A stretch of 63,464 nt of DNA, filler included. It is 4 parts of 4 records of this genome, joined end to end, with 100 filler letters (N's around TTAATTAATTAA, not from the genome) between each part and the next. Parts side by side here need not be neighbours in the genome. Positions count along the whole stretch, not along the records: positions 1 to 31,470 come from SRR20825010_3179; 3 more parts are not named here. The stretch is one strand, 5' to 3'. The position numbers and the translations under genes are program-made. Shown here piece after piece: positions 1-63,464 of this stretch; the first letter of the stretch is position 1; every line of letters begins with the position of its first letter. Under the pieces are notes generated by a model. The model made no database searches. It was not told the origin of the DNA and was given only the letters and a program-made list of their open reading frames with translations.

Positions 1-36
1 TGTGCGCTTGGGCTCCGCCATCCATTGCTCCGCACA
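1..36. repeat. Truncated REP-like intergenic element
   Basis: TGTGCG (1-6) pairs with CGCACA (31-36); GCTCCGC is repeated at 12-18 and 27-33; a GGATGG core lies on the minus strand. It sits downstream of the kdsA terminator and is cut by the window edge. Confidence 0.45.
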
Positions 37-83
37 TTTTCGTAGGGCCGTTCCCGCTCACTCCCATAGTCCTTCTGGAACGC

Positions 84-2622
<2,539 letters not shown>

Positions 2623-2662
2623 TCAAGATGGGACGCCAGACTACCAGAAAGGCGCCACCTTC

Positions 2663-4027
2663 TCAATTACATTCCCGCTCCACAACAATCCGCCAGCCAC
2701 TGGCCGGGGCCTCTCCACAGTATTTGCCGGAAACCCACAAGTCGCCAGCTCCGACCACTTCTTCATGGCCGTCCACCACCTCAAGAAGCAGCGGTAGCCG
2801 GGCTCTTTCCCAGGGTGGAACATTTTTTTCCTGAAGCCAGTTCTTCAATAATTTCGACGGGCCGCCAGGGGCTGGGCGGATGCGTTCGCCCCCTGCCCTC
2901 GTAGATACCCTTATTTCCGGCGCCGGTGTTTTAGGCTTACCTGACGCCGCCAGCGTCAATCGCCATCCACCCCACGATAGCGCCTGATCCGGAACCAGGG
3001 CAGGCTTTCCGGCAGGCAATTTCGTGAACTCGGGAACCAGGTACAGGCACCCCCGAAAACGTCGAATCACGAACCCCGTTCCCCGAAGCTCCGGCTCCCT
3101 GTCCGCCGGCGAGCTCAGAAAATCTTCCAGAACCTGCGGCCAGTCTGCAATGGCGGGGGGCTGATAACGAAAATACCTTGCCCACCAGCGCAGCAGGTTT
3201 TTCTGCTCCGCCAGAGACAGTGCACCGAGCGCACTCAAACAAAGCTCACCAGAAGGCCCGGCACATTGTTTAAAGTGGATTTCCGCCAGCTTTGCAGCCA
3301 ACTCGTCCCCCTCTCGACACGAATGGGCGGTATGCCCCATACGACTGATCAGCGACGGCCAGCGTGACTTGAGGAGAGGAAAAATCGACGTACGGAGAAA
3401 GTTGCGATCAAAGCGCTCATCGATATTACTGGGATCTTCCATCCACTCGATACCGTGCTGAACTGCCCATCCGTGAAGCTCTGCGCGACTGAAATCAAGC
3501 AGTGGTCGATACAGCCGACCAGCACCCAGAGGGCGTGTCACCGGCATACCACCCAGCCCCGCCATGCCAGTCCCGCGCAACAACCGAAACAGCACTGTTT
3601 CAGCCTGATCATCACCATGATGGGCCATCAACAGTAACTCTCCCGGCGCCAGAACCTCCTCAAACACCTGGTAACGCGCATTCCGGGCGGCTTCCTCAAC
3701 ACCGCCGCCGCTAGCGCCAATATCCGAAGATTCGCGACCGCTGACGGTGACACGGTGACTGTCGAGTGGCACACCAAGCTGCCGGCAAATCGATCGACAG
3801 AAACGCTCGGTTTGATCGGCGTTAGGCTGCAACTGATGGTTGATATGAACCGCAGAAATCTGGCCGCTATGGGCGTACAGCCAGGTGGCAACATGAAGAA
3901 GCAGAACGGAGTCCATGCCACCGCTGAGGGCAATGCGAAGGCGTGAATGATCAGGCAGGTGCCTGACCGGAGTACATAGCGCCTCCGGCCAGTCTCTTCC
4001 GGAGCCGGGGTTACCGCCCGGTGTCAT
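2663..4027 (-). CDS. tilS: tRNA(Ile)-lysidine synthetase
   Basis: SGGMDS PP-loop, HHGDDQAET and EDPSN..RNFLR motifs; downstream of accA with a 17-nt overlap. Confidence 0.95.
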
Positions 4028-4964
4028 ATCGGGTCAACCGCTCGTAGCGGCGGGACACCAGTTCGTCGGCCGGCAGGCGACTGAGTTCGGCAATGCCCTT
4101 ACTCAGGGTCTCACGCAGGGATTCTGCCATTTCTTCCGGGCTGCGATGCGCCCCGCCCAGCGGTTCTGTAATAACGTTGTCCGCCAGCCCAAGATCCTTC
4201 AGTCGGTCGGCGGTCACGCCCATCGCTTCTGCCGCCTGGGAAGCGTATTCCGCACTCTTCCACAGGATTGACGCACAGCCTTCGGGTGAAATGACTGCAT
4301 AGGTGGAATACTGAAGCATATTCAACTGATCGCACACGCCGATGGCCAAAGCACCGCCAGAGCCACCCTCGCCTACCACCGTGGAAATAATCGGCGTCTT
4401 CAGGCGGGACATGACGGCAAGGTTGAAGGCGATCGCTTCACTCTGGCCACGCTCTTCGGCTCCGATACCTGGATAGGCACCCGGGGTATCAATAAAGGTC
4501 AGGATCGGCATGCGAAAACGCTCAGCCATCTCCATCAGCCGCAAAGCCTTACGGTACCCTTCCGGGCGCGGCATACCGAAATTCCGCTTTACCTTGTCGC
4601 GTACTTCCCGGCCTTTCTGGTGACCAATCACCATGACTGGCTTGCCATCCAGGCGGGCAGTGCCACCGACGATGGCCTGATCATCCGCATAACGACGGTC
4701 ACCGTGCAACTCGTCGAAGTCGTCAAAGATCATGTCAACGTAGTCGAGGGTATAGGGCCGGCGGGGATGACGAGCCAGGCGGGCCACGTCCCAGGGCTTC
4801 AGGTTCGAGAAGATGCTTTCAGTCAGGCTGACACTCTTCTTGCGCAGCCGGCTGATCTCATCGGTGATGTTGATATCGGTATCATTTCCCACCATGCGAA
4901 GCTCTTCAATCTTGGCTTCAAGGTCGGCAATCGGTTGTTCGAAATCCAGATAATTAGGGTTCAT
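4011..4964 (-). CDS. accA: Acetyl-CoA carboxylase carboxyltransferase alpha subunit
   Basis: [21 protein letters not shown] and [10 protein letters not shown] motifs. Confidence 0.98.
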
Positions 4965-5050
4965 GATGTTCCATCATTTGCTTGCAAGGCGAGAATGTAA
5001 GTCGCCAAACCAGAATTTTGGACAAAGATAGCAGCGCCTGAGCATTGGCT

Positions 5051-5078
5051 AAAGCGGACCTTCGTATGAGTCCGCTTT
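5051..5078 (-). terminator. Hairpin between dnaE and accA, possible terminator or RNA-processing site
   Basis: AAAGCGGAC-N10-GTCCGCTTT perfect 9-bp inverted repeat; the T tract is short. Confidence 0.45.
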
Positions 5079-5140
5079 CTGACAAAAACGTAATTATTCA
5101 ACGTGTCCGCCATACCCGGGATGAACCTTGCCGGATAGTA

Positions 5141-8100
5141 TCAATCATAGACCAGTTCTACCGACTGGTCGCCTACGAGGTATTTCAACTCCAATAACAG
5201 GTCGTCATCGGGCTGTACGCGCCACGATTCACCCAGTTCGATACGGGTACTGGCATTATCGCTACTGTATTCAATCCATACCGGGCTGCCCTCACAACGG
5301 AAGGGCCTGAGCGTGGAGTCCAGTTTATCCAGCAGGCCGTTCTGAAGCTGATCCGCGTGAATAGCGAGCTTGAGACCACGACTGAACTGTTGCCGGGCCG
5401 TACCAACGTCCATCACCGAGCTGACGCGCATCTTCATCTGGCCAGAATAATCATCATGGCTGACCTGGCCTTCCACCACAATGACCTGGTCGGACTGAAG
5501 CAACTCCCGATTCTCGAAAAAAGCCTCTGAAAACAAAGTGGCCTCAATGCGGGCACTGCGATCATCCAGGGTGATAAACGCCATGGTCGACCCTGTACGG
5601 GTCTTCATGGAACGTTGCGCAACGACAAGGCCGGCAACACGCTGGGGCTGGCGAGCCGGTTTGAGATCAGCAATGGATGAGCGCACGAACCGCCGCACTT
5701 CTTTCTCATATTCATCGAACGGATGGCCCGTCAGGTAAAGGCCCAAGGTGTCTTTTTCCCCCTTGAGGCGCTCTTTCTTGGGCCATTCCCGCACATTCGC
5801 CACGTCGGAATAAGGATCGCCATCTTCCCCGCCCATCAGCATGTCGCCAAACATGTCGGTCATGCCCACGGACTCGTTGCGGGATTGCTGGCCGGCCTGC
5901 TGAATGGCCTTATCTATGCTAGCCATCAACTGGGCGCGCCCTGCCCCCAGCTTATCCATGGCACCGGAGCGGATCAGGGCCTCCATGGCCCTCTTGTTTA
6001 CTTTTTTCAGATCCACCCGGCGGCAGAAATCGAAAATATCCTGGTAGGGCTCGCCGTCGGCGCGGCCGGCCTGAATACTGCCAATCGGTCCCTCACCAAG
6101 CCCCTTGATGGCGCCGAGACCGTACACAATGGCGCCGTCATCGTTGACGGTAAAGGTGTATTCAGAGCGGCTGACGTCGGGCACCAGCAGCTCCAACCCC
6201 ATGCTGCGGCACTCCTCCACCAGCGTGACCACCTTGTCGGTGTTCTGCATATCCGCCGTGAGTACCGCGGCCATAAACTCAGCGGGATAATGGGCCTTCA
6301 GCCAAAGGGTCTGGTAGGAAACCAGCGCGTAGGCCGCCGAGTGGGATTTGTTGAAGCCATAGCCGGCAAACTTTTCAACCAGGTCGAAAATGTTCTCCGC
6401 CAGGGTTTTGTTGATGTCATTGTTTTCACAGCCGTCGAGAAAGAACTGCTTCTGTTTGGCCATTTCCTCGGGCTTTTTCTTACCCATGGCCCGGCGCAGC
6501 ATGTCGGCGTTACCAAGACTGTAGCCGGCCATCACCTGGGCAATCTGCATCACCTGTTCCTGATACAGGATAACGCCATAGGTGGGCTCGAGAACGGGCT
6601 TCAACCCCTCATACTGATAATCAGGATGCGGGAATGACATGGGCTGCCTGCCATGCTTCCGGTCGATGAAGTCATCCACCATGCCCGACTGCAGTGGCCC
6701 CGGACGGAACAAGGCGACCAGGGCGATCATATCCTCCAGGGAGTCCGGTTGCAGGCGGCGAATCAGGTCTTTCATGCCACGGGATTCAAGCTGGAACACC
6801 GCTGTGGTTTCCGCCTTCTTGAGCATGTCGAACGAAGGCACGTCGTCCAGCGGAATCTCGTTAATGTCCAGCGCCGGCTTGCCCTGTTTCTCCAGGCGCG
6901 GGTTAATCATCTTCAGGGCCCAGTCGATGATGGTCAGGGTCCGCAGCCCCAGGAAGTCAAACTTCACCAGGCCGGCGTCTTCCACATCGCCCTTGTCGAA
7001 CTGGGTCACCAGGCTGCCGCCCTCGTCATCACAGTACAGCGGCGAGAAATCGGTAATCTTGGTGGGCGCAATCACCACGCCGCCGGCGTGCTTACCGGCG
7101 TTTCGACACACACCCTCGAGTTTCAGGGCCATTTCCCAGATTTCCTGGGCTTCCTCGTCATTTTCCAGGAACTCGACCAGTTGTGGTTCCTGCTCCAGGG
7201 CCTTCTCCAGGGTCATACCCGGCTCAAAGGGAATCATCTTGGAGAGTTTGTCCGCCAGCCCGTACGACTTGCCCTGAACCCGGGCAACGTCCCGCACAAC
7301 CGCCTTGGCAGCCATGGTGCCGAAGGTAATGATCTGGGATACCGCCTCGCGGCCGTATTTTTCCGCCACGTAGGCGATAACACGATCACGGCCTTCCATG
7401 CAGAAATCGACGTCGAAGTCGGGCATCGAAACCCGTTCGGGGTTCAGGAAGCGCTCGAACAGCAGGTCGTATTCCAGAGGATCAAGATCGGTAATCAACT
7501 GGGCGTAGGCCACCAGGGAGCCAGCACCGGAACCCCGGCCAGGACCTACCGGCACGCCGTTATTCTTGGCCCACTTAATGAAGTCCATAACGATTAGGAA
7601 GTACCCCGGGAACCCCATCTGGATAATGATATCCAGCTCGAAGTTCAGGCGCTTATAGTAGGCCTCGCGCTTGGCATCGTATTCGGGGTCGTCCTTGCTG
7701 AGGGTTTTCGCCAGCCGCTCTTCCAGGCCTTCTTCCGACACCTTTCGGAAGTAGTCATCCATGGTCATGCCATCGGGAATGGGGTAGTTCGGCAGGAAAT
7801 ACTCCCCCATACGCACCGGGACCGAGCAGCGTCGGGCAATTTCCACCGTATTTTCGACTGCCTCGGGGATATCAGAGAACAGCTCAATCATTTCATCGGC
7901 GCTGCGCAGATACTGCTGGTCGCTGAAACGACGCTCCCGCCTGGGGTCGTCCAGGGTCCGGCTCTCGCCAATGCAGACCCTTGCCTCATGGGCTTCGAAA
8001 TCCTCGGCATGGAGGAAGTGGACATCGTTTGTCGCCACCACCGGGCAGCCCAGCGCCTCCGCCAGCTCAACATTCAGGTGCAGGCAATCTTCATCCCCAG

Positions 8101-8623
8101 GACGCCCGGTGCGTTGCAACTCCAGGTAAAACGACCCCGGGTAAAGGTTCATCCAGTATTCGGCACGCTGTCTGGCAAGGTCCAGCTTGCCCGACATCAG
8201 CGCCTTGCCCACGTCCCCCAGTCGCGCTCCAGACAGGGCAATCAGCCCTTCGGTGCGGCTTTCCAGCCACTTTCGCTGGATAATTGGCTTACCGAAACGC
8301 TGCCCCTCTGTGTACCCCAGCGAGACCACTTCGGTCAGATTCAGGTAGCCATCGTTGTTACGGGCCAGCAGAGTGATGCGAAACGGGTTGTCGGGCTCGT
8401 CCGGGTTTTCGACCCACAGGTCTGCGCCGATAATGGGCTTCACCCCAGCACCCATGGCCGCCTTGTAGAAGCGCACCAGGGAGCACATATTGGACTGCTC
8501 CGTAAGCCCGACAGCGGGCATGCCCAGTTCTGCAACACGACCGATCAGGGGTTTCACGCGCACCAGGCCATCGACCATGGAATATTCGGAATGCACGCGG
8601 AGGTGGACAAAGGTCTGTGACAT
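5141..8623 (-). CDS. dnaE: DNA polymerase III alpha subunit
   Basis: PHP domain ([11 protein letters not shown]), [17 protein letters not shown] and FNKSHSAAY motifs; normal length, no intein. Confidence 0.99.
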
Positions 8624-8667
8624 AGCGTCGGAAATTTCCTGCAGGTTAATGGCGGTTCGGGGCCAGG

Positions 8668-9117
8668 TCAGCGACCAATCAATTCTTTGATGTCTTCTTC
8701 AGTTTGCGGGCCGAAGCGGGCCTCGACGAGGTCTCCATCCGGATCCACAATAAACGTTGCGGGCAGGGCCACGGGTGTTTCCCAGCCAAATTGCGGCCCT
8801 GGATCCTCTGCCAGCATGCTGTACTCAATACCCATTCTTCGCCCCAGGTCGATCAGTTCCTGGCCACGAACATCATCAAAATTCACACCGAGGACAACCA
8901 CGGCACTGGCGGTGTCGATACTGTTCAGCTCCGGAATTTCCTCCAGGCAGGGTTTGCACCACTCGGCCCAATAATTGACCAGCACCCAGTGGCCCCTCAG
9001 GCTCTCCCACTGCAGTACGGTTCCGTCCGACTTTTCAAACTCGTGGTTCTGGCAGCCTGCCAGCGGCAACAAGGCCAATAGTATACCGATCCCGCACAAC
9101 CTGGTGGAATAACGCAC
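8668..9117 (-). CDS. TlpA/ResA-family thiol-disulfide oxidoreductase lipoprotein
   Basis: WAEWCKPC active site and LAGC lipobox. The GTG at 9117 is preferred to the ORF-track start at 9258. Confidence 0.85.
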
Positions 9118-9231
9118 CAGTGCAGAGTACTTTGCAGGATATCGCGCAGGGTATTGCAAAGGGTGGCCTCCTGTTAGACTACGGCGCTCAGACAAACTTG
9201 CGGTTAACCTGACCTGGGAAGAGGGAGAACC

Positions 9232-10201
<970 letters not shown>

Positions 10202-10234
10202 CCCCGGCGCCACTTAACGACAACGGATCACCGA

Positions 10235-10603
10235 ATGCTTCACAACCCCAAAGCCCGAATAACCGCCCGACTGACCATACTGCTTTATCTGGCCACACTG
10301 GCGGCCCTGCTTGTCAGCACCTTTTACCCCGTGCAGGTCGAGGGCGTTTCCGTCACGCTGATGCTCAGCGTAAAGCTGGTCCCGCTGCTGGCGTTTGCCG
10401 TACCAGTGTTCCGGGGCCACAACCGTGGTTACATCTGGCTCAGTTTCGTGGTGATTTTCTATTTTACCCAGTACGTCGTATCGTCCTGGCTCAGCGAAGG
10501 CGCTATCACCCCTCTGATCATCGCAGTGCTGACCTTCCTGCTGTTTACTGTGGCCATGGTCCACCTTAAGGTGAACCGTCCGCAGCCCGTTACCGAAACC
10601 TGA
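10235..10603 (+). CDS. Small four-TM membrane protein, DUF2069-like
   Basis: Hydrophobic helices and a W.SF....YF motif; lies downstream of wrbA as in other gammaproteobacteria. Confidence 0.7.
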   Translation: MLHNPKARITARLTILLYLATLAALLVSTFYPVQVEGVSVTLMLSVKLVPLLAFAVPVFRGHNRGYIWLSFVVIFYFTQYVVSSWLSEGAITPLIIAVLTFLLFTVAMVHLKVNRPQPVTET

Positions 10604-10616
10604 CAGGGAACGCATC

Positions 10617-12419
10617 ATGGCCGACAGCACTCATCCACCCGCGCCACATAGAAGTACCTTGACCCTGAGGGATATCTGCACGGCGCTGGTCACCGGTGGT
10701 GAGATTACCCAGGAGGATGCCGAACGGGTTCTCTCGGCCAATATTGGTATCCAGACAGGGGGCAGCGGGCCCGCTAGCCAGCGCCATCCACTGGAACTGG
10801 TCGCCAAGGCCGGGTTGGAGAGCCAGAAAACCGGCCGCACCCTGGATCTGGACAGACTGACCCAGTGGCTCGCGGAGTGGGCGGAACAGCCCTACTACCA
10901 CATCGACCCCCTGAAGATAGATACACCCGCGATTGCCCGGGTGATGTCCTATGCCTTTGCCCAGCGACACGGCATTCTCGCGGTTGAAATAGGTGAGGAT
11001 GAAGTTCTCATCGCCAGCACCGAACCCTTCAAGAATGACTGGGAAGGCAACCTGCGCCAGGCGGTGAGAAAAGACATCCGCCGCGTGGTCGCCAACCCCG
11101 AGGATATCCGCCGTTACACCGTTGAGTTCTATCAACTGGCGAGCTCCGTCAGCAAGGCAGGCGGCAACAACGCAGCCAACCCCGCCGGTACCCAGAATTT
11201 CGAGCAACTGCTGGACCTCGGGGCCAGCGAACACCCGGATGCCAACGACCAGCACGTGGTCAAGATTGTTGACTGGCTGCTGCAGTACGCCTTCGACCAA
11301 CGCGCATCGGATATCCACATAGAACCACGGCGCAATGTCACCCAGGTGCGCTTTCGCATCGATGGGGTGCTGCACAACGTCTACGAATTCCCGGACCAGG
11401 TCGGCGTGGCCGTGACCAGCCGCCTGAAGATTCTCGGCAGGCTGAACGTGGCGGAAAAGCGCCGCCCCCAGGACGGCCGCATAAAAACCCGAAAGCCGGA
11501 CAACAGCGAAGTGGAGTTGCGGCTGGCCACCATGCCAACCGCGTTTGGCGAGAAAATGGTGTTGCGGATATTTGATCCGGAAGTGCTGTTAAAGTCCTAC
11601 GAACAACTGGGGTTTTCCAAGGAAGACCGGGAACGCTGGCAGGCTATTACCGATCACCCCCACGGCATTGTTCTGGTCACCGGCCCTACCGGCTCTGGCA
11701 AGACCACCACCCTGTACTCAACCCTCAAGCAACTGGCCACTCCCGAGGTGAACATCTGCACCATCGAGGACCCGATTGAGATGGTGGAGCCGGCCTTCAA
11801 CCAGATGCAGGTTCAGACCAACATCGAACTGACGTTTGCCTCGGGCGTGCGGGCGCTGCTGCGACAGGATCCGGACATCATCATGATTGGTGAGATCCGT
11901 GACCTGGAAACTGCAGAAATGGCGGTTCAGGCGGCTCTGACCGGGCACCTTGTGCTGTCCACCCTGCACACCAACGATGCCCCCAGCGCCATCACCCGCT
12001 TGATGGAACTGGGCATCCCCCCCTACCTGATTCGTGCCACGGTGCTGGGCGTAATGGCACAACGGCTAACCAGAACCCTGTGCCCCCACTGCAAGGCGCC
12101 AGGGCCGGTGGACGCGCAGGCCTGGCAAAGCCTGACCCGACCCTGGAAAGCCACCATGCCCAAGCAGGTCTACCACCCGGTTGGCTGCCTGGAGTGCCGA
12201 AACACCGGTTACTATGGTCGGGCCGGCGTGTATGAAATCATGCAACTGTCCGGCAACCTGATCCGGCAGATTACCGAGCAGTGCGAACTGGACCAACTGA
12301 GAGTGGATGCGTACAAGGATGGCATGAAATCCCTGCGGCTTAGCGGCGCGCAGAAAGTGGCCGCCGGCTCCACCACGGTCGAGGAAATCCTGCGGGTAAC
12401 CCCCGAAAGCCAGCGTTGA
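10617..12419 (+). CDS. GspE/PulE/PilB-family secretion ATPase
   Basis: ASDIHIEP, Walker A GPTGSGKTT, LRQDPDIIMIGEIRD, GHLVLSTLHTN and Zn CPHC..CLEC motifs. Confidence 0.93.
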   Translation: MADSTHPPAPHRSTLTLRDICTALVTGGEITQEDAERVLSANIGIQTGGSGPASQRHPLELVAKAGLESQKTGRTLDLDRLTQWLAEWAEQPYYHIDPLKIDTPAIARVMSYAFAQRHGILAVEIGEDEVLIASTEPFKNDWEGNLRQAVRKDIRRVVANPEDIRRYTVEFYQLASSVSKAGGNNAANPAGTQNFEQLLDLGASEHPDANDQHVVKIVDWLLQYAFDQRASDIHIEPRRNVTQVRFRIDGVLHNVYEFPDQVGVAVTSRLKILGRLNVAEKRRPQDGRIKTRKPDNSEVELRLATMPTAFGEKMVLRIFDPEVLLKSYEQLGFSKEDRERWQAITDHPHGIVLVTGPTGSGKTTTLYSTLKQLATPEVNICTIEDPIEMVEPAFNQMQVQTNIELTFASGVRALLRQDPDIIMIGEIRDLETAEMAVQAALTGHLVLSTLHTNDAPSAITRLMELGIPPYLIRATVLGVMAQRLTRTLCPHCKAPGPVDAQAWQSLTRPWKATMPKQVYHPVGCLECRNTGYYGRAGVYEIMQLSGNLIRQITEQCELDQLRVDAYKDGMKSLRLSGAQKVAAGSTTVEEILRVTPESQR

Positions 12420-12455
12420 TGCGCTCCCGGTTATCATGCCAGACATGGTTGAGCG

Positions 12456-13505
12456 CTACTGGGGAAACGCTCCGCACTGGGTGAGCAACTGCTGCCAACG
12501 CTCTTTATGGGCCGTAATGGCGCGGGCCAGTTGTCCCCAGACACTGTCGGTATTGCCCGTTTCCAGATAGAGCCGATACCAATCGCGGAACGCAGACGGC
12601 ATGGTCTCTGACTGCTGGGCGGCGAGCGTATCCAGCGGTTTGATCAGCGCCTCCCTCGCCTGCTCAATGCGGCCGAGATAGTCCTCAATATCATCGCCGT
12701 AACCGTCGGTATAGATATCCACGAGCTCGTCGGGCGGCGCTTCAGGCTCCGACCCCGAGCAAAGTGGTGCCCCTTCCACTCTCCTGGTCAACAGAGCCGT
12801 TGCGTCCTCAAGCCGCGCTGTGATCAGCCGAGCGCTGTTTAATAGCTGACCCGCACGATGTTCTGCCTGCCAGAGTTGATGCACACCACCCACATAATCC
12901 AACGGCTCATCTGTGTTGCCGTCCAGCAGGCCTCTGACCGTCTGGTTGACTCGCTTTACGCCCGAAGACAACTCCGCCAGAACCTTGTCATCGCCGCTCC
13001 CGAGATAATATCCCTGCGACAGGGTAAACAGACGCTCAATCTCTTCCACCCCCCAGGTGGCGTTCCATATCGCAATGGGGAGCGACTCGGTTTTATGGGC
13101 GATGGCCTCTTCCAGTTCTTCCTGTATATCCTCGCCATCGGTCTCCGAAATACAGGTCTCAGCGGCACGGATAAACCGTGTTTCATAACGCAATCGATTC
13201 AACGGTTGCATTACCCGCCCCATGATCGAATTCCTTTCGCCGACCACGTATTGCAACTCACACCCGTAAAGAGACAGGAAATCGAGCATTCCCATGTCCA
13301 GATCCGGCATGTCGAGAACGCGCTCCCGTCGGCGCGGGATCTGGGGAACAGGGGCTATATCGGAGAGTTCGGGGCGCAGTTCCAGAGCATCGGCTACGCT
13401 CACAACGTACCCATCCATCATATCTGGAACACCGGAATCCGGCGCGCAGCCGGCAAGATATAGGCACACCAAAGGCATTATCAGGCATCGAACGTCAGGC
13501 ACCAT
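12456..13505 (-). CDS. Lipoprotein, DUF3080-like
   Basis: LAGC lipobox and a C.L...GERNS.MGRVM motif; helical protein. Confidence 0.65.
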   Translation of the reverse strand: MVPDVRCLIMPLVCLYLAGCAPDSGVPDMMDGYVVSVADALELRPELSDIAPVPQIPRRRERVLDMPDLDMGMLDFLSLYGCELQYVVGERNSIMGRVMQPLNRLRYETRFIRAAETCISETDGEDIQEELEEAIAHKTESLPIAIWNATWGVEEIERLFTLSQGYYLGSGDDKVLAELSSGVKRVNQTVRGLLDGNTDEPLDYVGGVHQLWQAEHRAGQLLNSARLITARLEDATALLTRRVEGAPLCSGSEPEAPPDELVDIYTDGYGDDIEDYLGRIEQAREALIKPLDTLAAQQSETMPSAFRDWYRLYLETGNTDSVWGQLARAITAHKERWQQLLTQCGAFPQ

Positions 13506-13511
13506 GGAGGG

Positions 13512-14204
13512 TCAACCCTGCTGCAGAAACCTGTCGACCCCTGCAAAGTCCGTAGCCACCGCCCGCTTCGTGTCCGGCAGATCTCCCTCACGCACAAGCC
13601 AGACCGTGCGCATGCCAGCGTCCTCAGCGGCCTTCAGTTCGGCCTCAACATCGGAGAGGAACAGCACCGTTCTGGGTTCGACACCCAATTCGTCGATGAT
13701 GTTGCTGTAGGAAGTTGATTCCTTCTTACCGCCGATACGGGTATCAAAGTAACCGGAAAAGAATGGCGTTAAATCCCCGGCTTCGCTGAAACCGAAAATC
13801 AGCTTCTGTGCCTTCACAGAACCGGAAGAATATACGAACAGCCGCAAACCTCGATCATGCCAGCGCTGCAGATACTCGGCGGCATCGTCGTAGATGTGCC
13901 CCCGGAAAGCACCCTGCTGGTAACCCTGCTCCCAGAGCATTCCCTGCAAGGCCTTCAACGGTGTTTCCTTGCGATCTTCCCGAATCCAGGTATCCAGCAC
14001 CTCAACAAGCCCGTCGATATCCTCCCTGGCGACACCTGATGTGTGGGCAACGGCATCCAACTGCTCACGGATTTCCGTGCTGTCCGCCGCACCTTCCCGT
14101 ACAAACTCGGCCATATGCTTCGCCGAGTAGGGAAACAAAACCTCATGCACAAAGGAGATCGAACTGGTGGTTCCCTCGATATCCGTCAGGATCACGCGGA
14201 TCAT
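13512..14204 (-). CDS. mtnC: Acireductone synthase (enolase-phosphatase E1)
   Basis: HAD motif DIEGTT, YSSGS and LFLSD; 4-nt overlap with mtnD. Confidence 0.95.
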   Translation of the reverse strand: MIRVILTDIEGTTSSISFVHEVLFPYSAKHMAEFVREGAADSTEIREQLDAVAHTSGVAREDIDGLVEVLDTWIREDRKETPLKALQGMLWEQGYQQGAFRGHIYDDAAEYLQRWHDRGLRLFVYSSGSVKAQKLIFGFSEAGDLTPFFSGYFDTRIGGKKESTSYSNIIDELGVEPRTVLFLSDVEAELKAAEDAGMRTVWLVREGDLPDTKRAVATDFAGVDRFLQQG

Positions 14205-14761
14205 CCAGCCACTCCCGCCAGGCGCTCATAGCGCGGCAGCCGGCTGGCGATGTCTTCACCAGTGAAGTCTGCCACCCAGCCTTCCGGGTTGGTAAACAGA
14301 CGGATGCAGGTAAACGCAGGCTCCGGCCCCATATCAAACCAGTGGCGTGTGCCATCCGGCACGCTGATAAGGTCATTTTTCTGGCACAGAACAGCGTACA
14401 CCTGGTCACCAAAATGCAGGTAAAACAGGCCCTGCCCGCGAACAAAGAAACGCACCTCGTCTTCGCTGTGCACATGCTCATCCAGAAATTTCTGGCGGAA
14501 GGCCTCTTTCTGGGGGTTGTCCGGGTTCAGGCTGATGACATCCGCTGCCTGGAAGCCACATTCCTCCTTCAGCGCCTGGATCTCACCGGAATAGGCCTCA
14601 AGAATGTCATCAGATGACGCGTCTGCAGGCAGATCCCGGGTAGCCCATTGCTCAAAACGAACGCCGTGCTCTGCCAACAGGTTAGCGATTTTGCCCGCGT
14701 CTTCGGTCACGATGCGGGGGGATTCGGGCACACTCTGGTCAAAAATACTCAAGGTTGTCAT
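14201..14761 (-). CDS. mtnD: Acireductone dioxygenase
   Basis: Cupin EHVHSEDEVRFF and HWFDMG motifs. Confidence 0.95.
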   Translation of the reverse strand: MTTLSIFDQSVPESPRIVTEDAGKIANLLAEHGVRFEQWATRDLPADASSDDILEAYSGEIQALKEECGFQAADVISLNPDNPQKEAFRQKFLDEHVHSEDEVRFFVRGQGLFYLHFGDQVYAVLCQKNDLISVPDGTRHWFDMGPEPAFTCIRLFTNPEGWVADFTGEDIASRLPRYERLAGVAG

Positions 14762-15384
14762 CGGCGGACCCTCATGGTTTCAAGCTCACATTCGAAAAGG
14801 AATTCAAAGGCTTCGACGTGGCGCAGGCAGTCTGACATGGTCCTGCCCCAGGTATAAAGGCCGTGCCCACGAATCAGGTAACCCGGTTGTTCAGGATGCT
14901 GACGAAACCAATCTCTGGTTTGGTCCGCCAGCGCCGGAATATCCTGAGTATTGTCGAACACCGGCACGGTCAGTTGCGACTCGTGGGTATCAACCCCGGA
15001 AAACGCTTTCTGTAACTCGTACCCCTGTAACTTCAGCGGTTCTCCGGCGGGCAGCAGCCGGCTCAACACCGTTGCCTTGACAGAGTGGGTATGCAACACC
15101 GCACCAACGTCCGGAAAGGTCTGGTAAAGAACCGTATGCAAACGTGTTTCCGCCGACGATCGTGCATTGCTCTGGATGGGGTTACCAGAAAGGTCCACCA
15201 CCATGACATCACCCGCCACCAGCTGGCCTTTGTGTCGGCCGGACACCGTGACGGCGATATGCTCATCATCGATCCGCGCCGAATAGTTGCTGCTGGTAGC
15301 CGGCGACCAACCCTGGCCGTAGAGAAACCGGCCGGCATCAATGATGGACTGCGCGGCAATGGCGTAGCGGGTTACGTCAAACAA
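14758..15384 (-). CDS. mtnB: Methylthioribulose-1-phosphate dehydratase
   Basis: GWSPATSSNYS, SAET.LH, HTHS and GHGLYTWG motifs; TTG start with GAGGTG Shine-Dalgarno. Confidence 0.95.
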   Translation of the reverse strand: MFDVTRYAIAAQSIIDAGRFLYGQGWSPATSSNYSARIDDEHIAVTVSGRHKGQLVAGDVMVVDLSGNPIQSNARSSAETRLHTVLYQTFPDVGAVLHTHSVKATVLSRLLPAGEPLKLQGYELQKAFSGVDTHESQLTVPVFDNTQDIPALADQTRDWFRQHPEQPGYLIRGHGLYTWGRTMSDCLRHVEAFEFLFECELETMRVRR

Positions 15385-15430
15385 AAATCACCTCGGAACA
15401 GACACGCCGGATCAGCGCTTGATGATTACC

Positions 15431-15458
15431 ATTATAAGGATGAGCGTGCCGCCCGCAA
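15431..15458 (-). promoter_or_regulatory. Putative sigma70 promoter of mtnBDC
   Basis: Minus-strand TTGCGG-N16-TATAAT with a perfect -10, about 45 nt upstream of mtnB. Confidence 0.5.
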
Positions 15459-15499
15459 AGGCCGACGAACGCTCACCGGTCGGCTTGGAAAGCCATGGA

Positions 15500-17704
15500 T
15501 CATACCGTGGCTTTCAGCGGAAGGCTGCGCTGGCGCTTCCCGCTCAGGGCAAATAACGCGTTACCCAAAGCGGGTATCACCGGAGGTACACCGGGCTCCC
15601 CCACACCGGTGGGCGATTCATCGCTATCAATGATATCCACCACCACCTCGGGCCGCTGATCATGACGCATGAGCGGGTAATCGTGAAAATTACTTTGCTG
15701 GACCTGTCCGCCTTCCAGGGTAATGTTGCCGTAGAGCGCTGCCGTGAGGCCAAAGATAATACCGCCCTCGATCTGGTCGCGAACAATGTCCGGATTGACC
15801 ACCTGGCCGCAATCCACAGCACAGCACACCCTGTGCACCCGGATTTCCCCGAACTCAACGCTGGCCTCAACCACCTGGGCCACGTAGGTGCCAAAACTGC
15901 GGAACAGGGCAACGCCACGGGCCCGCCCTTCGGGTGCGGCGCTATCCCATTGGGCAAGTTGGGCAACCCTGTCCAGCACGCCCAGGTGTCTAGGTTCGTG
16001 ATCAATCAATGAGCGCCGGAACCGGTACGGGTCCTGGCCTTGCTCATGAGCCAGCTCATCCATAAAGGTTTCAACAGCAAAGCCGTTGTGAGAGAAACCC
16101 ACAGACCGCCACCAGGACACCGGCACCCCCGGATCTGTGTGGGTATGGCGTATGTCGATATTCGGCACCCGATACGGATATTCTATGGCACCTTCGATGG
16201 CGGAATGATCCTTCGGAGTCGCGACACCCTCGGCGAGCAGCCCAACGCGCCCCAGAGTGCCGTACAGGAATTTCGGAGCCCAGGGGTACTGGGCTGGTGC
16301 CGCATTTCGTACGTACCAGTCCAGTATCTGCGGGCCAACAATCTGATGGTGCCAGCCAGTGACGTTATCGCCGCTGACACTGGCCCGCATCCGGTGCAGC
16401 ATGGCCGGACGATAAACATCGTGACGGGTATCTTCTTCCCGAGACCAGATCAGCTTGACCGGTTTGCGTACCCGGTAGGCGACAGACGCCGCTTCCTCGA
16501 TGTAATCATTGGTCAGCCGGCGCCCAAAGCCACCGCCTAGGAAGGTGGTATGGATGGTCACCTCATCGGGCGAGAGATCCGTCACCCTCGCAGCCGCGAT
16601 CCGACCAAGATCGGGTGCCTGGGTCGGTGCCCAGACTTCAATGGCGCCGTCCCGATACCACGCCGTGGCATTCATCGGTTCCAACGTCGCATGGGCAAGG
16701 TAAGGCTGCTCATAACTGGCCTCCACCACGCGCTCCGCACCTTGTTGTGCGTCGTCATAATCACCTTCGCTGCGCTCGCTTTCCCCCGGGTCTTCATCGG
16801 CGGCTTTGTGGTACGAGGAGAACACCTGTTCGGAGGACACATCCAACGCGCCGTCGTTGTCCCATTCGATCGTCAGGGCGTCCTGGGCCTTACGGGCCCG
16901 CCAGTATTTATCTGCCACAACTGCCACGCCACGCTCGATCTCGAACACATCCAGAACGCCCGGCAACCGGCGAGCGGCGGTATCATCGTATGATTTTACC
17001 CGGGCGCCATAGCGCGCAGGGCGGGACACCACCGCGTAAACCATGCCCTCAAGTTCGACATCAATGCCGTAGATTGGCGCGCCTGTGGACTTGGCTTCGG
17101 CATCCAGGCGTCCCCGTTGCTTGCCTATGTACTTCCACTCCTCACGGGGTTTGAGTGACGGAGCCTCCGGCACCGGCTGCTTCGCCGCCAGTTCTACCAG
17201 CCGACCGTAAGCCAGGCTGTCGCGCCCGTTCGGATGGATGACCCTGCCTTCGACCGCCCGGCACTCAGCGGGGCTGACTTCCCAGACATTGGCTGCGGCA
17301 GCAACCAGCATCATACGGGCAGAGGCTCCCGCCACCCGTAACGGCTGCCAACTGGTCGCCAGACTGGTGCTGCCGCCGGTCAATTGCAGGTTGTAGAGGG
17401 GATTACGGTATTCCGGGGCCGCAGGGGCAAATTGCGGTTTGATGGAGGCTGGCGCCACCCCGAGCTCTTCCGCAATGAGGGTGGTCAGGCCAGTGTAAGT
17501 TCCCTGCCCCATCTCAACACGCGCCAAGGTGAAGTAGACCTGATCATCGGTCGTCAGCTCCAGCCAGGCATCCGGTTTCCAGCTACCATCCTGCTCATCA
17601 TAACCATTCTGGATGCCAGCGCAGCCCGGAAGCGACAGGGACAAGACCAGCCCGCCGGAGGAGCCGGCGGTTACCTTCAGGAAGTCGCGTCGATTCATGG
17701 ACAT
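15500..17704 (-). CDS. Molybdopterin oxidoreductase large subunit (IorB / xanthine dehydrogenase family) with Tat signal
   Basis: MSMNRRDFLK Tat motif, EMGQG, GGGFGRR and GVGEPG..P motifs; start at 17704 has an SD. Confidence 0.9.
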   Translation of the reverse strand: MSMNRRDFLKVTAGSSGGLVLSLSLPGCAGIQNGYDEQDGSWKPDAWLELTTDDQVYFTLARVEMGQGTYTGLTTLIAEELGVAPASIKPQFAPAAPEYRNPLYNLQLTGGSTSLATSWQPLRVAGASARMMLVAAAANVWEVSPAECRAVEGRVIHPNGRDSLAYGRLVELAAKQPVPEAPSLKPREEWKYIGKQRGRLDAEAKSTGAPIYGIDVELEGMVYAVVSRPARYGARVKSYDDTAARRLPGVLDVFEIERGVAVVADKYWRARKAQDALTIEWDNDGALDVSSEQVFSSYHKAADEDPGESERSEGDYDDAQQGAERVVEASYEQPYLAHATLEPMNATAWYRDGAIEVWAPTQAPDLGRIAAARVTDLSPDEVTIHTTFLGGGFGRRLTNDYIEEAASVAYRVRKPVKLIWSREEDTRHDVYRPAMLHRMRASVSGDNVTGWHHQIVGPQILDWYVRNAAPAQYPWAPKFLYGTLGRVGLLAEGVATPKDHSAIEGAIEYPYRVPNIDIRHTHTDPGVPVSWWRSVGFSHNGFAVETFMDELAHEQGQDPYRFRRSLIDHEPRHLGVLDRVAQLAQWDSAAPEGRARGVALFRSFGTYVAQVVEASVEFGEIRVHRVCCAVDCGQVVNPDIVRDQIEGGIIFGLTAALYGNITLEGGQVQQSNFHDYPLMRHDQRPEVVVDIIDSDESPTGVGEPGVPPVIPALGNALFALSGKRQRSLPLKATV

Positions 17705-17705
17705 A

Positions 17706-18191
17706 TTACGCTTCCCCCCGATCAGGTCGGGCAGCGTCGTCAACAACCACAGACTCAACCGCCGCGATGATGCGGGAATAGGTACCGCAACGGCAAAGGT
17801 TTCCGCTCAAGGCCGCGACGATATCATCGTGAGAGGGAGCGTCGTTGTGCTGCAAAAGGTGGGCGGCGCTCATGATCTGGCCGGACTGGCAGTAACCGCA
17901 TTGGGGCACGCCATGTTCGACCCATGCCTTTTGCAAAGGATGCAGGTTTCCATCTTGCGACAGACCTTCGATGGTCGTCACATCCCCACCGTCGGCCAAT
18001 TCTACCGGGGTGGAACAGGAACGCACCGGATGCCCGTTCAGGTGCACGGTACAGGCGCCGCAGAGCCCCATGCCGCATCCAAATTTGGTACCTTTCAGTC
18101 CGAGTTCATCGCGGATCACCCACAACAGCGGAGTATCGCTGTCTATGTCGAGCATCCGCTCCCGGCCATTAACGGTAAGGCTCACGGCCAT
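17706..18191 (-). CDS. (2Fe-2S)-binding small subunit (IorA/CoxS family)
   Basis: [21 protein letters not shown] and NLCRCGTY motifs; start MAVSLTVNG. Confidence 0.92.
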
Positions 18192-18262
18192 GGTTGTTCT
18201 CTCCCCTGCTGCCCAGAGCACTGGCCCCGGCTGAGTTTTATTATTATGAACGCTGAGCGTTC

Positions 18263-18454
18263 TTATTTGATGACGTCGTTGCCGTCCTTATCCGTCCAGA
18301 TCTTCCGTTCGCCGGTTTCCATTTTACCTTGGGAGTCCCAGACCTCGCGGTCGGTTGTTGCCTCTTCCACCTTGCCGTTGTCATTCCACATAACCCGGTC
18401 TTTACATCCGGCCAGTGCCGCTACTACAAAAAGTACCAACATCAGTTGCTTCAC
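18263..18454 (-). CDS. Small lipoprotein (63 aa)
   Basis: GGAGG SD, GTG start, signal peptide ending in LAGC, and three W-xxx(x)-G repeats. Confidence 0.75.
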
Positions 18455-18493
18455 ACTTACCTCCAAACCGATCTTATCGGCGTTGGTGAATAG

Positions 18494-19072
18494 TCAGGAT
18501 CCGTGAATCTCACGGTTACGCTGTTTGTCGCGGTCGCCCTTGCGGACCATGACATAGACGGCGCCGGTGCCGCCATGGCGCTTCTGGGCCGAATGAAACG
18601 CCAGCACATCTTCCAACTCTGGCAGCCATTTGGCCAGATGGCTCTTGAGCTGGGCGATACCGTCGGGGTTACGCTCTCCCTTGCCGTGGAGAATAATGAC
18701 GGATCGAAGTCCATAGCGCACGCAATCATTAATGAAGCCGAATACATCCCGACGCGCTTCTTCAACGGTCATCCGGTGCAGGTCCAGGCGCGCTTCGATC
18801 GGGTATTGCCCAAGACGGAGCTTACGGAATACGCCATGCTGAACTCCGGGCCGTTGCCAACAGAGAACATCGTGCGCTGTCAGAGGCTCAACCATATCCG
18901 CCGTCAGTGGATTGCAGTCTCTGTGCGGCTGATCTATGGCGGACCGCTGACGCTCAAGGTGCCCTGGGGTCAGATCCTTTGGGGCTTTAACATCGGCTTT
19001 GTTCGGCTTCCGGATACGGCGGACATCCTTCATTTCCTCCAGGAAGCTCAGGCGCTCATCTTTGGTTGTCAT
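18494..19072 (-). CDS. smrA: Smr-domain endonuclease, SmrA-like
   Basis: LDLH, ILHGKG and HGGTGAVYV motifs; likely start MTTKDE at 19072. Confidence 0.88.
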   Translation of the reverse strand: MTTKDERLSFLEEMKDVRRIRKPNKADVKAPKDLTPGHLERQRSAIDQPHRDCNPLTADMVEPLTAHDVLCWQRPGVQHGVFRKLRLGQYPIEARLDLHRMTVEEARRDVFGFINDCVRYGLRSVIILHGKGERNPDGIAQLKSHLAKWLPELEDVLAFHSAQKRHGGTGAVYVMVRKGDRDKQRNREIHGS

Positions 19073-19205
19073 GGCGATATCATTTACGGTCGAAGTTGCA
19101 TGGACTTTACCACCCGGCTCACCCATCATAAAGGAGGCCCCTCGCCCTACCCACTGCCGGGCCGGGGCTGGCCCGCGCTCAGACAACCATCGTAGGGCCG
19201 GTAGA

Positions 19206-19220
19206 TAGACCGTTGGTCTA
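19206..19220. promoter_or_regulatory. Palindromic operator TAGACC-N3-GGTCTA
   Basis: Perfect 6-bp inverted repeat 37 nt upstream of the CBS/DUF294 gene; the same half-site recurs upstream of the symporter operon. Confidence 0.55.
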
Positions 19221-19257
19221 CACTTCAGGCTCATAAGCACGACAACGGACCGCGATT

Positions 19258-21174
19258 ATGACTGCCGCATCGCAAGACAGTGCACGCCCCCAGAATACCC
19301 GTGCCATCATGGCATTTCTGCGGGAGCATTCGCCTTTTTCAAACATGGACGATGCACATCTGGCCCATTATGCCGAGCATGCCTCGCTGAGATTCTACGC
19401 CGATGGCGATGTAGTGCTGTCACCGGACGATGGCCCGGTACAACGGTTCTACGTGGTCAAACAGGGCCGTATTCGCGGCGAACGGGAGCGAGACCGGGAC
19501 GGAGAAACCGAAACCACCTTTGAGATCAGCCAGGGCGAATGTTTTCCATTGGCCGCGCTGATTGGAGAACGCCCCACCCGCACACTGCATCGCGCCTCCG
19601 GAGACACCTTCTGTCTGAGCATTGAACACGACACCTTTGTCATGCTGTTCTCGCAGAGTGATCCCTTTCGTGATTTCTGCCTTCGCGGCGTCAGCAGCCT
19701 GCTTGATCAGGTGAATCAGCGCATACAGACCGGCGCCATGGCTTCCATTGGTTCCAGTAACTCGCTGGACACCCCGCTGGAACGCTACGCTATTCGCAAT
19801 CCCATCGTCTGCTCGCCGGACCTCCCGGTCCGAAAAGCGGTCGCGCGCATGCACGAAAACAGTGTCGGGAGCATCGTGATCACCGATGACGAACGGCATC
19901 CTACGGGTATATTCACCCTCAGGGACCTGCGCACCATGGTGGCAGAGGAGAAGGGCCCTCTGGACACGCCTATCGGCCAGGTCATGACCCGGAACCCCTG
20001 CTGCCTCACAGCCAACGCAGATGCTTTTGAAGCCGCCATGCTGATGGCAGAGCATCACTTTGCTCACATTTGCGTGGTGGATGACGAGCACCGACTGATT
20101 GGCATGGTATCCGAGCGTGATCTGTTCTCGCTTCAGCGGGTCGATCTGGTCAACCTTGCCAGGACCATTGGCACTGCCAGCCATCTCCGCACCCTGGTCA
20201 GCCTCCGTAAGGATGTGTCCCGGCTGGTGGACGCGATGCTCGCTCACGGGGCCGATTCCGGTCAGGTGGTAAAAATCATTACCACCTTGAACGATGTCAC
20301 TGTAAGACGGGTCCTGGAACTGAACATCAAGAAGAACGACCCCGGCATCCCTTTCACCTGGCTGACATTCGGAAGCGAAGGTCGGCAGGAACAAACCCTG
20401 TTAACAGATCAGGACAACGGCATCCTGTTCCAGACACCGGAGGGGATGACCGAGGCACAGGTCAGGGAAAAACTGCTGCCCTTCGCGGAAACCGTCAACA
20501 AGGAGCTGGCGGAATGCGGCTTTACCCTGTGCAAGGGTAATATCATGGCCAGCAATCCCAAACTGTGCCTTAGCGGCAGGGAGTGGGATGACTGGTTTGC
20601 CCGTTTCATTGACGCCTCAACCCCGCAGAATCTGGTGTATTCGTCCATTTTTCTCGACATGCGGGCGGTATTCGGGCCAATGGAACCACTGGAACGATTG
20701 CTGGATAAAGTGCTTACGCGCATACGCAAGAACGACCTGTTCCAGAAGATGCTGGCGGGCAACGCCATTACCCGCAAACCTCCCCTGACCATGTTCCGCA
20801 ACTTCCGTTATGCCCCGGATGGCAAGAAAAACACACTTGATCTGAAGCGCCAGGGGCTTGCTCCTTTCGTGGAAGCCGTTCGGGTATTTGCCCTCGCCAA
20901 TAGCGTCGGCTCGGCCAACACATTGGAGCGCATGCAACAGCTCGCCATAAAAGGTGTCTTTGACACCAAAGACGCCAACGCATGGCAGGAGGCCTACAGC
21001 CTGATCCAGGCTATCCGGATGAGGGCACACCAGGAAATGCTGGACCGGGGCGAGCCCCTGTCCAATTATATAAACCCGGATGACCTTAACCCGCTGGACC
21101 GCCGGATTCTTCGCGAATCCTTCCGACAGGCACAACGCCTGCAACAGAAACTGGAAATCACCTACCAACTCTGA
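19258..21174 (+). CDS. cNMP-binding / CBS-pair / DUF294 putative nucleotidyltransferase
   Basis: N-terminal cNMP-like beta domain, two CBS domains, GSEGRQEQTLLTDQDNG (GS..DxD) motif, C.G.IMASNP, and a C-terminal substrate-binding domain (DLK). Confidence 0.9.
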   Translation: MTAASQDSARPQNTRAIMAFLREHSPFSNMDDAHLAHYAEHASLRFYADGDVVLSPDDGPVQRFYVVKQGRIRGERERDRDGETETTFEISQGECFPLAALIGERPTRTLHRASGDTFCLSIEHDTFVMLFSQSDPFRDFCLRGVSSLLDQVNQRIQTGAMASIGSSNSLDTPLERYAIRNPIVCSPDLPVRKAVARMHENSVGSIVITDDERHPTGIFTLRDLRTMVAEEKGPLDTPIGQVMTRNPCCLTANADAFEAAMLMAEHHFAHICVVDDEHRLIGMVSERDLFSLQRVDLVNLARTIGTASHLRTLVSLRKDVSRLVDAMLAHGADSGQVVKIITTLNDVTVRRVLELNIKKNDPGIPFTWLTFGSEGRQEQTLLTDQDNGILFQTPEGMTEAQVREKLLPFAETVNKELAECGFTLCKGNIMASNPKLCLSGREWDDWFARFIDASTPQNLVYSSIFLDMRAVFGPMEPLERLLDKVLTRIRKNDLFQKMLAGNAITRKPPLTMFRNFRYAPDGKKNTLDLKRQGLAPFVEAVRVFALANSVGSANTLERMQQLAIKGVFDTKDANAWQEAYSLIQAIRMRAHQEMLDRGEPLSNYINPDDLNPLDRRILRESFRQAQRLQQKLEITYQL

Positions 21175-21191
21175 ATACCGGGTCAACAGTT

Positions 21192-21902
21192 ATGCTGGAG
21201 CAGATCAAAGACTGGATCGAACGGCGCAGGGCCGGCAGCACCGGTGGTCACGACCGAGAACACTTGCCAACGCCAAAAACCGCAGGAGACCAGCGCCTGT
21301 CAGACTGCCGGCTGATCGTACTTGATCTGGAAACGACCGGCCTCAACCCGGCAAAAGACAATGTCATCGCCATTGGCGCGGTGGCTATCCGGCACAACGC
21401 CATTGACCTGGGTGACCAGTTTGATCTGATCCTGCGTCGCCCGGAGCTGGACATCAGCGAGACGGTACTCATCCACGGCATTGGGCCGGAAGCCCTGACT
21501 CAGGGACATGAGACTGAAGACGCACTGCTCCATCTGCTGGAATGGATGAATGGCGACCCTATCCTTGCCTACCATTCCGCCTTTGACCAGAAATTCCTTG
21601 AAAAGGCTCTCAAGCAAACATTGGGCTACACCCAGCCCCACACCTGGCTCGATGTCGCCGAGATGCTTCCCGCCTACTTCCCCAATTCCAAAACCGGGGG
21701 CAAAGGACTGGACAACTGGGCCGATTTTTTCGACCTGGAAGTCAGCGCCCGCCACCATGCCGCTGCCGACGCCATGGTGACGGCTGAGTTAACCCTCGCT
21801 GTTATCAATAAGGCACAAAAAAGCGGTGTCACCAGCCTGCGTGACTTCAATGGCAAACTGAAGTACTACCGACAACTGAAGAATATCCATCGACAAGGCT
21901 AG
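21192..21902 (+). CDS. DEDDh 3'-5' exonuclease (DnaQ/PolC-like)
   Basis: DLETTG, YHSAFD and HHAAADA motifs. Confidence 0.9.
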   Translation: MLEQIKDWIERRRAGSTGGHDREHLPTPKTAGDQRLSDCRLIVLDLETTGLNPAKDNVIAIGAVAIRHNAIDLGDQFDLILRRPELDISETVLIHGIGPEALTQGHETEDALLHLLEWMNGDPILAYHSAFDQKFLEKALKQTLGYTQPHTWLDVAEMLPAYFPNSKTGGKGLDNWADFFDLEVSARHHAAADAMVTAELTLAVINKAQKSGVTSLRDFNGKLKYYRQLKNIHRQG

Positions 21903-21927
21903 AGCCCCGGAACTGTGTCGCGTTTGC

Positions 21928-21968
21928 AGACCTTTTGGCCCTCAAATAACTGAGAATTAGACCTTTTG
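21928..21968 (+). promoter_or_regulatory. Direct repeat AGACCTTTTG x2, candidate activator sites
   Basis: Identical 10-mers at 21928 and 21959, 31 bp apart, upstream of DUF4212-SSS. Confidence 0.5.
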
Positions 21969-22087
21969 CCAATATCTATCTATCGCTTGACGGGTAAAGT
22001 CGAATAGGACATCACGTCGGAGAAGAACTATATGAATAATAATTTCTCTACAACCAACACTTCACAGAAAACCCACCCAACCTCCAC

Positions 22088-22095
22088 AACAACAA
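22088..22095 (+). promoter_or_regulatory. CA-rich AAnAAnAA motif next to the RBS (Hfq/Crc-type)
   Basis: AACAACAA immediately 5' of the CAGGAG SD, within an A/C-rich leader. Confidence 0.4.
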
Positions 22096-22110
22096 TACAG
22101 GAGTGATCCT

Positions 22111-22374
22111 ATGTCAGGTCATGACTACGATGCTGTGAACTACTGGAAGGCGAACCTACGCCTTATATTCGGGAGCCTTATTGTCTGGGCCCTCGTGTCT
22201 TATGGGTTTGCGATACTGCTTCGCCCCATGCTCGCCGGAATCCCCATTGGCGGAACCGACCTCGGCTTCTGGTTCGCCCAACAGGGTTCGATTCTTACTT
22301 TCATCGCGTTGATCTTCCATTACGCCTGGCGGATGAACAAGCTCGATGAAAAATTCGACGTGCATGAGGAGTAA
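22111..22374 (+). CDS. Small membrane partner of SSS transporter (DUF4212)
   Basis: YWKANL and GFWFAQQGSI motifs; two TM helices; directly upstream of the symporter. Confidence 0.88.
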   Translation: MSGHDYDAVNYWKANLRLIFGSLIVWALVSYGFAILLRPMLAGIPIGGTDLGFWFAQQGSILTFIALIFHYAWRMNKLDEKFDVHEE

Positions 22375-22380
22375 GTTCGA

Positions 22381-24147
22381 ATGAGTCAATTTGCCATTAA
22401 CCTATTATTTGTGGGCGGCTCATTCGCCCTCTATATCGGTATCGCCATCTGGGCGAAGGCCGGTAGTACGAGTGATTTCTACGTTGCCGGCGGCGGCGTT
22501 CACCCGATCACCAACGGTGCGGCGATCGGTGCTGACTGGATGTCCGCAGCATCCTTTATCTCCATGGCGGGCCTGATTGCCGCTGGTGGTTATGCAAACT
22601 CGACGTTCCTGATGGGCTGGACAGGCGGCTACGTTCTGCTGGCCATGCTTCTGGCGCCTTACCTGCGTAAGTTTGGTAAGTTTACGGTTCCCGAGTTCAT
22701 TGGTGACCGCTTCTACAGCAAAAATGCTCGCTTGGTGGCAGTTATCTGTCTGATCGTAGCTTCTGTAACCTACGTCATCGGCCAGATGGCGGGTGCCGGC
22801 GTAGCCTTCTCCCGCTTCCTTGAAGTCGAATCAACCATGGGTCTGATCATTGCGGCTGTGGTGGTATTTGTCTACGCCGTACTCGGCGGCATGAAGGGCA
22901 TCACCTATACGCAGGTGGCTCAATACTGCGTACTGATCGTCGCCTATACCATCCCTGCGGTCTTCATCTCCCTACAGTTGACCGGTAACGCCCTGCCCCC
23001 GCTGGGTCTGTTCTCGACTCACGTGGATTCTGGCATGCCGATCCTGGACAAGCTGAACCAGGTCATCACGGATCTCGGCTTCAACGAGTACACCGCTGAT
23101 GTGGACAACAAACTGAACATGGTTCTGTTTACCCTGTCCCTGATGATCGGTACCGCTGGTCTGCCTCACGTCATTATCCGGTTCTTCACTGTGCCAAAAG
23201 TAGCGGATGCTCGCTGGTCTGCAGGCTGGGCGCTTGTTTTCATCGCCCTGCTCTACCTCACAGCGCCGGCTGTTGCTTCCATGGCTCGCTTGAACCTGAT
23301 GACCACCATCTACCCGGAAGGCACCCAAGCAGAGCCGATCCAGTATGATGAGCGTCCAAACTGGATCAAGGACTGGGAAGTCACTGGGCTGATCCAGTTC
23401 GAGGACAAAAACCAAGACGGCCGTATTCAGCTGTACAACGACTCACCTGAGTTTGAAAGCACAGCTCAGTCCCGTGGCTGGGAAGGAAACGAGCTGGTCG
23501 TTAACCGGGACATCCTGGTACTGGCCAACCCGGAAATCGCCAACCTGCCAGGATGGGTTATCGGCCTTATCGCCGCTGGTGGTCTGGCGGCAGCCCTGTC
23601 GACGGCAGCCGGTCTGTTGCTGGCAATATCGTCGGCGGTCAGTCACGACCTGATCAAAGGCTCGATAAATCCCAACATCACGGAGAAAGGCGAGCTGCTC
23701 GCAGCCCGAATATCGATGGCAGTCGCAATCTGTGTTGCCACCTATCTGGGCGCAAACCCACCGGGCTTCGCGGCACAAGTTGTTGCACTAGCCTTCGGCA
23801 TCGCAGCAGCGTCCCTGTTCCCGGCACTGATGATGGGTATTTTCTCCAAGCGGGTTAACAATGTCGGTGCAATCGCCGGTATGCTGACCGGTCTGGGCTT
23901 CACCCTGGCGTACATCTTTGTGTACAAGGGCTGGCTGTTCATTCCGGGTACCAACAACCTGGCAGACACCCCAGAAAACTGGGTACTGGGCATTTCGCCC
24001 CTGTCTATCGGTGCAGTTGGTGCTGTCGTTAACTTTGCGGTAGCCTTCATTGTGTCCAACGCAACTGAAGAACCGCCCGTTGAGATTCAGGAACTGGTTG
24101 AAAGCGTCCGCTACCCACGTGGTGCGAGTCAGGCTCACGACCACTAA
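22381..24147 (+). CDS. Sodium:solute symporter, ActP-like cation/acetate symporter
   Basis: FYVAG, ADWMSAASF, GTAGLPH and AAALSTAAGLL motifs; many TM helices. Confidence 0.92.
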   Translation: MSQFAINLLFVGGSFALYIGIAIWAKAGSTSDFYVAGGGVHPITNGAAIGADWMSAASFISMAGLIAAGGYANSTFLMGWTGGYVLLAMLLAPYLRKFGKFTVPEFIGDRFYSKNARLVAVICLIVASVTYVIGQMAGAGVAFSRFLEVESTMGLIIAAVVVFVYAVLGGMKGITYTQVAQYCVLIVAYTIPAVFISLQLTGNALPPLGLFSTHVDSGMPILDKLNQVITDLGFNEYTADVDNKLNMVLFTLSLMIGTAGLPHVIIRFFTVPKVADARWSAGWALVFIALLYLTAPAVASMARLNLMTTIYPEGTQAEPIQYDERPNWIKDWEVTGLIQFEDKNQDGRIQLYNDSPEFESTAQSRGWEGNELVVNRDILVLANPEIANLPGWVIGLIAAGGLAAALSTAAGLLLAISSAVSHDLIKGSINPNITEKGELLAARISMAVAICVATYLGANPPGFAAQVVALAFGIAAASLFPALMMGIFSKRVNNVGAIAGMLTGLGFTLAYIFVYKGWLFIPGTNNLADTPENWVLGISPLSIGAVGAVVNFAVAFIVSNATEEPPVEIQELVESVRYPRGASQAHDH

Positions 24148-24193
24148 GCAACGAATCAGCCTAATTCACTGAATGAATTAGAAGGTTGATGCC

Positions 24194-24230
24194 GAACGGG
24201 CTTCCTCTGTGAGGGAGCCCGTTCTTTTTT
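24194..24230 (+). terminator. Rho-independent terminator
   Basis: GAACGGGCTTCCTC-TGT-GAGGGAGCCCGTTC followed by T6. Confidence 0.88.
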
Positions 24231-24245
24231 AAGGAAACCCGTTTT

Positions 24246-24752
24246 ATGTTCTGGACGTTTGTCGCTACCGTTGTTTGCGGCCTGGGAGCCGCAGGTATTG
24301 CGCTCGGAATTCGGGCGATTACCCGAAACCTCGCTCCGAAGTGGATCATTCCGGTCTTTGCCGGGGCTGGTATGCTCGGGTACCTCATCTACACCGAATA
24401 CACCTGGTTTGAACAGAAACAGTCCCTGATGCCCGAAGAGGCTGTCATCGTGGACACAGAGAGCAACGGCATTCTCTGGCGCCCGTGGACGTTTTTCTTC
24501 CCTTACGTCAATGCTTTCTCGACAGTCGATACCAAAAGCATCAGCGAAACCCCGTCAAACCCGGACGTTTTGCGCTTCACCCTGTATCGCTTTGAGCAGA
24601 AAATGGTCGATGCTGTTTCTCATCGGATTCATATTCTTAACTGCAATGCCCGCGAACTTGTACCACTGGGTTCAGACGGCGCCCCACGGCTTGATAACAT
24701 GAAAAAACTGGACCCGCATGACAAACTGTTGATGACCGTTTGCGGCGAATGA
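24246..24752 (+). CDS. Hypothetical membrane-anchored protein
   Basis: Two N-terminal TM helices, AAGGA SD and a WRPWT motif. Confidence 0.7.
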   Translation: MFWTFVATVVCGLGAAGIALGIRAITRNLAPKWIIPVFAGAGMLGYLIYTEYTWFEQKQSLMPEEAVIVDTESNGILWRPWTFFFPYVNAFSTVDTKSISETPSNPDVLRFTLYRFEQKMVDAVSHRIHILNCNARELVPLGSDGAPRLDNMKKLDPHDKLLMTVCGE

Positions 24753-24804
24753 CGTTACCCCAAACCGCTCCCGAGAACCCCGGGTAGAATAAAAAGAGCG
24801 AACT

Positions 24805-27800
24805 ATGATTAGTGCCTGGTTGCTGGTCTTAATTTCCATCACCTACATTTCGATTCTTTTTGTTATTGCCTGGGCCGGCGACAAGCATCCTGGTCTCTAC
24901 CGTCGCCGACTGGCACGTACCCATATCTATGCTCTGTCACTGGCGGTCTACTTCACCTCCTGGACGTTTTACGGTGCCGTAGGCCGAGCCACTCAGGAGG
25001 GGCTCGGCTTTTTGCCAATCTATCTCGGCCCGTTACTCGTTTTTGTCTTTGGCGCTCCCCTGTTGCGCCGTATCATCTTCATCAGCAAGCGCAACAACAC
25101 CACCTCGATTGCGGACTTCATAGCATCCCGTTATGGCAAATCCCAGTCACTCGCCGCCATGGTGGCAATCTTCGCGCTGATCGGCAGTGTTCCTTACATC
25201 GCCCTGCAGCTTAAAGCCATCTCCATGGGCTTTAGCGTCCTCTCGGACACTGGCGTGGAACCCAATGAACTCAGTACCGCTGCGTGGAACGATTCGGCCT
25301 GGTATATCACGCTGGTACTCGCAGTATTTACCGTCCTGTTCGGTACCCGACACCTCGAGTCAACCGAGCACCACCGGGGCATGATACAGGCAGTGGCCTT
25401 TGAGTCGTTGATAAAGCTCGTGGCCTTCGTGGCCGTTGGCCTGTTCGTTATCTATGGTCTTTATGGCGGCTTCGGTGATCTCTGGGGCAATGTCCGCAGC
25501 GCCGGGCTCGTCGGCACACTGACCACCGACAGCGTAGAGGCTCCGGCTTTTATTACCCAAACGCTGGTGGCCATGCTGGCAATCATCTGCCTACCCCGAC
25601 AGTTCCATGTCATGGTGGTGGAAAACACCGACCACCGGGATTTTGAAACCGCCCGCTGGGCGATGCCGATTTACCTGATTATTGCCAGCGCCTTTGTTCT
25701 ACCTATTGCGGCAGCAGGCTTGTTGTCCCCGGAAGCCAGCGCGTCCGATCCGGACATTCTGATTCTGAACCTGCCAATTCTGGCCGGAGAACAATGGCTC
25801 GCTATCCTGGCATTCCTGGGCGGTGGATCAGCGGCGGCAGCAATGGTCATCGTCTGTTCGGTCGCCATCGCAACCATGGTCAGCAACGAAATCATCATGC
25901 CGGCGCTGCTGAAGTTCTTCCGCCCCGGCATGAACAAACGTTCCGATCTCAGCTACCTGCTACTCAGCATTCGACGGGTTGCTATCTTCGTGGTGCTACT
26001 CACTGCCTACGGGTTCTATCGCATGGCAGGAGCGGATTACAGCCTGACGGCCTTCGGGCTGCTCTCATTCGCCGCAGCGGCCCAGTTCGGGCCTGCACTT
26101 GTCGGAGGTATCCTCTGGCGCAAGGGCAACCATACCGGCGCTGTCTGGGGCCTTGGTCTTGGTTTCCTGATGTGGTGCTATACCCTGTTGTTACCCGCCT
26201 TGGCATCCACTGGCTGGTTAAGCGATACCCTTATTGATCATGGGGTTTGGGGCATTAACTGGACAAGGCCCACGGCTCTTTTCGGTTCTGAACTTGATCA
26301 GACCAGCCACGGCATTATCTGGAGCCTGGGCATCAACACCGTTACCTACATCGTTCTCTCGATGCTGACCCGCCAACGGGTGCGGGAAAAGATCCAGATC
26401 GCCTCGTTCTTCCACGATCCCCAACCGAGAGCTGAGACGCCGCAGCAACAGAGCTGGCAGGGTGAAATCTTGACCTCTGATCTGCAGGCAATCTCCGACC
26501 GTTTCATGGGGGAAGAGCGAGCCGAAGCCATCTTCCGCAACTACGAGCGGCGCAACGCCATTCGCCTGCACCCTCATAGGCCAGCTTCGTCACACCTGAT
26601 GAAGTTCATTGAGCGGCAACTGGCATCGGTTATCGGGGCGTCCACGGCACGCGTGGTACTGGAGTCCACGCTCACCGGGCGGGACATGCAGATCGAGGAC
26701 GTCGTGAGCATCGTCGATGAAGCCTCGCAGGCCATGACCTTCAGCCGGGAATTACTGCAATCGGCAATTGAAAACATCAGCCTGGGTGTTTCCGTCGTGA
26801 ACCACCAACAACAGCTGGTGGTATGGAACCACCGCTACCTGGAGCAATTCAGCTACCCGAAGGGCTTCGTCCGGGTCGGCCGTCCGGTGGAAGACCTGAT
26901 GCGGTACAACCTGACCAGTGCCAACCTGCCAGCGAGACGAATCGACGAGGTCATTGCTGATCGCTGCGCCAGCATGCGCGAGGGTCGGCCGATGTCCTAC
27001 GAGCGACAACGACCGGACGGCACCGTACTGAGGATTGATGGTAGCCCGATTCCCGGAGGTGGTTACGTAACCACCTTCCAGGACATCACCGCTATGCGAA
27101 GGACCGAGCAAGCGCTGAAGGAAACCAATATCTACCTGGAGCAGCGCGTCAAAGAACGCACCCAGGAACTCCAGGTGATCAATGAGCAGATGCTCAAGGC
27201 GAAATCCGTGGCTGAACAGGCCAACCAGAGCAAAACCCGCTTCCTGGCGTCAGCAAGTCATGACCTTCTCCAACCCCTGAATGCCGCGCGCCTGTTCACC
27301 TCGGCTCTGGCGGGTAAAGCCAGGGATCCTGAAATGACCGAACTGGTGGACCACATTGACAGCTCGCTGGGCGCCGCCGAAGAAATCATCAGCACCCTAT
27401 TGGACATCTCAAAGCTGGACGCCGGTGCACTGGAACCGGATATCGGTGTGTTTCCGGTTAACGAGATCATGCGGCACCTGGCAACCGATTTCTCTGCCAT
27501 CGCAAAAGACCAGGGCCTGGATCTTCATGTTGTCCCCAGCAGCGCCTGGGTACGATCAGACTCAAAACTGCTGCGGCGCGTTATCCAGAATTTTCTTTCC
27601 AACGCCATTCGTTACACCCCAAGTGGGAAAATCCTGCTGGGCTGTCGGCGTCTGAAAGGGTATATCCGCATTGAGGTATGGGATACCGGGCCGGGTATTC
27701 CGGAAGACCAGCTTACTCACATCTTCGAGGAATTCCGTCGTTTTCAGCAGGGCCGGGACAAAAAAGGCCTTGGTCTGGGGCTCGCGATTGTCGACCGCAT

Positions 27801-28323
27801 CTGTGGCATGCTAAATCACCCGGTGAACGTACAGTCAGTTCAGGGACTCGGCAGCGTATTCAGCATCACCGTGCCAGTTGCGCCGGCCGAGCAAAGTGAC
27901 CAGAGCACCACCAAATCTGCACCCGCGTCGCGGCGTGTATCGAGCCTGGGAGGCCTTCACGTGGTCTGTATCGATAATGACCCTGCTATCCTCCATGGCA
28001 TGAGTGCCTTGCTGGATAACTGGCACTGTGACGTGACAACAGCCGAAAGTCTGGAGGATGCTCGGGACAAACTGAACGGCACGAAACCGGACATCATATT
28101 GGCCGACTACCAATTGGACGATAACCGGAATGGGCTCGACGCCATGGACTCATTGAGGGACGAGATCGGCAATGATATACCTGGCATACTCATTACCGGC
28201 TATATGGCTCCGGACGTGAGGGAGGATGCGATCAACAGGGGCTACCAGATCCTTTATAAACCGGTGAAACCAGCCGCATTGCGAGCACTGGTTAACAAGT
28301 TGCTGAAACAGAAACGGTCATGA
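24805..28323 (+). CDS. crbS: SLC5-STAC-PAS hybrid histidine kinase, CrbS/MxtR-like
   Basis: N-terminal symporter-like domain (SWTFYG, PYIALQLKA), STAC-like region, PAS, H-box ASHDLLQPL, HATPase and C-terminal receiver; adjacent to an ActP-like gene. Confidence 0.85.
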   Translation: MISAWLLVLISITYISILFVIAWAGDKHPGLYRRRLARTHIYALSLAVYFTSWTFYGAVGRATQEGLGFLPIYLGPLLVFVFGAPLLRRIIFISKRNNTTSIADFIASRYGKSQSLAAMVAIFALIGSVPYIALQLKAISMGFSVLSDTGVEPNELSTAAWNDSAWYITLVLAVFTVLFGTRHLESTEHHRGMIQAVAFESLIKLVAFVAVGLFVIYGLYGGFGDLWGNVRSAGLVGTLTTDSVEAPAFITQTLVAMLAIICLPRQFHVMVVENTDHRDFETARWAMPIYLIIASAFVLPIAAAGLLSPEASASDPDILILNLPILAGEQWLAILAFLGGGSAAAAMVIVCSVAIATMVSNEIIMPALLKFFRPGMNKRSDLSYLLLSIRRVAIFVVLLTAYGFYRMAGADYSLTAFGLLSFAAAAQFGPALVGGILWRKGNHTGAVWGLGLGFLMWCYTLLLPALASTGWLSDTLIDHGVWGINWTRPTALFGSELDQTSHGIIWSLGINTVTYIVLSMLTRQRVREKIQIASFFHDPQPRAETPQQQSWQGEILTSDLQAISDRFMGEERAEAIFRNYERRNAIRLHPHRPASSHLMKFIERQLASVIGASTARVVLESTLTGRDMQIEDVVSIVDEASQAMTFSRELLQSAIENISLGVSVVNHQQQLVVWNHRYLEQFSYPKGFVRVGRPVEDLMRYNLTSANLPARRIDEVIADRCASMREGRPMSYERQRPDGTVLRIDGSPIPGGGYVTTFQDITAMRRTEQALKETNIYLEQRVKERTQELQVINEQMLKAKSVAEQANQSKTRFLASASHDLLQPLNAARLFTSALAGKARDPEMTELVDHIDSSLGAAEEIISTLLDISKLDAGALEPDIGVFPVNEIMRHLATDFSAIAKDQGLDLHVVPSSAWVRSDSKLLRRVIQNFLSNAIRYTPSGKILLGCRRLKGYIRIEVWDTGPGIPEDQLTHIFEEFRRFQQGRDKKGLGLGLAIVDRICGMLNHPVNVQSVQGLGSVFSITVPVAPAEQSDQSTTKSAPASRRVSSLGGLHVVCIDNDPAILHGMSALLDNWHCDVTTAESLEDARDKLNGTKPDIILADYQLDDNRNGLDAMDSLRDEIGNDIPGILITGYMAPDVREDAINRGYQILYKPVKPAALRALVNKLLKQKRS

Positions 28324-29960
28324 CCGAACCCACGAGCAATGCCATCGGCGCCAACTTCGGGAAACTCAGTTACCTGGTCGTCGACGACTTTGAGAACTTT
28401 CGATTGTCCATGCGGCAAATCTTGCGGAATTGCGGCGCCGACAAGATCGAGTCGGTCGCCAACGCATCCGCTGCCGTCCAGTATTGTGCCTATAACCACG
28501 TAGACGTGGTGCTTTGCGACTACAACCTGGGTGAGGGCAAGAACGGCCAGCATATACTCGAGGAGCTCCGGCACAAGAAACTCCTGAAACGCTCTTCGCT
28601 GTTTCTGATGGTGACCGCCGAAACCTCCAAGGAGATGGTGATGGGCGCCCGGGAATACCAACCTGACGGCTACCTCACCAAGCCCATCAACCGTGCCATG
28701 CTTGAAAAGCGACTGGGCGGCCTTATCGCGCAACGCAATGCCCTGCTTCCGATCAACCGGGAGATCGATCGGGAAAACTTCCCCGAGGCCATTTCTCTAT
28801 GCCTGCAGACGCTACCCTCGCAACCTCGCTACAAGACCTGGCTAATGAAAACGCTGGCCGACCTCTATTATCAGGTTGGAGACTTCAGCCATGCCCTGAA
28901 AATCCATGACGATGTACTGAGCCAGCGCGATCTGTCCTGGGCACGGCTTGGTCGTGGCAAAATTCTGATTGCCAACCAGAATTATGATGAAGCGGCGGCA
29001 ACCTTGAAAGCACTGGTGTCTCAGCATCCGGATTACATGGAAGCGTATGATCTTCTTGCCGAGGCTCTCGAAAAACAGGGCCGGCCCACCCAAGCCCAAC
29101 AGATTCTTGAGAAGGCGGCAGAGCACTCCCCTAACGCGCTGTTGCGACACAAGCACCTGGCCGTACTTGCCTCGTCCAATCAAGACATGCCGACAGCGTC
29201 CAAAGCCTGGCGGCAGACCGTCAGCCTTGGCACCTACTCGATACACGACAACTCCGAACACTATCTTGCATTGGGCCAGTCACTGTCAGACCTCAGTGAA
29301 GGGGACTCGTCAAATGAGGGCACAGCCCATGCGGACGAAGCTCTGACCATACTCCGACGTATGGAAAAGCGGTTTGCCGGACAGGAAAACATTAAGCTGC
29401 GTAGCCGAATTGTCCAGTCCCGGGTTCATGCCGGCCAGGACCGAATGAATGAAGCCCAAAATGCTCTAGACAGCGTTGCGGACGAACTCGACCCTGATCT
29501 AATGCCTCCCGAAGCCTGCCTTGACTACGCCAAGACGCTGTTCCGTCTGGGCCGGGAGGCCGATGCCAAGGGCCTGCTCAATGCCCTTGCCCTTCGTTGC
29601 AGCGATAACCCTCCGCTATTGCAGAAAATCGAGAGCTTACTCGATGAACCGGTGGGCTTCCGACAAAAACTTCAAGCCCGGTCTCTGAATCGTGAAGGCA
29701 TCAAGGCGTTCGAGGCAGGCAATCTGGAAGAGGCCGTGACCACATTCAACCGGGCACTGGATATCGTGCCCTCCCACGCCTCTCTCAATTTGAACCTGGT
29801 ACAGGTATTGATGAAGCAATATCAGGGTACAGCAGGTGATCGAGAGCTTTTGAAGCGCTGTGAAAAATGCCTGGAAAAACTCGCTGATCTGCCAGAACAA
29901 CATCGCCAGCACCGACGCCTGATCTCTTTGCGCAAGAAACTGGAGGGAATGATGTCATGA
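28320..29960 (+). CDS. Response regulator with TPR repeats
   Basis: REC domain (VVDD, LCDYNL, TKP) followed by TPR-like helices; ATGA overlap with crbS. Confidence 0.85.
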   Translation: MTEPTSNAIGANFGKLSYLVVDDFENFRLSMRQILRNCGADKIESVANASAAVQYCAYNHVDVVLCDYNLGEGKNGQHILEELRHKKLLKRSSLFLMVTAETSKEMVMGAREYQPDGYLTKPINRAMLEKRLGGLIAQRNALLPINREIDRENFPEAISLCLQTLPSQPRYKTWLMKTLADLYYQVGDFSHALKIHDDVLSQRDLSWARLGRGKILIANQNYDEAAATLKALVSQHPDYMEAYDLLAEALEKQGRPTQAQQILEKAAEHSPNALLRHKHLAVLASSNQDMPTASKAWRQTVSLGTYSIHDNSEHYLALGQSLSDLSEGDSSNEGTAHADEALTILRRMEKRFAGQENIKLRSRIVQSRVHAGQDRMNEAQNALDSVADELDPDLMPPEACLDYAKTLFRLGREADAKGLLNALALRCSDNPPLLQKIESLLDEPVGFRQKLQARSLNREGIKAFEAGNLEEAVTTFNRALDIVPSHASLNLNLVQVLMKQYQGTAGDRELLKRCEKCLEKLADLPEQHRQHRRLISLRKKLEGMMS

Positions 29961-30673
29961 CCACCAATGATCATGATGAGTTGACTCACCCCCGAGGTAC
30001 ACAGAGCATCGACTTTTCAATGGTGCTGGCCTCAGCCGTCCATGACATGAAGAATTCGCTGGGCATGTTGCTGAACTCCCTGGATGAGCTTCGCCAGGAG
30101 CAGACAGACACCATCGGCGATTCTCCCCGCTTCAACACCCTGCAGTATGAAGCCGAACGCATGCACAACGATCTGGTGCAGTTGCTGGGCATCTACAGGC
30201 TCGGCGAAAACAACCTGTCCGCACATGTTGAGGAGCACTTCGTTCCGGACTTCCTGGCCCAGCAAATGGCACGCCATACGCCGCTTCTTGAGGGCATGGG
30301 GATCGAGCTGGCGATCGAATCCGATGATATCAATGGCTTCTTCGATGAGGACCTGCTGACCGGTGTACTCAACAACACCATCAACAACGCCATCCGATAC
30401 ACCAAGAGTATGATCAAGCTGACAGCGGCGATGCATAATGATTTTCTGGTTATTGGCGTGGAAGATGACGGCGACGGATACCCGGAAAACATGCAGCACA
30501 ATGGAACGCCCAGCTTCAAATCCCTGAACTTCAACAGTGGAAGTACCAGCCTTGGGTTGTTCTTCGCATCATCGGTTGCCCAGCTTCATAGCAATGGTGA
30601 CCGCCATGGATATATCAAGCTGCACAATGATGGCCGCCTGGGCGGTGGCGTATTCGAGATCTGGCTGCCATGA
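29957..30673 (+). CDS. Soluble histidine kinase lacking a sensor domain
   Basis: VHDMKNSL H-box, NAIRY N-box, DDGDG and SLGL motifs; ATGA overlap with the upstream gene. Confidence 0.85.
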   Translation: MTTNDHDELTHPRGTQSIDFSMVLASAVHDMKNSLGMLLNSLDELRQEQTDTIGDSPRFNTLQYEAERMHNDLVQLLGIYRLGENNLSAHVEEHFVPDFLAQQMARHTPLLEGMGIELAIESDDINGFFDEDLLTGVLNNTINNAIRYTKSMIKLTAAMHNDFLVIGVEDDGDGYPENMQHNGTPSFKSLNFNSGSTSLGLFFASSVAQLHSNGDRHGYIKLHNDGRLGGGVFEIWLP

Positions 30674-30706
30674 TGGAACACAGCCAACACTTCAGGAAGG
30701 GAACCA

Positions 30707-31450
30707 ATGGCTCGAGGTCACGCTTTAATTGTCGATGATTCGTCGACGGCACGCATCATCCTGGCCCGCCTGCTGGAACGCGCCGACCTGACGACAAAAG
30801 GCGTCGCCAGCGCTGAGGAAGGCCTCACACAGTTACGTGAAGAGGCTTTCGACCTGGTTTTCCTGGACCACCTCTTGCCCGGAATGAATGGCTTGGAAGC
30901 CCTGGATGTGATCAAGGCGGACTCTGAGCTACGGCACATCCCGGTTTTCATGTACACATCGCAAAGCGCGGAACGTTATCGTCAGGATGCCAAGGCCCGT
31001 GGTGCCGCTGGTGTGATTGGCAAACAGGTTGATCGGGAACAACTCCTTACCACTATCGAGGCTATCCTGACAGATGCCTCCGCCTTGCCTAGTCTGTCGC
31101 CAATCGACAATACCACTGGCGAACTCATTGAACAAAGCTACACAAGACGACTGACAGGACGGCTCGCCACCCTGGAGATCGCCTATGAGGAAACGCACGA
31201 CGAACTCAGGCAGCTGCGCAAAAGTGTTGCCCTATTGGAAGCCATGCATCAGGAAGGTCTTGACGGGCAGCGCAACCGACTGAAGTGGCTGGCGATTGGC
31301 AGTGTCGCCGGCCTCGCAGGTATCGTTCTCTTCTTCGGTCTGGAATTGAGAGACCTGTCGATCTTGCTTGAAAGCCTGAACGGACAACTGGCCGTTATGC
31401 AGGAAATCGTAGGTAGCCTGGTTGAACTCGAGGAAGTGAGCAGGCAATAA
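30707..31450 (+). CDS. CheY-like receiver with coiled coil and C-terminal TM helix
   Basis: IVDDS and FLDHLLPGMNG receiver motifs; hydrophobic WLAIGSVAGLAGIVLFFGL segment. Confidence 0.8.
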   Translation: MARGHALIVDDSSTARIILARLLERADLTTKGVASAEEGLTQLREEAFDLVFLDHLLPGMNGLEALDVIKADSELRHIPVFMYTSQSAERYRQDAKARGAAGVIGKQVDREQLLTTIEAILTDASALPSLSPIDNTTGELIEQSYTRRLTGRLATLEIAYEETHDELRQLRKSVALLEAMHQEGLDGQRNRLKWLAIGSVAGLAGIVLFFGLELRDLSILLESLNGQLAVMQEIVGSLVELEEVSRQ

Positions 31451-31470
31451 AAAACCCCCGTCGGCGAAGC

Positions 31471-31570
31471 NNNNNNNNNNNNNNNNNNNNNNNNNNNNNN
31501 NNNNNNNNNNNNNNTTAATTAATTAANNNNNNNNNNNNNNNNNNNNNNNNNNNNNNNNNNNNNNNNNNNN
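31471..31570. other. Artificial contig spacer
   Basis: N44-TTAATTAATTAA-N44, with stops in all six frames. Confidence 0.99.
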
Positions 31571-32779
31571 ATGCACGCCAAAGCGATGCTGTTCATCAAC
31601 CACGGCAAAGGCGAGGTCCTTAAACACAACGTCATCCTGAAACAGTGCATGCGTTCCAACGGCAATCTGGACGTCACCATTTGCGAACCCTTCAAGAGTG
31701 GTTTTACGCGATTTTCCTTTATCCCGACCGGTCAAGATTGCACAGGTAATGCCGATTTTTTCGAGTAACGGCGAGATCGTTTCAAAATGCTGACGCGCCA
31801 GAATTTCCGTTGGCGCCATTAAAGCAGCCTGACGACTGCATTCCACGGCATTCAGCATCGCCATTAAGGCCACAACGGTTTTGCCTGATCCAACGTCACC
31901 TTGCAGCAGGCGCAACATGCGGCCTTCGCTGGCCATATCGTCAAAAATCTCGGTTAACGAACGTTGTTGCGCACCGGTCATAGCAAAGGGCAGGTGGCCC
32001 GCCAATCCTTCACGCAGCTTCCCATCGCCCTTGGTAACCCGCCCGCCAAGTTTGCGCATCTTGGCCCGGATCAAGGCCAGTGCGAGCTGATTTGCCAGTA
32101 ATTCGTCATAGGCAAGCCGTTTGCGTGCCGGATGATCTGGTGACAGGTCTGCATCATCTTGCGGGTTATGGACAGTATGTAACGCGCTTAGCAGATCTGG
32201 CCATTTATGCCGGGCAACCAATGCCGGATCATGCCATTCCGGCAATTCAGGCATTGTTTCCAATGCGGCACGGGTTGCCTTGGTCAAGGTTTTACCGGTG
32301 ACGCCAGCTGACATCGGATACACAGGCTCGACCGTCTGGATTTCATCGCGTTCGGCTTCTGTCCCGATGCGGTCGGGATGGGTAATCTGATATTCACCAC
32401 GATAATGATCGATCTTGCCCGAAATGATGCGCTTTTCGCCAACAGGCAAAACTTCATTAAGGTACTTTGTCCGCGCATTAAAGAATGCCAGAACAAGCGA
32501 TCCGTTTTGGGTTTTGCAAATCACACGATACGGTCGGCGGCGGTTGGGTGAGGGATCGTGACGCTCGACCCAGACATCCATGGTCACGACAGACCCATCG
32601 ATGGTTTCCTCCAACGGCGGGGAAAACCGACGATCAATGATCCCCGATGGCAAATGCCACAGCAAATCAACGACATGTTCGCCAGCAATCAACCGCGCAA
32701 CAAGCGGCTTTAACCGCGGCCCGATACCAGGAAGGGTGTCAATTTCAGCAAAAAGCGGGAACAGGATTTCCGGGCGCAT
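31571..32779 (-). CDS. recG: ATP-dependent DNA helicase RecG, 3' end truncated by the contig edge
   Basis: MRPEILFPLF start typical of alphaproteobacteria, LLQGDVGSGKT and VVDEQHRFG motifs. Confidence 0.95.
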
Positions 32780-33007
32780 GTCGGTTTTCGTTGCAACTTT
32801 CGATGAGAACGTTAATAGAACAATTGCGTTTACGTCACGGGTATACAACAAAATTATCCTGCTACAACCGTCAAGTCACCAATTGATGCAAAATCGCCTG
32901 ATCACAGCATGGACCCAGACGGCGTTTTGCCGTACAAACCTTGCCACAGAATAATGTGCGGCAGCCCGGTAACAGGGCGCCCCAAAGAATAAGCCAGGAG
33001 ATCGATC

Positions 33008-33280
33008 ATGACTGAAAACATTTCGGAACTTGAAATGCGGCGCAAGAAGCTGCTGTTCCGTGGCAGCCATCGCGGCACCAAAGAAAACGATATCCTGATG
33101 GGGCGCTTTATGGACAAGCATCTCAACACTTTGACTGAAGACCAGCTTGATGCCTTTGAAGTGCTGATTAACGAAGTCCCGGATGCGGATTTCTTTAAAT
33201 GGGCGACGGGCAAGGAAGCGGCACCCGCGCAGTACGATACCGACGTATTGCAGATGATTCAGGAATTGAGCAACGCCTGA
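33008..33280 (+). CDS. sdhE: Succinate dehydrogenase flavinylation factor
   Basis: RGTKEND motif; recG-sdhE-mfd synteny. Confidence 0.92.
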   Translation: MTENISELEMRRKKLLFRGSHRGTKENDILMGRFMDKHLNTLTEDQLDAFEVLINEVPDADFFKWATGKEAAPAQYDTDVLQMIQELSNA

Positions 33281-33287
33281 TAATCCA

Positions 33288-36200
33288 TTGAATAAAAGCA
33301 AAGAAATCATATCGACCAAAGGTCGCAAACGTGTTGGCGGGGTCCCCGAAGGTTCTGACGCCCTGATCCTGCGTGAGCTATTGGAGGCAGCGGAAAAGAA
33401 CGCAACCATCCTGCATATTGCGCGCGATGACAAACGCATGTCGCAATTGGCAGAAGCATTGCGCTTTTTTGCCGGCGAAGTCGAAGTTTTGACTCTGCCG
33501 GCTTGGGATTGCCTTCCATATGATCGTGTTTCACCGATTTCAGAAGTCACCGCACGCCGTATTGAAACCCTGACCACGCTGTCAGAAGGAACCAAACCGG
33601 CGGCTGGCTTTGGACGTATCGTGCTAACAACAGCGGCGGCTGCGGTGCAGCGTGTTCCGCGTGTTGATGTGATGCGCAAAGGTAAGCTCGCCTTCAAAGC
33701 TGGCACAGAATATGACCGCACGGAACTGACCGTGTATTTTGAACGCATGGGCTACAACCGGGCTGAACAGGTGATGGAACCCGGTGATTATGCCGTTCGG
33801 GGTGATATAGTTGATATCTTTGCCCCTGGCATGAAAGACCCGGTACGTCTTGATTTCTTTGGCGATGAAATCGAAAGCATCCGCCGATTTGACGTTGAAA
33901 GCCAACGCACCGTCGGCAAGGTTAAAGAAATCGCACTTCTTCCGGTGGGCGAAGTGTTTCTTGATCCTGACAGTATTTCGCGTTTCCGCAGCGGATATCG
34001 TGAATTATTTGGCGCGGTATCTCAAACCGATCCGCTCTATGAATCGATCTCGAACGGCCTGAAATATGGTGGCATGGAACACTGGATGCCGCTGTTCCAT
34101 GACGGGCTTGATACGATATTTGCTTATTTGCCAGACAGCATTGTCACCCTTGATTATCAGTACAGCGAAGTTATCGAAAACCGTCTTGAGATGATTGACG
34201 ATTACTATCAGGCACGCCTGAACATCAAGGGCGGCGGGCTTGCCGGTGATAACGTTTATAAGCCGGTTCCGACAGAACGACTTTATCTTGATCATGCCGA
34301 ATTTGACCGAATGTTATCGGATCGGACTGTTTTGGAATATTCGCCGTACTACGACGATGAAAACCCCGAACGCGGGATTTTTGATCTTGGCGCACGGGCC
34401 GGGCGGGACTTTGGCGATGTGCGTGCGCGTGCGGACACCAATCTTTATGATGAACTGCGTGATTTTATCACGGCCCAGCGTGGCAAAGAAAATCAGGTAG
34501 TAATCGCAACCTATTCCGATGGTTCACGTGACCGGATCGTGTCGTTGTTACGCGAGCATGGCGTTGGCAAGGTTGTGCCTTGCGAATGCTGGGAAGACGT
34601 CATTGATGATCTTAGCCATGAGCATGTTGGCGTTGTCATCCTTGATATCGAACGTGGTTTCCGTCGCAAGGGCCTTTGGTTTGTAACCGAACAGGACATC
34701 CTTGGCGACCGTATGAGTCGCCCGGGTGGTCGCCGCCGCAAGGCGGACAACTTCCTGCGCGAAGCATCGGAAATTTCCGAAGGCGATATTGTTGTTCATC
34801 TGGAACACGGTATCGGCCGTTATCTTGGCCTGAAAACCGTGACAGCCGGTGGTGCCCCGCATGATTGCCTTGAGTTGGAATATGATGGCGGTGACAAGCT
34901 GTTTGTGCCGGTTGAAAACATCGAAGTGCTGTCACGCTATGGCTCGGACGAGGGCTTATCGATCCTTGATAAGCTGGGCGGTGTTGCTTGGCAGGCCCGC
35001 AAAGCCAAATTGCGCGAACGTATTCGCGATATGGCTGGTAAACTGATCAAGGTTGCTGCCGAACGTCATCTGCGCAAAGGCGCTGTTTTGCAAGCACCCG
35101 AAGGCAATTATGACGAATTCTGTGCCGGTTTCCCGTTTGCCGAGACCGAAGATCAGGCGCGGGCGATTAACGATACGCTAGATGACCTTTCCGCGGGTAA
35201 GCCAATGGATCGGCTTGTGTGTGGTGATGTTGGCTTTGGCAAAACCGAAGTTGCGATGCGTGCGGCTTTTGCCGCGGTGATGTCAGGGAAACAGGTTGCC
35301 ATCGTTGCACCGACAACTCTTTTGTGCCGACAGCATTATCTGAACTTCAAGCAACGATTTGATGGCCTGCCGGTTCGGGTGGAGCAACTTTCACGTTTGG
35401 TCACCGGCAAAAACGCAAAACTGGTGAAAGACAATATCGAAAGCGGGCATGTCGATATCGTTTGCGGCACCCATGCGCTTTTGGGCAATGGCGTTCATTT
35501 CAAGGACCTTGGTCTTTTGGTCGTGGATGAAGAACAGCATTTCGGGGTTAAGCACAAAGAACGCTTAAAAGAACTGAAATCCGATGTTCACGTCCTGACC
35601 TTGACGGCAACACCGATCCCAAGGACCTTGCAGCTTGCTTTGACCGGGGTGAAGGAACTGTCGATCATTGCCACGCCGCCAGTCGACCGATTGGCTGTCC
35701 GAACCTATATCACGCCCTATGACCCGGTTGTTGTGCGCGAAGCAATTTTGCGCGAACGTCATCGTGGTGGTCAGATATTTTATGTTTGCCCGCGCGTTAA
35801 TGAACTCGGCCGGGTGGCCAAGGAACTTGAAAGCCTTGTACCCGAAATCAAGTTTGATGTGGCCCATGGTCAAATGGGTGCCCGTGATCTTGAACAGGTG
35901 ATGACCGATTTCACAGATCGTAAGTTTGACCTGCTGCTTGCGACAAATATCATTGAATCAGGGATCGACGTTCCAAACGCCAATACCATGATCATCCATC
36001 GCGCAGATATGTTTGGGTTGGCGCAGCTTTATCAGCTGCGCGGCCGTATCGGCCGATCCAAGCAACGTGCCTATGCCTATCTCACATTGCCGAACGGTAA
36101 GAAGCTGACCGCAACAGCACTTAAGCGCCTTGAAGTCATGCAAACGCTTGATAACCTTGGTGCCGGGTTCAACCTTGCCAGTCATGATCTTGATATTCGT

Positions 36201-36785
36201 GGTGCAGGCAATTTGCTTGGCGAAGAACAGTCCGGTCACATCAAGGAAGTCGGGATCGAGCTTTATCAGCAAATGATCGAAGAGGCCGTGGCCGAGGCCA
36301 AAGGTGAGATTGACGCGTCTGAAGAAGCAAGCTTCATCCCACAGATCAATATTGGCATGCCGGTTCTTATCCCGGATCGTTATGTTCCGGATCTGGGTGT
36401 TCGCCTTGGACTTTATCGCCGAATTTCGGAATTGCGTTCGCGCGAAGAAGTTGACCAGTTCGCAGCGGAAATGATCGATCGGTTCGGCAAGCTGCCCAAA
36501 GAGGTCGAAAACCTTCTGGATGTCGTCACCATCAAACAATGGTGCCGTGTCGCAAATATTGAAAAGCTTGATGCCGGTCCGAAAGGTGCTTTGATCACGC
36601 TGCATAATAACGAATTCCCCAATCCGGGTGGATTGATCGGATTTATTCAGCAACAGGTCGGCGTCGCGCGCCTGCGACCGGATCACAAGATTGTCTATGC
36701 CGCAGGATGGGATGGCCCGACTGATCGTCTTGAAGGCCTTAAACGTCTGATGAAACGGCTGTCCGACATCGCAGTTAGCACATAA
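33288..36785 (+). CDS. mfd: Transcription-repair coupling factor
   Basis: CarD-like HGIGRY, CGDVGFGKT, DEEQHFG and QLRGRIGRS motifs, plus the TRCF domain. Confidence 0.98.
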   Translation: MNKSKEIISTKGRKRVGGVPEGSDALILRELLEAAEKNATILHIARDDKRMSQLAEALRFFAGEVEVLTLPAWDCLPYDRVSPISEVTARRIETLTTLSEGTKPAAGFGRIVLTTAAAAVQRVPRVDVMRKGKLAFKAGTEYDRTELTVYFERMGYNRAEQVMEPGDYAVRGDIVDIFAPGMKDPVRLDFFGDEIESIRRFDVESQRTVGKVKEIALLPVGEVFLDPDSISRFRSGYRELFGAVSQTDPLYESISNGLKYGGMEHWMPLFHDGLDTIFAYLPDSIVTLDYQYSEVIENRLEMIDDYYQARLNIKGGGLAGDNVYKPVPTERLYLDHAEFDRMLSDRTVLEYSPYYDDENPERGIFDLGARAGRDFGDVRARADTNLYDELRDFITAQRGKENQVVIATYSDGSRDRIVSLLREHGVGKVVPCECWEDVIDDLSHEHVGVVILDIERGFRRKGLWFVTEQDILGDRMSRPGGRRRKADNFLREASEISEGDIVVHLEHGIGRYLGLKTVTAGGAPHDCLELEYDGGDKLFVPVENIEVLSRYGSDEGLSILDKLGGVAWQARKAKLRERIRDMAGKLIKVAAERHLRKGAVLQAPEGNYDEFCAGFPFAETEDQARAINDTLDDLSAGKPMDRLVCGDVGFGKTEVAMRAAFAAVMSGKQVAIVAPTTLLCRQHYLNFKQRFDGLPVRVEQLSRLVTGKNAKLVKDNIESGHVDIVCGTHALLGNGVHFKDLGLLVVDEEQHFGVKHKERLKELKSDVHVLTLTATPIPRTLQLALTGVKELSIIATPPVDRLAVRTYITPYDPVVVREAILRERHRGGQIFYVCPRVNELGRVAKELESLVPEIKFDVAHGQMGARDLEQVMTDFTDRKFDLLLATNIIESGIDVPNANTMIIHRADMFGLAQLYQLRGRIGRSKQRAYAYLTLPNGKKLTATALKRLEVMQTLDNLGAGFNLASHDLDIRGAGNLLGEEQSGHIKEVGIELYQQMIEEAVAEAKGEIDASEEASFIPQINIGMPVLIPDRYVPDLGVRLGLYRRISELRSREEVDQFAAEMIDRFGKLPKEVENLLDVVTIKQWCRVANIEKLDAGPKGALITLHNNEFPNPGGLIGFIQQQVGVARLRPDHKIVYAAGWDGPTDRLEGLKRLMKRLSDIAVST

Positions 36786-36787
36786 AG

Positions 36788-36822
36788 AAAGGCGGGATAA
36801 CAAATTGTTATCCCGCCTTTTT
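36788..36822. terminator. Bidirectional terminator between convergent genes
   Basis: AAAGGCGGGATAACAA-A-TTGTTATCCCGCCTTT followed by TT. Confidence 0.9.
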
Positions 36823-36841
36823 GCCTTGCTAACTAGAAGCG

Positions 36842-37495
36842 TTAAACGGGCATTTCTTCCTGTCGCGCAAGCCGGATCATCCGTTGTAAAATATCAGGTT
36901 CCTGTGCGCCGGAAAGTGCGTGACGGCTGTTAAACAGGAAACAGGGAACCCCGGTCACACCCATTTGATGGGCCACGCGGTTTTCTTGACCGACAAATTC
37001 GCGGTCCATATCACCCGCCAGATATTCCAAAGTTTCCATACGGTCGCTACCATGGCGCACGGCAATTTCAGCCAACAGCTCATGGTCGCCAATGTCTTGC
37101 CCTTCAAGGAAATAGGCAACAAACAGGTCTTCAACCAACGCATTGCCAACGGCTGGACGTTCTGCGCAAACCTTGTAGATCAGACGATGAGAATCCGTTG
37201 AATCCGGCGTGACTTTGATATCTTCAAATTTGAAATCAATACCAACAGCAGCACCTGCATCTTCAATCGCCTTGTAAACGCGGGTTGCACTGTCAGCCCC
37301 GCCAAATTTTGCCGATAGATACAGTTTGCGGTCTATGCCACCACTTGGCATATCCGGGTTCAACAGGAAAGGGCGCCAATTAATGATCAGATTGTCAAGT
37401 TTCTCACGCGACAGTGCCTTTTCCAGACGCTTTTTCCCGATGTAGCACCATGGGCAAATCGTATCGACAATCGCTTCGATCCGGATGGGTGTCAT
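36842..37495 (-). CDS. DsbA-family (FrnE-like) oxidoreductase
   Basis: DTICPWCYIGK and GVTGVP motifs; start at 37495 or 37540. Confidence 0.9.
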   Translation of the reverse strand: MTPIRIEAIVDTICPWCYIGKKRLEKALSREKLDNLIINWRPFLLNPDMPSGGIDRKLYLSAKFGGADSATRVYKAIEDAGAAVGIDFKFEDIKVTPDSTDSHRLIYKVCAERPAVGNALVEDLFVAYFLEGQDIGDHELLAEIAVRHGSDRMETLEYLAGDMDREFVGQENRVAHQMGVTGVPCFLFNSRHALSGAQEPDILQRMIRLARQEEMPV

Positions 37496-37532
37496 TGATG
37501 TTTCGCTTTGTCCGACCTGCCAGTTCACGACG

Positions 37533-38756
37533 TTATCCATTCAAGAAAGAGGTGCCTGTTCCAAGCGGTGCAATCCCAAGGTGATCGGCAACCGTTTGTC
37601 CGATATCGGCAAAAGTTTCACGCATCCCCAACGGGCCGGGTGCGATTGCCGGACCGAATGCCAAGATCGGAACAAACTCACGGGTATGATCATTGCCCCG
37701 CCAAGATGGATCACAGCCATGGTCAGCAGTAATGATCACCAGATCACCTGGTTTCAGCACAGCACGAAGTTCCGGGATGCGTTTATCAAATTCTTCAAGT
37801 GCGTTTGCATAGCCCGGAACGTCACGACGGTGACCGAATTCCATATCGAAGTCCACCAGGTTGGTGAACACAATGCTGTTATCGGGCGCCTCGACAATTT
37901 CGGTCATCATGGCATCAAAAAGCGCCATATTACCCGATGCTTTTACCTTTTTGGCAATGCCACGATGGGCATAGATGTCTGCGATCTTGCCAACCGAAAT
38001 CACCTTGCCACCCGTATCACTAAACTGTTCAAGCAGGGTCGGTTTGTGCGGCGGCACTGCGATATCGCGACGATTGGACGTACGTTTGAAATCAGCCGGG
38101 CTTTCACCGATGAACGGGCGAGCAATCACACGGCCGATGTTATAGGGCTCGACCAATTTAAATGCGATCTCGCAGACCTCATAAAGACGGTCCAGACCAA
38201 AATGCTCTTCATGGGCGGCAATCTGAAACACACTATCGGCCGAGGTATAGCAAATCGGCATTCCGGACTTGATATGTTCCTGCCCGAGTTCAGCAATGAT
38301 GTTGGTACCCGACGCGTGACAGTTGCCCAATATACCCGGCAGTTTTGCCTGTTTAATCAGTTCATCTGTCAGTTCAGCCGGGAATGTCGGAACGGTCAGC
38401 GGAAAATAACCCCAGTCAAAGTCAACTGGCACACCGGCAATTTCCCAATGGCCACTTGGGGTATCCTTGCCGCGCGACAGTTCCTTGGCATGACCAAAGG
38501 CACCAATAATCGCACCTCCATGGTCCAGTCCCGGCGGAACGCGGCCCGTCGCATCTTTGGCTGCTTCGCCCAGACCAAGTGCCACCATATTGGGAACATT
38601 CAACTCGCCGCTGCGATGATCGCTGTCGGCAATGCCCTTGGCGCAATGTTCTGCAATATGACCAAGGGTATCTGAACCCTGATCACCGAATTTCGATGCG
38701 TCCGGTGCAGAGCCAATTCCAAAACTGTCTGCTACAATGATGATGGCACGTGCCAT
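37533..38756 (-). CDS. deoB: Phosphopentomutase
   Basis: [21 protein letters not shown] and TADHGCDP motifs. Confidence 0.96.
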
Positions 38757-38815
38757 TGATGTCTTCCTTCAAGCCTGATCTGGCGAATATCTTATCTCGC
38801 AGATAGTCAGTTTTT

Positions 38816-39146
38816 CTAATAGTTGCCAGTCGCAGCAGGTGCATCACCCGGATTGACGCCACAAGTCGCAAGAAGGGCCGTCAAAACGCCACTTGCCCCA
38901 AAGCGGAACGTTTCAGGCCTGGCCCAGCCATCGCCCATGATGCTATCGGCAATTGCAATATAAAGGGCTGCATCTTCGGTGGTTTTAACCCCGCCAGATG
39001 CCTTGAAACCTGCATCAACACCATCTTCATCACGGGCATCACGAATTGCACTTAACATGGCAACAGCCGTTTCCGGTGTCGCGCCGACAGGCACTTTCCC
39101 GGTAGATGTTTTCACAAAATTCGCACCATGCTTGATCGCAAGGCGG
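38816..39146 (-). CDS. deoC: Deoxyribose-phosphate aldolase, 5' end truncated
   Basis: FVKTSTGK, GFKASGG and FRFGAS motifs; upstream of deoB. Confidence 0.92.
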
Positions 39147-39246
39147 NNNNNNNNNNNNNNNNNNNNNNNNNNNNNNNNNNNNNNNNNNNNTTAATTAATT
39201 AANNNNNNNNNNNNNNNNNNNNNNNNNNNNNNNNNNNNNNNNNNNN
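39147..39246. other. Artificial contig spacer
   Basis: N-TTAATTAATTAA-N linker. Confidence 0.99.
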
Positions 39247-39346
39247 TGTTGAACGAGGCCGTTGGCCATTCGAGGATAAAACGCGACTTCAAAACGCGTG
39301 AGCGAAGGGCACGTTGTGCGGATACTGTTCGCAAAACGATTGACAG

Positions 39347-39952
39347 GTGAATGCATTGCCACAAGATCTTCTCACCGACGAAGAAGGCCACGCTCGCTGT
39401 GGCTGGTGCGGCACCGACGCGGACTACATCCGCTATCATGACGAAGAGTGGGGCGTGCCCGTCCGGGACGACCTGCGTCTATTCGAGAAGATCTGCTTAG
39501 AAGGTTTTCAGTGCGGCCTGTCTTGGATCACAATTCTAAAACGCCGCGAAGCGTTCCGGGAATGCTTCGCTGGCTTCGATCCGCATCAGCTCGCGAAGTT
39601 CACCACGTCCGATGTCGAGCGACTGATGATCGATTCTCGGATCATCCGAAATCGAGCCAAGATTGAAGCCGCAATTCAGAACGCTCGAACGATGAGAGCG
39701 ATGGTGGACAAGGACGAGTCACTTTCCAAACTGCTTTGGCAGTTCGCCCCCAAAAAGCAACGGGTCTATCGAAGACTCGATCAAGTCCCAGCGATCACCG
39801 ACGAGTCAACCAAGATGAGCCGCACACTCAAGAAGGCCGGTTGGAAATTCGTCGGCCCCACGACCTGTTATGCTCTGATGCAAGCAACCGGCATGGTGAA
39901 CGATCATTTGCGTGGATGTTTCCGACATGGCGCGGTCAAGGCTCTTCGCTGA
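39347..39952 (+). CDS. tag: DNA-3-methyladenine glycosylase I
   Basis: RC.W, YHDEEWG, LEGFQ.GLSW, FVGPTT and NDH..GC motifs. Confidence 0.95.
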   Translation: MNALPQDLLTDEEGHARCGWCGTDADYIRYHDEEWGVPVRDDLRLFEKICLEGFQCGLSWITILKRREAFRECFAGFDPHQLAKFTTSDVERLMIDSRIIRNRAKIEAAIQNARTMRAMVDKDESLSKLLWQFAPKKQRVYRRLDQVPAITDESTKMSRTLKKAGWKFVGPTTCYALMQATGMVNDHLRGCFRHGAVKALR

Positions 39953-39999
39953 GGACATTTCTATTGGTTTCTGATAACTCGGACAGCGAATCGGAGGTC

Positions 40000-40989
40000 G
40001 TGACATCTTTTGCCAACAGAGTCATTTCTCGATGGACAGAGGACTTTGAATGCATTGACGCAAAAAGCTTTCTGCATGGGATGGCCGGCATATCCCTCTT
40101 CCCTGCAATTTGCATTGTCTTTTCTTCGATCGTCATCGCTTTGCTAGAGTCTTCGTCTCCATCAAGGCCGCCTTTCGCCCTGATGTTTGTAATCACCGGG
40201 CTTGTCTATATCCCCTCCTTTGCGTCAGTCTCGCTGCTGGCATTCCTCACATATTTGCTGCCAGAACGGTTCCTCCTAAAATCGCTGTATGTCGCTGTCA
40301 CAGTCGCCTTGAATCTTGAACTGCTAATCATTCTTTTGTGGCTGTTAGGCTCCGTGCCATTTTCCCATTCTGAAGTTTGGGCGGCAATTGCACCCCCAAT
40401 CTTCGTTCTCTGCTTCTCGGTCAGCACAGTCGCCACAGCATTTCAGTGGTTTAGATCGCATACACTCCGACCAAACATGCTGTTTGTGAAGCGAACGAGA
40501 CCGATATCCATCGGGATCTCGCTGGAACTCGTCCTCACGGTTGCGTTGGCCTGCGTTGCCTGGAAACTCTTTTTTGGATTCCACGAGATCAGCCCCTTGA
40601 TTTTCATCTTGGCGGCAGCGGGATTCGTGTCAGGACTCGCAGCCGCCTCGATGACCTACGCCGTCATCCCAACCAACTATCACGTTCAAGTCGGGTTTCC
40701 TTGCATTGATCCGGCAATCAAATATCGCCCCGTGATCATCACTTGGGCAATTGCTGCAATCGGCAACCTAGTGCTGATGGCATCGACGGCAGACTTTGCG
40801 ACATGGTCGATCGGTGGATTCCTGGCCTGGATTGTGGCGTCCATATTCAACGCAGCCGTGATGGTTGCATTGCTCGGCACGGGCCTCTATTGGCTGCGAC
40901 GCTGCGGTTGGACGCTTGAGCGGCCTCATTCCAAAGACCTGAAGGTTTCGCCATCGGACGCAAACCTACTCGACGGACAGTTGACATAG
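40000..40989 (+). CDS. Multi-pass membrane protein, paralog 1
   Basis: About 8 hydrophobic segments; C-terminal ASIFNAA..WLRRCGWT. Start uncertain (GTG 40000 or ATG 40081). Confidence 0.7.
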   Translation: MTSFANRVISRWTEDFECIDAKSFLHGMAGISLFPAICIVFSSIVIALLESSSPSRPPFALMFVITGLVYIPSFASVSLLAFLTYLLPERFLLKSLYVAVTVALNLELLIILLWLLGSVPFSHSEVWAAIAPPIFVLCFSVSTVATAFQWFRSHTLRPNMLFVKRTRPISIGISLELVLTVALACVAWKLFFGFHEISPLIFILAAAGFVSGLAAASMTYAVIPTNYHVQVGFPCIDPAIKYRPVIITWAIAAIGNLVLMASTADFATWSIGGFLAWIVASIFNAAVMVALLGTGLYWLRRCGWTLERPHSKDLKVSPSDANLLDGQLT

Positions 40990-41000
40990 CGAGTCATGTC

Positions 41001-42080
41001 ATGACTGAGAATTCAGACGTCACCACCGAACCTCACGCCACTGACTGGCGTATCGCGGTTCGCATTCTTGACTGGCGAAGTTTGGCGTTTGGATTGCTAG
41101 GACTCGTGGTTTGGCTGGGAGCTTGTGTCGTCTGGGGTGCCGCAATTTTGGGTTTCTTGCATAGCAATTCAATTCCGCCCCCCTCTTCACACGCACTGCG
41201 CATCGTAATCATCGGTGTGATGTGCACCCCGATGGTCGCTGCTTTTGGCCTGGCTGTATTCGTTCCTTTGCTGCTGTTTCAGCGTCTTGCATTCACCGCG
41301 GTCTTTGTTGCTGGCACTGTCATTGTCAACCTATTGTTGCTGGCGATAGCAGTCAGTCTTTTCGATGCGGTTCCTAGATCCAGATTCATCAAGGACATCA
41401 CACCGCTGCTTTTCGGTTTCTGTGTCACGCTCAGTGTTTTGGCGACCGTGTCGCAGTGGATTACCTCAAAGTCATTGCGTCCGAAAATGAAAGTCGCGTC
41501 GGCACCCCGGCACGTTTCGATTCGAGATTTAATGGGTTTGATGTTCGCGACCGCATTGATCTTCGGCATAGCGCGAGTCGCTTTTCGCCAGGTCTCACTT
41601 GAAGTTGATTTCTACATTGCCATTGGATTCGGAATCGCAACCGCGGTGATCATTTCGACAATGGTCAAAACCATCATTCCTTTTAACGCCATACCGATTG
41701 ACGGCAATCGAAAGCCCGCAACAAGTTCGGGTCGAAATTTTCGGATCGCCTTGCGTCTGCTTGCGGCCGGGACGGTTGCAGCAGCAACTACGTTCGCGTG
41801 GGCGTTTTGGATAGAGGTTCGATTTGTGCTTTGGCCTTTGAGATGGAACCAAGTCGTTGAGATGGCTGCCTTGGCAGCGGCCTCTGTTTTCAACGCGGCT
41901 CTCATGCTGGCATCTGTCAGCGTCGGGCTGCTTTGGACCCGAAGGTGCGGGTGGACGATCCAATCGTCACGCCGAATCGCACCCAGTGGCGAGGCTGGCT
42001 CTCGCACGAAATCAAACTCTCTGGCTCATGCAGAGACTGATTCGGCTCGCTCCACCGCCGAGACCGGCAGCTCGGCATAG
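41001..42080 (+). CDS. Multi-pass membrane protein, paralog 2
   Basis: About 8 hydrophobic segments, SIRDLM motif and C-terminal ASVFNAA..WTRRCGWT. Confidence 0.72.
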   Translation: MTENSDVTTEPHATDWRIAVRILDWRSLAFGLLGLVVWLGACVVWGAAILGFLHSNSIPPPSSHALRIVIIGVMCTPMVAAFGLAVFVPLLLFQRLAFTAVFVAGTVIVNLLLLAIAVSLFDAVPRSRFIKDITPLLFGFCVTLSVLATVSQWITSKSLRPKMKVASAPRHVSIRDLMGLMFATALIFGIARVAFRQVSLEVDFYIAIGFGIATAVIISTMVKTIIPFNAIPIDGNRKPATSSGRNFRIALRLLAAGTVAAATTFAWAFWIEVRFVLWPLRWNQVVEMAALAAASVFNAALMLASVSVGLLWTRRCGWTIQSSRRIAPSGEAGSRTKSNSLAHAETDSARSTAETGSSA

Positions 42081-42361
42081 AGATGCGGGAACAGTTCGCC
42101 GCCGCGAGACTTTTCCCAGCGTAGATTCTCTTCGATGTCAGTGACACGAATATGCAGCACGACCAAACCACTTTGGCCGGCGAAGTGAGCCGCCAATGTT
42201 CCGGGGACTTGTTGTTGAGTGGACAAGTGGATGAAGCCGTCCGCGACATCGATCGGTGCTGGGGGAAGCTTTCCGGTAGCTTGCATCTGCTCCCATTGCT
42301 GCTGGGTTGCGATTTTGCAGACGATGGATGGTGAGTCGCTGGACATGGGTTCGTTGGACAT
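42026..42361 (-). CDS. DUF952 family protein
   Basis: D..DGFIHLST..Q and WE.SRGGELFPHLY motifs; start at 42346, 42361 or 42373. Confidence 0.88.
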   Translation of the reverse strand: MSNEPMSSDSPSIVCKIATQQQWEQMQATGKLPPAPIDVADGFIHLSTQQQVPGTLAAHFAGQSGLVVLHIRVTDIEENLRWEKSRGGELFPHLYAELPVSAVERAESVSA

Positions 42362-42375
42362 GGCAATGCGCATAG

Positions 42376-42406
42376 AAAAAGCCGGCTGAGGTTATCAACC
42401 GGCTTT
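42376..42406 (-). terminator. Terminator downstream of the Cys-rich gene
   Basis: AAAGCCGG...CCGGCTTT hairpin with a T5 tract on the minus strand. Confidence 0.7.
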
Positions 42407-42469
42407 GTAGTCGTCTAAGAGACGAGGTTCAATTGTGGCGGGTGTGTGATCTCGCCACCAAACTCAAAT

Positions 42470-42868
42470 TCAGTCGCGAACGATAACGCGGCCCAGTGGC
42501 GTGAAGACAACGTCCACGCAAGTGTCACAGCAGCCGAACTTGAAGGTCATGACTTTGCGACCCAAGAACCCCTTTTTGCAGCAAACCAATTCTGGGATCA
42601 CGTTTTCGCAGCAAGCGGGAACGCAGGCGCTGACTTCAACAGGGCAGCAGGTCAAAGGGTTCTTAACGCACCAAGAAACCTTCACAGGTGCTGGTGGGCA
42701 GCAAACCGGAGCTGGTTCGCAGCAAACAGGTGCTGGAGCTTCGCAGCAAACAGGAGCCGCGTCGCAGCAGTCGTTGCCACAGCCGAGAAGGCCACAAGCA
42801 CTGGCGGACGAAGCGGACGAGATACAAACAGCAACCGCAACAGCGGCCAAGGTACGAGCGAAATTCAT
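42470..42868 (-). CDS. Cys-rich secreted protein (132 aa, 22 Cys)
   Basis: AAGGA SD, signal peptide ending in ASA, APVCC repeats and its own terminator. Confidence 0.78.
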   Translation of the reverse strand: MNFARTLAAVAVAVCISSASSASACGLLGCGNDCCDAAPVCCEAPAPVCCEPAPVCCPPAPVKVSWCVKNPLTCCPVEVSACVPACCENVIPELVCCKKGFLGRKVMTFKFGCCDTCVDVVFTPLGRVIVRD

Positions 42869-43193
42869 TGGAAATTCCTTGTAGGTAGAGAGTGAATACA
42901 CTCTGTAACCTTCAACGCAATTGTGCGTTTGGGGCAAACGTTGCCATCAGTTTGAACCCAATCGCGGTAGTCGTCGCGGTACAATTGACGCGATCGTCAC
43001 TAGCCGAAGCGATTCGGCGGTGGAATAATGAACGGCAATCGCCGAAGCTGTCGAATTCCCGCAACTTTTCGGCGTCCAATGGCGGACAAATCGATCTGAT
43101 CGTCATTGTTTAGCAAAAGACCTATTTCCTGCGAGGCATCGGACAAATTCGTCTGATCTCGCGAAGTATCCCCGCTTCAAACGGAGAAGCTTG

Positions 43194-43748
43194 ATGTCGC
43201 GTTTGTTTTTGACTGCTGCCCTGGCCTGTGCAATGGCAATCCCCGCTGCGTTCGCCGCAGACCCTGCCACCGCTGACAAAGGACTGTGCCAAGGTGACCC
43301 AATCGGCGCGTTCTACGTGACCAAGGTCGCTGGTGCAGAAGATGACGGTGTCGAAGCCGGCGAAGCATTGTGCTACCGCTGCAAATACGGTTCGCGTCCC
43401 ATGGTCATGGTCTTCGCCCGCCAAACCAGTGAACCCGTCGCGAAATTGGTCAAGGAACTTGACTCCGCCGTCGCCGCCAATGGTGACGCACAACTGAAAA
43501 GCTTTGTCACTCTGTTCGGCGAAAAAGCTGACAGTCTAAAAAGCGAAGGCAAAAAGATGGCTGCCAAGAATGTGCCAGTCGTCGTTGCCAAAGACAAAAA
43601 CGGTCCCGCAAACTACAAGTTGTCTGACGAAGCACAAATCACCGTCGTGATCGCCAACGACTCGCAGGTTGTCGCCCGTCACGAGTTCGACGCTGACAAG
43701 ATCGACGTCGCTGCTGTGATGTCCGAAGTCAAGCAAATGCTGAACTAA
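43194..43748 (+). CDS. Secreted protein with a CxxC motif, possibly thioredoxin-like
   Basis: Signal peptide (AFA), LCYRCKYG followed by VMVFAR, biased codon usage and GGAG SD. Confidence 0.72.
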   Translation: MSRLFLTAALACAMAIPAAFAADPATADKGLCQGDPIGAFYVTKVAGAEDDGVEAGEALCYRCKYGSRPMVMVFARQTSEPVAKLVKELDSAVAANGDAQLKSFVTLFGEKADSLKSEGKKMAAKNVPVVVAKDKNGPANYKLSDEAQITVVIANDSQVVARHEFDADKIDVAAVMSEVKQMLN

Positions 43749-43818
43749 TTGAATTTGAAAACTCGGAGCCCGAGTTTCCTACAAGCTAGGGCCCCGAGCT
43801 TTTCGATAAAACAAACTG

Positions 43819-43854
43819 AACCGCCCAAGTATTGATCACTTGCGGCGGTTTTTT
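43819..43854 (+). terminator. Rho-independent terminator
   Basis: CCGCC-CAAGT...ACTTG-C-GGCGG followed by T6. Confidence 0.8.
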
Positions 43855-43960
43855 CATGCTCCAGTGCCTCGCTTCGCCGATTGAATTCGTCAGGTCGTGC
43901 AAATCACCCGTCGCCGCTACGATGATTGTCGCAACGAAACACCAGCGTGATGAATGGTTG

Positions 43961-44491
43961 ATGGATTGGACTTGGCCAGATGACGACGATGAATTGGTGA
44001 CGGCCTATCACGAGGCTGGTCACGCGATCGTTGGTTGCGCACTTGGTGCCCAGATCGACCGAGTCACGCTTTCACAAGCATCGATCTTCGATGATGAAGA
44101 CGGTGACCTGCCACGGCGATTCGGTGACTGCATCGTCAACTGGGGACGTGTCGACCCAAGTGACGCCTGGCAACGTCAACGGGAATTGCTAACGGTTCTC
44201 GCGGGTCCCGTTGCCGAGTTTGTGTATCAAAGCGGTGACGAGGACTTGTTGGACGTACGTGCTTGGGAAAGCGACTGGCGGCAAGCTCAGTTGTGTGCGG
44301 CAGCTTTGAAACCGCAGGCGGCTCAACAAATCCGATTGATGCGAGAAGCAATCGTCCGTCTAAGAAAGATCGTTGCATCAGATCCTTGTTGGTCGGCAAT
44401 TGCGGCACTCGCCGACGAGTTGATGCTCGGCGACGAGATCGAAGGCGAACAGGTCGCCGATCTGGTCCGATTTTGGTGGAGCCGCGCGTAA
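43961..44491 (+). CDS. Stand-alone FtsH/M41-like zinc metallopeptidase domain
   Basis: TAYHEAGHA (HExxH), LAGPVAE and SD motifs; no AAA or TM domain. Confidence 0.72.
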   Translation: MDWTWPDDDDELVTAYHEAGHAIVGCALGAQIDRVTLSQASIFDDEDGDLPRRFGDCIVNWGRVDPSDAWQRQRELLTVLAGPVAEFVYQSGDEDLLDVRAWESDWRQAQLCAAALKPQAAQQIRLMREAIVRLRKIVASDPCWSAIAALADELMLGDEIEGEQVADLVRFWWSRA

Positions 44492-44555
44492 TCGATGCAT
44501 GGGTTACGATGTCGGCCTGTCTTGCAAATCAATTCCCCTCCTGGACGAACTCGCG

Positions 44556-45497
44556 ATGAAAACGACTGGCTTGGCCGAACGAAATTGGTTTTGGGGCATC
44601 ACTCTGACCGCTGTGATGATGTCCGCCACTTGTGTCTGCACAAACTGTTTTGGAACTGAACCCAGCGACGTTCTCCCGGTTTGGCCTTCGGATCCACCGA
44701 AGTGGGACGCACCGACCGAACCGGAAAGCGACTTCACAAAGCCGACAGACAACCAAGTTGGTGGTAAACGATTGATTCGTCTCGGCAATGTGTCCACACC
44801 GGAGATGCATGTTTTTCCCGCCAAAGATGCAAACGGCAATCCATCGAAGACCATCATGGTCATCTGTCCCGGAGGAGGCTTTTCAATCCTGGCTTGGGAT
44901 TTGGAGGGAACCGAAATTGCCGATCAGTTGGTGGCGGGCGGCGTGACCAGCGTTGTTTTGAAGTATCGCGTTCCGACTCGCACAATGGAACCAAAATGGA
45001 AGCCACCTGTTCAAGACATCCAGCGGGCCATCGCTCTGATTCGAGCCGGCAAAGTCACCGGCGATATTCCGGAGAAGGTCGGCGTGATGGGTTTTTCCGC
45101 TGGCGGCCACGCTGCATGTCGTTCTGCCACGATCTTGGAACGTCAGTACGATGCAATCGATGACGCAGATCAAGAGATTCGCCTGCCCGATTTTGCCTGT
45201 CTGATCTATCCTGCCTGGCTGGTTAAGAAAGACTCGCCCAAAGATTTGGACGGGTTTGAAATCAACGAGAACTCGCCACCGATGTTCTTGGTCCACGGCG
45301 AAGACGACCGACTGACCGTCATGAACTGCGTGACCGTTTTTAGCAAACTTCATGAAGCCGGTGTTCCATCGGCACTGCATGTCTTCACGGGCAGCGGCCA
45401 TGGTTTTGGCGGACGCATGGATGGTCGAGCGGACGATCTTTGGCCTGAACTCTGTTTGCGTTGGCTGCGTGACGAAAACCTTCTCAAGGGAAAATGA
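44556..45497 (+). CDS. Secreted alpha/beta hydrolase (carbohydrate esterase-like)
   Basis: CPGGG, LKYRVP, GFSAGG nucleophile, D and HGFG motifs. Confidence 0.88.
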   Translation: MKTTGLAERNWFWGITLTAVMMSATCVCTNCFGTEPSDVLPVWPSDPPKWDAPTEPESDFTKPTDNQVGGKRLIRLGNVSTPEMHVFPAKDANGNPSKTIMVICPGGGFSILAWDLEGTEIADQLVAGGVTSVVLKYRVPTRTMEPKWKPPVQDIQRAIALIRAGKVTGDIPEKVGVMGFSAGGHAACRSATILERQYDAIDDADQEIRLPDFACLIYPAWLVKKDSPKDLDGFEINENSPPMFLVHGEDDRLTVMNCVTVFSKLHEAGVPSALHVFTGSGHGFGGRMDGRADDLWPELCLRWLRDENLLKGK

Positions 45498-45500
45498 ACG

Positions 45501-46160
45501 TTGGATCACACCATTGACGCACCACCGATTCAGCCCGAACAGGAATGGGCCAACGCATGGACGCACGGTTTATCGGCGGTGCTTTGGTGTATCGTTGGAG
45601 CCGTACTAGTTCGATCATCTGCGGGCGAACCTGGGTTGGCGATCGCCTGTGGTGTCTACGCCGCGTCGGTCGTGACCACCTTTGTTTGCTCGACCTTGTC
45701 GCACGTATTTTTGGAACAACCTTGGCTCGATCGCTTTCGAGCGTGCGACCAAGCGGCGATCTATTTGATGATTATCGGAACCTACACTCCGATCGCCTAT
45801 GCCTACTCACCTGATGGCTGGCGAATCCCGTTGCTGACGGCGATGTGGATCGCCGCCCTGGCGGGATTCTTCAACAAAGCGGTGCGAATGCATCGCCTGC
45901 ATTCAATCAGCGTCGTGTCGTATTTGCTACTCGGATGGCTGCCTGCCATTCCTTTGATTCGCAACGTGCCCGTCGAACTCGCTTACGCGATGTTCATTGG
46001 CGGTGTCCTTTACAGCGTCGGCACGATCTTCCTCATGAACGATCGACGAGCTCCATACCTGCACGCGGTTTGGCACCTGATGGTTTTATTGGCGTCACTC
46101 GTTCATGCAGTCGGGATCGCTTGGTACGTCGTCGCGCCCAACCAAAGCCCAGGGCTGTAA
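45501..46160 (+). CDS. Hemolysin III / PAQR (TrhA-like) membrane protein
   Basis: E.ANA.TH, STLSH, D..AIYL.I.GTYTP and HAVWH motifs. Confidence 0.92.
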   Translation: MDHTIDAPPIQPEQEWANAWTHGLSAVLWCIVGAVLVRSSAGEPGLAIACGVYAASVVTTFVCSTLSHVFLEQPWLDRFRACDQAAIYLMIIGTYTPIAYAYSPDGWRIPLLTAMWIAALAGFFNKAVRMHRLHSISVVSYLLLGWLPAIPLIRNVPVELAYAMFIGGVLYSVGTIFLMNDRRAPYLHAVWHLMVLLASLVHAVGIAWYVVAPNQSPGL

Positions 46161-47034
46161 GGATTGCCAACGACGTCGATGGTTCGGGAACAGCAACGAC
46201 TGTGATCGAAAAACCATCCGCAGCGACTTCGGCGGCAATCAAATCCACGTAGGGCGAAACGAAGTTGTTGAAACTGAATTTCTCCGACGTATCTGGGTCG
46301 GTGGCGATCCCCATGTTGGTCCCCGTTAATACATATTCGCCACCATATTCAATGAACGAGCCTTCACCCGAGTCACCGCCAACCAAGGTGAGCTCATCCA
46401 TGCCGCCGCCTCCCAACGGATGATCCCACCGGTAAACAACCGACTCGGTGATGGCACCGGTGTTCAGTTCAACCGTCTGCGTGAAATCGATCGTGTCGGA
46501 ACCGAACTGTGAGTTTTGGCCCTGAATGATCATGCTCCGGCCCAGCATGTCAAAGTAGCCGCCTCCCAAAACCGACATTGGCGTGATCCCGTCGCTGGCC
46601 GGTATCGGGGCCTCCAATGTCACCAGCAGCAAGTCGCTGTTGTGAACCGTTCCGGCCATGAGCGTTGTGCCGTTCTCAAGCTCGAAGTCCGTTCGCAAGG
46701 TTGTTTGCAACACGGTCGATGACGCAGCCGTGTAAGTGTGCCGCGTGCCATCGGCGGCAACAAACGTTGGGTTGATCATCCCCGTATGAGTTGCGGTGAC
46801 GTAGTGCAACGGTGTGATCAGCACGGCACGTCGGACTGCGACGCCGGTAAGCAGAGAGTGATCCAACCAGAAATCTGGATTGAGAGTATCGTCGCCCAAA
46901 AAACGATCGTGACGGGAAGCGGAGAAACTGGCAAAAGTCGCCGCACTCGCCAGTTCCGCCATCGCGAACCACAGCAACGTGGAAACGAGACCGATTTTGG
47001 TCCAACGGCGATCAGACATAAATTGACTAGGCAA
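46033..47034 (-). CDS. PEP-CTERM-anchored trypsin-like serine protease
   Basis: Signal peptide; TATH / SDLLL / GGDSG catalytic triad; VPEPS-hydrophobic-RRR sorting signal. Confidence 0.78.
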   Translation of the reverse strand: MPSQFMSDRRWTKIGLVSTLLWFAMAELASAATFASFSASRHDRFLGDDTLNPDFWLDHSLLTGVAVRRAVLITPLHYVTATHTGMINPTFVAADGTRHTYTAASSTVLQTTLRTDFELENGTTLMAGTVHNSDLLLVTLEAPIPASDGITPMSVLGGGYFDMLGRSMIIQGQNSQFGSDTIDFTQTVELNTGAITESVVYRWDHPLGGGGMDELTLVGGDSGEGSFIEYGGEYVLTGTNMGIATDPDTSEKFSFNNFVSPYVDLIAAEVAADGFSITVVAVPEPSTSLAILTALGFGWARRRTKRSRLHERVTPIKPSGAKPRAGMELVDRS

Positions 47035-47130
47035 ATGCGGCTTTCCATGAACAATGGCAACCCTGTCTATTGCGGGAAAGACTGAGAATCAATTCCCCGA
47101 ATGGTTGGATGACATTGGACGCCCAAAAGT

Positions 47131-49923
47131 TCAATCTGCGGAAGCACTCAGCGTGGTTGCATCTTGAACATCGATTGTGATGGGAAAGCTAGCCACACCG
47201 CCATCGTTCGCTGAAATCAAAAACAACGATCGTTTTCCCAATGCCGCAACCGGATCAGCCGTGATGAACAACTCACGCTCATTTTCATCTGGCAGAACCA
47301 GCAAACCGCTTAACCCAATGTTGTCGACATAGACACCATGGGACGCATTGTGGCCGCTGCCCTCACCGCCAAACCGGATCTCGCCGTTGTTCACGTTGCC
47401 TTTCGCATCTTTCCCGCGTCGCAGCACGATCCGAGCGGATACGGTTGTGCCACGCGGAATCACCAGCGTCCAATCTTCGTTTTCAGGAACGTTCCGATCG
47501 ATCGGTTGGATCATCGGAATCACGCTCGGTGGTGCACCAACAGTCAACCCCTTGATCGTTTCCGCATCTCGTTCAACGCGGCGATCCAAAATCTCCGCCG
47601 TCGCAGTGACACGCAAATCCACTGGCTCGGCGGGCGGTTTCGTTCCGCTGGGAACAAAGATCGCACCTTCGGCGGAGTATTGGTTGGCTTCGACCACCAC
47701 GGGAAAATTCGAGTGCCAGCCTGATGGCAAATCGTCCAGCTCAAACGTGATTGGCCCATCGAACCCGTCGATCCGCTGAACGTTCAAGTCAATCTTGCGA
47801 CCGGCCCCCGGCGGAAGGCTAGCGCTCATCTTGCCAATCGATGCCGAATAGGATGGGGCCGCCGGTCGAATCCGCAGTCGATACAGAAAATCGTCCTCAA
47901 AGTGCCCGCGGGTATCGCCAACACAAACGGTAAAGTTCCCATCGCGTGGGGCAACGAAATCCAAGCGACTGGACTCACCCGCGACGCGGCTCGGATCATC
48001 GTCGTTTTCATAGAACACATCGAACACGGGCAATCCGTTGGGCTCTGGTTCCTCTTCCAGCCCCAACTCTCGAACGACATAGGCGGGTTCACCCAGCGCA
48101 TGAGTCGTGTGGGTCGTGCCGAAGTAGGTGTGTCGATTTCCGGCTCCGGGATACACGTCAAAGCCCGAGTCGGGACCGCGCGGGTGTCGCCATGTCCTGG
48201 TGACTTCGCCACTGGAATAGAGGTATTGGTTCAGACCAATTTCTTGCCATCCAAACAATCGAAAGTCGTTGACTTGGCCGCTGTTCTTGCCGCGAAATGT
48301 GAAGTAGGTGTCTCGAACCGCTTGCAGCCTAGTTCGAAGCAGCGGTTGGCCAGCCTCATCCAATAAGACGATCTTCGGATCAAGGTCCCCCGACGTCGCA
48401 TCCGCTTCGATCATCCACGTTTCGCCACGACGAGCGGAGAATCGATAGCAGTCTTGTTCGCCTCTCGTTGTCAGCGATCCAATGACTTCGCAACCACGCC
48501 GCACATCCGCAACACCATCGGTGAAGTCGAGACTGGACTCGTCCAAAGAAACCAGCGGCCCCAAATCCAAGTAAACCGGTTCCAACGTTGTGCGCCGCAG
48601 CCCAGAGTCTCGCGGGACGATCTCGGGAAGGACGCGTTTCACAACACGCCCATCCATCAAGCCGATGGTGACACTGGTCCCATCCTTCGACACGAACAGA
48701 TCGCTGGGTGTTTCCCCCAAGGGCTCCATTGCCCCCACGACGGACCAATCATCGGTTCGAAGCACCTTTGCATTGCCCGCTTCACTGACGATCACCAAAC
48801 CGCGACCATCGGGAGTCAGCGCCATCCCCGATATCGGAGACTCATCGACAAACCGGGTTTGCACAATCGGGTTGATCGCAGCCTCTGTCTTCGAAACCAA
48901 CTTCCAAACTCTCAGACGATTGTCGGCGCCACCTGCCAACATCCATCGTCCGTCCTTTGAGAACAACACGCGATTCACTTCGCCTTCCGGTTGGCTGAGA
49001 GTGTCCAGCCGCTGGCCCGTTGCCACCTCCCAAACCTTGACCGTTTCGTCAGCGCAAGCCGAGATGAGCAGCGTGCCATCGGGAGAAAACGCGAGACCAA
49101 AGATCGCGCCGTTGTGCCCGAGCAATTCCTGCACGACCTCGCCGGTGCTCGTGTCCCAAATCAAAATTTTCCGATCGTAGCCCGCCGTTGCAATTCGCTT
49201 TCCATCGGGCGAAAACTCGGCTGCGTACAAAACGTCACGATGCCCCACCAATTCCTTGAGCACGCTGCCATCAGCAACATGGAACAAGGTCGCTTGTCCG
49301 TATCCGCCGGTCAGCCCCGATGCAGCCAGCAATTGCGTGCTATCACCACTGAACTGCAACGAATTGACTTTGCCCCAGGGATTCGCGACCTCTTTCGATT
49401 CGCCGCTGGCGACGTTCACCAAGGTGATTGCCCCAAACTTTGCAGTCGCCTGCCAGGCACCATCGTTGGACCGAGCAATCGCGGTGACCGGCAAATTCGC
49501 ATCAGCAGAAGTAGCAATCTTCGGTGTCTTCAGATCCCGACGAATCGGCATTTCGCCGTCCGGCCCCTGGGCACCTTGCTCGATCCAATCGGCCAAAATC
49601 GCGAGTTCTTCTTCGCTTGGTCCTTCCATGTCATCCGGTGGCATCACCGGTTCGAGCTTGCCCGACGCCATCAAAAACATTCGGCTGCTCGACACAACTC
49701 CCGGGGTGAGTGCCAATCCTGAGTCCCCACCGCGGAGCAAGGCAGCGTGCGTGTCCATCGCCAATCCACCTTGCGCATCATCTTCGGCGTGACAACCGGT
49801 GCAATACGTTTGCAGAATCGGTGCCACGTCTTCGACAAAGTCGACCGCATGAGCGTTCATCGAGGAACAGCAAACAGCCAACAACAAATAGATGCAGTGA
49901 GTTCTCATCGGGGATCGCTTCAA
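47131..49923 (-). CDS. Planctomycete cytochrome c (PSCyt1) + WD40 + PPC-like domain protein
   Basis: VDFVEDVAPILQTYCTGCH, MPP, GH...FSPDG..W WD40 repeats and C-terminal beta-sandwich domains. Confidence 0.85.
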   Translation of the reverse strand: MKRSPMRTHCIYLLLAVCCSSMNAHAVDFVEDVAPILQTYCTGCHAEDDAQGGLAMDTHAALLRGGDSGLALTPGVVSSSRMFLMASGKLEPVMPPDDMEGPSEEELAILADWIEQGAQGPDGEMPIRRDLKTPKIATSADANLPVTAIARSNDGAWQATAKFGAITLVNVASGESKEVANPWGKVNSLQFSGDSTQLLAASGLTGGYGQATLFHVADGSVLKELVGHRDVLYAAEFSPDGKRIATAGYDRKILIWDTSTGEVVQELLGHNGAIFGLAFSPDGTLLISACADETVKVWEVATGQRLDTLSQPEGEVNRVLFSKDGRWMLAGGADNRLRVWKLVSKTEAAINPIVQTRFVDESPISGMALTPDGRGLVIVSEAGNAKVLRTDDWSVVGAMEPLGETPSDLFVSKDGTSVTIGLMDGRVVKRVLPEIVPRDSGLRRTTLEPVYLDLGPLVSLDESSLDFTDGVADVRRGCEVIGSLTTRGEQDCYRFSARRGETWMIEADATSGDLDPKIVLLDEAGQPLLRTRLQAVRDTYFTFRGKNSGQVNDFRLFGWQEIGLNQYLYSSGEVTRTWRHPRGPDSGFDVYPGAGNRHTYFGTTHTTHALGEPAYVVRELGLEEEPEPNGLPVFDVFYENDDDPSRVAGESSRLDFVAPRDGNFTVCVGDTRGHFEDDFLYRLRIRPAAPSYSASIGKMSASLPPGAGRKIDLNVQRIDGFDGPITFELDDLPSGWHSNFPVVVEANQYSAEGAIFVPSGTKPPAEPVDLRVTATAEILDRRVERDAETIKGLTVGAPPSVIPMIQPIDRNVPENEDWTLVIPRGTTVSARIVLRRGKDAKGNVNNGEIRFGGEGSGHNASHGVYVDNIGLSGLLVLPDENERELFITADPVAALGKRSLFLISANDGGVASFPITIDVQDATTLSASAD

Positions 49924-52424
49924 TGGTTGTAGGTGAACTCGACGCTCGTCAAAACGCTCCAGGCGACGTCTCGCATCGCGGTGGCTTGGTCATCTTCGTA
50001 TTCATCCATCACCGCCCCCAGTGATTGACGTTCCGCCGCCGTTGGGACTCGAGACAACGCCCTTTGAAACAAGGTGTCGAGATACTCGTCACGATCCCAC
50101 TTTTCCGCTGCCGCGAGGCTCGGCAAACTGGCCGGATCATTCAGTTTGGGATTCAGTGTTTCACCATTGGACAGATGAAGAACCTGAACCATTGATGGTT
50201 CCGCGTCACGCTCGCATTCACAAACAATCTCGCGAGGATTGCGACCGAAGGTTTTTAGGAAATACGAATCCACCGCGGAATCGTAGAGCTCAATCGCCCG
50301 TGTTCCAGCCTTGTAGAAATCCGTCTTCTGCTTGTCGGCTCCCGCAAAAGCGATCTCGGTGAACGAGGTCGATGTGCCTAGGACTTGATCCATCGAATCG
50401 AGCAACACCTCCGCCATCAACCGCCGAGGTGCGTAGTGGCTCAGATACTTTGGATCTTCGCGATTTCCCTCGACCGTCAAACTGCTCCGCTGATAAGTCT
50501 CGCTCTGCAAGATCGTCCGCATCAACGTCTTCAGATCGAAACCAGAATCACTCAAGTGCTTGGACGCCGCGTTGAGCAGGTCTTCGTTGCTAGCAGGATT
50601 GCTGAGCCTTAAATCATCGACTTGTTCGACAAGCCCTCGCCCAAAAAAGTTCGCCCAGATGCGATTGGTGATTGATCTCGCAAAATAGGGATTGGCTGGA
50701 TCAGTCAACCATTCCGCCAAGACTTCGCGTCGATCGCGTGGGTCGTCAAAGGCCATCGGTTCGGAATCGAGCGGAGCGGGCGGCTGGGCTTTTCCAAGAT
50801 TGGGTTGCACCAGTTCACCGGACGTCGAAACATACAATTGTCGCACGCCATCGCCGTTTCGCGAATCTCCGCCCCATCCCTTCGCCCGGACTCGCGAAAA
50901 CAGGTTCGCCATGGCGTAGTATTGATCGTTCGTCCATTTCTCGAGTGGATGGTTGTGACACTTCGCACACCCAATCGACAATCCCAAAAAGGACTGGCAC
51001 GCGCTTTCGGTCATATCCTCCGGCGTTTGATTGACCGCGAAAAAGTTCGTGGCACCGTTGGTGGCACTGCTGCCGGTGGACGTCAGTATTTCGCGAACCA
51101 AAACGTCCCACGGTTTATTCGTGCGGACACTGTCGTGGAGCCAATCGTAATACGACTTGACCGCCACCGGACGAAGCTTGTTCCCGTTGATGACCAGCAC
51201 ATCCGACCATTTGTAAGACCAATAATCCGTGAAGGATTCCGCCGCCAACAATTGGTCAATCAACGCATCACGGCGTTGGTGTTCGGGTGCAGAGAAATAC
51301 TGCTCACGTTCAGACAGAGTTGGCAATCGCCCGATCGTGTCCAAGGTGGCACGACGAAGAAATGTCTCGTCATCGCAAGGTTCAGACGGCGGCAACTGAA
51401 GCGTTTGAAGCTGCTGCAGATTCAGATCATCGATGAAATTGCGACGAGGTGCTGACGCGTAAACTTCCGCGGCAACCTCATTCGGATATGGCACCGTCAT
51501 TCTCGCCAGAGCGACTTTGCTGGCATACCAAACCAGCACCGCTGCTTCGCCGCTTCCATTGATCTGCACTCGGCCGGATTCATCCACACCCGCCACCGCT
51601 TCATCGGTGGCCGTGAATTGCGACCAATGAGTCACATCCCGCGAGCTGCCATCGTCGTAGTGAGCCGTCACGAGGACTTGGGAGTGATCACCAGGATGCA
51701 GTTTGGCGTTCTCCGGCGTCACCGTGATCTTTTCAATCAAAGCGTCGTCTTCGGAAGGAGCCTCCGCACCATTGGCAATCCACTGGGCCAAGATCTCATA
51801 GTCTCGCGAATTCGTATCCAGACGCAGGCCGCCTTTGTGTGGCAGGGCGCCCGTTGGTTTGGCAAGCAGCAAACTGCGACCAGGATCGGCCATCTCGATT
51901 CGGCGCCCGCGGGCTTGCCGAGTGATGGAATGAAAATCAGCGTCGCTGTCGTACCCACGAAGTGACAGCACGAACCCGCCCTTGCCGGCCAACGCACCAT
52001 GGCACGCCCCCATGTTGCATCCCTGCTTTGCCAGCACGCTTTGCACATCGTTTCGAAAGCTCCATTGATGAGGCGTTTTCGTCCCACCGACCGTCACTTC
52101 CTTCGCGGTGGTCCTTCCGTCGGTCGTGGTGGCCGTCACCGTCACGGTCCCACCGGAAATCGCGTGCAAGGTTTGACCGACGACTTTGACGATGCTCGGG
52201 TCAGACGACTCGATGGCAACTTCGTCAATCGTTGCACCGGCAATTCCGTCTTGCCAAGTGGCGACTGATAATCGTTGCAAGTCACCTGCATGTGAGAGCT
52301 CAAGTTGCTGTGGCAACAAAACCACCGACTCATGCGAGTCGGCATTCGCGATTGAGTTGGTGAATAGCGATGCGGCCAACATCGCCAACGTGCAGAAGAC
52401 GGTCAGATGGAATGAACTTTTCAC
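49920..52424 (-). CDS. DUF1549/DUF1553 (PSCyt2/PSD1) protein with Ig-like domains
   Basis: GCNMGACHG, N.ID, FLRRA.LD..GRLPT, GCAKCHNHP and NPYFAR..NR.W..FFGRGLV motifs; GTG start overlaps the DUF1501 stop (GTGA). Confidence 0.88.
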   Translation of the reverse strand: MKSSFHLTVFCTLAMLAASLFTNSIANADSHESVVLLPQQLELSHAGDLQRLSVATWQDGIAGATIDEVAIESSDPSIVKVVGQTLHAISGGTVTVTATTTDGRTTAKEVTVGGTKTPHQWSFRNDVQSVLAKQGCNMGACHGALAGKGGFVLSLRGYDSDADFHSITRQARGRRIEMADPGRSLLLAKPTGALPHKGGLRLDTNSRDYEILAQWIANGAEAPSEDDALIEKITVTPENAKLHPGDHSQVLVTAHYDDGSSRDVTHWSQFTATDEAVAGVDESGRVQINGSGEAAVLVWYASKVALARMTVPYPNEVAAEVYASAPRRNFIDDLNLQQLQTLQLPPSEPCDDETFLRRATLDTIGRLPTLSEREQYFSAPEHQRRDALIDQLLAAESFTDYWSYKWSDVLVINGNKLRPVAVKSYYDWLHDSVRTNKPWDVLVREILTSTGSSATNGATNFFAVNQTPEDMTESACQSFLGLSIGCAKCHNHPLEKWTNDQYYAMANLFSRVRAKGWGGDSRNGDGVRQLYVSTSGELVQPNLGKAQPPAPLDSEPMAFDDPRDRREVLAEWLTDPANPYFARSITNRIWANFFGRGLVEQVDDLRLSNPASNEDLLNAASKHLSDSGFDLKTLMRTILQSETYQRSSLTVEGNREDPKYLSHYAPRRLMAEVLLDSMDQVLGTSTSFTEIAFAGADKQKTDFYKAGTRAIELYDSAVDSYFLKTFGRNPREIVCECERDAEPSMVQVLHLSNGETLNPKLNDPASLPSLAAAEKWDRDEYLDTLFQRALSRVPTAAERQSLGAVMDEYEDDQATAMRDVAWSVLTSVEFTYNH

Positions 52425-53797
52425 GCGAACAGCTCCCTGATTTCGCGAACTCCGAAGTCGACCAGCGGGAACGGACGTCCGCCGGGACCGGGCAATTCCG
52501 CGTGCAGATCCAGATCCATTGCTTTGAAGATCGTTGCGATGATCTCGCCGGGGTTGGTCGGGCGATCCGCGGGAACGCCGCCGACCGGGTCCGACTTCCC
52601 AACCGCTCTTCCTCCGACCACGCCGCCACCCGCGAACGTGCATGAGAAACACTGTGGCCAGTGATCTCGTCCTCCCGCCGGATTGACTTTGGGGGTGCGT
52701 CCAAACTCGGCCAGCCCACAAACCATGGTGTCGTCGAGCAAACCGCGATCGTGCAGATCAGTGATCAATGCCGAGTAGGCTTGGTCATACATGGGAGCCA
52801 CAATGTTTTTCATGCCTTCAATGGTCGTGAACGGTTTGCTGCCATGGATGTCCCAAGTGACTTCATTGAAGACCGTCAAAAAAGTGTTGATGGTGACGAA
52901 CCGCACGCCGGCTTCAATCAGACGGCGAGCTAGCAAGCAGCATTGACCGAAGCGGTTCATGCCATAACGTTCACGGACCGAAGTCGGTTCCTTGGAAAGA
53001 TCGAATGCCATGCGAGCTTCGGGGCTGTTCATCATCCGATAAGCAGCTTCAAAGTTGGCGTCGAACAGCTTCGCCGACTCGGTGGATTCGAACCGAGCCA
53101 TGTGGCTTTCGATCGAATCACGCATCCGCCGCCGTCGATCAATGCGAACATCCGGTAGCGACGATGGAGGCAGCAGGTCAGGGACTTTGAAGTTTGGCTG
53201 GCTCGGATCCGCCATCAACGCAAATGGATCGTAAGCTTTCCCAAGAAAGCCACCAGCTTGTCCGTTGGGCAGATTCCCACCGCCCCGTCCCATTGTTTGC
53301 GGCAAAACAACATGGGCGGGCAAGTCCGTGCGGCGTCCCTGAAGGTATTCAACAACCGCACCGGCATGCGGGTAGTTCACGCCGCCCGTGAACTGACGCC
53401 CCGTCTGCAGCATTTGCCATCCCGCATCGTGAACGGCGGCGGCCGTGTGATAACACGAACGAACAATGGAAAACATGTCCGCGATCTCCGCGTGTTTTGG
53501 CAGGATCTCCGTCAGCTCAAAATCGCCGCGAGTCGCAATGGTTTTAAACGGCCCGCGAACCTCCACCGGTGCGTTCGGCTTCGGGTCGAAAGTGTCCATC
53601 TGACTGGGAGCCCCCAGATTGAAAATCATGATGCATGATTTTCGATCGGTGTTCTTTCCTGCGGCACCGGCGGCTTCGGCAGCCAACAGTTGCGGTAACC
53701 CAAAGCCAAGCATTCCGAGGGTTCCGACCTGCAAAAAATCGCGACGGGTCGTCCCGTTGCATGTGTGAGTCTTGGCACGGGATGTCAGATTCAACAT
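52421..53797 (-). CDS. DUF1501 family protein with Tat-like signal
   Basis: TRRDFLQ, G.PSQMDTFDPKP, LLARRLIEAGVRFV, WDIH and EFGRTP..GRDHWP motifs. Confidence 0.92.
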   Translation of the reverse strand: MLNLTSRAKTHTCNGTTRRDFLQVGTLGMLGFGLPQLLAAEAAGAAGKNTDRKSCIMIFNLGAPSQMDTFDPKPNAPVEVRGPFKTIATRGDFELTEILPKHAEIADMFSIVRSCYHTAAAVHDAGWQMLQTGRQFTGGVNYPHAGAVVEYLQGRRTDLPAHVVLPQTMGRGGGNLPNGQAGGFLGKAYDPFALMADPSQPNFKVPDLLPPSSLPDVRIDRRRRMRDSIESHMARFESTESAKLFDANFEAAYRMMNSPEARMAFDLSKEPTSVRERYGMNRFGQCCLLARRLIEAGVRFVTINTFLTVFNEVTWDIHGSKPFTTIEGMKNIVAPMYDQAYSALITDLHDRGLLDDTMVCGLAEFGRTPKVNPAGGRDHWPQCFSCTFAGGGVVGGRAVGKSDPVGGVPADRPTNPGEIIATIFKAMDLDLHAELPGPGGRPFPLVDFGVREIRELFA

Positions 53798-54009
53798 GGC
53801 TGCGGTTCCAGGGGCTGGATCGAGAGCCGATGATCGGTTGTGGGGACGATCAGTGGGCGGATCAGATGGGCGGGAATCGTCCTTCGACGATCTTGACCAT
53901 TGTAGCTGAACACGCCACGTCATTTGGGTTGCGATTCGTGCGTCCTCGTTCCGCTTTCGGATGAGATATCATTTCCGATAGCACCACAGTGGTCCTATCC
54001 GTGTTTCTC

Positions 54010-55575
54010 ATGATTTCCCCTCGAGTAAAAATGTTCGTTCGTACCACCGATGTTGGTCTTCGTCCGCTGCGTTGGCTGCCTGCCGTGATGCTCGCCGCGA
54101 TTGGAATCGTCGGGGCTAGCTTGAGCGACGCTTCCGCTCAAACCGCGTTGGGTGAAAAAGTTTTGTTTGGGGAGAGTCCACTCACTGACATCCAAATCAC
54201 TTCGCAGGATGCGAAGATCGAACCAGTCCCCAACGCTTTGATGAAAGTCACGGTTCCGCCCAGCAATGGCTATCCCAATGTGCAGTGGAATGTCACCGGA
54301 ACGCCGCTCCGCTTGGACGCGTTTGATGCCCTGGAGACCGAAGTTTTCAACCCCGGCAACCAATCGGTCAAAGTCGTGCTGACGGCACGCAACCCTGGAT
54401 CGAGCGGTCGCGATGGCAGCAGCGCGGCTGCGGCAACGGTACCACCCAATTCATCTGGAGTCATCCGTGTCGCGTTTGGGACTTGGCATGGACAAACCGA
54501 CGTTCCCTTTGACGCAGCCCGAATCCAATCGGTGGCTGTCATCATCGAGAAACCAACCGATCAAAGCTCGATCACGATCCAGAGCATCCGAGCGGTCAGC
54601 GAATCTCGTTTGCTGGAACAACTGAAGACCACCGCGTTCTTTCAAAACCAAACGCCGTTCTTCGGCCGAGGCGTGAACATCGGCAACGCGTTGGAGGCTC
54701 CTCGCGAAGGCGATTGGGGCCCGCGACTGGAAGCAAAACACTTGGACCTGATCCAACAAGCCGGTTTTGATTCGGTTCGAGTGCCAGTTCGCTGGTCGAC
54801 ACATGCCAGCAACACCGCCCCTTACACGATCAGCTCCACCTTCATGAAGCGGGTTCGTTGGGTGGTCGACGAAGGGTTACGCCGCGATCTCAAAGTGATG
54901 ATCAACATCCATCATTACGAGGGCTTGTACGCCAATCCGGAACAGCATCACGATCGGTTCCTCGAACTGTGGCGTCAGATCGCGAACGAATTCGAGGATG
55001 CTCCGCCGGAACTGGTATTCGAAGTTTTGAATGAACCACACGAAAATCTCGACGCCGGCAAATGGAATCGCCTGTTGGCGGACGCTCTCCCAATCATTCG
55101 CGAAAAACATCCCACTCGAACAATCGTGGTTGGACCAGCGAACTTCAATTCCATCGACGCGTTGCAGTTTCTCAAACTCCCAGAAGATCGTCAAAACTTG
55201 GTCGCAACATTCCACTACTACTCGCCGTTTCAGTTCACTCACCAAGACGCGGGATGGTTGGGTGACGAATCCAAACAATGGAAAGGCACCACCTGGACGG
55301 GAACGCCCGAACAGCAAAAGGCCGTCCGCAACGATCTTGATCGAGCTCTCCGCTGGAGCGTTGAAAACGAGGTCCCCATCTACCTCGGTGAGTTTGGTGC
55401 CTACCAAGCCGCCGACATGGAATCACGAATTCAGTGGACGCGTTTTGTCGCCGACGAAGCGATCGAGCGAAGAATCGGAATCGCCTACTGGGAGTTTTAC
55501 TCTGGGTTTGGAATCTACGATCCGAAACAACAACAATGGCACAAAGGCCTACGCGACGCGATCCTCGGAAAGTAG
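54010..55575 (+). CDS. Glycoside hydrolase family 5 (endoglucanase-like) with N-terminal CBM-like domain
   Basis: RGVNIGNALEA, VRVPVRW, INIHHY, NEP (acid/base), HYY, GEFG (nucleophile) and YWEF motifs. Confidence 0.9.
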   Translation: MISPRVKMFVRTTDVGLRPLRWLPAVMLAAIGIVGASLSDASAQTALGEKVLFGESPLTDIQITSQDAKIEPVPNALMKVTVPPSNGYPNVQWNVTGTPLRLDAFDALETEVFNPGNQSVKVVLTARNPGSSGRDGSSAAAATVPPNSSGVIRVAFGTWHGQTDVPFDAARIQSVAVIIEKPTDQSSITIQSIRAVSESRLLEQLKTTAFFQNQTPFFGRGVNIGNALEAPREGDWGPRLEAKHLDLIQQAGFDSVRVPVRWSTHASNTAPYTISSTFMKRVRWVVDEGLRRDLKVMINIHHYEGLYANPEQHHDRFLELWRQIANEFEDAPPELVFEVLNEPHENLDAGKWNRLLADALPIIREKHPTRTIVVGPANFNSIDALQFLKLPEDRQNLVATFHYYSPFQFTHQDAGWLGDESKQWKGTTWTGTPEQQKAVRNDLDRALRWSVENEVPIYLGEFGAYQAADMESRIQWTRFVADEAIERRIGIAYWEFYSGFGIYDPKQQQWHKGLRDAILGK

Positions 55576-55637
55576 TTCCAAGCGTTCGCCTCAGGGATTG
55601 TGTTTTGGAAATCCGAAGGGCAACGCGTTTTCGCCTC

Positions 55638-55744
55638 GACGGGTTTGGAAGCCCACCGTACGGGGACGCAAACCGGGGAGCATTCGGCAGTCATCTTCGC
55701 CCCGGATGGGGCCGACTTTCTTAGCTCGGGGTGGAAGCCCCGAG
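55638..55744. repeat. REP-like palindromes between convergent genes
   Basis: Two GGG..TGGAAGCCC hairpins (55641-55654 and 55725-55744) and GCCCC-GGAT-GGGGC (55699-55712). Confidence 0.55.
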
Positions 55745-55750
55745 ACCGAT

Positions 55751-58495
55751 TCACCCAAGCAGTTTGGCCAGCGTCGTTGCCAAGGAACGAAGTGATTCAT
55801 CGTTCTCCAAGCTGATCCGCAATTGAGGCCGACCAGATTCGTCGCGATCCACGCACTGGGTGAGTCGCTCGGTCAACTTGTCGACGGTCTCACTAGCCGG
55901 CGCCGAGCCGTTCCCCATCAACTCGCCCGCCAACGAAAGCGCGGCGGTCACCAGTTGCCCGCTCGCAGCGGAGACCTTTTGGGTTCGTTCGGCGGAGAGT
56001 TTTTCTGCTTCGGCCTCGACCCGCCGCTGTTGACTTTCATCAACGGGCGCCGCAATCGGCTGAGGCAGAATGACCTCCAACCTTCGCTTGAGATCTTCCA
56101 TCCCACTTTGCATCGAAACTTCGGACGCATCACTGTCAAAGTTGAGCGACGCGTCGGCTAAATCCTGTTTCGACGCCAGCGTTGTCAGCAACCCTTCTTC
56201 GATCGTCGGTGTCGGTTCACTGGTCGTGACCAATTTGTAGACATGAACCGGATTCTCTTGCCCCATCCGATAGGCTCGGGCGATCCGCTGTTCCAACACT
56301 GCAGGATTCCAAGGCAAATCCACATTGATCACGGTGTTGGCGGCCTGCAGGTTCAGCCCAGTGGAACCCGCATTGGTCATGTTGATCACGCGGCATTCGG
56401 GATCATTTTGGAACCGAGAAACAATCGCAGCTCGCTTCTTCTGTGGCACTTGTCCGTCCAACCGAACGTAGTCGCACCCGATCTGATCCAGACGGTTTTC
56501 GACGCGGGTCAGCATTCGTCGCCATTCACTGAAAAGAACAATCTTGCGAGTCGGATCGGCAATCAATCCCTCCAGCAATTCTCCTAACCGTTCCAGTTTA
56601 CTGCTGTATTCATCCGCCTCTTGATCCAAAAGGTAGGTGCTGTCGCAGGCCATGCGCGCCATCAGCAAACACTTTTGCATTCGCAGCCGATCCATTTCAG
56701 TCATGAATTTCTTGGCCGCAATCTGTGCCACGACTTTCATGTTCGCATCGTGGACTTCCTTCTGTTCGGCCGTTGCCTCACATCGAATGATTTCGTCCGT
56801 GCGATCGGGAAGTTGCTTGGCGACCTCCGCCCGTGTTCGCCGAAGCAACACGGGACGCATCTTTTCACGCAGCACATCGAGCTGTCGATAACCAAGCGTT
56901 TTGCCTCGGTCGTCCACGACGTGATGCTGGTGGAAGAACTGATACGCAGGCCCCAGCAAATCATCGTCGATGAAGCGGGTGACCGTGAACAGTTCGCCAA
57001 GGCGATTCTCAAGCGGCGTCCCCGACAACACCAACCGAAACGGGCTCTCCAGTTGCCGAATCACGTTGCTCGTTTTGGATTCCCAATTCTTGATCCTTTG
57101 GCCTTCATCCAAAATGATCAAATCCCATGACACGTTTTCGACGGCAGTCAGATCACGAAGCACCTGCTCGTAGTTGCAGATCGTAAAAAAGGTATCACTT
57201 TCATACTGCTCGATTCGCTCTTCGCCCTTCCCCAACACGATCTGCGAGGACCGTCCACTGAACCGAGTGATTTCATCCCTCCATTGGCTTTTCAGCGAAG
57301 CGGGACAGACAACCAACACACGCGAAATATCGGAGAGTTTGGCAAGCAGTTCGGCCACGCCGATTCCTTGGATCGTTTTGCCCAATCCCATGTCGTCAGC
57401 AAGGATGGCTCGTCCCGCCCCAGCGGCAAAGGCGATTCCATCGAGTTGGTATGGCAACAACTCAGCGTTCAAGAGCTTCGTTCGCAACGGATGATCGCTG
57501 ATGGAAGATCGAATCTGATCGCATTCACGCCGAATGTGTTTCTGCATCAATTCGCGTTGCAAAAACGCTTCCGCGTCTGGGTAGATTTTGACGTCATGCC
57601 CGGCTGTTTCAATCGCATTCAAACGATTCATCACCTCGTCCGCGGCAAACATCGGTTTCGTCGCCCCGTTCCCGACGATTTCCATGATGGATTCGTCGAC
57701 CTCGGCCGGCAAATGGAACAACAATCCACTCGAAGTCTCCCCTTCGAACGATCCGTAATGAACGGCCAGAGAAATTTTTTTACGTTGGTAGGGCTGGCGA
57801 AGCTTCGCAGCAGAAAATCGACCCTTGATCTTTTTCTGCACGTGCAAAATGTGCTTGCACGTCCCCAACCGATTCGTGCGAAAGTCGGGGCAGGTGCAAT
57901 AGGACTCCCTGTCGCCCAAACCACGCGCAGCAACTCGGTAAGTGCGACCGGAACGTTCACTGGTGACGACGTAATCTGTCCACGGCGTTTCGGTCTTCAT
58001 CGATCGAACTCGCATGCGTTCTTCTTCCGCACGCTTGGTCCGCTCCGCGATCGCTCGTTCTCGAAGTTCTTTCGCCGTCAAATTCTCAAGCGGCACAGAT
58101 TCATCTGGCGGCATCGCCAATCCCAAGACCGATTTCGCGTCGAGCAAGAAATCCAACGCGGCCCCCAAGTGCTCGCAAGGAACCTCGCATTGATCGCAAT
58201 TCAATTGAAGCTGTTTCTTGCGATCCGAATTCAGAGTGATCGTCGCGATCGCGAATCCATCTTCAATCTCGTCATCTTCGATTCGAACGCGAAACAGGTC
58301 TCCACCAAGATAAACGTCTCGGTCCGACTGGATCTCAAACGCTTGCCCGCCGGATCGAATCAACCGCGCACCTTCGTCGCCCAACAGATTGACAGCTTGG
58401 TGATAGGTCAACGTGCCCAACCGCTGGTGAAAAACATTCGGACGTCGCTCAGTCTTCGTCTTTCGTTTGCCCGCCGTCTTGGTTTCCGTCGCCAT
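55751..58495 (-). CDS. SNF2-family helicase/ATPase with SWIM zinc finger(s)
   Basis: CTCPDF..TCKH SWIM, ADDMGLGKT, DEGQ, SGTPLEN, GLNL and WNP..QR..RAYRMGQ motifs. Confidence 0.92.
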   Translation of the reverse strand: MATETKTAGKRKTKTERRPNVFHQRLGTLTYHQAVNLLGDEGARLIRSGGQAFEIQSDRDVYLGGDLFRVRIEDDEIEDGFAIATITLNSDRKKQLQLNCDQCEVPCEHLGAALDFLLDAKSVLGLAMPPDESVPLENLTAKELRERAIAERTKRAEEERMRVRSMKTETPWTDYVVTSERSGRTYRVAARGLGDRESYCTCPDFRTNRLGTCKHILHVQKKIKGRFSAAKLRQPYQRKKISLAVHYGSFEGETSSGLLFHLPAEVDESIMEIVGNGATKPMFAADEVMNRLNAIETAGHDVKIYPDAEAFLQRELMQKHIRRECDQIRSSISDHPLRTKLLNAELLPYQLDGIAFAAGAGRAILADDMGLGKTIQGIGVAELLAKLSDISRVLVVCPASLKSQWRDEITRFSGRSSQIVLGKGEERIEQYESDTFFTICNYEQVLRDLTAVENVSWDLIILDEGQRIKNWESKTSNVIRQLESPFRLVLSGTPLENRLGELFTVTRFIDDDLLGPAYQFFHQHHVVDDRGKTLGYRQLDVLREKMRPVLLRRTRAEVAKQLPDRTDEIIRCEATAEQKEVHDANMKVVAQIAAKKFMTEMDRLRMQKCLLMARMACDSTYLLDQEADEYSSKLERLGELLEGLIADPTRKIVLFSEWRRMLTRVENRLDQIGCDYVRLDGQVPQKKRAAIVSRFQNDPECRVINMTNAGSTGLNLQAANTVINVDLPWNPAVLEQRIARAYRMGQENPVHVYKLVTTSEPTPTIEEGLLTTLASKQDLADASLNFDSDASEVSMQSGMEDLKRRLEVILPQPIAAPVDESQQRRVEAEAEKLSAERTQKVSAASGQLVTAALSLAGELMGNGSAPASETVDKLTERLTQCVDRDESGRPQLRISLENDESLRSLATTLAKLLG

Positions 58496-58834
58496 GTGTC
58501 AACGCTCCTGCTTTCCAAGCAATCTCTGTGAATCGATACCCAGCACGCATTAGAGCGGATCGGGAATACTTGGGCAGGTAGGCGGAAATAATCGGGCATC
58601 ACCGAGTGGGAGTTTGGGGAGTTGCCCAGAGTTGCACCTGGGACGACCGCACTGGCCTAAAGTGATTCAGCGTCAAAAGACTCCTTCCCAGTTTCTCGCG
58701 GGGCGAAATGCCAGGGTTCCGTCTTCAAAACAAACAGTCGGAAACGATTCAGAAGCCCGCACTCGCTGTCGCCTGGACAAGAGATCCTCGGACGACATCT
58801 CAAGCTGCTTTCTAGCCACAGAGGTCACCGAGAG

Positions 58835-58934
58835 NNNNNNNNNNNNNNNNNNNNNNNNNNNNNNNNNNNNNNNNNNNNTTAATTAATTAANNNNNNNNNN
58901 NNNNNNNNNNNNNNNNNNNNNNNNNNNNNNNNNN
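58835..58934. other. Artificial contig spacer
   Basis: N-TTAATTAATTAA-N linker. Confidence 0.99.
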
Positions 58935-58963
58935 GTGGAAACCCAAACCATGGAGTTAAACTT

Positions 58964-59124
58964 GTCCCTCTAGGGACTGACTATAGGTAGCTTAATTAAA
59001 TAGGTTCTTTAGCTGTGCCTATAGGTACCGCACTATTTGTAAATATTTTAAAGTGCCGTACCTAAAGGCACGGCAAAGTTTTATTGCATTTTTCTTTCTA
59101 CCCAGAGCCTGTCCCTAGCGGGAC
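58964..59124. repeat. Nested inverted REP/REPIN-like element
   Basis: Outer pair 58964-58990 / 59098-59124 (GTCCC-N4-GGGAC..GGTAG, 22/27 match); inner pair 59015-59034 / 59052-59071 (18/20 match). Confidence 0.75.
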
Positions 59125-59146
59125 TTTTGACTAGTCTTCCAAAACT

Positions 59147-59202
59147 TTAAGAGAATATTAAGCCTCAGAATTACCGACCTTAGATTGAATTGCTAACTTT
59201 TG
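59147..59202 (+). promoter_or_regulatory. TTAAG-N6-TTAAG box plus Bacteroidetes -7-like element upstream of the response regulator
   Basis: TTAAG at 59147 and 59158; AACTTTTG ends 40 nt after the box. Confidence 0.65.
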
Positions 59203-59341
59203 CATAGTAATTAAAAAAAATCTGGCTTGACAAAGGGGGATGAGATTACAATTAATGATCAGTTCCACGGAAGGCTAATTAATACTAAGTTGTGCTCTCT
59301 GCGAAAACTCCGTGGCCTTTATGGTTAAAAAAGACTCAATC

Positions 59342-60010
59342 ATGAGAATTCTAGTTGTAGAAGATGAACCGGGTATTTCCAGCTTTTTAAAACAAGGCTT
59401 GGAAGAGGAATCCTATGCAGTAGATGTGGCCGAAAATGGTGAAAAAGGGCTTCAGCTTGCGCTAAGTGGAGATTATGCTCTTTTGTTGCTGGATTGGATG
59501 CTGCCTTTGAGAAGTGGAGTGGAGGTCTGTCGGGAATTTCGCAAGCAGTTTTCAGATACTCCTGTCATTTTTCTCACAGCAAAAGACACCGTGGATGAAA
59601 CGATCATTGGTCTGCAATCCGGGGCGAATGACTACATCAAAAAACCTTTTCACTTCGAAGAATTGTTGGAAAGAATTAAAGTTCAATTGCGAGCTAAAGG
59701 CGGCTCTGAGGAAAAATATACATTAGGCCCGATTACACTTTACACAGATAGACATCAGGTATTCAAAGGAGAGGAGCCAATCCAGTTGACGCAAAAAGAG
59801 TTTGCGTTGCTGGAATATTTAATGAAAAACAAAAATCAAGTTTGCCGACGCACGCAGATCATTGAGGAAGTTTGGGATATTCATTTTGATTACAATACAG
59901 GTGTGATTGATGTTTTTATGAATTCACTCAGGAAAAAACTGCATTTCAATACCAATGAAGATTACATACAAACCGTACGGGGAATAGGTTATATCGCCAA
60001 GGATTTATGA
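59342..60010 (+). CDS. OmpR/PhoB-family response regulator (CusR/CzcR-like)
   Basis: MRILVVEDE, LLDWMLP, FLTAKD, KPF and winged-helix TVRGIGY motifs. Confidence 0.95.
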   Translation: MRILVVEDEPGISSFLKQGLEEESYAVDVAENGEKGLQLALSGDYALLLLDWMLPLRSGVEVCREFRKQFSDTPVIFLTAKDTVDETIIGLQSGANDYIKKPFHFEELLERIKVQLRAKGGSEEKYTLGPITLYTDRHQVFKGEEPIQLTQKEFALLEYLMKNKNQVCRRTQIIEEVWDIHFDYNTGVIDVFMNSLRKKLHFNTNEDYIQTVRGIGYIAKDL

Positions 60011-61386
60011 TAGTTTCCTACAAAGAACGCATAGCACGTCGACTTACTTTAGTCACAGCTTTGATTGTACTCATTGTGTTTGCGATTATATATCTGGTGG
60101 TGGATTACACCGTGATCCAAAGCATAGATCGTGAGCTCAAGCTGGAGACGGACAAGCATGTAGGCCAGATTTTTTTGGTGAATGGGGAGATTCGCTTTGT
60201 GCATAAAGACGAGTGGCTGGAGCAGGAGCACAGCCAGATTCAGCTCAACCCGATTTTTATAGAAATAGTGGATATGCAGGGGAATTCCATGGATAGATCA
60301 CCGAATCTTGGCGAAAATCACTTGAGTTTTTATCCTGATAGAAGGAAAAATCATGAGGCGTGGACGCTTAAAACCGGAAGCAGGGAAGTGCGGCAGATGC
60401 AGATTCCACTGAATCATGCCGGAAAGCAAGAGGGATTTATGCTTGTGGCCAAGTCATTTGAAGATGCCAGAGAACTGTTGACCAACCTCAGAAATATCTT
60501 AGTCATTCTCTATCCTGGAATCTTGATTTCCTTGTTTCTGGCCATGCGGTTTTTGGCGGGAAAAAGCATTCAGCCTATACAGAAGATCATTCAGAAGACC
60601 AATCTTATTTCCCAAAGCAATCTTAATGAGCGAATTGCTGTAGCTGAGCCAAACGATGAAATTGCCCAGCTTACTCGCTCGATCAATGAGTTGCTAGCCA
60701 GATTGGAACAGTCACTGATTAGGGAAAAGCAATTTACATCTGATGCATCTCACGAGTTGAGAACGCCTCTGTCTGTGATGCGGGGTACACTTGAAGTATT
60801 AATTCGTAAGCCTCGGACTTCGGAGGAATATGTGGAAAAAATCAAAATGGCATTGGGGAGTATAGATCGAATGTCAGAGATGATCGATCAATTGCTTTCG
60901 CTAGCGAGAGCTGGAAAGGGTAAAATGAGTAGGGAAGAAGTGGAGTTGGTTTCGTTTACACAGAATTTTGCGCAGCAATCCCAGAGAGAGTCTGGAAGGG
61001 CGATAGAATTCGATACCAATCTAGCAATTCCACTTTTTACGTTGGTCAATGAGAAGTCATTGCAGATGATTTTGAATAACCTTACCCAAAATGCGATTAA
61101 ATACTCCGAGCCAGCTACTAAGATCCAACTGCAGGTAGGTAGTCATGAGGGAGCTCCATTTATTGTGATCAGAGATCATGGTAAAGGGATGACGAAGGAG
61201 TCCATGGATAAGATTTTTGATCCTTTCTACAGAGAGATGGATGATGCTGGAGGTGCGGTTCAGGGTACTGGGCTAGGACTAGCTATAGTGAGAAAACTTG
61301 CTTTGGAATCTGACATACAGGTAGAAGTGGTAAGTGAAAAAGGTAAAGGGTCTGAATTTAGATTGATTTTTAGCCCAGAGATTTAA
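60007..61386 (+). CDS. HAMP sensor histidine kinase (CusS/CzcS-like)
   Basis: Two TM helices, HAMP, DASHELRTPL, NAIKY and GTGLGL motifs; ATGA overlap with the regulator. Confidence 0.95.
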   Translation: MIVSYKERIARRLTLVTALIVLIVFAIIYLVVDYTVIQSIDRELKLETDKHVGQIFLVNGEIRFVHKDEWLEQEHSQIQLNPIFIEIVDMQGNSMDRSPNLGENHLSFYPDRRKNHEAWTLKTGSREVRQMQIPLNHAGKQEGFMLVAKSFEDARELLTNLRNILVILYPGILISLFLAMRFLAGKSIQPIQKIIQKTNLISQSNLNERIAVAEPNDEIAQLTRSINELLARLEQSLIREKQFTSDASHELRTPLSVMRGTLEVLIRKPRTSEEYVEKIKMALGSIDRMSEMIDQLLSLARAGKGKMSREEVELVSFTQNFAQQSQRESGRAIEFDTNLAIPLFTLVNEKSLQMILNNLTQNAIKYSEPATKIQLQVGSHEGAPFIVIRDHGKGMTKESMDKIFDPFYREMDDAGGAVQGTGLGLAIVRKLALESDIQVEVVSEKGKGSEFRLIFSPEI

Positions 61387-61438
61387 GGTAATCTTAAGGG
61401 AGTTTTTCGGGCGTTGCGAAGCCTTTAGGCCATTTTTG
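61383..61438 (+). promoter_or_regulatory. TTAAG-N6-TTAAG box plus Bacteroidetes -7-like element upstream of czcA
   Basis: TTAAG at 61383 and 61394; CATTTTTG ends 40 nt after the box. Confidence 0.7.
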
Positions 61439-61460
61439 TAATTCAATTTTAACCCTTCGC

Positions 61461-63464
61461 ATGTTAGATCGAATTATACGATGGAGTATTGGGCATAAGC
61501 TCATCATTTTCATTTTTATAGCCGCCTGGATAGGTTTTGGTGTCTTTGCGCTTAGCAACCTTCCCATAGGGGCGGTGCCTGATATCACGACCAACCAGGT
61601 TCAGGTGATCACTACTTCCAGAAATCTGGCGACAGAGGACGTGGAGAAATACCTTACTTATCCCGTGGAGCTGGAGATGGCAAATCTTCCCGGTGTCGTC
61701 GAAATCAGGTCTATTTCCAAGTTTGGACTTTCGGTGGTAACCATAGTTTTCGAGGATAAATTGGGCACATACCTTCCTCGGCAACTTATTGCGGAGCGGA
61801 TCAAAATGGCTGAAGAAAGTATTCCTAAAGGGTTTGGTACTCCGATAATGGGTCCGATCTCTACAGGTCTGGGAGAGATTTTTCAATATGTGATCGATGT
61901 AGAGCCTGGCTACGAGAGCGAGTATTCTATCACTGATCTGCGTACGATTCAGGATTGGGTAGTGCGCCGACAGCTTTCGGGAATTGAAGGAGTAGTAGAA
62001 GTAAATACTTGGGGTGGATTTCTGAAGCAATATGAAGTTGCCATCAATCCCGAGCGATTGAAGGGAATGCAGATTGATATTGCAGAGGTGTTTCATGCGA
62101 TGGAAAAGAACAACTCCATTGCTGGCGGAGGGTATATAGAAAAGACAAATGAAAGCTTTTTTATTCGAGGCGAAGGCTTGGTTTCTAGCTTGGAGGATAT
62201 AGGAAATATTGTTGTGGATGTGAGGAATGGTTCTCCTATATACATCCGTGATATCGCTGAAGTCGGCTTTGGACATGCGAATAGATTTGGGGCAATCACC
62301 GCAAACGGCGAGGGGGAAAAAGTTCTGGGTCAGGTGATGATGCTGAAAGGCGCAGATTCCAAAGGAACTATAGATCGGGTGAAAGAACGCTTGGAAGAAA
62401 TGAAGTCTTCTCTTCCAGAAGGGATTATAATAAACGGCTTTTTGGATCGCTCAGAATTGATCGATAAGACCACATTCACTATTGCTGAAAACCTGATTTT
62501 GGGTTGCCTGATCGTGGTTTTTGTGGTGGTTCTGCTATTGGGTAATTTCCGATCTGGTTTGGTGGTAGCATCTGTGATTCCGCTGAGTTTGCTTTTTGCT
62601 TTGGCTATGATGTACATCTTCGGAGTCGATGCCAACTTGATGAGTTTGGGCGCGATTGACTTCGGTATTATCATCGATGGAGCAGTGATTATAGTGGAGT
62701 TCATAGCTTTCCAATTCACCCGATCTGATCATCAATTAGCAGGACTTTCCAAAGCTCAGAGACAAGAAAAGAAAGATGAGATTTCATTTACCGGTGCTTC
62801 CAAAATGATGCACTCGGCGATTTTTGGGCAGATCATCATCATCATCGTTTTTATCCCGATTTTATCGCTGACGGGCGTAGAGGGCAAGATGTTTCGGCCA
62901 ATGGCTGAAGTATTCTCTTTTGCCTTGATCGGTGCAATGATTCTAGGTTTGACCTATGTGCCGGTAGTTTCAGCTCTTTTCCTTAAGACTACACCGCCTG
63001 GTCCAAAGAATGTTTCCACAAGAATCATCAACGGGTTGAATAAAATTTATGAGCCAGCGATCACCTGGGCTTTGGATCATACCAAAGTTGTGCTGATTTC
63101 CGCATTTGGACTATTGGTAGGTACAATCTTGATTTTTTCTACCATGGGTTCCGAATTTGTGCCTACGCTAGATGAGGGGGATTTTGTGATTCAGCCATTT
63201 TTGAAAACAGGAACTTCACTAAGTAACACGGTGGAAACGGTCACGGAGATTGAGAAAATCTTGAAGGAATTTCCAGAGGTGAATCAGATAGTAACAAGAA
63301 TAGGTGCGGCTGAGATACCAACAGATCCCATGTCCATGGAGGAGAGTGATGTGATCGTGACCTTGAAACCGAGATCTGAATGGACTACGGTGGAGACCAA
63401 GGATGAGCTAGCTGATAAATTCAAAGAAGCGCTGGAAGTGATTCCGGGGATGGAGTATGAGTTT
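61461..63464 (+). CDS. czcA: CzcA/CusA heavy-metal efflux RND permease, 3' end truncated and absent from the ORF track
   Basis: Manual translation gives MLDRIIRWSIGHKL..AVPDITTNQVQVIT, GPISTGLGEIFQY, ANLMSLGAIDFGIIIDG and EGKMFRPMA; the frame appears open to the window end. Confidence 0.93.
   Translation, partial: MLDRIIRWSIGHKLIIFIFIAAWIGFGVFALSNLPIGAVPDITTNQVQVITTSRNLATEDVEKYLTYPVELEMANLPGVVEIRSISKFGLSVVTIVFEDKLGTYLPRQLIAERIKMAEESIPKGFGTPIMGPISTGLGEIFQYVIDVEPGYESEYSITDLRTIQDWVVRRQLSGIEGVVEVNTWGGFLKQYEVAINPERLKGMQIDIAEVFHAMEKNNSIAGGGYIEKTNESFFIRGEGLVSSLEDIGNIVVDVRNGSPIYIRDIAEVGFGHANRFGAITANGEGEKVLGQVMMLKGADSKGTIDRVKERLEEMKSSLPEGIIINGFLDRSELIDKTTFTIAENLILGCLIVVFVVVLLLGNFRSGLVVASVIPLSLLFALAMMYIFGVDANLMSLGAIDFGIIIDGAVIIVEFIAFQFTRSDHQLAGLSKAQRQEKKDEISFTGASKMMHSAIFGQIIIIIVFIPILSLTGVEGKMFRPMAEVFSFALIGAMILGLTYVPVVSALFLKTTPPGPKNVSTRIINGLNKIYEPAITWALDHTKVVLISAFGLLVGTILIFSTMGSEFVPTLDEGDFVIQPFLKTGTSLSNTVETVTEIEKILKEFPEVNQIVTRIGAAEIPTDPMSMEESDVIVTLKPRSEWTTVETKDELADKFKEALEVIPGMEYEF

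Follow-up and report, generated by a model that had tools for sequence, protein, structure and literature searches.

In the window, the stretch of 63,464 nucleotides (filler included) analysed here, a gene for a COG2905/DUF294-type sensor nucleotidyltransferase is followed by a gene for a DEDDh exonuclease-fold protein, and the adjacency of the two genes in 71 of 77 loci, together with a large family of fusion proteins, supports the conclusion that they form a single functional unit. Also supported is a link of this unit to SSS monocarboxylate symporters (VC_2705/DUF4212 here, ActP/DUF485 elsewhere), sometimes along with acs, in Gamma- and Alphaproteobacteria. We propose, with a probability of roughly 40%, that the two enzymes constitute a writer/eraser switch of a carboxylate-uptake and activation regulon of the CrbS/R (MxtR/ErdR) type, which is known from Pseudomonas and Vibrio. 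Because PP_0354/PP_0353, Pflu5625 and PA3233/PA3232 are its orthologues, the gene pair as such is not new; these genes are published as belonging to the regulon under CrbS/R, with no assigned biochemical function. New are the adjacency count, the fusion family with both active sites, the GlnE/DrrA-like fold of the transferase and the recurrent alphaproteobacterial clusters. A gene pair that Pseudomonas genetics tie to carboxylate use is found next to an organic-acid importer in a marine bacterium.

The sensor nucleotidyltransferase and its catalytic fold

The DUF294 protein (638 aa; 19258..21174, plus strand) was characterized by translation, Pfam searches, AF2 modeling and Foldseek. Pfam delineates a cNMP-binding-like domain (cNMP_binding, residues 45-133, 1.6e-9), two CBS stretches that form a pair at about residues 175-291 (1.4e-25), the pol-beta nucleotidyltransferase domain DUF294 (residues 319-457, 1.2e-42) and the helical domain DUF294_C (residues 495-633, 1.8e-43), in this order. 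The GS…DxD motif is complete, the translation reading FGSEGRQEQTLLTDQDNG, and the nucleotidyltransferase residues are G372-S373, D384-Q-D386 and D467. In an alignment of 64 sequences, with relatives 26-53% identical, G372, D467 and R469 are invariant, and S373, D384 and D386 show conservation of 90% or more, bearing out the first-pass annotation, which had described a cNMP-CBS-nucleotidyltransferase with an intact GS..DxD motif. Both CBS motifs have the form G-h-h-S/T-x-x-D (GIFTLRD and GMVSERD), a putative mark of adenosyl-ligand binding; in the same alignment, G217 and G282 do not vary, and conservation of T220, D223 and D288 is 90% or higher. The hydrophobicity scan found no hydrophobic segments, so that the protein is probably located in the cytosol. 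The start codon at 19258 is backed by a conserved PQNTRAIM-coding stretch in 8 Marinobacter-group sequences, and because the protein is 92% identical to its M. vulgaris counterpart, we assign the host to Marinobacter.

For the AF2 model of residues 299-638 (pLDDT 93.5), the Foldseek search of the PDB produced only four matches at E <= 0.001, to GlnE (3k7d, chains A and B, and 1v4a) and DrrA–Rab8a (6yx5). These alignments span all 340 residues with TM scores of 0.61-0.68 and E-values of 1e-7 to 1e-6 (E 3.9e-7 and TM 0.61 for 6yx5_B, the AMPylation domain of DrrA). Aminoglycoside nucleotidyltransferases and MntA form a second tier at E >= 0.03, and the RNA uridylyltransferase Tailor is found at E 0.49 with a probability of 0.13; cGAS/OAS-type or CD-NTase structures, CCA-adding enzyme and poly(A) polymerase are absent from the matches listed. 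The model supports placing the catalytic half structurally nearest to the protein AMPylators GlnE and DrrA rather than to RNA or cyclic-nucleotide transferases. The NCBIfam models of the GlnD/GlnE families do not match the DUF294 protein; DUF294_C has been grouped with the C-terminal domains of GlnD/GlnE (PMC3710099).

The exonuclease-fold partner

The second gene (21192..21902, plus strand, 236 aa) begins with an ATG 17 nt after the DUF294 stop codon, which ends at 21174, exactly the spacing initially reported. Its product, analysed with Pfam, NCBIfam, alignment, AF2 and Foldseek, is an RNase_T/DnaQ-like 3'-5' exonuclease-fold protein (RNase_T, 1.8e-22) with the DEDDh set intact, as originally described, because the 23 aligned orthologues all keep D45, E47, H188 and D193, and D132 reaches at least 90% conservation among them. 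An N-terminal extension of ~40 residues (helix 2-15) precedes the core, which is followed by a C-terminal helix. The protein passes TIGR00573, the dnaq family domain (89.9 bits vs 71.5), and falls below the cut-offs of the dnaQ_proteo equivalog (58.1 bits vs 222.7) and PRK05711 (58.6 bits vs 196). Every Foldseek match listed for the AF2 model (pLDDT 89.6) is a nucleic-acid exonuclease (DinG, PolC, DnaQ, RNase T, ExoI, ExoX and, at rank 17, the CBASS-associated Cap18). We know of no DEDDh enzyme that cleaves a protein–nucleotide adduct; this protein is the proposed antagonist of the transferase.

Downstream genes and intergenic elements

The DUF4212, SSS and CrbS-like kinase ORFs all lie downstream as first annotated. 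The small membrane subunit (DUF4212; 22111..22374, plus strand, 87 aa; Pfam 4e-33; TIGR03647, 109.9 bits) precedes the sodium:solute symporter (22381..24147, plus strand, 588 aa). The description of the latter as ActP-like is loose: with 153 bits against a cut-off of 1099 for the ActP equivalog, ActP proper is rejected, and by TIGR03648 (835.8 bits, cut-off 320.75) we classify it as a monocarboxylate-type symporter of the VC_2705 family. Between symporter and kinase lies a gene for a conserved membrane protein of 168 aa (24246..24752, plus strand) that was omitted from the first-pass annotation. It matches no Pfam or NCBIfam family and, in alignment, consists of N-terminal hydrophobic segment(s) followed by a ~110-aa domain with two conserved Cys. 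In Shinella (E 8e-27) and P. denitrificans (E 2e-16), its homologue is the 'hypothetical protein' whose gene separates DUF294 from the exonuclease. Found in 17 of 90 loci, the 168-aa protein is a further component of the cluster.

The CrbS-like hybrid sensor kinase (24805..28323, plus strand) begins with a polytopic membrane portion and continues with PAS_7, HisKA, HATPase and REC domains (Pfam). Its first ~465 residues contain about 11-14 hydrophobic segments, which fits the CrbS-type architecture; Pfam detects no SSF domain in this region. The kinase gene adjoins the module in 8 of 8 Marinobacter-group loci and in L029, and diverges from the DUF294 gene in L074. Further downstream on the plus strand, Pfam identifies a REC–TPR protein (28320-29960), a 238-aa HATPase_c protein (29957-30673) and a REC protein with a C-terminus of no known family (30707-31450); the order of the first two is kept in L001-L008, and the third is found in L004 and L008 only, most of L001-L008 ending near it. 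The tie of these signalling genes (28320..31450) to the module is positional only.

A consensus scan detects a strong terminator-like hairpin past the symporter gene (24194..24224, plus strand; 14-bp stem, then a T run) and none in the 208-nt gap between the exonuclease and DUF4212 genes. This gap contains two AGACCTTTTG copies (21928-21937 and 21959-21968, spanning 21928..21968, plus strand). The motif, a candidate regulator-binding site, has 3 matches within the window vs 0.10 expected, and L001, L002, L004 and L006 each have a single copy in the corresponding gap. The window scan finds a canonical ACTU (CrbR) core upstream of neither transcription unit; CrbR control at this locus is assumed from orthology and the adjoining CrbS-like kinase.

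Coupling and neighbourhoods across genomes

In the 77 loci with enough downstream sequence, the RNase_T gene was directly downstream of DUF294 on the same strand in all but six, with a 4-nt start/stop overlap in 55 of the 71 adjacent cases, and about 58 of the 80 loci are from Pseudomonadaceae and hence not independent. In 11 of 12 annotated plasmid/chromid loci, 22-32% identical to the query and including Alphaproteobacteria and one Bacillota, the exonuclease is encoded at most three genes downstream. Moreover, among the matches listed, RNase_T occurs together with DUF294 and/or DUF294_C in 116 of 120 P0275-related clusters, in the order RNase_T–CBS–DUF294–DUF294_C, and both catalytic sets are invariant among the 23 aligned members. 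Read-through as the source of the fusion is ruled out because the exonuclease takes the place held by the cNMP domain in the window protein. The exonuclease of Ectothiorhodospiraceae and Alphaproteobacteria has a length of 465-695 aa, with a single-domain REC gene beside it in 8 of 11 such loci; the two from Ectothiorhodospiraceae that were scanned show a weak-to-moderate PAS match before RNase_T (E 4.8e-7 and 4.4e-4).

The expected linkage to carboxylate transporters is supported across Gamma- and Alphaproteobacteria. The symporter and its small subunit are directly upstream in 9 of the 12 plasmid loci, acs is present in four and adenylate kinase in two, but 57 of the 80 loci have no VC_2705-type symporter within 10 kb. 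Symporter–DUF294–exonuclease clusters, at times with acs, recur in Alphaproteobacteria; for example, L080 has the order DUF294–DUF485–ActP-type SSS–DUF294–DUF4212–SSS–DUF294–exo–acs. Unrelated genes surround the pair on two Vibrio plasmids and in Cytobacillus, so that the target need not be a symporter.

Published genetics

ErdR binds the promoter of pp_0354, which forms an operon with pp_0353 (PMC9927547; 10.64898/2026.09.07.749794), and the Pflu5625 protein depends on CrbS (PMC5715377). On pyruvate, P. putida Δpp_0353, ΔactP-I and ΔyjcH are impaired and Δpp_0354 is not (PMC9927547; 10.64898/2026.09.07.749794). This pattern, with loss of the exonuclease resembling loss of ActP and loss of the transferase not, is what one would expect of a transferase that inhibits the transporter and an exonuclease that lifts this inhibition; the knockouts thus fit opposing activities on ActP-I/YjcH. 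On propionate, ΔPP_0353 and ΔPP_0354 both grow worse, and ΔactP-I and ΔyjcH do not (10.64898/2026.09.07.749794), so simple antagonism on ActP alone cannot account for everything.

The suggested acetate link stands as membership in the acetate (CrbS/R) regulon, but growth on acetate is unaffected by either deletion (PMC5715377, PMC9927547), and in published fitness data, homologues of the VC_2705-type symporter are tied to D,L-lactate and D-alanine rather than acetate (10.1101/072470). An adjoining gene described as 'COG2905 (RNAse T domain protein)' shows cofitness with DUF4212/SSS in Shewanella amazonensis and P. stutzeri (10.1101/072470); since its COG number contradicts its description, it may be either the exonuclease or DUF294. 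Both the acetate-regulon link and regulation by nucleotidylation as an idea have been published before (PMC5715377; 10.64898/2026.09.07.749794), and we found no demonstration of NMP transfer, of a protein target or of removal by the exonuclease in this literature. The casting of the exonuclease as eraser, a proposal only, is the original contribution of the first-pass annotation.

Proposed mechanism and alternatives

Under the proposed writer/eraser mechanism, the DUF294 module would be a GlnE/DrrA-type protein nucleotidyltransferase, with its activity set by ligands on the CBS pair (probably adenine nucleotides) and the cNMP-like domain; gating by energy charge is a supposition drawn from the presence of the CBS domains. 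The transferase would attach an NMP to a hydroxyl of an uptake-system protein, candidate targets being the symporter, its small subunit, the 168-aa membrane protein and the CrbS-like sensor, and this modification would lower uptake. The DEDDh enzyme would hydrolyse the X-O-P bond, with the protein hydroxyl as the leaving group in the role normally played by the 3'-OH, freeing 5'-NMP and restoring activity. The logic would be GlnD-like with other parts: DUF294 as writer, DEDDh as eraser, CBS/cNMP as sensor. The functional unit, the symporter/acs linkage, the GlnE/DrrA-like fold and the knockout asymmetry all speak for this interpretation, which is plausible but unproven, and the propionate phenotypes and the fact that the solved relatives of the exonuclease are all nucleic-acid enzymes speak against it.

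That fact underlies an alternative we consider unlikely, in which the transferase adds untemplated nucleotides to 3' ends of mRNA, sRNA or tRNA and the DEDDh enzyme trims them, which would determine how stable transporter or metabolic transcripts are or how they are translated, as in Cca/RNase T turnover or TUTase/exoribonuclease pairs. The structural relatives of the exonuclease, RNase T included, act at nucleic-acid 3' ends, and a polymerase-type nucleotidyltransferase with a 3'-5' exonuclease is a classic pairing; Henriquez et al. speculate on mRNA degradation by pp_0353 (PMC9927547) and Price et al. on a requirement of the gene for symporter expression (10.1101/072470). Nevertheless, no RNA-specific nucleotidyltransferase is matched significantly, Tailor falling far behind the full-length GlnE/DrrA matches, DUF294_C sides with GlnD/GlnE, and Rfam detects no structured RNA in 18000-25000.

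Synthesis of a linear or cyclic (oligo)nucleotide messenger by the transferase, upon binding of CBS/cNMP ligands, with degradation by the exonuclease, appears decidedly improbable. Messenger synthases exist among pol-beta nucleotidyltransferases, DEDDh enzymes such as Orn degrade short oligonucleotides, Cap18 is among the exonuclease matches, and synthase–degrader fusion is a known signalling logic; however, the fold search gives the originally suggested nucleotide signal no support, cGAS, OAS and CD-NTases being absent from the matches listed, and no obvious conserved receptor gene is seen in the neighbourhoods examined. Least probable is that the substrate of the transferase is a small molecule or the enzyme itself, and that the exonuclease, merely co-transcribed, serves nucleic-acid housekeeping or repair. 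Aminoglycoside nucleotidyltransferases, the second-tier matches, modify hydroxyls, and the divergent neighbour in Marinobacter encodes the DNA endonuclease SmrA. Mere co-transcription is, however, at odds with the invariance of both active sites in the fusion family and with adjacency from Gammaproteobacteria to Bacillota; the exonuclease also misses the dnaQ equivalog cut-off, and the Δpp_0353 phenotype is carbon-source-specific, with no DNA-utilisation phenotype (PMC9927547).

Comparison with known systems

The Pseudomonas pairs (PP_0354/PP_0353, Pflu5625, PA3233/PA3232) have the same domain architecture and gene order as the window pair, and are likewise linked to a CrbS-type kinase and to carboxylate symporters. 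Identity to Pseudomonas homologues is 52-57% for the DUF294 protein (P. entomophila and P. fluorescens loci included) and 37-49% for the exonuclease. Unlike in Pseudomonas, the window pair is directly upstream of the VC_2705/DUF4212 symporter, the 168-aa membrane protein and the kinase, with a 17-nt gap instead of the usual 4-nt overlap and no canonical ACTU core upstream; in P. putida and P. fluorescens the pair stands alone, and in PAO1 it adjoins actP/yjcH.

GlnE and GlnD similarly combine a pol-beta nucleotidyltransferase with a following helical substrate-binding domain, and encode writer, eraser and small-molecule sensor together; GlnE provides the best structural matches (3k7d, 1v4a), yet identity to the window protein is only 13-15%. 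The window sensors are CBS and cNMP-like where GlnD has ACT, and the putative eraser is DEDDh as opposed to a second NTase-like domain in GlnE and HD in GlnD. The AMPylation domain of DrrA/SidM, the Rab1/Rab8 AMPylase of Legionella, is a top structural match as well, and its antagonist, the de-AMPylase SidD, which has a phosphatase fold, parallels the putative separate eraser; DrrA is secreted and acts as an effector on host GTPases, whereas the window system would perform cytosolic housekeeping regulation with a DEDDh partner. The exonuclease domains of DnaQ (Pol III epsilon), PolC and DinG, as well as RNase T, share the DEDDh fold and the five catalytic residues with the window exonuclease, which differs from them in its conserved N-terminal extension and in being always encoded with, or fused to, DUF294.

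Organization of the gene cluster

The sequence comes from Marinobacter, and its DUF294 protein is 92% identical to the M. vulgaris counterpart. The gene for this 638-aa protein (19258-21174, plus strand), with Pfam matches to cNMP_binding, two CBS domains, DUF294 and DUF294_C, is followed after 17 nt by that for a 236-aa exonuclease-fold protein with an RNase_T domain (21192-21902, plus strand). Downstream, on the same strand, are genes for an 87-aa protein (22111-22374; DUF4212/TIGR03647), which ends 6 nt before the directly following symporter gene (22381-24147; 588 aa), a 168-aa membrane protein (24246-24752) and a 1172-aa CrbS-like kinase (24805-28323) with a polytopic membrane N-terminus followed by PAS_7, HisKA, HATPase and REC domains. 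The kinase gene is thus three genes (about 2.9 kb) downstream of the pair; three more signalling genes follow it on the plus strand, to 31450. A strong terminator-like hairpin (24194-24224, plus strand; 14-bp stem and T run) lies between the symporter and 168-aa protein genes, no such hairpin was detected between the exonuclease and DUF4212 genes, and an Rfam scan of 18000-25000 detected no RNA family.

The ORFs, Pfam and NCBIfam matches, motifs and comparison with relatives bear out the gene set and order, the 17-nt gap and the GS…DxD and DEDDh motifs described in the first-pass annotation, which overlooked the conserved 168-aa membrane protein of this cluster. Its designation of the transporter as ActP-like stands for the SSS symporter assignment and falls for ActP proper: the protein belongs to the VC_2705 family (TIGR03648, 835.8 bits versus a cut-off of 320.75), it scores 153 bits against the ActP equivalog TIGR02711 (cut-off 1099.25), and its partner is DUF4212 rather than DUF485 (YjcH).

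An SmrA-type DNA endonuclease gene (18494-19240, minus strand; NF033154, 232 bits) is divergent from the DUF294 gene and occupies the upstream position in 7 of the 8 Marinobacter-group loci, with hardly any sequence preceding DUF294 in the eighth (L002). The start of the 248-aa ORF is probably placed too far upstream, as the match to the family sets in at residue 62 and orthologous ORFs are of about 193 aa. Elsewhere in the window, a planctomycete-type cluster that is unusual for Marinobacter (47131-53923, minus strand) consists of three genes, encoding a PSCyt1 and WD40 protein (930 aa), a PSCyt2/PSD1 (DUF1549/DUF1553) protein (933 aa) and a DUF1501 protein (500 aa). The G+C content falls from about 0.55-0.58 to 0.44 at about 58000-62000, over an OmpR-type two-component pair (59312-61386), and this stretch may be acquired DNA; an AcrB-family pump gene (61461-63464) comes after the pair and runs past the window end.

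Coupling of the DUF294 protein and the exonuclease

Comparison loci were fetched from one-genome-per-species contigs with an alignment of 64 sequences, namely, the window protein and 63 diverse representatives chosen from the 150 listed of 1,599 clusters at E <= 1e-30. The best 80 of at least 620 matches were retained, about 58 of these 80 loci coming from Pseudomonadaceae, so that the locus counts are phylogenetically non-independent. Genes were delineated as homology-anchored ORFs; greedy longest-ORF calling gave antisense ORFs in high-GC loci.

The DUF294 protein and the exonuclease are functionally coupled. Among these best 80 matches, 77 loci have at least 750 nt of downstream sequence, and in 71 of them an RNase_T gene lies directly downstream of DUF294 on the same strand, with a 4-nt start/stop overlap between the two genes in 55 of the 71. 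Three of the six exceptions are from Ectothiorhodospiraceae, where a gene for an exonuclease of about 690 aa and a REC gene are located divergently upstream; in another, the Chromatiales locus L080, the exonuclease accompanies a different DUF294 paralogue, and in the loci L074 and L077, no exonuclease was found within 10 kb.

When longer proteins related to the exonuclease were sought, one with the architecture RNase_T-CBS-CBS-DUF294-DUF294_C was recovered. When the N-terminal 260 residues of this protein were used as the query, 116 of the 120 clusters listed (P0275 and P0286-P0404) combined RNase_T with DUF294 and/or DUF294_C, and the other four were shorter RNase_T and CBS proteins. The exonuclease is N-terminal, in the place of the cNMP domain of the window protein, so that these proteins are true domain fusions as opposed to read-through products of adjacent genes. 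The fusion family is widespread; its proteins are typically of about 703 aa, several are encoded on genome-sized contigs, some clusters carry the source names Burkholderiales, Betaproteobacteria or Gammaproteobacteria, and both catalytic sets are invariant in the 23 aligned members. The plasmid search yielded no fused forms, only more split pairs.

Several comparison loci encode a longer exonuclease whose RNase_T domain is C-terminal (L070:7388-9466, L073:7425-9497 and L067:3039-5135, all on the minus strand; also in L082, L087 and L088, annotated as '3'-5' exonuclease', 646-694 aa), usually next to a gene for a single-domain response regulator. A PAS region is present in both Ectothiorhodospiraceae long exonucleases that were scanned, one of which also shows a marginal HisKA-like stretch. 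Given the usual response-regulator neighbour, the exonuclease of Ectothiorhodospiraceae and Alphaproteobacteria appears to be itself subject to control by signals.

Catalytic domains of the two proteins

Judging by its domain set, the DUF294 protein is a member of the COG2905-type signal-transduction nucleotidyltransferases, with Pfam scores of 145.5 bits for DUF294 (PF03445; cut-off 21), 148.3 for DUF294_C (PF10335; 22.5), 89.8 for CBS (24) and 38 for the cNMP domain (27.5), the last two in the N-terminal part. The signature of the pol-beta nucleotidyltransferases (NTases), hG[GS]x9-13Dh[DE]h with a third carboxylate contributed by a later strand, is present as G372-S373…D384-Q-D386 (FGSEGRQEQTLLTDQDNG). 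Across the 64-sequence alignment, G372, D467 and R469 do not vary, and conservation of S373, D384 and D386 is 90% or higher; D467 is the likely third carboxylate. Many homologue alignments begin at residues 12-20, suggesting a start at M18 (19309), which we rejected given that the upstream stretch coding for PQNTRAIM is kept in all 8 Marinobacter-group sequences.

The catalytic half (residues 299-638), modelled from a 33-row alignment with a pLDDT of 93.5, is predicted to combine an NTase domain with a C-terminal helical substrate-binding domain in the GlnE/DrrA topology. In a Foldseek comparison with the PDB, only four matches reach E <= 0.001, with full-length TM values of 0.61-0.68: the GlnE adenylylation domain (3k7d_A, E 1.3e-7, TMq 0.67, and chain B of the same entry), DrrA bound to Rab8a (6yx5_B, E 3.9e-7, TMq 0.61) and the GlnE N-terminal domain (1v4a, E 1.5e-6, TMq 0.68). 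Aminoglycoside nucleotidyltransferases and the MntA antitoxin form a second tier, at E >= 0.03. A PDB sequence search with the whole protein retrieved CBS and cNMP-domain proteins only, and nothing for the catalytic half. The similarity of the modelled fold to GlnE and DrrA suggests that the transferase chemistry is directed at a protein. In the literature, we found no report of NMP transfer to a defined protein target by a DUF294-type protein; of the matches to the name 'DUF294', two turned out to concern DUF2946, a copper-linked family, and several further titles deal with copper.

The 236-aa protein matches RNase_T with an E of 1.8e-22 and retains the complete DEDDh set, conserved in its relatives: D45 and E47 (Exo I, DxE), D132 (Exo II) and H188 and D193 (Exo III, H-x4-D). 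Its model (pLDDT 89.6) matches DinG, PolC, DnaQ and RNase T in Foldseek at E values of 1e-12 to 1e-8, as well as the ExoI, ExoX and Cap18 exonuclease domains; every one of these matched relatives acts on nucleic acids. It is not DnaQ proper, the Pol III epsilon subunit, scoring 58.1 bits versus 222.7 for TIGR01406 and 58.6 versus 196 for PRK05711.

Association with carboxylate uptake and the CrbS/R regulon

The pair is linked to carboxylate uptake. A VC_2705-type symporter is encoded within 10 kb in 23 of the best 80 of at least 620 matches. In a Chromatiales MAG (L080, 5589-18923), three DUF294 paralogues are interleaved with both symporter types (DUF485 with ActP-type, DUF4212 with VC_2705-type) in the order DUF294, DUF485, ActP-type SSS, DUF294, DUF4212, SSS, DUF294, exonuclease, acetyl-CoA synthetase. 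In the Paenalcaligenes locus (L074), which is devoid of the exonuclease, an ActP-type SSS, a REC-GerE regulator and a CrbS-like kinase lie beside DUF294. A further 12 annotated loci on plasmids or chromids, picked for a DUF294 annotation under the match and only 22-32% identical to the query, were examined: the exonuclease is at most three genes downstream in 11 of these, a symporter with its small subunit (DUF4212 or DUF485/ActP type) is directly upstream in 9, acs is within the cluster in 4, and adenylate kinase in 2. In Skermanella rosea, no exonuclease is listed near DUF294, in a gene table known to be incomplete. The adenylate kinase genes (L086:2618-3307 and L092:2853-3539) are within or next to an acs-DUF4212-SSS-DUF294-exonuclease cluster on two Rhodobacterales plasmids, a hint that the system also involves the handling of AMP. 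In two Vibrio plasmids and in Cytobacillus (Bacillota), the DUF294/exonuclease pair stands alone among unrelated genes.

The 168-aa protein matches no Pfam or NCBIfam family, and a Protein Atlas search gave only unnamed 'hypothetical protein' clusters. In the alphaproteobacterial clusters of Shinella (E 8e-27) and Paracoccus denitrificans (E 2e-16), a homologue annotated as 'hypothetical protein' has its gene between those for DUF294 and the exonuclease. A jackhmmer search found the family in 17 of 90 loci, nearly always beside a DUF4212-type symporter (the locus L026 ends before a symporter is visible), including some in Pseudomonas; its members share PKW..P, EYxWF and WRPWT motifs as well as a pair of conserved cysteines. 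The protein could be an accessory subunit of the transporter, an adaptor or the target of a switch.

In Vibrio, Pseudomonas and Shewanella, the two-component system CrbS/R (MxtR/ErdR) governs the acetate switch. The pair is orthologous to members of this regulon whose dependence on CrbR/ErdR was established by experiment, the DUF294 protein sharing 52-57% full-length identity with the Pseudomonas homologues, and a CrbS-like kinase, which may control the pair in Marinobacter as well, is encoded nearby. The gene pair itself is already known, and a role in the CrbS/R regulon has been published for its orthologues. PP_0354 (DUF294) and PP_0353 (exonuclease) of P. putida are described as the genes most strongly dependent on CrbS/R (10.64898/2026.09.07.749794), the two form an operon and ErdR binds the pp_0354 promoter (PMC9927547), and the P. 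fluorescens counterpart Pflu5625 is CrbS-dependent at the protein level, with an ACTU motif, the CrbR promoter element, in its promoter region (PMC5715377). In PAO1, Acinetobacter, Shewanella frigidimarina and Thalassolituus, the actP promoter drives transcription of the homologues (PMC5715377), and PA3232-PA3235 are up about 16-fold on propionate (PMC9765439).

The published mutant phenotypes are asymmetric. Deletion of Pflu5625 has no acetate phenotype (PMC5715377), and growth of the Δpp_0354 and Δpp_0353 mutants on acetate and succinate is described as unaffected, with growth on pyruvate impaired in Δpp_0353, ΔactP-I, ΔmxtR and ΔerdR and not in Δpp_0354 (PMC9927547). The pyruvate result was repeated, with ΔyjcH also impaired, and propionate supports poorer growth of both ΔPP_0353 and ΔPP_0354 and not of the transporter mutants (10.64898/2026.09.07.749794). 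DUF4212/SSS pairs are required on D,L-lactate in Shewanella and on D-alanine in P. stutzeri (10.1101/072470); for Psest_0349/Sama_1525 in the same study, the COG number points to the DUF294 gene, the description to the exonuclease. Our literature search found no paper that gives either protein a reaction or casts the exonuclease as a modification remover.

With the ACTU core defined as K-A-C-N4-G-T-M, after the examples in table 4 of PMC5715377, there is no match upstream of either transcription unit (about 19076-19257 and 21903-22110). The palindrome TAGACCGTTGGTCTA (TAGACC-GTT-GGTCTA, 19206-19220) was rejected as a candidate CrbR/ACTU element: the spacer exceeds that of the motif by one base, and conservation across the other 7 Marinobacter-group loci does not extend to the left half, only GGTCTACACT, a possible -10 region, being retained. 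Upstream of DUF4212, AGACCTTTTG occurs as a direct repeat (21928-21937 and 21959-21968, plus strand; 31 nt start to start), with 3 matches in the whole window versus 0.10 expected and one copy in the equivalent intergenic gap of the Marinobacter-group loci L001, L002, L004 and L006; this repeat may be a local operator.

A putative reversible switch and its alternatives

The module is real and conserved. The best-supported reading, to which we assign a probability of roughly 40%, is a regulatory switch composed of two opposing enzymes and sensor domains. Of the mechanism proposed in the first-pass annotation, the functional coupling and the carboxylate link hold, and the idea of opposing protein-directed enzymes is partly supported: the asymmetry of the P. 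putida mutants suggests antagonism between the transferase and the exonuclease, and chemistry points to a de-nucleotidylase role for the DEDDh enzyme because the hydrolysis of X-O-P(O2)-O5'-N to 5'-NMP and exonucleolysis share one bond-breaking step. In a more specific and tentative version, which we consider possible albeit doubtful, a CBS/cNMP-gated, GlnE/DrrA-like transferase would nucleotidylate the SSS monocarboxylate transporter, its small subunit or the 168-aa partner, and the DEDDh enzyme, which in vivo would not act on nucleic acids, would remove the NMP from the protein hydroxyl. Such reversible nucleotidylation would curb the uptake of carboxylates in response to the adenylate state, with some variants placing the removing enzyme under PAS/REC control. 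Proteobacteria widely encode the two-enzyme system, either in separate genes or as one fused polypeptide.

The switch model has weak points: the DEDDh relatives known so far all work on nucleic acids, a single ActP target does not account for the propionate phenotypes, the pair is far from any symporter in many genomes, and the window contains no canonical ACTU core upstream of either unit. The first of these points favours the main rival, an RNA 3'-end tailing and trimming pair, and the authors of PMC9927547 speculate that the pp_0353 nuclease degrades mRNAs; against this rival, the RNA uridylyltransferase Tailor matches the NTase model in Foldseek only at an E of 0.49 and a probability of 0.13. 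We regard this explanation as unlikely. Synthesis of a nucleotide messenger by the transferase is quite improbable, no cGAS/OAS-type enzyme being among the listed Foldseek matches to the same model. That the two enzymes perform unrelated functions is least credible, given the fused polypeptides. Part of the probability is assigned to none of these four explanations.

The fusion family, the GlnE/DrrA fold, the additional membrane component and the mutant asymmetry narrow the question. If the RNA-directed explanation is right, this would be a bacterial tailing and trimming pair devoted to a metabolic regulon, which is likewise uncommon. If, instead, the two proteins act as a nucleotidylation switch, carboxylate uptake would gain a further, post-translational level of control and the very large DEDDh family a new class of reaction, the enzyme being the first with this fold for which removal of an NMP from a protein hydroxyl had been demonstrated. 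The switch would also be a new case of housekeeping AMPylation or UMPylation in bacteria beyond GlnD and GlnE; with GlnD, in particular, the proposed system would share the logic of a switch in which opposing activities are combined with sensor domains.
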